31,902 nt of DNA, taken from the IMG/VR virus record IMGVR_UViG_3300020042_007667, positions 1 to 31,902 of that record, one strand, 5' to 3'. Below are positions 1-31,902 of the stretch, one piece after another (the stretch's first letter is position 1; each line of letters opens with the position of its first letter). The position numbers were made by a program, and so were the translations under genes. The notes beneath the pieces are model-generated. The model was not told the origin of the DNA. It searched no databases and worked only from the letters and a program-made list of their open reading frames with translations. This stretch comes from a virus. Lineage: Duplodnaviria > Caudoviricetes.

Positions 1-114
1 TTATCAAGACTCAATTACAATAACTTTCTCACGTTGATCCTGTCGTTTACGCAACTGCTCCATCTTGGACTCAGCCGTAATCTCAGCCAACCCCAACTTA
101 GAACGCGCATCAAC
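1..114. repeat. Inverted copy of 345-458 (probable chimeric contig end)
   Basis: Reverse complement of 1-114 matches 345-458 with two mismatches (positions 77 and 106). Confidence 0.9.
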
Positions 115-116
115 CG

Positions 117-455
117 TTGGATTGGGCTGGGATGCTTTTGTGGAATCGTGTGTTTGGTGTTGGTCAGACGTGGATTAGTCCACAGACTGATGTTGAACTT
201 TTGTTGTTGACTTGTAAGCAACTGGATCGGCAGATTGTTTTGGAACGTATGTTTGTTGAGAAGCCTGAAGATTTTCATATTCACCGTCAACTGTTGGATT
301 TGGAAAATACTGTTGTAAAGAATTTAGGCTTGTTGGGTTTGACTGTTGATGCACGTTCTAAGTTGGGGTTGGCTGAGATTAAGGCTGAGTCCAAGATGGA
401 GCAGTTGCGTAAACGACAGGATCAACGTGAGAAAGTTATTGTAATTGAGTCTTGA
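117..455 (+). CDS. Terminase small subunit (P27-like), 5' truncated
   Basis: Directly upstream of and overlapping terL; C-terminal 'LGLLGLTVDARSKL' resembles the LGLTPxxRx(K/R)L motif of P27-type small terminases; true start lost to the chimeric end. Confidence 0.75.
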   Translation: MDWAGMLLWNRVFGVGQTWISPQTDVELLLLTCKQLDRQIVLERMFVEKPEDFHIHRQLLDLENTVVKNLGLLGLTVDARSKLGLAEIKAESKMEQLRKRQDQREKVIVIES

Positions 456-1968
456 TAAGAGTTGGCCACCTGCTTGGGTTACAACTAGCAAACTTGAGTA
501 TGGTAGTCGTGGGGCTGATGCGGTTGATTTCATCAATACGTTCGTTACGTTGACTAAAGATTCTATTGCTGGTGGATCTGGTGAGTCTATAAAACTTAGA
601 TCTTGGCAAGAGAAACTGTTGGAAGAAACTCTTGAACTTGATGAGAATGGGCTGTTCAAGAAACGCACTGCCCTATGGGGAATGGCTAGGAAAAATGGAA
701 AGTCCGCCCTTGTAACAGGGTTGGGATTATGGTTTCTGATTAATGGTGATGATGGCGGTGAAGTCTATTCTTGTGCAGCTGAGAAAGAGCAGGCACGAAT
801 TACGTTTGGTGATGCTAGAAAGATTATTGAGCGTGAGCCTGAGTTAGCTGCGATGTGCAACATTTATAGAGATGTAATTGAAGTTCCATCTACAGGTTCT
901 ATTTGGCGTGTACTTTCTGCAGAAGCGTATAGCAAGGAAGGCCTTAATGCCAGTGCCGTGATTATGGACGAAGCTCACGCTTTAAGAGATAGGTCTATGT
1001 GGGATGTTATGCAACTTTCAATGGCATCTCGTAGGCAACCGATGATGCTTGCAACTACTACTTGTGGTGTGAAGTCTGATAGTTCTGGGCAGGATTCAAC
1101 TGCTTATAGTTTGTATCAGTATGGGCAGAAGGTTGCTCGTGGTGAGATTGTTGATCCTAGTTTTTATATGGCGTGGTGGGAAGCCCCGCTTGATGCAGAT
1201 CATAAATCTGAAGAAACTTGGATTAAAGCAAATCCAGGTTATGGGGATTTGAATTCAAAAGATGATTTTATTTCTATGGTTGGCAGAACTCCTGAAGCAG
1301 AGTTTAGAACGAAGCGTTGTAATCAGTGGGTGAACTCTCAAAACACTTGGTTGCCTGCAGGTGTTTGGGAAACGCTTGCCGATAAAAATGTTGTTGTCGG
1401 TGAGTTTGATGAAATTGTTTTAGGTATTGATGGATCGTTTAGTGGAGATACAACTGCGATTGTTGGTGTTACTGTTCCTAAATCTAGGGATGATAAACCG
1501 CACGTTTTTTTGGTGAAGGCGTGGGAGAAACAGGTTGATGATTTGGATGATTGGCGTGTGGACACGCTTGAAGTTGAGCAGACCTTGATTGAGTTTTGCC
1601 AGTCGCATCCTAATGTGAAAGAACTTGCTTTTGACCCTTTTAGATGGCAACGATCTATGGCGGTATTGCAGGATTTAGGTTTGCCTGTTGTTGAATTTCC
1701 TTCTACAAGTCCTAGACGTATGGTTGTTGCCTGCCAAAAAGTTTATGATAGCGTAACTGAAGCAACCTTGAGCCACGATGGTAATCCGCTGTTAGCCAGA
1801 CACATTGATAACGCAGTCTTGAAAATAGATAACTTGGGTAGTCGTATCGTTAAGGAAACTCGTAACTCTCCACGCAAAATTGACGCTGGAGTCGCATTTG
1901 TTATCGCCTATGACCGTGCAACAAGTAAGATAGAAACGATGGCATTGCCAGAGTTCTTTTCGTTCTAA
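445..1968 (+). CDS. Terminase large subunit
   Basis: Walker A 'MARKNGKS', Walker B 'VIMDEAH', nuclease 'GIDGS...D' and C-terminal 'KIDAGVA'. Confidence 0.96.
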   Translation: MSLDKSWPPAWVTTSKLEYGSRGADAVDFINTFVTLTKDSIAGGSGESIKLRSWQEKLLEETLELDENGLFKKRTALWGMARKNGKSALVTGLGLWFLINGDDGGEVYSCAAEKEQARITFGDARKIIEREPELAAMCNIYRDVIEVPSTGSIWRVLSAEAYSKEGLNASAVIMDEAHALRDRSMWDVMQLSMASRRQPMMLATTTCGVKSDSSGQDSTAYSLYQYGQKVARGEIVDPSFYMAWWEAPLDADHKSEETWIKANPGYGDLNSKDDFISMVGRTPEAEFRTKRCNQWVNSQNTWLPAGVWETLADKNVVVGEFDEIVLGIDGSFSGDTTAIVGVTVPKSRDDKPHVFLVKAWEKQVDDLDDWRVDTLEVEQTLIEFCQSHPNVKELAFDPFRWQRSMAVLQDLGLPVVEFPSTSPRRMVVACQKVYDSVTEATLSHDGNPLLARHIDNAVLKIDNLGSRIVKETRNSPRKIDAGVAFVIAYDRATSKIETMALPEFFSF

Positions 1969-1970
1969 GG

Positions 1971-2117
1971 ATGAATTTGTTACCTACGATTTTGCAGGCT
2001 TCAGGAATAGCGTTGATTGCTCTTGGGGCTGGTTTAGTTTTTATTCCTGCAGGTATTGTTCTTGCTGGTATTGGTGTTCTATTGTTTGGTTTGGCGTTAG
2101 ATAAGGGTGGCAAGTAA
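1971..2117 (+). CDS. Small membrane protein (48 aa, MNLLPTILQASGIALIALGAGLVFIPAGIVLAGIGVLLFGLALDKGGK)
   Basis: Not in the ORF track. ATG 1971, TAA overlaps portal ATG (TAATG); two hydrophobic segments; fills the terL-portal gap. Confidence 0.8.
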   Translation: MNLLPTILQASGIALIALGAGLVFIPAGIVLAGIGVLLFGLALDKGGK

Positions 2118-3454
2118 TGCTTCGTAATTTGTCTGGTGAGTCTAGGGCTATCAGTTTTCAGTCGTTGTGGGGTGCAGGTGATCTAACATCGTATGAAACT
2201 CAGTCAAGTGCGTTTGTTGATTATCAGACTGCTTTTACTGTTAATGCTGTTTGGGCTTGTGTGTCTTTGATTAGCGATACTGTTTCTGCGTTGCCTGTTG
2301 ATACTTATGTTAGGCGTGATGGCATTGCGTATCCTTATCGCCCGAAGCCTACTTGGGTTAGTAAGCCTGATGTTGCTATTCCTAGTGTGGCGTTTTGGCA
2401 ACAAGCGATGATTAGTTTGCTGATTGACGGTAATGCGTTTGTTCGTTTATTCAGAGATGATCGTGGACAAATTGTAAATATGGTTGTTTTGAATCCTTTG
2501 AGCGTTCAGGTTTCTCGCAATGCGTTGGGTCAAAAGTTTTATACATCTACTGTTGAAGGTAATAAGATTCTTACTAACGATGAGATGTTGCATATTTCTG
2601 GAAGCATTTTATTTCCAGGTGAGTTCAGGGGTAAATCTCCGATAGACACACTTAAAGAAAACATTGGTTTAGCAATTGGTCTTGAAAGTTTTGCATCTCG
2701 TTTTTTTGGGCAAGGAACTTTAACTCAGGGTGTAATTGAATATCCAGGTGCGTTAACTGCAGAACAAGCTGAGAACCTTGCTAAGTCTTTTGACCGTCAA
2801 CACAAGGGTTTCCGTAAAGCACATAAGACAGGTATTCTTTCTGGCGGTGCAGTTTTCAAGCCAACAACTATTGCTAACGATCAGGCACAGATGCTTGACT
2901 CTCGTAGGCTTGCTGTTGAAGATGTTGCTAGAGCGTATCGTGTTCCTACAGATATGATCGGTTTGAATAACGGTGGGCAAAGTTATAACAGTATTGAGCA
3001 GAAGCAGATAGCGTTTTTGAGCCACACAATTCGTCCTTGGGTATCAAAACTTGAAGATGCGTTTAGTCAATTACTTCCTGATAACGCTTATCTAGCGTTT
3101 AGCACTGATGATCTGTTGCGTGGAGATTACGCTACCCGCATTGAAGGTTATGCGAAACTGTTGCAGAACGGTGTTCTTAGCACTAACGAAGTTAGACGTA
3201 AAGAGAATATGCGACCTATTGAAGGTGGCGATGTTGTTCGTGTTCCACTAACTAACGTAAACATTTCAGCTGCTTCGTTGACTGAAGATGAAACTAAGGT
3301 TGATATGGCTCAAAAACTTATTGCTCTTGGTTTTGTCCCTGAAGATGTTTTGACTGTTCTAGGGCTTCCTAAGATTGGTCATACAGGACTTCCAACGGTG
3401 CAGTTGCAGAACCCTACGACTGTTCCTGATGGTAGTTATGAAACAGGTGCTTAA
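2117..3454 (+). CDS. Portal protein, HK97 family
   Basis: 'AVWACVSLISDTVSALP', 'LLIDGNAF', 'G.SPI', 'VARAYRVP', 'NEVRRKENMRPIEGGD'; position after terL. Confidence 0.95.
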   Translation: MLRNLSGESRAISFQSLWGAGDLTSYETQSSAFVDYQTAFTVNAVWACVSLISDTVSALPVDTYVRRDGIAYPYRPKPTWVSKPDVAIPSVAFWQQAMISLLIDGNAFVRLFRDDRGQIVNMVVLNPLSVQVSRNALGQKFYTSTVEGNKILTNDEMLHISGSILFPGEFRGKSPIDTLKENIGLAIGLESFASRFFGQGTLTQGVIEYPGALTAEQAENLAKSFDRQHKGFRKAHKTGILSGGAVFKPTTIANDQAQMLDSRRLAVEDVARAYRVPTDMIGLNNGGQSYNSIEQKQIAFLSHTIRPWVSKLEDAFSQLLPDNAYLAFSTDDLLRGDYATRIEGYAKLLQNGVLSTNEVRRKENMRPIEGGDVVRVPLTNVNISAASLTEDETKVDMAQKLIALGFVPEDVLTVLGLPKIGHTGLPTVQLQNPTTVPDGSYETGA

Positions 3455-5316
3455 TGCCTTATTTTATTGAGCAAGTTGCTACAGGTTGGAACACTGTAAA
3501 AGATGATGGGGAAGTTTTAGGGGAGCATAAAACTAAAGCACAAGCGATAGCACAGATGGTTGCAATTAGTTTGGCAGAAGGTATTGCTGTTGGTGGAGAA
3601 CGAGCAGTTGACCCTAATGAGTCTTATTCTCCGCCTGCAGGTGTTGCGGTAGCTGCAAAACGTGCTTTGAAGTGGATCAGTGAAGGTTTGGCTGGTGATG
3701 GTTTTACTGATGTTGGTAGGGCTAGGGCTGTTCAACTTGCTTCGGGTGCAGATGTTTCGGGTGAAACAGTGAACAGGATGATAAGTTTTTTTGCTCGTCA
3801 ACAAGATTCTGTTAAGGGTGCTACAGGTTTTAACAGCGGTGAAGAAGGTTACCCAAGTTCTGGCAGAGTAAGTTGGGATGCCTGGGGCGGTGATTCTGGG
3901 CAGTCTTGGGTTAACGGTTTGTCTGATGTATCTGCGGTTCGTGCTATTGGCGATAAAGTTGGTATAAGCGATTTTGACGATACTTTATTTGTTAGTGGTG
4001 GATTAAATAGCAGGGTTTATTCGTTCATTGAAAATCAAGATGTTGATCTCTATGTTGTTACTGGCAGGCACGAATCTGATCGTGGCTTGACTACAGATTT
4101 ACTAGATAAACTTGGTGTTGAATACAAAAAACTTATTATGCAACCTAACAATCAAAACAATAGTGCCGATTACAAGGGCAATGTTGCTTCAGATTTGTTA
4201 GCAGAAGGTTTAGATGTGGTTTATGTGGTTGAAAATAATGATGAAGCAAGAGCATCCTATAAAAGGGCTGGAGTTCAACAGGTTTATTCACCAGATGATT
4301 TACCGTTAATGGATGGAGTTAGACAGATGGAAGATTACCCAATGAGCAAAGATGATTTAGTTTTTAAGGTCAATGAGTTGAAAGGTGAAGTTCTTGAACT
4401 TGTTGGCAAGTTGGCTAAGACTGTTGATCACTTATCTGAACTTGTTGAGTCTGTAGAAATGCCTTCAGTTGATGTTGTAGATGTTGTTGAACCATCAGAT
4501 TTGATGCCTGAAGAAATTGAGATGGATAGTGTGCGTTTTGTTGATCCATTGAAGGTTGTTGAATTGCATAATCGGGGTGAGCGTGTTCAATCTGGTATTG
4601 AGCAACGTATCGCAGTTCAAGATTTAGAGATCCGTTCTGAAGGTAATGGAATGACTTTGCGTGGTTATGCAGCTGTGTTTAATTCGCCTTCACAGCCGTT
4701 GCCGTTTATTGAAACTATTGAGCGTGGTGCTTTTGCTGATTCTTTGAAATCTCGCAATGATGTAAAGCTGTTGTGGAATCACGATACAGGCATTGTCCTA
4801 GGTAGCACTCGTGCAGGCACTTTACGTCTTATGGAAGATGAGCGTGGATTGTTTGTTGAAGCCGATTTGCCCGATACACAGGCAGGGCGTGATGCAGCTG
4901 TAAGTATTCAAAGAAAAGACGTAACCGCTTTTTCTTTCGGATTTAGGATTCCTGCTGGTGGCGATGTTTGGCGTAGTGCTAATGAGCGTGTTCTAAAGCG
5001 TGTAAATGTTCACGAAGTTAGTGTTGGCGTGGCTTTCCCTGCCTATACAGCGACTGATGGAACTGCTAATGTTAGATCTATGAATGAACTTTCTGAAAAG
5101 ATTATTCGTCTGGCTGAGTTGCGTGGGATTTCTGCCGATGAATTAACTGATGCTTTGCTTGCTCTTGAAGCAGGTGATGAACTTACTGAACGTCAGGGTG
5201 AGTTGCTTACTGATACTTTAGGTAAGGTTTTGAAGAAAAATCCTGAAGTTTCTAACGCTAATGATGTTCTTGATTTGAAGAAAAAACAACTTGATTTGCT
5301 GATGCAACGTGTATAG
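3454..5316 (+). CDS. Prohead (capsid maturation) protease, HK97 family, fused to N-terminal domains including a HAD-like domain
   Basis: C-terminal half 'LRGYAAVFNS', 'LLWNHD', 'FSFGF', 'HEVS...FPAY'; internal 'SDFDDTL...VVTGR...YK' HAD motifs. Confidence 0.9.
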   Translation: MPYFIEQVATGWNTVKDDGEVLGEHKTKAQAIAQMVAISLAEGIAVGGERAVDPNESYSPPAGVAVAAKRALKWISEGLAGDGFTDVGRARAVQLASGADVSGETVNRMISFFARQQDSVKGATGFNSGEEGYPSSGRVSWDAWGGDSGQSWVNGLSDVSAVRAIGDKVGISDFDDTLFVSGGLNSRVYSFIENQDVDLYVVTGRHESDRGLTTDLLDKLGVEYKKLIMQPNNQNNSADYKGNVASDLLAEGLDVVYVVENNDEARASYKRAGVQQVYSPDDLPLMDGVRQMEDYPMSKDDLVFKVNELKGEVLELVGKLAKTVDHLSELVESVEMPSVDVVDVVEPSDLMPEEIEMDSVRFVDPLKVVELHNRGERVQSGIEQRIAVQDLEIRSEGNGMTLRGYAAVFNSPSQPLPFIETIERGAFADSLKSRNDVKLLWNHDTGIVLGSTRAGTLRLMEDERGLFVEADLPDTQAGRDAAVSIQRKDVTAFSFGFRIPAGGDVWRSANERVLKRVNVHEVSVGVAFPAYTATDGTANVRSMNELSEKIIRLAELRGISADELTDALLALEAGDELTERQGELLTDTLGKVLKKNPEVSNANDVLDLKKKQLDLLMQRV

Positions 5317-5375
5317 TAGTTAGGTAAGCAGTTTTCTCGTTCTCTGTTTGCCTTAAAAAAGAAACTAATTTCTTT

Positions 5376-5408
5376 CCCCCTGATTTGTCCCAGGGGGTTT
5401 TCTTTTTG
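5376..5408 (+). terminator. Rho-independent terminator
   Basis: CCCCCTG-atttgtcc-CAGGGGG followed by TTTTCTTTTT. Confidence 0.75.
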
Positions 5409-5528
5409 AACGTGTATCTTTTGTGCTATTAGACTTTATTTGTTAGGTGCGTTTATCCCCTAGCGTGTTGAGCGTGTACCGCCACAAAACAAATCCCATT
5501 TATTTATGTTCTTGAAAGGAACAAAACT

Positions 5529-6689
5529 ATGAGCGAATTTATCGCAAAACAGGTTGAAGCAAAAGCAAAGGCTTGGCACGAAGCTAAGGCACTTTTGGAT
5601 TCAGCCGAAGGTCGTGCTTTGACTGGTGAAGAAGAAGCAACCTACCAAGAGATGACTAACGTCATCAACAGAGCAAACGAAGTTATTGAACTAGAGCAAC
5701 GTGAAGCAAAGGTTGCTGAAGCAATGCAGTCAGCAACAGTTGACTTTGCTGGTGCAAGTGCTTTGAATGGCGATGCAGAGATCCTTCGCAAGATGGCTAT
5801 GGGTGAGATCCGTGGACACGAATTCCGTGCAATCACAGGTTCAAGCACAGGAGCTCCTGTACCAACTAGCTTCTACGAAGAAATCGTAAAGGTTGCAAGA
5901 CTTGTAAACCCACTGCTTGAGTATGCAACTGTAATCAACACTGCTTCAGGTGAGAACCTACAGATTCCTTCACAGGCAACTTTCTCAACAGCAACAATCG
6001 TTGGTCAGGGTGTTTCAATTGGAACTTCAGAGCCTACTTTCAATGCCTTTAGCACTCTTTCAAGCTACAAGTTCTCCGCTCTCGCACAGCTGTCTAGGGA
6101 ACTGATCGCTGATAGTGGCGTAAATATTGTTGCATTCCTTGCAGAGCAGTTCGGTAACGCTTTCGGTTATGCGATTGCAGACAAGATTGTTAACGGAACA
6201 GGTGTGGTAGAAAATACTGGTTTCCTTGCAGTTGCGGGAACTGGAGTTACGGGAGCTACTGGCGTAGCTGGAGCGTTCACTGCAGATAACGTTATTGACC
6301 TTATCTACAGCCTTGACGGTTCACTTCGCAACCGCCCTTCATTCGCAATGCTTGCAAACGCAACTTCAATTGCAGCTCTGCGTAAACTGAAGGACACTGC
6401 AGGTAACTATGTATTCCAGGTTGGCGATTCAAAGGATCGTAGAGATCTAGTTCTAGGTGTTCCAGTTATTGAAACTCCTGCGATGCCTTCTGCGGGTACT
6501 GGTGTTAACTCTCTTGCTGTTGGAGATCTAAAGTCGTTGTACATTCGCAACGCTGGTGGTCTGCAGATTGACCGCTCTGATGACTATGCCTTCGGTAACG
6601 ATCTAGCTACTTGGAGAGCTACTTGGAGACTGGACTCAAAACTAGTTCAGACTGCAAACATCAAGAAGTTCAAGGGTGGAGCGAGCTAA
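5529..6689 (+). CDS. Major capsid protein, HK97 fold
   Basis: N-terminal coiled-coil delta domain, 'GAPVPT', 'SRELIADS', 'NGTG', 'LRKLKDTAGNY', 'LGVPV'; SD AAGGA upstream. Confidence 0.95.
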   Translation: MSEFIAKQVEAKAKAWHEAKALLDSAEGRALTGEEEATYQEMTNVINRANEVIELEQREAKVAEAMQSATVDFAGASALNGDAEILRKMAMGEIRGHEFRAITGSSTGAPVPTSFYEEIVKVARLVNPLLEYATVINTASGENLQIPSQATFSTATIVGQGVSIGTSEPTFNAFSTLSSYKFSALAQLSRELIADSGVNIVAFLAEQFGNAFGYAIADKIVNGTGVVENTGFLAVAGTGVTGATGVAGAFTADNVIDLIYSLDGSLRNRPSFAMLANATSIAALRKLKDTAGNYVFQVGDSKDRRDLVLGVPVIETPAMPSAGTGVNSLAVGDLKSLYIRNAGGLQIDRSDDYAFGNDLATWRATWRLDSKLVQTANIKKFKGGAS

Positions 6690-6714
6690 GGCTCACTAAA
6701 CTCTTTTAGATTTC

Positions 6715-6760
6715 ACCCCCCTTTTTTGGTGCGTAGGCCAGAATTGGGGGGTGTTTTCTA
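6715..6760 (+). terminator. Hairpin/terminator after capsid gene
   Basis: ACCCCCC...GGGGGGT stem with inner TTTTGG/CCAGAA pairing, followed by GTTTTCT. Confidence 0.6.
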
Positions 6761-6773
6761 TTATGCTAAGGCT

Positions 6774-7955
6774 ATGACTAAATCAACTATTTCTTGGTAT
6801 TCCAATTCACTCAATCAGCCAACAGGTTATGGCACTCAATCTCAACAAGTTATTCAACGTCTTGTGAAGGATGGGCATAAGGTTGCGATGCTTTCTAACT
6901 ATGGTGGGGAAGGTGTGAATAGTTTGATTGAAACTGGTGCAGGTCTTATCCCACATTATTCTCGTGGGATGACTCAGTATTCTACAGATGTTATGCCGTT
7001 GCATCACGCTCACTGGAAAAGTGAGAACCCTGATCTGCCCGCTTGGATGGTAACCCTATATGACGTGTGGGTCTTGCTAGACAATCCTGCGTTAGATTCA
7101 ATTCCTATTGCTTCGTGGACTCCCATAGATCATCAGCCTGCACCTGAAAAAGTTTTGACTTGGTTGCGGAAACCGAACGTTACTCCGATTGCGATGAGCA
7201 AATTTGGTAAGGCGATGATTGAAAATGCGGGTATTGAGTCTGAATACATCCCACACGCTATTGATACGAACCTGTTTAAACCTACTGAGTTTCTTCCTGA
7301 AGGTAAGTCTGGGCGTGAATTTGTTGGTGGTGTAGATAAGTTTGTTGTTGGAATGAACTTTGCTAATAAGGCTGGTGGGTTTATTCACCGTAAGGCTGTT
7401 GCAGAAAACTTTTTGGCTTTTGCTATTTTTGCTAGTAAACACGATGATGTTGTTTTGTATTTGCATACTGAACCTTATGGAAAGCAGTCTGGGTTTGTGT
7501 TGCCTAACATTTTGCAGGCTTGTGGTGTTCCACCTGAAAAGGTTGTGATGGTTGATCCGATTGCTTATAGTTATGGGATTAGTCAAGAAACTTTATCTGC
7601 AATCTATTCGGCTTGGGATGTGGGTTTGTTCTGCAACTATGGTGAAGGTTTTGGCGTTCCACAAATTGAAGCACAGGCTTGTGGTGTTCCTATTATTACA
7701 AGCAATTTTGCAGCTTCGGCTGAACTTGCTTCCCCTGATTCGTTCCTTGTAAATGGGCAACCGTTTTGGGATGCAGGGCAACACACTTGGTTTAATGTTC
7801 CATTGGTGTCTGGCATTGTGGATGCGTTGGAGCAGGCGTATCAGCGTGGCAGGGGTGAGTTTCCAGATACTGTTGTGTTTGCTAAGAACTATGATGCCGA
7901 TAAGGTTTATAAAGAATCTTGGAAGCCTTTGATTAAGAAACTATCTAGCAAGTGA
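6774..7955 (+). CDS. Glycosyltransferase, GT-B fold (GT4-like)
   Basis: 'PTGYGTQ' N-terminal loop and 'GEGFGVPQIEAQACGVPII' ExFGx4E signature; start moved to ATG 6774, 6 nt after a TATGCT -10. Confidence 0.9.
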   Translation: MTKSTISWYSNSLNQPTGYGTQSQQVIQRLVKDGHKVAMLSNYGGEGVNSLIETGAGLIPHYSRGMTQYSTDVMPLHHAHWKSENPDLPAWMVTLYDVWVLLDNPALDSIPIASWTPIDHQPAPEKVLTWLRKPNVTPIAMSKFGKAMIENAGIESEYIPHAIDTNLFKPTEFLPEGKSGREFVGGVDKFVVGMNFANKAGGFIHRKAVAENFLAFAIFASKHDDVVLYLHTEPYGKQSGFVLPNILQACGVPPEKVVMVDPIAYSYGISQETLSAIYSAWDVGLFCNYGEGFGVPQIEAQACGVPIITSNFAASAELASPDSFLVNGQPFWDAGQHTWFNVPLVSGIVDALEQAYQRGRGEFPDTVVFAKNYDADKVYKESWKPLIKKLSSK

Positions 7956-8602
7956 TTCCTGTTTTAGGGTTTCTTACTTACTCTAGATTTGATTTAGCAG
8001 ATCGCTTACTGCAGTCAATAGATTATCCTGTTGAGCATTTGGTGATTGTAGATAATTCAGGTAAGCGTGAATACAATCCTGTAAAACCTGAACTTGTAAA
8101 AAACTTGTGGTTGATTCAAGTTCCTTACGGTTTAGGTTATTCAGGTGGACTAAATCTGATTGTAAAAACTACACCTTTTGCTCCGTACTGGTTACTGGTA
8201 AATGATGATACTGTCTTTCAACCAGGTGCATTAAAAAAGATTAGTGAGCAAGCAGATCCAGAAGCAATAAACTTTCTTAGCATTATGCCTAAGTGGAGCG
8301 GGTTTGTTTTAGGTGAAGGTGCAGTGCTAAAAGCAGGTTTGTTTGATGAGCGTTTTCATCCAATCTATTTTGAAGATAATGATTATGAGCGTAGGTTGAT
8401 GCAAGCGGGTGTGAAGGCTAAGTTTATAAACGCTGAACTTGCACACGATAACTCAAGCACTCTCAACTCTGGATTTCATAGTCAAAACGATAAAACGTAT
8501 CACGCTAATCAACGCTTGTTTCAATCTAAAGTTGCAGCTCAAGACTTTACTGCAGGTGAATGGGATTTAAATATTAGAAGGGCAAACGCTTGGGAAAGAT
8601 AG
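7952..8602 (+). CDS. Glycosyltransferase, GT-A fold (GT2-like)
   Basis: 'VIVDNS', 'LLVNDD' (DxD-like), 'GLFDERF.P.YFEDNDY'. Confidence 0.88.
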   Translation: MIPVLGFLTYSRFDLADRLLQSIDYPVEHLVIVDNSGKREYNPVKPELVKNLWLIQVPYGLGYSGGLNLIVKTTPFAPYWLLVNDDTVFQPGALKKISEQADPEAINFLSIMPKWSGFVLGEGAVLKAGLFDERFHPIYFEDNDYERRLMQAGVKAKFINAELAHDNSSTLNSGFHSQNDKTYHANQRLFQSKVAAQDFTAGEWDLNIRRANAWER

Positions 8603-9033
8603 TTTATACAGGTGGCACGTTTGATTTGTTTCATAGTGGGCATATACGTTTTCTGAAGGCTTGTAGAAGACTTGCAGGGGATGATGGCAGGGTTGTTGTG
8701 TCTTTAAATACTGATGCTTTTATTCAGGCATATAAGGGTAAACCGCCTATTATGTCGTTTGATGAACGTGCCGAGATTTTGCTGGGCTGTAAGTTTGTAG
8801 ATCGTGTTGTGCCTAATCTTGGTGGGGCAGATAGTAAACCTACGATTACAGATGTTATGCCTGATTTTGTGGTGATCGGTGATGACTGGGCTAGACGTGA
8901 TTATTATGCTCAAATGCAATTTAGTCAGGCTTGGTTAGATGATCTTGAAATACAACTTGTTTATGTTCCTTACACTCAAGGCATTTCCACTACTGAATTG
9001 AAGAAACGTATAGCGGGCTTGCAGATAAACTAG
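8590..9033 (+). CDS. Cytidylyltransferase-like nucleotidyltransferase (TagD / RfaE domain II family)
   Basis: 'YTGGTFDLFHSGH' HxGH motif, 'GDDW', 'GISTT'. Confidence 0.9.
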   Translation: MGKIVYTGGTFDLFHSGHIRFLKACRRLAGDDGRVVVSLNTDAFIQAYKGKPPIMSFDERAEILLGCKFVDRVVPNLGGADSKPTITDVMPDFVVIGDDWARRDYYAQMQFSQAWLDDLEIQLVYVPYTQGISTTELKKRIAGLQIN

Positions 9034-9055
9034 GTATTGACTTTAGGAGTTTATT

Positions 9056-9661
9056 TTGGCGATAACAAACGGATATTGCACCCTTGCAGATGTAAAAGCA
9101 GCTTTACGCATTACAGACACTATTGACGATGCTCTACTTGAAAATAGCATTAATTCGGCTTCACGAATGATTGATCAATACTGCAACAGATACTTTTATT
9201 CAGGTTCGGCAGGTGAAGTTCGCTACTATCAGGCAAACGATGGTTTTATGTGTTGGATTGATGATGCACAAGCGATAACCGAGATTAAGACTTCTAGCAC
9301 TGATCCGCTTATCTTTGATACAACTTGGGAAGTAGGGGACTATCAGTTGCTAAACCCTAATCAACGTGCGAACGGATCTTACAGTCCCTATTATGCGATT
9401 ACTGCAACCGATAACTATTTGTTTCCTGTTTGGGCAGATATGGCGTTGGTGAAAGTTACTGGAACTTATGGTTGGGCAACTGTTCCAGAACCAATCAAGT
9501 TTGCTTGTATTATTCAGGCTTCAAGATTGTTTAAGCGTTTAGAATCTCCGCTGGGTGTTGCGGGTGTTTCAGACATTGGAATTATGCGTGTTGGTGCGAA
9601 CATTGATGGCGATGTTGCTCAACTAATTAATCCATACCGCCTGCTAAGAACTGGTGCTTAA
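9056..9661 (+). CDS. Head-tail connector/adaptor protein
   Basis: 'Y.TLADVKAAL...ASRMIDQYCNR.F', 'YGWATVPEPIKFAC'; AGGAG SD; position. Confidence 0.85.
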   Translation: MAITNGYCTLADVKAALRITDTIDDALLENSINSASRMIDQYCNRYFYSGSAGEVRYYQANDGFMCWIDDAQAITEIKTSSTDPLIFDTTWEVGDYQLLNPNQRANGSYSPYYAITATDNYLFPVWADMALVKVTGTYGWATVPEPIKFACIIQASRLFKRLESPLGVAGVSDIGIMRVGANIDGDVAQLINPYRLLRTGA

Positions 9662-10065
9662 TGGCTAGTATTAGTGAACTTAGACAAGGGCTTGCAACTA
9701 ACCTACAAACTATTTCTGGATTGCGTGTTATTGATACGCTCCCTGATCTAGTGAACCCGCCAATGGCAATGATTGGTTTGACGAAGGTTGCTTATAATCA
9801 ACAGAATCAGCGTTCAATGGCTGAATACACTTTTCAAGTTACTGTTGTTGTTGGAAGGGTTAGTGAGCGTACTGCTCAAGCCCTTTTAGATGTGTTGGTT
9901 GCACCTGGAATAGGTTCGGTCAAGTATGCGATTGAATCTGATCGCACTTTAGGTGGCAAGGCTTATGAAGTGTTTGTCCCTGAACTTTCAGCCTACGGAT
10001 CTGTGTCGCTCAACGGTATAGACTATTTGAGTGCCGAGTTTTCGGTACAAGTTTTCGCACAATAA
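9661..10065 (+). CDS. Putative tail terminator / neck protein
   Basis: Between adaptor and tail tube; 'AIESDRTLGG'; typical size. Confidence 0.6.
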   Translation: MASISELRQGLATNLQTISGLRVIDTLPDLVNPPMAMIGLTKVAYNQQNQRSMAEYTFQVTVVVGRVSERTAQALLDVLVAPGIGSVKYAIESDRTLGGKAYEVFVPELSAYGSVSLNGIDYLSAEFSVQVFAQ

Positions 10066-10080
10066 AAAAGGATAAATTGA

Positions 10081-10491
10081 ATGGCAATTTTCGTTGCAAC
10101 AGATTTTAGCGTTACAATCAACGGTTCAACTGCTCTATCTGCGTACCTTACTCAGGTTGAGTTAAAGACTTCTGCTAACGATGTAACTACTACCGCTTTT
10201 GGTAGTTCTTGGGTTACTCGTGTTGCAGGCTTGAAGGAAGGTTCTCTAACTTTAACTTTCAATCAAGATTATGCAACTTCAACAGTGGATGCTACTTTGT
10301 GGCCATTGCTAGGTACTGCAGCTACAGTGGTTGTAAAACCTACTTCAACTGCAGTTTCAGCAAGCAACCCTTCATACACAATCCCAGTTACAGTAATTGA
10401 TTACACCCCAGTTAGCGGACAGATTGGCGATCTAGCTACTTTCAGTATTACGCTTCCTACCAACGGTGCAGTTACGAGAGCCACAGCCTAA
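10081..10491 (+). CDS. Major tail (tube) protein
   Basis: Thr/Ser/Val-rich beta protein, 'VTTTAFG...AGLK', 'G.IGDLAT.S.T.P'; precedes tail chaperone. Confidence 0.8.
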   Translation: MAIFVATDFSVTINGSTALSAYLTQVELKTSANDVTTTAFGSSWVTRVAGLKEGSLTLTFNQDYATSTVDATLWPLLGTAATVVVKPTSTAVSASNPSYTIPVTVIDYTPVSGQIGDLATFSITLPTNGAVTRATA

Positions 10492-10742
10492 TGAATCAAC
10501 TATCCCTACGCATAGAGTTGACTGATGGCACTGTTATTGAAGTGCTTTCTTCTGCAAGTGATCTAGTGAAGTGGGAAGACCACTTTAACATTGGTATAGA
10601 TAAGTTGGAGAAGGTTACACACCTGCTTTATCTTGCTTGGCTTGCGGTTTTGAGATTGAAGAAAACTACGCAAGAGTTTGAGTTGTGGATTGATAGTGTT
10701 GCAAAAGTTGAGGTTGCAGACCCAAAAGATTTAACAGTTTAG
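10491..10742 (+). CDS. Tail assembly chaperone (gpG-like)
   Basis: Follows tail tube gene; slippery heptamer CCCAAAA at 10721-10727 near the 3' end. Confidence 0.8.
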   Translation: MNQLSLRIELTDGTVIEVLSSASDLVKWEDHFNIGIDKLEKVTHLLYLAWLAVLRLKKTTQEFELWIDSVAKVEVADPKDLTV

Positions 10743-10888
10743 GCGTTGACTCGCATCACTGGTTGATTGCTAATCTTGCTGTTGCTACAGGTATTGCCCC
10801 TTCTGTTTTGATGCAGGAAACTGATCGGATGTTGAATACTATGTTGTTTGCGTTGCAGTATCAGCGGAGTGGTGAAGATGGCGAATAG
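10727..10888 (+). CDS. -1 frameshift extension of tail assembly chaperone (gpGT-like)
   Basis: The -1 frame after C CCA AAA is open for 53 codons: RFNSLGVDSHHWLIANLAVATGIAPSVLMQETDRMLNTMLFALQYQRSGEDGE*. Confidence 0.8.
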   Translation, partial: RFNSLGVDSHHWLIANLAVATGIAPSVLMQETDRMLNTMLFALQYQRSGEDGE

Positions 10889-11441
10889 TTCTGTCGTTTA
10901 TGACGTAAAAGGTCTCATTAAAGATTTAAATGCTCTTGAACCAGGTTTAAAAAAAGAGATGGTTCGTGAAGCAAAAGATATTGCTAAACCAATTGCTTCC
11001 AACATTAAACAAGCAATTCCTGCAACTGCACCCTTATCAGGTATGACTATGACGAAAAATCCTTCTGGAAGGCTTGCTTGGGGTGCAGGTAAACCTGCTA
11101 ATCAAGTTTCCATTCGTTTTAGATCTGGTAGATCTAGATCTAGAGCAATTACACCTTTACTTTCTATTTGGGTTACTTCACCTATGACCGCTATTGCAGA
11201 TATCGCTGGTAAGGGTTCTATGCGTAAGGCTAAAAAGGTTACCAGTGAATATGCGTATAAGGATGGCACTAGAAGTCATAAGGTTTCAAGTCAGGGCAGA
11301 ATTATGATTGCTCGTTTGCGTGAACGTAATTCAAATGATTTTATTTATCCTGCCGTTGGTGATTCTATTGATGATGCCGAAGTAAGAGTAAAATTGGTTA
11401 TAAATAAGTATGCCAAAAAGGTGAACAGGAAGTTAGGCTGA
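10878..11441 (+). CDS. Putative tail completion protein (HK97 gp10-like)
   Basis: Basic protein, 'VKGLIKDLNALEP', C-terminal 'FIYPAV'; start moved to ATG 10878. Confidence 0.55.
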   Translation: MANSSVVYDVKGLIKDLNALEPGLKKEMVREAKDIAKPIASNIKQAIPATAPLSGMTMTKNPSGRLAWGAGKPANQVSIRFRSGRSRSRAITPLLSIWVTSPMTAIADIAGKGSMRKAKKVTSEYAYKDGTRSHKVSSQGRIMIARLRERNSNDFIYPAVGDSIDDAEVRVKLVINKYAKKVNRKLG

Positions 11442-12802
11442 TGTCCGTAATTGTTAAACTCTTATCTAAGTTTGATGACTCAGGCTTAAAGAAAGCAAAG
11501 TCAGGTTTTGGTGGGCTAACTAAAACTCTTGGTGCTATTGGTATTGGTGTTGGTCTAAAGCAACTAACCGATGTTTTGTTAGATGCAGCTAAAGCTGCAG
11601 CTGCCGATGAGAAAAGCACTCGTCTTCTAAATATTCAGTTGACTCGTAACGCTGGTGCAACGGCCGCTTCCCTAAAAGAAAACGATAAATTTATAGAATC
11701 CTTATCCCTTCAAACAGGAATTATGGATGACGATCTTAGACCTGCGATGGCAAGGTTTGGTAACGTAACAGGAAACGTAAAGCAAGCACAAAAACTTCTC
11801 AAGATTTCCTTAGATGGATCGGCTGGGTCGGGAAAGAATATTGAAGCCGTTTCAAAGGCTGTTTCAAAGGCATATTCAGGAAATACGACATCACTAAAAA
11901 AGATGTTTCCTGAATTATCAAAGAGCAAAGATGTTTTAGGTGATTTTGCTAAAACTTATGAAGGCTTAGCTGAAGAAAACGCTGATCCGTTTATGAAGTT
12001 CAACAATAGTATGGACATTTTGAAAGAGAAACTAGGTGCAGTTGTTTTACCTATTTTGCTTGATTTTATTGATGAGATAAGTAAACCAGGTGGGGCGATT
12101 GAAGTTGTAGGGCAATTCTTTGATGACCTTGCTAACCCTAAGTCTGATGCAGGTAAAACTTTTGAAGACATTAAAAAGGCTGTTGGAGAAGTTATTGAGA
12201 GTGTAAAAACTTTCTTCGGCTATTTTGGTGATGGTGATGCTATTCAAGGTTTTAAGAATATTGCTACGAGCCTTATAACTATGTTGCCTGCGTTGCTTGC
12301 ACTTAAGGGAATTATGGTTCTTGCTAATGCAGGAAAGACTGTTGCAAATCTGGTTGCAGCTATGACTGCAATCTCTGCAAAGAGTGCCGTTACAGGTGGT
12401 GGAGATAGCCCGTTTGCTTGGTTTGGAAAACTTGGGCCTAAGATGCTTAAATTCTTAAAAGTTGCTGGGCCACTTGCGACTGTTGCAACTGTTTTAAGTT
12501 TGTCTGGAGATACTAAACAGGAGACACCTGAAGAAAAAGAAAAACGACTAGCTAAGTCAAAGATAGATAAAGAAAATTTGAAAAAGAATGCAGGAAAAAT
12601 TCCTGGTTTGATATCAATGCCTTATAATCAACCAAGTTTTTTTAGCCCTAAACCTACTACTCAAAATAATGTAACTAACAACATCACTATCAATGCTCCT
12701 AATGTTGATGGAAAAGTAATTGTTGATGGAATGGGTAAATACATAAAAGCCAATGGTAGTTTGCCGTTTAATCTTGCAACTGCTGGTAAGTCTGGCAGAT
12801 AA
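11441..12802 (+). CDS. Tape measure protein (short, 453 aa)
   Basis: Ala/Gly/Lys-rich helical protein in the tail module; 'DDDLRPA' and C-terminal 'NNITINAP'. Confidence 0.8.
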   Translation: MSVIVKLLSKFDDSGLKKAKSGFGGLTKTLGAIGIGVGLKQLTDVLLDAAKAAAADEKSTRLLNIQLTRNAGATAASLKENDKFIESLSLQTGIMDDDLRPAMARFGNVTGNVKQAQKLLKISLDGSAGSGKNIEAVSKAVSKAYSGNTTSLKKMFPELSKSKDVLGDFAKTYEGLAEENADPFMKFNNSMDILKEKLGAVVLPILLDFIDEISKPGGAIEVVGQFFDDLANPKSDAGKTFEDIKKAVGEVIESVKTFFGYFGDGDAIQGFKNIATSLITMLPALLALKGIMVLANAGKTVANLVAAMTAISAKSAVTGGGDSPFAWFGKLGPKMLKFLKVAGPLATVATVLSLSGDTKQETPEEKEKRLAKSKIDKENLKKNAGKIPGLISMPYNQPSFFSPKPTTQNNVTNNITINAPNVDGKVIVDGMGKYIKANGSLPFNLATAGKSGR

Positions 12803-14643
12803 TGCCTTTGCCTACCTATGTTGTTGAACTCCAATTTGGTGCGAGTTCGTATGTTGATGTAACACAATACGTTCAATCTGTTTCTATTAGTCGTGGTATC
12901 AATCGTGTTTTAGATGACTTTTCTGCAGGTTCGTTGAGTATTACTTTTGTAAATAATAGTCGTGTCTTTGATCCGCTAAACACTAGCAGTCCGCTTTGGT
13001 ATGGTGCGGGTGGCTATACAATGGTGCAACCTGCAGGACAGATTAGGGTTAGCAGTAATGGCATTAGACGTTTTACAGGTTATGTTCAGACTTGGGATTT
13101 TAGTTATAGTGATTCTGGTTTTGATGGACAGGCAACTGTTACTGCTTTAGATTTCTTGTACAGGGTCAGTAATGCCACTTTTACTGGTGGTACACAATAC
13201 GAAGTTGAAGCAACGAGTGATCGCATCAAGTCTGTTATGAAGGCTAATGGTTTTGGTACTGCCACTTATGCGGATGTTTATGGTGGTCATACATTGGTTG
13301 GTTATGACGAGAATTTGCCTGGAGATAACGTCTTGAGTTATTTACAAAATCTTGCTCGTAGTGAACCTGCAGATTTTTTTAGCAATGCTTCAGCAAATAT
13401 GGAGATGAAGGATCGTAGTTTTACAAACTATGTTTGGAATAATACGAGCAGATACAACTTTGTTAGTTATCCTTCTACAGCAACAATTCAGACAGAACCT
13501 GCAGTTGCAGGTGTGCCACGCACTGGTTGGACTTTGATTGGAACGCAGGCTACTGCGACTACAAGTGCTTATGGTGGTTTTGTTTGGCGTGGTGGAACTG
13601 TTGCTGATCCATTTGTGCCAACAGATAGTTTTGTTGGTTTTGTTTATGAAGACTATAACCCAACAAGATATGTAAATACTGGTGGAACATATACTTTTGC
13701 AGGTTTGATTCGTGGCGTGGCTGGCAACTTTGATATAAGTCTTTTCACCTTAGATTCACAGGGTCAGGCTGAAGGTATTGCAGCTTCAACAGTTGTTTCT
13801 TCTCCATCTTCAACTGCTTGGAACGCTTTTACTATTACAAAAGTTGCAGCTTCTACGGCTACTGTTTATGGTGTTGCAGCTTACGCAACTATTTCAGGTG
13901 GTAGCACTTATAGCGTTATTGGTGATGGTTTTATTATTGAGCCTGCAGGCACTAGCGTAAATTATTTTGATGGTGATTGGAATCCTTATGCAGGGATGAC
14001 TTCGGCTTCTACCGCCTATGAGATTGCTTGGGCAGGCACACCTAGAGAAACTCAATCAGGGCTTCTAACAAGCGTTGCTAGTGCTATTACTGCACCTGCA
14101 GTTTATTCATTTGCAGCTGGTAATGCTCAATCAACTTTCAATGGAACAGCAATTTACTTTACTGATTTACAGGTTGTTTATGGATCAGAGCAACTTTACA
14201 ATGATGTTCAAGTTGTGGGTATAAATGCTACGGCTGTTACTGAAGACACGACAAGTCAATCTTTGTATGGTTTGCGTGGTTATAGTCAAACAGATAATTT
14301 AACTACTTCTACAACTAAGCCTGCAGAGATTGCTTCAGCGTTTCTAGGTGAGTTTAGGTTGCCAGAATATAGGGCTGAACAGATGACTATTGCTTTAGAA
14401 GCGTTATCTACGGCTCATCAAAACATTGTTTTAGGTATTGAAATCCGTGATGTTGTTAGGGTTGCTTTTCAACCATCTGCTACTGGTGCGAATGTTGATA
14501 AGTATTATCAGGTTTTAGGTATAAATGCTAATGCCGATGTTGAGCGTGATGCGATCACCTTTAATCTTGCTTCGCTAGACAACCTACCGTTTAGACTTGA
14601 TTCAACGTTCTTAGGCATTTTAGACACAGATACTTTGGCATAG
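12802..14643 (+). CDS. Minor tail / tail-tip hub protein
   Basis: 'DVTQYVQSVSISRG...DDFSAG...FDPLN' N-terminus, 'FRLDSTFLGILD' C-terminus; follows TMP. Confidence 0.75.
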   Translation: MPLPTYVVELQFGASSYVDVTQYVQSVSISRGINRVLDDFSAGSLSITFVNNSRVFDPLNTSSPLWYGAGGYTMVQPAGQIRVSSNGIRRFTGYVQTWDFSYSDSGFDGQATVTALDFLYRVSNATFTGGTQYEVEATSDRIKSVMKANGFGTATYADVYGGHTLVGYDENLPGDNVLSYLQNLARSEPADFFSNASANMEMKDRSFTNYVWNNTSRYNFVSYPSTATIQTEPAVAGVPRTGWTLIGTQATATTSAYGGFVWRGGTVADPFVPTDSFVGFVYEDYNPTRYVNTGGTYTFAGLIRGVAGNFDISLFTLDSQGQAEGIAASTVVSSPSSTAWNAFTITKVAASTATVYGVAAYATISGGSTYSVIGDGFIIEPAGTSVNYFDGDWNPYAGMTSASTAYEIAWAGTPRETQSGLLTSVASAITAPAVYSFAAGNAQSTFNGTAIYFTDLQVVYGSEQLYNDVQVVGINATAVTEDTTSQSLYGLRGYSQTDNLTTSTTKPAEIASAFLGEFRLPEYRAEQMTIALEALSTAHQNIVLGIEIRDVVRVAFQPSATGANVDKYYQVLGINANADVERDAITFNLASLDNLPFRLDSTFLGILDTDTLA

Positions 14644-14669
14644 TAAAATAAGGGTTTAGGAGAAAAATT

Positions 14670-15020
14670 ATGGCAGGCACTAAAGTTTGGACTATCGGTG
14701 AAGTTCTTACCGCTTCATCGTTGAACGGCAATTTTGATAAGTTGCCTTACGCATCTTCAGCGTTCACTTATACACAGGTTGCAACTATTGCAGCTAACGG
14801 TACTGCTTTGACTGCGGTAGCGTTTCCTGCATCAAGATTTGCGGTTGCTCCGCTAGTTACTGTTTCTAGTAGATCTAACGTGTTGACTGCATACATTTCT
14901 GCGGTTACTTCAGGGACAGTTACTGTTGGTCTTTGCAACAATGGTGCATCTACTTCTGCAGCTAACGTGATTGTGTCTGGTATTGCGTTGCAGATGACTT
15001 CTGGAACAGCTGCAGGTTAA
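14670..15020 (+). CDS. Small tail fibre / minor tail protein
   Basis: 'W..GEVLTA..LN' N-terminal motif typical of actinophage minor tail proteins; 'VAFPASRFAVAPLVTVS'. Confidence 0.65.
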   Translation: MAGTKVWTIGEVLTASSLNGNFDKLPYASSAFTYTQVATIAANGTALTAVAFPASRFAVAPLVTVSSRSNVLTAYISAVTSGTVTVGLCNNGASTSAANVIVSGIALQMTSGTAAG

Positions 15021-15028
15021 GGGGAGAG

Positions 15029-15145
15029 ATGATTACTTGTAAAACTGATAACTGTCCTATGGGAGATGAGAAACATTATCCGCATCCTGATGGTATTCCT
15101 GTTGTGTGTTGTTTTTGTGGTGTGGAGATGACCGAAAGTGTCTGA
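15029..15145 (+). CDS. Small Cys-rich protein (38 aa, MITCKTDNCPMGDEKHYPHPDGIPVVCCFCGVEMTESV)
   Basis: Not in the ORF track. GGGGAG SD, ATG 15029, CxxxxC...CxxC; stop overlaps next gene. Confidence 0.65.
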   Translation: MITCKTDNCPMGDEKHYPHPDGIPVVCCFCGVEMTESV

Positions 15146-15365
15146 ACAGAAACCGACGAACCAAACCTTGTTGTTGCAGATTGTGCGAGACATTGAAATT
15201 CTAAAAACACAGGGTTTACAAATTCTTGAAGCATCTAGAGATCACGAAAACAGGATCAGGGATCTAGAGAAACAAGCAAACACTACTGCTTGGATTCCTG
15301 CTTTGATTACAGCGGTCATTACTAGCGGACTTGTGTTGCTCATTACTAAGGGTTTAGGGTTCTAA
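15138..15365 (+). CDS. Coiled-coil membrane protein of the lysis region
   Basis: 'DHENRIRDLEK' coiled coil plus C-terminal TM helix, directly upstream of the endolysin. Confidence 0.6.
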   Translation: MSEQKPTNQTLLLQIVRDIEILKTQGLQILEASRDHENRIRDLEKQANTTAWIPALITAVITSGLVLLITKGLGF

Positions 15366-15385
15366 GCGTTTAGTAAACTAACGTT

Positions 15386-15847
15386 ATGACCACAAAATAC
15401 TTTGAACCATTCCCGCCTGCTACTCGTAATGATGAGTTTGGTAACCTAGCCCCTTACCGTAATGGCAGACCGCATCGTGGTCAAGACTGGTCTCCTAAAG
15501 AACTTTCACCTATCAAGGCAATCACTGATGGCACTGTGTTTATCAATGAGTGGAGTGATGTTTTAGGTTGGTTTATTGTTCACTCTGCTAAAGATGGTTA
15601 TTGGGTTCTTTATGCTCACTTGGCGAAACAGTCAGACCTGGTCAAGGGCGATAAGGTTATTGGCGGTAAAACTGTGTTAGGTAAAACTGGTGGTGGCAAA
15701 TACAAGAGTGGATCCGCAAGCACAGGATCGCATCTTCATCTTAGTATTGGTAAAGCAAACAAGGCTTGGAGTAATCCTGAAATACATTTGTGTGCATACA
15801 AAGATTTGATTGATCCGCTTAAACACATACTAGAAAATAAAGGTTGA
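15386..15847 (+). CDS. M23 family peptidase, putative endolysin
   Basis: 'HRGQD', 'YAHL', 'STGSHLHL' zinc-binding motifs. Confidence 0.9.
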   Translation: MTTKYFEPFPPATRNDEFGNLAPYRNGRPHRGQDWSPKELSPIKAITDGTVFINEWSDVLGWFIVHSAKDGYWVLYAHLAKQSDLVKGDKVIGGKTVLGKTGGGKYKSGSASTGSHLHLSIGKANKAWSNPEIHLCAYKDLIDPLKHILENKG

Positions 15848-15849
15848 AA

Positions 15850-16146
15850 ATGAAAAATGTTATTATTGCCAGAATGAAGGCTGTTGCAAGCGTGTTAGGT
15901 GAACTTGCTTGGCGTGGGTTCGGTATCTTCCTGTTTATCTTGGGTGGATCTGCAGGTGTAGGTGCAGCTCTTACTGGTTCTTGGTTAAACGGTGTTGCGG
16001 TTGCTTGGGGAACTTTGATGTTGAGCGTTGTAGCTGCGGTAGGTTATGCGATTGCCACTACTGGTACTGCAACTCGTGAAACTGTTGCTAAGGGTGCTAA
16101 CGATGCTATCCAAAAAGCAGAGAAAACGGCAGATAAGGCTAAATAG
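15850..16146 (+). CDS. Putative holin
   Basis: Two hydrophobic helices and a charged C-terminal tail, directly after the endolysin. Confidence 0.55.
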   Translation: MKNVIIARMKAVASVLGELAWRGFGIFLFILGGSAGVGAALTGSWLNGVAVAWGTLMLSVVAAVGYAIATTGTATRETVAKGANDAIQKAEKTADKAK

Positions 16147-16217
16147 GGCTTTTAGCGTATAGATACTTGTATTTATAGGTAAAAGGTGTGTAGCGGGCTT
16201 ACAGCGATGTTTTAGGG

Positions 16218-16508
16218 CTAATCCTGTTCATAACGGCGTATTTTTCTACGCTGTTCAGGCGTAGTTCCACCCCAGATACCGTATTCTTCAAACATACCTA
16301 CTTTTAGGCATTTATCTATTACAGGACATTTCATACAAATTGCTCTAGCAGTTTCTATTGCTTCAGTTTTTAGACGATTATCGCCTATTCCAAAATCTTC
16401 AGGAAAAAAGATTTCAGGCACTTTCTCGCACTCAACGCCATCTAAATCTGTGATTGCTTCGTGCAGATCTAAAGTTATTCGGTTTAGTAGTAATTTGTCG
16501 GTGGTCAT
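16218..16508 (-). CDS. whiB: WhiB-family transcription factor
   Basis: Four Cys (C..FFP, AICxxC, C) and 'GIWGG.T...RR' signature; only convincing minus-strand gene. Confidence 0.93.
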   Translation of the reverse strand: MTTDKLLLNRITLDLHEAITDLDGVECEKVPEIFFPEDFGIGDNRLKTEAIETARAICMKCPVIDKCLKVGMFEEYGIWGGTTPEQRRKIRRYEQD

Positions 16509-16523
16509 AGTTAGAGTTTAGGT
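16509..16523. promoter_or_regulatory. Overlapping divergent -10 elements for leaderless whiB and yqaJ transcripts
   Basis: + strand TAGAGT (16512-17)-N6-ATG; - strand TAAACT (16520-15)-N6-ATG. Confidence 0.65.
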
Positions 16524-17408
16524 ATGAATAAAGACAAAATACAGGAAATCCTAGACAAAGCAATTTCTTTAGGAAACTTTCAAAATAACTCACCTGAATG
16601 GCATCAACTACGAAATCAAGTAGGCGTTATTTCAGGATCAGAGATCGGCACTATTCTTGGTCTTTCACCCTGGACAAGTGCAATCACTTTATGGGCTGAG
16701 AAAACTGGCAAGGTTGAGCGACCTAAGATCGGCAATACTGCGATGCGTTTAGGGACACTTGTTGAACCTGCAATTCGTCAACTTTATCAAGAGCAACATC
16801 CAGATCATACTGTTGTTGAAGTAGGCACATATGCATCTAAAGAGTTTGATTGGATGCACAGTAATCCAGATGGCATTTGTTTAGATGAACAGGGCAACGG
16901 ATACATTTTAGAAATCAAACATACTGCGACTTATTGGGATAGTATTCCCGAACATTATAAGGCTCAAGTGTTTTGGTATATGTATGTTTTTGATTTGAAA
17001 CGTGCAGTTTTTGCTGTAGTCAATGCAGGCAGATACAAAGAATACGAGTTGCTCTGGGATGATTTTGAGTTTGATGCAATGCTTCAGCAAGTTAATAAGT
17101 TTCGTAAATATGTCTTGGATAATGTTCAGCCTGATTGGGATGGATCAGAGTCAACGTATGAAACCGTTAGACAACTCTCTCCTGATGTTGAAGCGAGAGA
17201 TGAAGAACTAGGTTTGTTGGGGATTGAACTTATGAACGCTCAAACAGATTTTGATAAGGCTGAAACGCATCTGCGTGAAATGAAGTCTAGAGTTATTGGT
17301 GCTTTAAATGGTGCTAAGAATGGTTGCATTGATGGGCAGGTTGTAGTTACATTAAGTCAACGATCAGGGAACGCCCCTTATCTAACAATAAAGAAAGCGA
17401 AACAATGA
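16524..17408 (+). CDS. YqaJ-like (RecE/lambda-exo type) exonuclease
   Basis: 'EW...R...ISGSE', 'G...EP.I', 'NPDG', 'LEIK', 'IPEHY..QV..YM'. Confidence 0.92.
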   Translation: MNKDKIQEILDKAISLGNFQNNSPEWHQLRNQVGVISGSEIGTILGLSPWTSAITLWAEKTGKVERPKIGNTAMRLGTLVEPAIRQLYQEQHPDHTVVEVGTYASKEFDWMHSNPDGICLDEQGNGYILEIKHTATYWDSIPEHYKAQVFWYMYVFDLKRAVFAVVNAGRYKEYELLWDDFEFDAMLQQVNKFRKYVLDNVQPDWDGSESTYETVRQLSPDVEARDEELGLLGIELMNAQTDFDKAETHLREMKSRVIGALNGAKNGCIDGQVVVTLSQRSGNAPYLTIKKAKQ

Positions 17409-17599
17409 GCGAAAACAAAACTAAAAGATACAACTTTAAAGCGTTTGTATTTGGTAATAAGAATGACGTGAATTTGTTTATTGAAAATGCGACAAGCGAA
17501 TACGGCTATAACGTCAAGTTTGAAATTGAACTTACACCTGAAGAACGTCAAGAACTAATTACCGCAATACTTACTGCAACTAGACCAGGAGATAACTAA
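17405..17599 (+). CDS. Hypothetical protein
   Basis: ORF coupled to both neighbours (ATGA, TAATG). Confidence 0.65.
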   Translation: MSENKTKRYNFKAFVFGNKNDVNLFIENATSEYGYNVKFEIELTPEERQELITAILTATRPGDN

Positions 17600-18108
17600 T
17601 GGCTCACTTTAATCTTGCAGAATATCAAACCGTTCAAGAAAGAGTGGATCTGTTTTGGAGCAGATACGACAAAGGCAGATTTAATCTTGAACTTATTTCT
17701 ATCACGCCTGAACAAGTTGTTTTTAAGGCTGAAGTGTATTTGCATAAAGACGATCTTTATCCTGCGACCGTTGATTACGCTGAAGAACGTTTAGGTAGTT
17801 CACCTGTAAACAAGACTTCGTTTGTTGAGAATTGTGCTACTTCTGCACTTGGTAGAGCAATCTCAATGCTTGGCGGTGAATTTAGCCCTAAAGGTAAAAG
17901 ACCTTCACAGCAAGAGATGAGTAAAGTAGCAAGATTAAGCAATCCTGAAACTGCTCGTAACTGGAATAGTGCGTTAGATAACATAAACGACATTGAAGGT
18001 TTGCGATCTCTTTACAACGAAGCGAAACAGGGTAAAGCACCTACTGCTATTCTGGAAGCAATTAAGGGTAAGGCTGATGGAATCACAGGAAATAAGACTG
18101 CAGGTTGA
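17599..18108 (+). CDS. Putative single-strand annealing protein (Sak/Rad52-like)
   Basis: Near YqaJ; 'Y.TV.ER...F', 'VENCATSALGRA'; GGAG SD. Confidence 0.6.
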   Translation: MAHFNLAEYQTVQERVDLFWSRYDKGRFNLELISITPEQVVFKAEVYLHKDDLYPATVDYAEERLGSSPVNKTSFVENCATSALGRAISMLGGEFSPKGKRPSQQEMSKVARLSNPETARNWNSALDNINDIEGLRSLYNEAKQGKAPTAILEAIKGKADGITGNKTAG

Positions 18109-18247
18109 TGTTCTAAAAGCGAACATTGCTGAACTAACTGAGTTGATGCTCGTGTTGGGTGAATACCCTACGACTAGGGGTGCAGTGATTGTTCGCCTTG
18201 TTGAGCAGACTAATCGCCTAAATATGCTTGAAAATAGCGGATTTTAG
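18077..18247 (+). CDS. Hypothetical protein
   Basis: ATG 18077 with AAGG upstream; 56 aa. Confidence 0.5.
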   Translation: MESQEIRLQVDVLKANIAELTELMLVLGEYPTTRGAVIVRLVEQTNRLNMLENSGF

Positions 18248-18252
18248 GCTTT

Positions 18253-18366
18253 ATAACGCTTAGATAACAACTGCGACACGCCCATAAAATAAAGTTGCAT
18301 TATTTGCCTGTTTAGGTGTAATCTAAATACATAAGGCAGAAAGCCTAAATCGGACAAACGAAGGAA
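18253..18366 (+). promoter_or_regulatory. Promoter module copy 1 (ATAAC repeats, GCGACACGCC, TTGCAT-N18-TAATCT, hairpin, ATCGGACAAACGAAGGA)
   Basis: Architecture repeated at 25331-25453. Confidence 0.8.
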
Positions 18367-18371
18367 CGAAA

Positions 18372-18599
18372 ATGAACATCCTAGAAATCGCAATCAAAAG
18401 CCAAGAAGCACTAGTTATCACTCGTAGTTTAGAAGTTACTCAGGCACTAAATGCAAAGCGTTACGCAAACAAGCACAACGCCAAGTTGATGGTTGAACTA
18501 AGAAAAAACTTAGAAGATGCTCAGTTTAGAAGTGCGGAAGCAACTACTGATCTAATGCGTTTGTATGTTCAGGCTAACGCAGAAAAGGTTGGTGCGTAA
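18372..18599 (+). CDS. Hypothetical protein
   Basis: Strong SD (GAAGGA); first gene after promoter module 1. Confidence 0.8.
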   Translation: MNILEIAIKSQEALVITRSLEVTQALNAKRYANKHNAKLMVELRKNLEDAQFRSAEATTDLMRLYVQANAEKVGA

Positions 18600-18874
18600 T
18601 GAAGACAACAAACAAGGCAATCGCAGATCTACTAGTCAATGCAGGAATTGAAAAGGCTGTTTACAGAAACGCAAAAAAGCAACTTCCTGAAAACGCTGGA
18701 TTTAGGATGCAGACTTTCAAGAACGAATACCACAACCTTCTAAGCATTTACGCAGCTCCACTAACTTGGAACGAAGATGATCAGTTGGCAATGGTTTTGA
18801 AGATGGCTAAAGTTCTATCTGATGCAGGTCTTGAGTTTCAGGTGCGTGAAGATCACCTAACAATTGCTCGCTAA
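18599..18874 (+). CDS. Hypothetical protein
   Basis: TAATG coupling to the upstream gene. Confidence 0.8.
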   Translation: MKTTNKAIADLLVNAGIEKAVYRNAKKQLPENAGFRMQTFKNEYHNLLSIYAAPLTWNEDDQLAMVLKMAKVLSDAGLEFQVREDHLTIAR

Positions 18875-18884
18875 TTTTTCTGCA

Positions 18885-18918
18885 GTCCCTAAACAGTTTT
18901 ATTTGGGGATTTGCTTTA
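18885..18918 (+). terminator. Possible terminator
   Basis: GTCCCTAAA...TTTGGGGAT imperfect stem followed by TTGCTTT. Confidence 0.4.
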
Positions 18919-18947
18919 ACTTGACTAAACGTGGTTAGATGAAGGTT

Positions 18948-19367
18948 ATGGACAAACAAGAAACAAATAACTACGAATACTGCTCTTGCATTTGGTGCGG
19001 GCAATGGATCAGTAAACATACTTATACAAAACGTGTTGAACGCAAACTTGGCGATGCCAATATTTGTAAAGATTGCCGTGATGTTCGTAGAGTTGCCAGT
19101 ATCAAAAGTCGTAAAGATAAAAAATGGGAGCATCCAACTTTAGGAATTATTTACTGCCAGATTTGGGATGGCGATCTAAACGATGATTGGTTACCGATAG
19201 ATGATGAAGGTGCATTGTTTAGACCTGGTCTGCGTAATTGCGGTTTAAAGGATTGCGTAAATAGTACCCATATAATTCAACCTAAAGTTTTGCAGGTTAA
19301 TGATCTTGAACTACTTTTAGGGATGCACGAACTACAGCAACATAACAGACGAGCAAAAACAAGATGA
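18948..19367 (+). CDS. Zinc-binding protein with C-terminal His-Cys/HNH-like loop
   Basis: CxxC...CxxC and 'RNCGLKDCVNSTHI'; paralogue of 24097-24366. Confidence 0.7.
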   Translation: MDKQETNNYEYCSCIWCGQWISKHTYTKRVERKLGDANICKDCRDVRRVASIKSRKDKKWEHPTLGIIYCQIWDGDLNDDWLPIDDEGALFRPGLRNCGLKDCVNSTHIIQPKVLQVNDLELLLGMHELQQHNRRAKTR

Positions 19368-19948
19368 GCAAATTGCGGGTAGGTAGTTTATTTAGCGGTT
19401 ATGGTGGTTTGGATCTCGCTGTTTTGAATGTTCTTGATGCAGAAATTGCTTGGCATTGTGAATGGGAAGATGCTCCGAGTCGGATTCTTGAAAAACATTT
19501 TCCTGATGTACCCAATTATCGTGATGTATCAAAAGTAGATTTTACGAAGGTTGAAGCAGTGGATGTTTTGACTGGCGGTTTTCCTTGCCAAGACTTATCG
19601 CTGGCAGGTAAAAGGGCAGGACTAATAGAAGGAACTAGATCAGGGCTGTGGCACGAATTCGCTAGGGCTATTGAAGAACTACAACCAAAACTGGTTGTTA
19701 TAGAAAATGTTAGGGGTTTACTGAGTGCTAAAGCAGATAACGGAATGGAATACAGTCAAGAAGATTTGGATGATTGGGGAAGCAGACCTGTTTTCACAGC
19801 AATTCAAGCCGTTCTCGGGTCGTTGGCCGATCTCGGGTATGATGCAAAATGGTGTGGTTTACGAGCTGCCGATGCAGGATCACCGCACAACCGATTTAGG
19901 ATTTTTATCATCGCCTACCCTACCAACTCCGAATACGATGGAGCATAG
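19364..19948 (+). CDS. DNA (cytosine-5) methyltransferase, N-terminal part (motifs I-VIII)
   Basis: 'SLFSGYGG', 'GGFPCQD.S.AG', 'ENV', 'PHNRFRIFI'; ends before motifs IX-X. Confidence 0.9.
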   Translation: MSKLRVGSLFSGYGGLDLAVLNVLDAEIAWHCEWEDAPSRILEKHFPDVPNYRDVSKVDFTKVEAVDVLTGGFPCQDLSLAGKRAGLIEGTRSGLWHEFARAIEELQPKLVVIENVRGLLSAKADNGMEYSQEDLDDWGSRPVFTAIQAVLGSLADLGYDAKWCGLRAADAGSPHNRFRIFIIAYPTNSEYDGA

Positions 19949-20504
19949 GGAAATAAAAACCTTGGAAAAGATTGAAGAACTAAAATTACGTTCTCCAGGT
20001 GGATATAGAAATTTGCGTGAAGTAGTTATTAATGAGTTGCCTGAAGATAAATTGTTGCAAAGACCTAATGTTGTAAGCATTAATGGTATTCCAGATCGTA
20101 TGGAGATGCTTATGACCCCTGTTGCTAGTGAAGGTCTAAAAGCACCTGCTCAACAAACTTCAGCCGTCAAAGGTAAAAATGGTCAGATTTGGCTAAGTAA
20201 TCAGGCAAAAGATATGGAAACTCATTGGGGGAAGTTTGAACCTGCAATACGCAGATGGGAAAAAATAACACGTCCTGCTCCTGCCCCTACTAAGCCTGAT
20301 GGTAAGGATGGTAATCATCGCTTGAGTGCAGAATTTACTGAGTGGATGATGGGTTTGCCTTCTGGTTGGGTTACTGCGGATGATTTGGGTTTGAAGCGTA
20401 ATGATCAGTTAAAGGCTTGTGGAAATGGTGTTGTACCGCAACAAGCTGCATTAGCATTAAGTATCTTGCTTGATGAAGAAACACTTAAAAAGATAAGGAA
20501 CTAA
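19725..20504 (+). CDS. DNA (cytosine-5) methyltransferase, C-terminal part (TRD, motifs IX-X)
   Basis: 'LPTP', 'RLSAEFTEWMMGLPSGW', 'ACGNGVVPQQA'; overlaps previous ORF in another frame; start uncertain. Confidence 0.8.
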   Translation: MLKQITEWNTVKKIWMIGEADLFSQQFKPFSGRWPISGMMQNGVVYELPMQDHRTTDLGFLSSPTLPTPNTMEHREIKTLEKIEELKLRSPGGYRNLREVVINELPEDKLLQRPNVVSINGIPDRMEMLMTPVASEGLKAPAQQTSAVKGKNGQIWLSNQAKDMETHWGKFEPAIRRWEKITRPAPAPTKPDGKDGNHRLSAEFTEWMMGLPSGWVTADDLGLKRNDQLKACGNGVVPQQAALALSILLDEETLKKIRN

Positions 20505-20505
20505 A

Positions 20506-20697
20506 ATGGCAAAAAAAACTTATTCAATTCTTACAGGAGATACTTGGGAAGTTGAAGCAGATTCAAGTAAGCAGGCGTTAAAAAAGTTTTGGGCGTGGTG
20601 GGATTCTGAATTATGCCCTTGCGAAAATGAAGATTGCCTTTGCATTACTAAAGGCGAAGCAAACACTATCGTTATTGATGCGGATCCTGAAGAATGA
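20506..20697 (+). CDS. Hypothetical acidic protein
   Basis: AAGGA SD, 63 aa, coupled to next gene. Confidence 0.65.
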   Translation: MAKKTYSILTGDTWEVEADSSKQALKKFWAWWDSELCPCENEDCLCITKGEANTIVIDADPEE

Positions 20698-21326
20698 TTG
20701 TATTTGATTTTTTTGCTGGAACAGGATCATCAACGCAAGCCTTCAAAGATGCAGGACATACTGTTATAACTTTTGAATTAGATAAGCATTTTGCAGTTAC
20801 TGAAAATGTGGACATTATGGATTTAACAGTTGAATACCTTATTGCAACTTATGGGCAACCTGACTTTGTTTGGGCTTCACCGCCTTGCACTGCCTTTAGT
20901 GTTGCTTCTATTGGACATCATTGGGCTAAGGGTGGAAGTCATCCTGTTCCTAAAACACCTGAAGCAGAATACAATCAGTTGCTTGTTGGTAAAGCCATTG
21001 AACTGGCTGAAGGGCTAAAACCCAAGTTTGGTTTCTTGATAGAAAACCCTAGGGGGATGCTACGGAAATTACCTGTAGTGCAACAGTTAGATCGTAGGAC
21101 AGTTACTTATTGCCAATACGGTGATAATCGTATGAAGCCAACAGACATTTGGGGGAACGTACCAAATTGGGTTGCCAAAAATCCTTGTAAGAATGGTGAT
21201 GACTGCCACATTTCTGCTCCTAGGGGTTCACGAACTGGAACTCAAGGTTTAAAAGATGCTAAATTGCGAAGTATGATTCCCTATGCTCTAGGTCAAGAAA
21301 TTTTAGAAGCAATAGAAAAACAATAA
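20694..21326 (+). CDS. Compact C5-type DNA methyltransferase
   Basis: 'DFFAGTGS', 'WASPPC', 'IENP', 'YCQYG...KPTDIW'. Confidence 0.8.
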   Translation: MIVFDFFAGTGSSTQAFKDAGHTVITFELDKHFAVTENVDIMDLTVEYLIATYGQPDFVWASPPCTAFSVASIGHHWAKGGSHPVPKTPEAEYNQLLVGKAIELAEGLKPKFGFLIENPRGMLRKLPVVQQLDRRTVTYCQYGDNRMKPTDIWGNVPNWVAKNPCKNGDDCHISAPRGSRTGTQGLKDAKLRSMIPYALGQEILEAIEKQ

Positions 21327-21346
21327 AAGAAATTAGGACAAAATAA

Positions 21347-22180
21347 ATGGATGAACTATTTGAAATTGAAACTAAAGATGTAAACATTTTTGACTTAGAT
21401 CCTAAAAAGATTAGAGTTGAACAATTTACAAGCGGAGAATTACAAAAAATACAACCTAAAATTTCTAAGGCTGTATGGAGACCCGCACCAGGTAGAAAAC
21501 TTGGATTCTTAGTGTTTCATAAAAACGATTTATTAGGTGCAGCTTTTCTTGCTTCGCCTGTAATCAATTTGGGTGCTAGGGATGAAGCACTTGCCTTACC
21601 AAAAGATTCTTCTGAAAAAGGTAAAGAACTAAGACATTACGCAGATCTATCTGTTTGTGTGGCAACTCAACCTTTTGGATGGCATTGGAACGGCGGAAAA
21701 CTTATCGCATTGCTGGCAACAACTTTCGGCGATTACTGGTTTGAACGTTACGGTGATGAACTTAAGGGAATCATTACAACTTCTCTGTGGGGTAAAGGAT
21801 CACAATACAATCGCATTTACAAATTTTTGGGCTATACAAAAGGTTTTGGACACGAACACATTTCTGAAGATAGATATCAAGATATGATGACGTGGCTCAG
21901 AGATCACGACATTGAAGTTCCTAGCAGTAGGTTCGGTTCTGGCAGTAACCCTAGAATGAGACGAATTATGGCTTATAAAAGGGCATCAGGTGAAAAGGCT
22001 TTAACTTTAGTTCACGGCAATAAAAGGGGCATCTACTATCATCCTGCGGAAAGTCCAGAAAATAGGCAACAGGTCATTGATTTCTGGTATGAGCGTTGGG
22101 GAAAGCCAAGGTTTGATCGCACAAAAGATTTGGAAGCACCTTATTCTTCAGGGCTTGAGATTAAAGAAAACGGAGTGTAG
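21347..22180 (+). CDS. DUF4338 / Druantia DruA-like protein
   Basis: 'PGR.L.F.V', 'L.S....L..RD', 'PFG...GGKL.A.LA', 'TTSL.G..SQYNR', 'LG.TKG.G', recognised as DUF4338 motifs. Confidence 0.75.
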   Translation: MDELFEIETKDVNIFDLDPKKIRVEQFTSGELQKIQPKISKAVWRPAPGRKLGFLVFHKNDLLGAAFLASPVINLGARDEALALPKDSSEKGKELRHYADLSVCVATQPFGWHWNGGKLIALLATTFGDYWFERYGDELKGIITTSLWGKGSQYNRIYKFLGYTKGFGHEHISEDRYQDMMTWLRDHDIEVPSSRFGSGSNPRMRRIMAYKRASGEKALTLVHGNKRGIYYHPAESPENRQQVIDFWYERWGKPRFDRTKDLEAPYSSGLEIKENGV

Positions 22181-22185
22181 TGAAA

Positions 22186-22812
22186 ATGGCTAGAAGATAT
22201 AAGTTTGAAGATTATGAAGCGGTTTGGCAGAACAGTCAGGCTTCAGGTAATGACCTGCTTATTTTGTTGGCGTTGGTAAAGTTTCGTCAGCCGAAGGGTA
22301 TGTATGCAACAAGGGAAACTCTTGCCCAACTATTGAAATGCAATGTTGATACAGTTGATAGATCCTTGAAGCGTTTAAAAGAACTTGGTGAACTGGCTTG
22401 GGTTAAGGGTTCAGATAAAAGTAAACGTGCTAACCGCTACGCCATTTTGTTAGATGGTTTGGATAAAAATACCCCCCTAATTTCACCCCGAATTTCACCC
22501 CAAAACTCACAGGGAATACCCCTTGAAACTCACGAAGAATACCCCTTGAATATCACCCCCCTAAACAGTAATGAAACAGAAAGAAACAGTATTAAGCAAA
22601 AAGATGTTTTTGATAGCACTCGTTTTAGCCCTTTTATGATGAAGTCTTGTGATCGTGTTGTGGGGGTTTTGTCTCCGTTGCAGGTGTCGGATTTGCTAAA
22701 TACGTTTGCGAACTCTTATGATTGCAGTTCTGCTTATACCGATGAGATCCGTGTTGCTCGTTGGTGGGCGTATTTGGACAAATCTGCTTCGCAGGCTGAA
22801 AGGGAAATGTGA
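22186..22812 (+). CDS. Replication initiator with N-terminal winged HTH
   Basis: 'TRETLAQLLKCNVDTVDRSLKRLKELGEL...NRY'; central repeats; directly upstream of DnaB. Confidence 0.75.
   Translation: MARRYKFEDYEAVWQNSQASGNDLLILLALVKFRQPKGMYATRETLAQLLKCNVDTVDRSLKRLKELGELAWVKGSDKSKRANRYAILLDGLDKNTPLISPRISPQNSQGIPLETHEEYPLNITPLNSNETERNSIKQKDVFDSTRFSPFMMKSCDRVVGVLSPLQVSDLLNTFANSYDCSSAYTDEIRVARWWAYLDKSASQAEREM
22468..22592. repeat. Iteron-like repeats, putative replication origin
   Basis: AATTTCACCCC x2, AAACTCACnnnGAATACCCCTTGAA x2 (23-bp period), AAACAG x3. Confidence 0.7.
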
Positions 22813-24107
22813 TGACTCAGGCTATTGATTTTGAAGAACTTGTTGTTGGTTGCCTGCTTGATACTCGTGGGATTAGTTTTAGGGATGTTCAACTTGAGCC
22901 TGATGATTTTGATAGCCCTTGGTTTAGGCAGGCTTTTGGTGTGATGCAGGCTGTTTACGCTGAGAAGGGTTTGTTGGATGTTTGGTTGGTGTTGGAGGGG
23001 GTTGGTGATCCTGTTGTTCGTCAGCGTGTTTTGGATTCTTTGAATATGGCGTTTGTTCCTGCTCATTTGCCGTTTTATGTTTCTAAGGTTGTTGAGCAGA
23101 GTGTTTCTCGTCAGTTGGTTCAGATTGCGTTGGAGAGTCAGGCAGGTGATCCGCAGACTGTTCAGGAGCGTATTGATACGCTTCGTGTGAAGTTGGATGC
23201 GTTGAAGGTTGTGCAGGCTGTAGATATTCCGCATTTGGCGTGGGATTTGCAAGTGATGCTAAATGACGTGTTATCTCCGAAGGCTTTGATTAAGACTTGT
23301 TTTGCAGGTTTAAACTCGTTGATTGTGGGACTCAAGCAGTCTAGGCTTTATGTTTTTGGTGCTAGACCTGGGGTGGGTAAAACGCTGGTTGGTTTGCAGT
23401 TGGCTTGGGAGATTGCTCGTACTGAAGATGTTTTGTTTTTTTCGTTGGAGATGGATAAAACTGATTTGTTGAAGCGTGTGGTTGCTGGTGAGTTGGACAT
23501 TGATTTGAGTTTGCTGGAGAAGGGTGAACTGGATAAGGATCAGAAGCAGGCTGTGGGTGATTTGATTGCTCGTGTTGATAACAGGTTGCTTGTGGCGGAT
23601 AAGGGTGGTCAGACTGTTGCCCAGTTGCGATCTTATCTTGTGGCGGTGAAGGCTAAACGTAATGTTCAGGTTGTTGTCGTGGATTATTTGCAACTTATTT
23701 CTGCGAGCAATCCGAAAGCATCCGCATACGAAAAAGTTTCTCAGATTAGCATTGATTTAAAGAATTTGGCTAAAGAATTTAATGTTGCTGTTGTGGCGTT
23801 GGCTCAGTTGAATCGTAGGGTTGATAATAAACCTGAAGATAAACCTAATGCTTCGGATCTGCGTGATTCGGGGCAGATTGAGCAGGATGCGGATGTTATT
23901 GTGATGTTGAGTCGTAAACAGTCTGAACTTGATGTTGCGAGAGATACGGCAATTCTTGCTGGTGATCATCCTGATCGGTTAGCGTTTGGCAGTAAGTCGT
24001 TGCTTGTTATGGATGTTGTGAAGAATAGGCACGGGGCTGTGGGTAGTTTTGATAGTTTGTTTGATGGAAGTAGAAGTAGGGTTCGGGAGATAACTGATGG
24101 AAGATAA
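22812..24107 (+). CDS. dnaB: Replicative DNA helicase, DnaB family
   Basis: 'GARPGVGKT', 'FSLEM', 'VDYLQL', 'AQLNR', 'DLRDSGQIEQDAD', 'KNRHG'. Confidence 0.96.
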   Translation: MTQAIDFEELVVGCLLDTRGISFRDVQLEPDDFDSPWFRQAFGVMQAVYAEKGLLDVWLVLEGVGDPVVRQRVLDSLNMAFVPAHLPFYVSKVVEQSVSRQLVQIALESQAGDPQTVQERIDTLRVKLDALKVVQAVDIPHLAWDLQVMLNDVLSPKALIKTCFAGLNSLIVGLKQSRLYVFGARPGVGKTLVGLQLAWEIARTEDVLFFSLEMDKTDLLKRVVAGELDIDLSLLEKGELDKDQKQAVGDLIARVDNRLLVADKGGQTVAQLRSYLVAVKAKRNVQVVVVDYLQLISASNPKASAYEKVSQISIDLKNLAKEFNVAVVALAQLNRRVDNKPEDKPNASDLRDSGQIEQDADVIVMLSRKQSELDVARDTAILAGDHPDRLAFGSKSLLVMDVVKNRHGAVGSFDSLFDGSRSRVREITDGR

Positions 24108-24366
24108 CCAAGTTGAGTGTTGTCGTTGTGGTTTTAAGTGGGTGGTGAACGCTGAGAAACGTGGTAGGCGTGATCTGAAGTGTATTAGTTGTAGAGTGAA
24201 ACCTGCGTTGACGATTCAATACGGCAAACTGCGTTGCACCCCGCATCACGGTTTATTGGATGCAGATCTAAATCCGATTGATAGTAACGGCAATTTGGTG
24301 TTGGCTGGGTTTAGATTGTGTAATCATAAAGATTGCGTGAATCCTGCACATATTGTCGCACCTTAG
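24097..24366 (+). CDS. Zinc-binding protein with C-terminal His-Cys/HNH-like loop
   Basis: CxxC...CxxC and 'RLCNHKDCVNPAHI'. Confidence 0.7.
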   Translation: MEDNQVECCRCGFKWVVNAEKRGRRDLKCISCRVKPALTIQYGKLRCTPHHGLLDADLNPIDSNGNLVLAGFRLCNHKDCVNPAHIVAP

Positions 24367-24429
24367 TACTAGACTTTTGGGAGCAACAAATAAAACAAAT
24401 AAAACTCATTTAGTAAAGGAAAAAAGATT

Positions 24430-24729
24430 ATGGCAGTTGTAAAAGTTTCGGGCAAGGTTTCAAAAGTGTTTGGTGCATCAAATCAGGGTTTGTCGCTTGT
24501 AGAGTCTTACAAGTCTGCAACTGGTGAAGATTACACACGCACTTGGACAGTATGGTTTGCTGTGTCTCACGAAGTTCCTGTTGAGTCTGAAGTAACAGTG
24601 TTTGGGCAACTTTCAACGAAGATTGAAGATTTTGAAGATAAGGCTGGTAAACCTGGTCGTAAAGTGAAATTGGATATTAATAACGCCCAGATTGAGAAGC
24701 CTGCAGTTCAGGTTTCTGCACCGTTCTAA
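24430..24729 (+). CDS. Putative single-stranded DNA-binding protein
   Basis: OB-fold-like pattern, 'V.V.G.L', C-terminal 'APF'; AAAGGA SD; replication module. Confidence 0.65.
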   Translation: MAVVKVSGKVSKVFGASNQGLSLVESYKSATGEDYTRTWTVWFAVSHEVPVESEVTVFGQLSTKIEDFEDKAGKPGRKVKLDINNAQIEKPAVQVSAPF

Positions 24730-24738
24730 ACTGAATAG

Positions 24739-24885
24739 ATGAAGCAATGGATCGTAGGCTACGCTCTAGGTTTGTTGCTGATTATTAATTCGTTGAACAC
24801 AAGTCAACCCTTATCGTTCCTAAACGGAGCGGTAGGGGTTTTCTTTTGGCTAGTTATTTTGGGTGCTTACTATGGCAAGAGATAG
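24739..24885 (+). CDS. Small membrane protein (48 aa)
   Basis: Not in the ORF track. MKQWIVGYALGLLLIINSLNTSQPLSFLNGAVGVFFWLVILGAYYGKR; TAAACT-N6-ATG. Confidence 0.65.
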   Translation: MKQWIVGYALGLLLIINSLNTSQPLSFLNGAVGVFFWLVILGAYYGKR

Positions 24886-25330
24886 TTTTAGTTTTACTGT
24901 TTTCGGGGTAGACCCAGCCCCACAAGGATCAAAACGCTATGTCGGATCACGAATCTCTAAAGCGGGTAATAGTGTTCCTATGATTATTGAGAGTTCACCT
25001 AAACTTCCTGCTTGGCGTAAGGCGGTTAGTGAAGCGGTTATTCAAGGTATGAAAGATAGTGGGGATGATAGCAAGTTTGAAGGGGCTGTGAAAGTTGAAG
25101 CAGTTTTCTATCTAACCCGCAGACCTACGGTGAAACGTGATCTGCCTACAGTCCCACCTGATGTAGATAAAATTTTGAGAAGTTTAATGGATGGCATAAC
25201 GGCACGATCTAAGTCTGGGGAGATCCTTGGCGTTTGGAAGGATGATTCGCAGGTGGTTAGGGTGGACGTTTCTAAGGTTTATGCGACAGGACAGTCTGGG
25301 GTTGCCGTAACAATCACTAAATACCCCTAA
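24872..25330 (+). CDS. rusA: RusA-like Holliday junction resolvase
   Basis: 'PAPQGSKR', 'PDVDKILRSLMDG', 'WKDDSQVV'. Confidence 0.92.
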   Translation: MARDSFSFTVFGVDPAPQGSKRYVGSRISKAGNSVPMIIESSPKLPAWRKAVSEAVIQGMKDSGDDSKFEGAVKVEAVFYLTRRPTVKRDLPTVPPDVDKILRSLMDGITARSKSGEILGVWKDDSQVVRVDVSKVYATGQSGVAVTITKYP

Positions 25331-25453
25331 ATAACGCTTTATAACAGATTTATAACAACTGCGACACGCCGATAAAAATAAGTTGCATAAAGTAGGTCTT
25401 TTCCTGTAGATTTGTTCTATCAGCCAAACGGTTGGTATCGGACAAACGAAGGA
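25331..25453 (+). promoter_or_regulatory. Promoter module copy 2 (ATAAC x3, GCGACACGCC, TTGCAT-N18-TAGATT, hairpin, ATCGGACAAACGAAGGA)
   Basis: Same elements and spacing as 18253-18366. Confidence 0.8.
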
Positions 25454-25461
25454 CAAACAAA

Positions 25462-25668
25462 ATGCTAAAAGGATTAGATGAACTACAAGCAATGGACACT
25501 TTCAGACACTTAAACGGAAAACTTTACTCAGTTGTAAAAGTTGATTGGGTTGCTGGTGATCAATACGTTGTTATCTGTTTAGATAGCAAAAATAAACTAA
25601 ACCAGTTTTTGACTGATGTTCACACAGCCTTTGATGTTGTTATCACTTATAGCAAGGTTGGTGCATAA
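25462..25668 (+). CDS. Hypothetical protein
   Basis: Start moved to ATG 25462 after GAAGGA SD. Confidence 0.75.
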   Translation: MLKGLDELQAMDTFRHLNGKLYSVVKVDWVAGDQYVVICLDSKNKLNQFLTDVHTAFDVVITYSKVGA

Positions 25669-26027
25669 TGTCTAATTACACTGTTGAAGAACTTGAAAAG
25701 ATGATTGCTGTTGCAACTGAACAGCGTAGACGTGGATACAGATTAGGGCTAAGACATTTGACCCTTTCTATCAATGCAGATTTACGCTACTTGAAAGCAG
25801 AATTACTAAAACTGCAGGAAGTAAAGACTGTAGAGAAATACACTCGTGAACTTATCGCTGGCGATGTTGTAAAAGCAATAGATGGATCAATCGTTGAAAT
25901 TGTTGCAGTTCACTCAATCAAGGAAGACCCTAGATTGTTTGCTATCTCATATTTCAACCGCACAACTCAAACAGATGAATTTGATTATCAACACGGTGCA
26001 GTTAAGTGTGAAATGGTTGGTGCGTAA
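25668..26027 (+). CDS. Hypothetical protein
   Basis: TAATG coupling on both sides. Confidence 0.75.
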   Translation: MSNYTVEELEKMIAVATEQRRRGYRLGLRHLTLSINADLRYLKAELLKLQEVKTVEKYTRELIAGDVVKAIDGSIVEIVAVHSIKEDPRLFAISYFNRTTQTDEFDYQHGAVKCEMVGA

Positions 26028-26227
26028 TGAACACGACTGAACTATTTTTGAAAACTGTTGATGCCTATAAGACCTGGACTAAGACAGGAATGGATCACAA
26101 GAACTTTACCCATCTGTATGAAGCGTGGGATGAAGCGTTACTTGCTTTCGCTAAGTCAATGAATCTTAGTCGTAGCGATGCAGCTACTTATGTTTATGTC
26201 GTAATCAGGAAGGAAAACGTTAGATAA
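26027..26227 (+). CDS. Hypothetical protein
   Basis: TAATG coupling on both sides. Confidence 0.75.
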   Translation: MNTTELFLKTVDAYKTWTKTGMDHKNFTHLYEAWDEALLAFAKSMNLSRSDAATYVYVVIRKENVR

Positions 26228-26397
26228 TGTTGAAATTTATTTTTCAGTTAGCAGTAGGGCTTGCTGTATTCTTTGTGCTTGCTCACATTGCAGGCTGGTT
26301 AATGCCTGTATTCACTAACCCAATCGTGTTTGTTTCGGTTGTTGGTTTTTTTGTTGTTGTTGCAATCAAGATCGCAGTTAGGGGTTCTAATGAGTGA
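26227..26397 (+). CDS. Small membrane protein (56 aa)
   Basis: Not in the ORF track. MLKFIFQLAVGLAVFFVLAHIAGWLMPVFTNPIVFVSVVGFFVVVAIKIAVRGSNE; two TM segments. Confidence 0.7.
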   Translation: MLKFIFQLAVGLAVFFVLAHIAGWLMPVFTNPIVFVSVVGFFVVVAIKIAVRGSNE

Positions 26398-26581
26398 ACT
26401 AGTGCGACCTGAACACGCTGAACGAGTGCGTGATTTTTATCGCAGTCAGGGTGCATCTAAAGAACAGCAACGCATCATTGACTTGCTTGAGCGTTTGCCT
26501 TTTATCTGGGGTGGTACTACTCAGATGATTCAAACAAGCAGAGATGAAGTAATTGCACTTATCAAGGGAGAAACTAAATGA
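26390..26581 (+). CDS. Hypothetical protein (ExxRIIxLL family)
   Basis: ATG 26390; 'EQQRIIDLLE...DEVIALIKGETK'. Confidence 0.7.
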   Translation: MSELVRPEHAERVRDFYRSQGASKEQQRIIDLLERLPFIWGGTTQMIQTSRDEVIALIKGETK

Positions 26582-26769
26582 GTGAGCAGTGGGAAAATGA
26601 TGACGAAGTAACAACTACTTACGGATCAATTCAACTAAGCCTTAGACAGGCATACAGTGCGGGAACTATTACTGAGCGTAAACGTATTGTTGATCTGTTG
26701 ATGCAGACACCTGTATCGCCAGAGATTTATAAGTTGATTCAAGGGCTTAGGGGTGAAGTAGTTGAGTAA
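26578..26769 (+). CDS. Hypothetical protein (ExxRIIxLL family)
   Basis: GGGAG SD, 'ERKRIVDLL'. Confidence 0.7.
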   Translation: MSEQWENDDEVTTTYGSIQLSLRQAYSAGTITERKRIVDLLMQTPVSPEIYKLIQGLRGEVVE

Positions 26770-27013
26770 AGAACCGAACGGAGTGTTGGTAATGACTACT
26801 TGTAAATGTCGTGAAAACAATAAGAACATTGTGGTAACTAGAACCTGGTTTGATGAAACTTTGCAAAACAAGATTGAGCAAGGTGTAAAGCAGGAACGTG
26901 ATCGTGTTATCGCACTATTAGAAAACACATTTTATCCTTTAGATTATGGTCGTTGGCAGGCGGATGAACTTTTGGATGAAGTAATTGCACTTATCAAGGG
27001 AGAAACTAAATGA
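26762..27013 (+). CDS. Hypothetical protein (ExxRIIxLL family)
   Basis: 'ERDRVIALLE...DEVIALIKGETK'. Confidence 0.7.
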   Translation: MSKEPNGVLVMTTCKCRENNKNIVVTRTWFDETLQNKIEQGVKQERDRVIALLENTFYPLDYGRWQADELLDEVIALIKGETK

Positions 27014-27171
27014 CTGATCTAACGAAGCGGGAATCGTTTTATTTCATTGTTTCATCGTTAGCTGCTCTCAGCGTGTTGATCACTATTCTTGCGTTTTGGG
27101 CTGAACGCCAACCGAAGTGTTGGGATCAGTATTCAACTGAAGAACAAGCGATTCAGGTGTGTGAGCAGTGA
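27010..27171 (+). CDS. Small membrane-anchored protein (53 aa)
   Basis: Not in the ORF track. TM helix then 'CWDQYSTEEQAIQVCEQ'; ATGA and GTGA overlaps. Confidence 0.7.
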   Translation: MTDLTKRESFYFIVSSLAALSVLITILAFWAERQPKCWDQYSTEEQAIQVCEQ

Positions 27172-27419
27172 GATACTACAAGCCGTTGCCTTACCCGAAG
27201 CGTTTGATTGTGTCTGATGCCATTTTCTTTTGGCAAATTAATCAAGCGAAGTTACGACAGATCAGGGCGTGGCAGGCTGAAGCAGTCAATACGATGCAGA
27301 TTGAAACAGGTTTCTCAAAACGTAGATGCTTTAGGCTTTTAGATGAGTTGGAGAGTATTGATGACTTTTGGGATAGTAAAGGCAATAAACTAATAAAAAC
27401 AGAAGGAAGAACGAAATGA
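27168..27419 (+). CDS. Hypothetical protein
   Basis: Coupled ORF. Confidence 0.6.
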   Translation: MRYYKPLPYPKRLIVSDAIFFWQINQAKLRQIRAWQAEAVNTMQIETGFSKRRCFRLLDELESIDDFWDSKGNKLIKTEGRTK

Positions 27420-27646
27420 CTTGTACCAATTGCAGTACCGAATGTAAATGCAGAAACTTGAACGCAGTAAACATTTTCAGCAAGGATTATAAGGCTGGGG
27501 AGATTGCTGGTAGATCTGCAGAAGCAAACCGCACTACTGATGCGTTGATTGAACTTGAACGTGCAGAGATTATTTCTAACGCTCAAATGCAGGCAATACT
27601 TGACTTGATTCTGGAAAAACTTTCTGATTCGGTAGATATTGACTGA
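27416..27646 (+). CDS. Hypothetical protein with Cys-rich N-terminus
   Basis: GAAGGA SD, 'CTNCSTECKC'. Confidence 0.7.
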   Translation: MTCTNCSTECKCRNLNAVNIFSKDYKAGEIAGRSAEANRTTDALIELERAEIISNAQMQAILDLILEKLSDSVDID

Positions 27647-27786
27647 TGCTTGAATTTATTTTGACTTTGTTGCTAATCATAGTTTTAGGGCTTGGTGCGT
27701 TAATTGTTACAAGCGTTTTCGTTGCGTACATTACTCAAGCACAATACATTGACGAATATCAGTTTGGAGATAATGATGATGACTAG
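27646..27786 (+). CDS. Small membrane protein with acidic tail (46 aa)
   Basis: Not in the ORF track. TGATG coupling; MLEFILTLLLIIVLGLGALIVTSVFVAYITQAQYIDEYQFGDNDDD. Confidence 0.65.
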   Translation: MLEFILTLLLIIVLGLGALIVTSVFVAYITQAQYIDEYQFGDNDDD

Positions 27787-27991
27787 AGCGATTGATGAAG
27801 CAGTTGAGTTGCTTCGTGATCCCAACCTGGTCTGGGGTGCAGATTTTGATGGGATTAGATACGCTCTTGCTGATCTGTTGCTTGTGTCTGCAGCTCAGGG
27901 CGATGTTATGCAAACACTTGCAGATAGTCTTGCAAAACGAATCATTGAACCTTATGGAAAGAATTACGATCCGAAATTGGAGTTACGCTGA
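27773..27991 (+). CDS. Hypothetical protein
   Basis: GGAG SD before ATGATGATG; coupled to next gene. Confidence 0.65.
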   Translation: MMMTRAIDEAVELLRDPNLVWGADFDGIRYALADLLLVSAAQGDVMQTLADSLAKRIIEPYGKNYDPKLELR

Positions 27992-28215
27992 TGCTTGAAG
28001 ATTTGAGTTTGCCTGTAAAGTTGTACAGTTGCAGAGTGCGTACCGTCAGGGAAGAAATGTCTAAGAGTGATGGGCAAATTCTTGAAGATGCCGTTATGAA
28101 TCCTTTATGGCCTTGCAAAACTTTGCAGAATGAGTTGTTGAAGCGTGAAATTAAGTTAAGCGATACGATTATCAAAAATCATAGAGAGAAGCGTTGCTCG
28201 TGTTGGAAAATCTAG
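27991..28215 (+). CDS. Small HTH-like zinc-binding protein
   Basis: 'C.V...HREKRCSC'; directly upstream of and overlapping the phosphoesterase gene. Confidence 0.65.
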   Translation: MLEDLSLPVKLYSCRVRTVREEMSKSDGQILEDAVMNPLWPCKTLQNELLKREIKLSDTIIKNHREKRCSCWKI

Positions 28216-29366
28216 TTACACCTGCACCTAAGATTGTTGCCCCTGATGGTTGGAGTCCGTCTGTCGTGTTTGATGGCGATGGCGGTGAAGCAACTTTACC
28301 TAGTACGCCTGATGGTGAGTCTGCAGACATTGATGCGTTTTTGCGGGAAGCAGGCATTGACCCTGATCAGATTGAGATTGTTGGTGAGCCACGCATTTCA
28401 CGTTGGCAGGTTGCACGACCGTTTCCACTAGAACCTGCGTGGCATACTGCAGTAAAAGTTCGTTGGAGAGCAAAAAAATCTAGCATCAATCTTCCCTTGC
28501 TTTATAGTTTGGCTAGAAAAACTAAACGTCCTGTAGTGAAGCCTGTTGCTCAAGGTAAAGTTTTGATTGTTTTATGGTCAGATTTGCAGGTGGGTAAAGT
28601 TGATCATCGTGGTGGGATTGAAACGATGCTTGAACGTGTCGCAAAAACACAAACCAAACTGATTAAGTTAGTCAAGCAGACTAAGCCTGAACGTATCATT
28701 TTCTGCGATGTAGGCGATACGATTGAAAACTTTGGAAACGTTGCAGACCTACATCAGTTGGCAACTAATGATCTTAGTTTGATGCAACAAGTAGATCTGG
28801 CAACATCTCTGGCTTGGGAAACCTTGAAGCAGTTGAGTAAATACTCTCCGATAACTTATTTGAGTGTAGGAAGCAATCACTGCCAATTTAGAGTAAACAA
28901 ACAAAAGGTAGGCACTGCAACAGATGATTGGGGAATCCACATAGGACGAACTCTTGCTAGATTGAGCAAGGAAGTAGGACTAGACATTACATTTCACGAA
29001 CCTGCTAAACACGATGAGTCTTTAGCATTAGACGTTTTTGAAGATGGTTTCCATATCTTAGGTATGGTTCACGGTCATCAAGCAAATCGCCCTGAAGGTA
29101 TCCCTGATTGGTGGAGAAAGCAATCGTTCGGTAAGCAAGCAGTTACTGCTTCAACAATTTTAGTTAGCGGTCATTTTCATCATCTAAGAGTTCAAGAACT
29201 AGGATCCACAAATAGGGGAACATCACGCTTCTGGATTCAAGCATCAACACTAGATAATGGAAGCAACTGGTGGAGACTAAACAGCGGTGAAGATTCAACA
29301 CCTGGTTTAGTTTGTTTTGCGTTAGAACGTAATCAAGATTTTACAGGGACAGTACATAAGTTGTAG
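28194..29366 (+). CDS. Calcineurin-like metallophosphoesterase (Mre11-like)
   Basis: 'SDLQVGK', 'GDTIE', 'SNH', 'HGHQ', 'GHFHH' metal-binding motifs. Confidence 0.85.
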   Translation: MLVLENLVTPAPKIVAPDGWSPSVVFDGDGGEATLPSTPDGESADIDAFLREAGIDPDQIEIVGEPRISRWQVARPFPLEPAWHTAVKVRWRAKKSSINLPLLYSLARKTKRPVVKPVAQGKVLIVLWSDLQVGKVDHRGGIETMLERVAKTQTKLIKLVKQTKPERIIFCDVGDTIENFGNVADLHQLATNDLSLMQQVDLATSLAWETLKQLSKYSPITYLSVGSNHCQFRVNKQKVGTATDDWGIHIGRTLARLSKEVGLDITFHEPAKHDESLALDVFEDGFHILGMVHGHQANRPEGIPDWWRKQSFGKQAVTASTILVSGHFHHLRVQELGSTNRGTSRFWIQASTLDNGSNWWRLNSGEDSTPGLVCFALERNQDFTGTVHKL

Positions 29367-29444
29367 GGGCTGAAATGGTTTTGACGGTTTGTAAAGCCAC
29401 AAGTGGAAGCAGATCGGACTCGGGTTCAATTCCCGACAGCTCCA
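29366..29444 (+). ncRNA. tmRNA-like RNA reduced to the tRNA-like domain
   Basis: Acceptor GGGGCTG/CAGCTCC+A with G3-U; stemless D-loop AAATGGTTTTGAC; P2 GGTTTGT/GCAGATC; GGAC; T-arm TCGGG-TTCAATT-CCCGA. Confidence 0.85.
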
Positions 29445-29469
29445 CAAAAGACTAAAAGAAAGAGAAGAA

Positions 29470-29646
29470 ATGCCTATATACGTTTACATTTGTGAAAACT
29501 GCGGTGGCAGGAAACAGATCGTGGCAGAGATAACTGATGAAGTAAAAGCACCTTACTGCGATTTGTGTGAACTAGATATGGTTAGACTTTTTGGGGTAGG
29601 TGCTATTCGCTTTAATGGTGGCGGATGGGGTAAGGATGCCCGATGA
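29470..29646 (+). CDS. FmdB-family zinc ribbon protein (58 aa)
   Basis: Not in the ORF track. 'MPIYVYICENCG...PYCDLC...M.R......I.F.GGGW'. Confidence 0.85.
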   Translation: MPIYVYICENCGGRKQIVAEITDEVKAPYCDLCELDMVRLFGVGAIRFNGGGWGKDAR

Positions 29647-30176
29647 AACTAAAACTGATTGCTATCGCAGTAATGATACTAAGTCTAAATCTAGGTTCTA
29701 ACACTGTTCAAGCAGAACAACCACCTGCAAAGATTCAAGTTGTTGCTAAAACAAATCATCAAACGATAACTTATCTGAACGCTAAACAGATCAAAGCACA
29801 AGCCAAAAGAGATAAGTTGAAACGTGTAGTCAACTATCTAACAACAAGAGTTCATAAGACTGCTTATGTTTTTTCAGGTTCAACTGTCGCAGGTTGGGAC
29901 TGTTCAGGGATGGTTCGTTATGCGTATAAACGTATGAACATAGTGTTGCCACACTCTGCAAACAAACAGGCTCACGCAGGTACAAGAGTTAGCAAGCCTA
30001 GAGTTGGGGACATAGTTGTTTTTGCTTATCAAGGTTCAACAAACTTTTATCACTCTGCAATCTATGTAGGTTCAGGGCTGATCGTAAACGCTAACCTTCT
30101 CTATAAAACAACAGTGATACAACCGCTAACTGATTTCAAGAACTCACAGATCAGATTCGTTAGAGTTATCAAGTGA
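29643..30176 (+). CDS. NlpC/P60 peptidoglycan hydrolase with signal peptide
   Basis: N-terminal signal, 'Y.FSG....GWDCSG', 'GD.V.F', 'HSAIY.G'. Confidence 0.9.
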   Translation: MKLKLIAIAVMILSLNLGSNTVQAEQPPAKIQVVAKTNHQTITYLNAKQIKAQAKRDKLKRVVNYLTTRVHKTAYVFSGSTVAGWDCSGMVRYAYKRMNIVLPHSANKQAHAGTRVSKPRVGDIVVFAYQGSTNFYHSAIYVGSGLIVNANLLYKTTVIQPLTDFKNSQIRFVRVIK

Positions 30177-30382
30177 TTAGAGAAGTTTGTAGTTGTGGAG
30201 CAGAATTTGAGACAGACGATAGAGATGCAATTATCTTGGTGAAGAACTGGAGAAGAACACACAAACACTCAGATAAGCCTGCTACGCCTGATACAAAGGA
30301 TTCAACCGTGCTTACAAATACAGACATTGCTTTAGGTTTTCAGGCTATCTATGATCCTTACAACGACCCATTAGACGAATAG
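30173..30382 (+). CDS. Small putative zinc-binding protein
   Basis: 'CSCGA...WRRTHKH'. Confidence 0.65.
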   Translation: MIREVCSCGAEFETDDRDAIILVKNWRRTHKHSDKPATPDTKDSTVLTNTDIALGFQAIYDPYNDPLDE

Positions 30383-30393
30383 AAAGAACACAA

Positions 30394-31482
30394 ATGCAAC
30401 CTACGCTAATCATTGGTGATGCCACGATCTATCACGGCAATAACCTAGACGTGCTACCTACACTGCCTGATAACAGCGTTGACTCAATCGTTTGTGATCC
30501 ACCATACGAACTAGGATTTATGAACAAATCTTGGGATAGTTCAGGCATCGCCTACAACCTAGAACTATGGCGTGAGTGCTTAAGAGTTCTCAAACCTGGT
30601 GGGCATCTAATTGCATTTAGTGGTAGCAGAACTTATCACAGAATGACCGTAGCAATAGAAGATGCAGGATTTGAAATCAGGGATATGATCAGTTGGATAA
30701 GCAACAAAACATTTCCTAAATCACACAACATCAGCAAGGCAATAGACAAACTACACAGAGCAGAAAGAAAAGTTGTAGGCATAAACCAAAACGTTGTTAG
30801 AGCATCCAAGATTGCAGGCGGATCAGACTTTGGCGGATTTAGTAAAGCAAACCCAGAGATAACAGAATCAGCAACAGATGATGCAAAACAATGGGAAGGA
30901 TGGGGAACAGCGTTAAAACCCACAGTTGAACCAATCGTGTTGGCTCGTAAACCTGTTCAAGGAACTATTGCAGAAAACATTTTGACTTATGGTGTTGGCG
31001 GAATCAACATTGATAAGACACGAATAGGCACAGAAATAATAACGATAAACAGTTTTGATAATGGTGCAAAACCTTTTGGCAATGCTATAGGCGAACCTTA
31101 TACATCAAAACAATCAGAAGGTAGATGGCCCGCCAATCTTGTAATAAATGAAACAACAGCCGAAGAACTAGGAGATGAAAGAAAGTTTTTTTATGTTGCA
31201 CGAGCAAGTAAGTCTGATCGCAACGAAGGCTTAGACATAATCAACAATCATCCAACAGTAAAACCAACTTCATTGATGCAATACCTAATTCGGCTAATCA
31301 CACCCGATAACGGTGTTGTGTTAGATCCTTTTGCAGGTTCAGGCTCAACAGGTAAAGCAACTATTTTAGAAAACAAAAGATTTATAGGAATAGAACTAAC
31401 GGCAGAATACCTACCAATTATTGAAGGCAGACTACAACACGCTTTACAAACACGCATCCAAGAAAATAATAACAATGAGTAG
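30394..31482 (+). CDS. DNA N6-adenine/N4-cytosine methyltransferase, beta class
   Basis: 'DPPY' precedes 'HPTVKP' and 'LDPFAGSGSTG'. Confidence 0.93.
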   Translation: MQPTLIIGDATIYHGNNLDVLPTLPDNSVDSIVCDPPYELGFMNKSWDSSGIAYNLELWRECLRVLKPGGHLIAFSGSRTYHRMTVAIEDAGFEIRDMISWISNKTFPKSHNISKAIDKLHRAERKVVGINQNVVRASKIAGGSDFGGFSKANPEITESATDDAKQWEGWGTALKPTVEPIVLARKPVQGTIAENILTYGVGGINIDKTRIGTEIITINSFDNGAKPFGNAIGEPYTSKQSEGRWPANLVINETTAEELGDERKFFYVARASKSDRNEGLDIINNHPTVKPTSLMQYLIRLITPDNGVVLDPFAGSGSTGKATILENKRFIGIELTAEYLPIIEGRLQHALQTRIQENNNNE

Positions 31483-31804
31483 ATTTCCTAAGCCCTGTCT
31501 AGCCTGCAACGTACTAACATCAGGCGGATCATACTGCGACAGGCATCAAGCAACAGTTGATGAGAGAGAAAGACTAAGACAAAATAATCGCAAGCGAAAT
31601 AGAACGCTCTACGACTCAACGCATTATCGTAAGGCTAGGGCATACCTTCGGGCTACTGCCACCCACTGCCATCTCTGCAAGCAACCGTTCACAGATCGTA
31701 AAGACATCACCGCAGATCACATAGAAGCAGGCAACCCCCTATCCCCACTTGCACCTGCTCACTCAGTATGCAACTCCAGAAGGGGAAACAAACCACTGAC
31801 CTAA
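31475..31804 (+). CDS. HNH endonuclease (packaging-associated)
   Basis: 'CHLC...ADHI...PAHSVCNSRRG'; last gene before the genome end, i.e. upstream of terS on the circular map. Confidence 0.9.
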   Translation: MSRFPKPCLACNVLTSGGSYCDRHQATVDERERLRQNNRKRNRTLYDSTHYRKARAYLRATATHCHLCKQPFTDRKDITADHIEAGNPLSPLAPAHSVCNSRRGNKPLT

Positions 31805-31839
31805 AAAAAATACAAACACTTAAACAATCAACTATTCAA

Positions 31840-31902
31840 CCCTAAGCCCTTGAATCAACTTATAAATCTCTGGCGATACAGGTGTCTGCATCAACAGATC
31901 AA
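31840..31902. repeat. Inverted copy of 26690-26752 (probable chimeric contig end)
   Basis: 63-bp perfect reverse-complement match. Confidence 0.9.

What the first reader, a model, noticed from the sequence alone, without database searches (positions are those of the whole stretch)
29366..29447. Phage-encoded mini-tmRNA: tRNA-like domain only, no mRNA/tag domain
Seen: 79 nt with every hallmark of the tmRNA TLD (Ala acceptor stem with G3-U and discriminator A, stemless D-loop ending GAC, 7-bp P2 stem, GGAC linker, T-arm). The pseudoknot/tag-ORF region is replaced by 16 nt (AAAGCCACAAGTGGAA, with a tiny CCAC/GTGG hairpin). CCA is not encoded (ACAA). Established: the TLD binds SmpB, AlaRS and EF-Tu; I recall TLD-only relatives in mycobacteriophage DS6A and jakobid mitochondria, so it is rare rather than unprecedented. 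Inference: either an SmpB decoy that blocks trans-translation, or a tag-free ribosome-rescue RNA that frees stalled ribosomes without marking phage proteins for degradation, possibly countering tRNA/mRNA-cleaving defences.
Basis: partly seen in the sequence, partly recalled or inferred. Interest (0 to 1): 0.92.

Follow-up and report, generated by a model that had tools for sequence, protein, structure and literature searches.

The report
Phage mini-tmRNA without tag template
This phage carries a conserved 82-base gene that copies only the alanine-accepting, tRNA-like end of the bacterial ribosome-rescue RNA (tmRNA); the same kind is already published from mycobacteriophage DS6A and turns out to be common in phages, and it likely lets the phage divert stalled ribosomes away from the host's tag-and-destroy pathway.

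Summary
Window 29366-29447 matches Rfam tmRNA only at its two ends (72.2 bits) and folds as acceptor stem, 8-bp P2a, a small capped hairpin and T-arm. Relatives show strong covariation. In a scan that left the acceptor stem free, G1-C72, G2-C71, G3·U70 and A73 were kept in 81 of 81 unique sequences while pairs 4-6 varied, so alanine identity is selected. The published DS6A TLD-only tmRNA has the same anatomy, so this is a new member of a known kind. This scan has also reported the family before on other genomes. I collected 179 unique copies from partial scans, against 9 'standard, no CDS' entries in the 2025 database. The gene is accessory: 39 of 80 relatives carry it at this site. No phage SmpB was found (0 of 50). 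Best reading: a charged competitor that uses host SmpB to enter stalled ribosomes and adds Ala without the SsrA tag (0.55); a passive SmpB sponge is the main rival (0.25). Expression and function were not shown.

The parts
29366..29447 (+). mini-tmRNA gene (TLD + P2a + capped hairpin); mature RNA predicted about 82 nt after 5' cutting and CCA addition
   Evidence: RF00023 72.2 bits; own model 103.2 bits, only copy in the window; fold
29366..29372 (+). acceptor stem, 5' strand; G3 at 29368
29373..29384 (+). stemless D-loop with GG and terminal GA (SmpB-binding elbow by homology)
   Evidence: alignment; GG present in 81 of 81; role from PMC8363625 section 6
29385..29392 (+). P2a 5' strand (pairs with 29409-29416)
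   Evidence: 7 of 8 pairs with changes on both sides
29393..29408 (+). conserved module AAAG / 3-bp hairpin with CAAG loop / AA, in place of pseudoknots and tag ORF
   Evidence: same module in DS6A and phiPsal1
29409..29419 (+). P2a 3' strand and GAC linker
29420..29436 (+). T-arm (5 bp, UUCAAUU loop)
   Evidence: 100% of cells paired, 3 of 5 pairs compensatory
29437..29447 (+). acceptor stem 3' strand (U at 29441 pairs with G3), discriminator A 29444, then CAA instead of CCA
28194..29366 (+). upstream gene, PHROG 'exonuclease' (metallophosphoesterase-like, 390 aa); the G of its TAG stop is G1 of the RNA
29470..29646 (+). downstream FmdB-family zinc-ribbon gene; follows the exonuclease gene directly in many relatives that lack the RNA

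Best explanation
This is a phage gene for a tag-less mini-tmRNA of the DS6A kind, which is likely cut out of the phage transcript, charged with alanine, and would enter stalled ribosomes with host SmpB and EF-Tu to hand the stuck protein alanine instead of the SsrA degradation tag. Shown: the structure, its covariation, strict alanine identity, absence of any tag frame, and absence of phage SmpB. Inferred: transcription with the upstream gene, 5' cutting by RNase P, CCA addition by the host, charging, SmpB/EF-Tu binding, peptidyl transfer, and competition with host tmRNA for SmpB and stalled ribosomes so that SsrA tagging falls. Least certain is the exit: with no reading frame and no stop codon, the peptidyl-RNA would leave by drop-off and peptidyl-tRNA hydrolase, after further Ala additions, or by hand-over to host tmRNA or ArfB.
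For: Acceptor-blind scan: G1-C72, G2-C71, G3·U70 and A73 in 81 of 81 unique sequences, while pairs 4-6 take 4 to 6 pair types; 88 of 88 in the model-fitted alignment; 20 of 20 in the synteny-found set. D-loop GG in 81 of 81, T-loop UUCRANU throughout (the T-loop and the TCGAC end of the D-loop were fixed by the search pattern). A TLD fragment with SmpB makes polyalanine on ribosomes without template in vitro (Shimizu and Ueda 2006, as cited in PMC3929946 and PMC2481249). The DS6A form is reported to inhibit endogenous tmRNA in E. coli (PMC11915505). No SmpB in the window or in 50 of 50 other carriers. Only 1 of 48 carriers also holds a full-length tmRNA. Likely hosts seem to lack back-up rescue: ArfB in 1 of 63 family genomes of 2.0 Mb or less (my count; 135 of 401 overall), arfA 1 of 3,213 and rqcH 0 in Actinobacteriota (PMC11633108 Table 1); a pure block would there leave stalled ribosomes unrescued.
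Against: No expression, processing, charging or binding data were obtained. [quoted passage not shown] Alanine identity could be kept only because charging protects the RNA and tightens the complex (inference). No release step is known for a peptidyl-mini-tmRNA with a long chain; host tmRNA could enter next and tag anyway. One phage record carries both a full-length tmRNA and a 73-nt mini form (G004). The host is inferred from one related phage; a direct host link was not found.
Confidence: 0.55

Rival explanations
1. Passive SmpB sponge: the RNA binds host SmpB (and EF-Tu), starves host tmRNA of its cofactor and shuts down trans-translation; alanylation only stabilises it, and ribosome entry is incidental.
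For: Inhibition 'whether or not chargeable', 'perhaps acting by titrating SmpB' (PMC4131195). SmpB-binding D-loop features are conserved. No phage SmpB. Several relatives place the gene just before the major capsid gene, where transcript levels should be high (level inferred).
Against: Invariant G3·U70, G1-C72, G2-C71 and A73 (81 of 81) and the conserved P2a/hairpin module are more than SmpB binding should need. Small genomes of the likely host family lack ArfB (1 of 63), so a complete block would also trap ribosomes that the phage needs.
Confidence: 0.25
2. Supplementary rescue with Ala-tail degron: the RNA adds capacity rather than competing, building poly-Ala tails that free ribosomes and still send the product to proteases, like RqcH tails.
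For: TLD-SmpB passes a growing polyalanine chain from one TLD to the next in vitro. Ala tails are degrons and expose the bond to Pth in B. subtilis RQC (PMC11633108). Copies sit in tRNA clusters in 13 of 60 loci tested.
Against: The DS6A form is reported to inhibit host tmRNA rather than assist it. SmpB is not supplied by the phage, so capacity would stay limited (inference). Actinobacteriota lack RqcH, and whether their proteases read Ala tails was not tested.
Confidence: 0.1
3. Decoy against host defence systems that bind or cut tmRNA/tRNA, unrelated to rescue.
For: CoCoNuT systems carry SmpB-like OB folds predicted to bind tmRNA (PMC10542128). Patchy presence among close relatives (14 changes on a 74-row tree) fits an arms-race gene.
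Against: No such system was linked to these phages or hosts here; strict alanine identity is not expected of a nuclease decoy; patchiness fits any accessory gene.
Confidence: 0.07
4. Non-functional remnant: an integration-site fragment or a recent deletion of a captured host ssrA.
For: Phages often carry ssrA fragments at attachment sites (PMC11915505 abstract). CCA is not encoded.
Against: Both ends are present and covary; no tyrosine integrase in the genome and no recombinase of integrase type among 48 ORFs; 30 tmRNAs of small host-family genomes differ from it at both ends; one size class, 133 of 179 copies at 80-83 nt; host genes also often lack encoded CCA.
Confidence: 0.02

Closest known systems
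TLD-only tmRNA of Mycobacterium phage DS6A (JN698994 28478-28560; tmRNA Website tmID 11587; 'Standard, no CDS' form)
   Same: 83 nt, Ala acceptor with G3·U70, stemless D-loop, P2a, the same A-rich loop plus CC/GG hairpin, T-arm, no tag frame, CCA not encoded; scores 68.8 bits with the model built from the window's relatives.
   Different: Different sequence, phage group and gene neighbourhood; DS6A is integrase-bearing. The window's copy overlaps the upstream stop codon.
Standard bacterial tmRNA (Rfam RF00023)
   Same: Whole tRNA-like domain and the start of helix 2.
   Different: Lacks pseudoknots, resume codon, tag ORF and stop codon. The A-rich/CC motif after P2a is in 57 of 66 mini segments but 4 of 22 host and 10 of 47 other full-length segments.
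CDS-less organellar tmRNAs (jakobid and other mitochondria; Mallomonadaceae plastids, about 65 bp)
   Same: tRNA-like domain without a tag frame.
   Different: There it is the organelle's only form; here it is an extra phage gene in a cell that keeps a full tmRNA. The short (65-78 nt) phage forms resemble the plastid ones in size; the window's form has the extra hairpin.
RqcH/RqcP alanine tailing (Bacillus RQC)
   Same: Template-free Ala addition to stalled chains, if the best or second rival reading holds.
   Different: Protein system acting on split 50S subunits with ordinary tRNA-Ala; no homology.

Membership tests
TLD-only (CDS-less) phage tmRNA, DS6A kind | Complete tRNA-like domain of tmRNA in one piece: Ala acceptor stem, stemless D-loop, T-arm | tested here: met
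TLD-only (CDS-less) phage tmRNA, DS6A kind | No pseudoknots or tag frame; helix 2 closed by a short cap; about 80 nt | tested here: met
   about 300 model positions missing; same anatomy as DS6A
TLD-only (CDS-less) phage tmRNA, DS6A kind | Encoded by a phage | tested here: met
   terminase, portal, capsid and tail genes; virus record
TLD-only (CDS-less) phage tmRNA, DS6A kind | Inhibits host tmRNA when expressed | not testable with these tools
   reported for the DS6A form only; original paper not held
Standard tmRNA (RF00023) | Score above gathering threshold | tested here: met
   72.2 against 47 bits
Standard tmRNA (RF00023) | mRNA-like domain with resume codon, tag ORF and pseudoknots | tested here: not met
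   16 nt between the P2a strands; ARAGORN no call
Standard tmRNA (RF00023) | Alanylation, SmpB and EF-Tu binding | not testable with these tools
   sequence determinants conserved; no assay
Two-piece (permuted) tmRNA | Circularly permuted gene, acceptor and coding pieces in swapped order | tested here: not met
   5' and 3' halves in standard order in one hairpin; Rfam scan of the window gave RF00023 only; no second TLD-like piece
tRNA-Ala | D-stem and anticodon arm with Ala anticodon | tested here: not met
   no D-stem, no 7-nt anticodon loop; ARAGORN 0 genes
ssrA attachment-site fragment (attP) | Partial gene end beside an integrase | tested here: not met
   both ends present; PF00589 absent; serine recombinases checked only through the 48-ORF scans

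The most novel reading that the evidence does not exclude
Phages across many host phyla share one mobile RNA family that turns host SmpB into a template-free alanine-adding rescue machine, an RNA counterpart of RqcH, which frees stalled ribosomes without the SsrA degron in hosts that have no ArfA, ArfB or RqcH. The conserved A-rich/CC-GG module would be the part that allows exit or a second round. In this clade the RNA's first base completes the upstream gene's stop codon, so maturation would make that mRNA non-stop and tie the nuclease's stability to suppression of SsrA tagging, as in arfA.
Probability: 0.2. Interest if true: 0.8.

Novelty: new member of a known kind. Interest (0 to 1): 0.45.

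Why it matters
The kind is published from one phage and treated as a curiosity: the 2025 database holds 9 'standard, no CDS' sequences among 97,179. Partial scans here gave 179 unique phage-type copies, unannotated because ARAGORN misses them, including copies in cultured Streptomyces phages. If the reading holds, phages commonly interfere with or replace trans-translation using an 80-nt RNA. That would give a natural test of a long-open question, namely what a tag-less tmRNA does on the ribosome (also asked of mitochondrial tmRNA), and a natural inhibitor of a pathway that is essential in some bacteria. This window adds a member, a clean presence/absence series and the stop-codon overlap; it is not the discovery of the kind.

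Tried and rejected
Expression: no RNA holder listed; the one run offered had a single distant contig over 28202-28447 and none over the RNA gene; no conclusion drawn. Promoter/terminator scan of 27000-31902 gave no excess over shuffles and no site close to the gene. BLASTN with the window's RNA against cultured phages found only T-arm fragments; another family member as query found whole copies. Partner gene: 150 of 194 neighbour clusters scanned with PHROGs, none named as SmpB, release factor, peptidyl-tRNA hydrolase or RNA ligase. Host link through the glycosyltransferase: 0 of 401 genomes at E<=1e-40. Stop-codon overlap as a selected trait: 32 of 179 unique RNAs overlap, but from about 6 upstream families against about 12 families at offsets 0 to -3 (my grouping), so tight packing explains it as well. 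Chromosomal mini-tmRNAs: 108 of 120 GTDB pattern loci failed the structure filter, 2 more dropped by eye, 10 kept, all on MAG or single-cell-type contigs; 2 of 151 actinomycete genomes hit, both among phage-like ORFs by my reading. The second acceptor pattern was noisy: 25 of 120 loci passed. The careful tree did not finish; the quick tree was used. Mao et al. 2009 is not held; a DOI recalled from memory fetched an unrelated paper. The 2025 database supplement gave 0 hits for four terms.

Full report
Setting. The window is a whole virus record of 31,902 bases, rated complete. Of 48 plus-strand ORFs scanned, the named ones give a tailed-phage plan: terminase, portal, prohead protease, HK97-type capsid, tail genes, replication genes and several DNA methylases. 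The closest cultured phage is Pontimonas phage phiPsal1 (terminase 57%; exonuclease 54%), found with a 1.76-Mb Microbacteriaceae host (PMC6106888, passages). A small-genome aquatic actinobacterium is therefore the likely host; this is inference, and a search for a direct link found nothing in 401 genomes.

Observation. Bases 29366-29447 match RF00023 at 72.2 bits with only the two ends aligned; ARAGORN sees nothing. The predicted fold is a 7-bp acceptor stem with G3·U, a 12-nt stemless D-loop, an 8-bp P2a, an AAAG/AA internal loop, a 3-bp hairpin with CAAG loop, a GAC linker and a T-arm. The 3' end reads ACAA. It is the only such copy in the window.

Close relatives. I fetched the best 80 of 175 viral loci that encode the upstream exonuclease. 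In 39 the RNA gene follows the stop codon directly, in 2 it is displaced by an inserted 168-aa gene, 36 lack it in the fetched DNA and 3 are cut short. Twenty distinct copies give 98% of cells paired, 13 of 23 pairs with changes on both sides and 0 of 500 shuffles as high; slid controls give 33-47% (relatedness can inflate the shuffle test). On a quick tree of 74 exonuclease rows, presence at this site needs 14 changes, 9 forced by well-supported branches; recombination would give the same picture. Of 16 records that lack it at this site, 4 carry a copy elsewhere; of the 9 that are at least 90% complete, 7 have none. Two of the copies elsewhere that I read, and the phiPsal1 copy, lie just before the capsid gene. 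The gene is accessory and moves.

The family. A general pattern gave 119 viral loci from 19 of 64 parts (about 410 estimated), 107 passing a structure filter. A second acceptor pattern gave 25 passing of 120. A third pattern fixed only the D-loop end, the linker and the T-loop, leaving the acceptor free: 99 of 120 loci passed (about 580 estimated before filtering), giving 81 unique sequences, and all 81 have G1-C72, G2-C71, G3·U70 and A73, while pairs 4-6 vary freely. Of the 21 dropped rows, 14 failed only the P2a filter and show the same acceptor identity; the other 7 are noise, ends of longer RNAs or one deletion variant. CCA is encoded in 20 of the 81. A model-fitted alignment of 88 sequences (86 picked from those 120 loci, plus phiPsal1 and DS6A) gives 96.6% paired and 19 of 23 pairs compensatory, the small hairpin included (such an alignment leans towards the structure). 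Pooling gave 179 unique RNAs, 133 of them 80-83 nt, the rest mostly shorter forms with a plain hairpin. The same acceptor pattern at full tmRNA length gave about 780 estimated stretches, 107 of 120 real, many near contig ends as expected of host genes beside prophages. In GTDB genomes 10 of 120 pattern loci looked real. Cultured carriers without annotation include Streptomyces phages LuckySocke, GiJojo, pSt2308, BRock and Alone3 and Stenotrophomonas phage Jojan60 (I read the LuckySocke and Jojan60 copies).

The conserved module. After P2a the minis keep an A-rich strand followed by CC, paired with GG. It is present in 57 of 66 distinct mini segments, against 4 of 22 from small-genome host-family tmRNAs and 10 of 47 from other full-length ones. 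It sits where helix 2 of tmRNA continues, so it is probably derived from it, but it is more constrained than in the hosts. The window's RNA does not resemble the ends of 30 host-family tmRNAs, so it is not a recent deletion of host ssrA. What the module does is unexplained.

Context. No SmpB in the window or in 50 carrier records, 16 of the virus records at least 90% complete. One of 48 carriers also has a full-length tmRNA. tRNA genes lie within the fetched flanks in 13 of 60 loci. Neighbours are diverse, often head and packaging genes, with no recurring partner among 150 of 194 clusters scanned. In 33 of the 39 adjacent loci and in the window, G1 of the RNA is the G of the upstream TAG; in 6 a TAA abuts it. 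A cut at the mature 5' end would leave the upstream mRNA without a whole stop codon (inference). Counted by lineage the overlap is not more common than other tight spacings, so I keep it as a lead.

Mechanism. Strict alanine identity says the RNA is charged. Charged TLD with SmpB is delivered by EF-Tu and accepts peptide: a TLD fragment plus SmpB makes polyalanine without template (Shimizu and Ueda 2006, seen only as cited in passages of PMC3929946 and PMC2481249). SmpB binds the D-loop elbow, and helix 2 points out between the subunits (PMC8363625, passages and section 6). The DS6A form is reported to inhibit E. coli tmRNA (PMC11915505). Against the ribosome step, PMC4131195 says that a similar molecule inhibits whether or not chargeable, perhaps by titrating SmpB (passages). 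For it, ArfB passes its cut-off in 135 of 401 genomes of the Herbiconiux family sample but in 1 of 63 genomes of 2.0 Mb or less (my count from the table; completeness not shown), and Actinobacteriota have almost no arfA and no rqcH (PMC11633108, passages with Table 1); ArfT and unknown factors were not tested. I therefore put an active, charged competitor first (0.55), a passive sponge second (0.25), Ala-tail rescue with degradation third (0.10), a defence decoy (PMC10542128, passages) at 0.07 and a remnant at 0.02. The exit from the ribosome is the weak step; drop-off with Pth is a known route (PMC8012679, passages), but not shown for long chains on such an RNA.

What is known. DS6A's RNA (83 nt, 43.2 bits) and phiPsal1's (82 nt, 54.6 bits) have the same anatomy. 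DS6A is listed as 'TLD only' in 2014 and again in 2025 with the CDS-less organellar forms; that database has 9 'standard, no CDS' sequences (I read part 1 of the text, passages and part 1 of section 12). Its supplement gave no hits for four terms and I did not see the database itself, so other phage copies may be among the 9. Mao et al. 2009 was not available. Nine full-text searches showed no paper, by listing, that describes a widespread phage family; subscription papers and bioRxiv supplements were not covered. This scan's own notes report the family on several other genomes; none matched this sequence or genome.

Verdict. Real, under selection, and a new member of the DS6A kind of tag-less phage tmRNA. 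The prevalence, the alanine constraint and the tractable Streptomyces phages make the functional question testable. Interest 0.45.

Noticed in passing
window 29364-29366: The upstream gene's TAG stop shares its G with the first base of the RNA (33 of 39 adjacent relatives too); 5' maturation would leave a non-stop mRNA. Seen in about 6 unrelated upstream families, not enriched by lineage.
   Followed up: partly
L325 1501-1582 (MG835450 5569-5650): Unannotated mini-tmRNA in Pontimonas phage phiPsal1, between small head-region genes and the major capsid gene.
   Followed up: yes
L734 1501-1579 (OR725497 17977-18055); L735 1201-1281: Unannotated mini-tmRNAs in Streptomyces phage LuckySocke (inside a tRNA cluster) and Stenotrophomonas phage Jojan60.
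   Followed up: partly
L027 2137-2640; L068: A 168-aa gene is inserted between the exonuclease gene and the RNA; its N-terminus looks GIY-YIG-like by eye (recalled motif), with no NCBIfam match.
   Followed up: partly
L048 3026-3099: A tRNA called Arg(tcg) by ARAGORN directly follows the mini-tmRNA in one relative; its anticodon arm looks irregular.
   Followed up: no
G004 (L092 1501-1573; record 41861-41933 and 88065-88440): One 99-kb phage record carries both a 73-nt mini form and a full-length tmRNA.
   Followed up: no
L733 1469-1610 (minus strand): A mini-tmRNA with an altered D-loop end and linker, preceded by another T-arm-like stretch, lies before the capsid gene of a relative.
   Followed up: no
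L084, L097, L099, L101, L107, L131, L139 and others: A shorter class (65-78 nt) closes P2a with a plain hairpin; 21 of 22 unique copies in the first set encode CCA.
   Followed up: partly
window 1-117 with 342-458; 26690-26757 with 31835-31902: Near-perfect inverted repeats at both contig ends (97% and 99%), probably assembly artefacts; they do not touch the finding.
   Followed up: no
window 18248-18300 and 25336-25388; 26543-26585 and 26975-27017: Two direct repeats (53 nt, 85%; 43 nt, 98%), likely a repeated regulatory element and a gene-junction duplication.
   Followed up: no
window 19364-22180: Three consecutive DNA methylase-like ORFs followed by a protein with a DruA (Druantia) Pfam match, E 6.7e-17.
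   Followed up: no
window 3454-5316; 6726-9033: The prohead protease carries a long N-terminal extension (PHROG 2859 and a weak HAD-like match); two glycosyltransferases and a cytidylyltransferase sit between capsid and connector genes.
   Followed up: no
L015 4168-4260; L064: In two relatives that lack the RNA, the same slot holds a different 85-90 nt non-coding stretch with a long inverted repeat.
   Followed up: no
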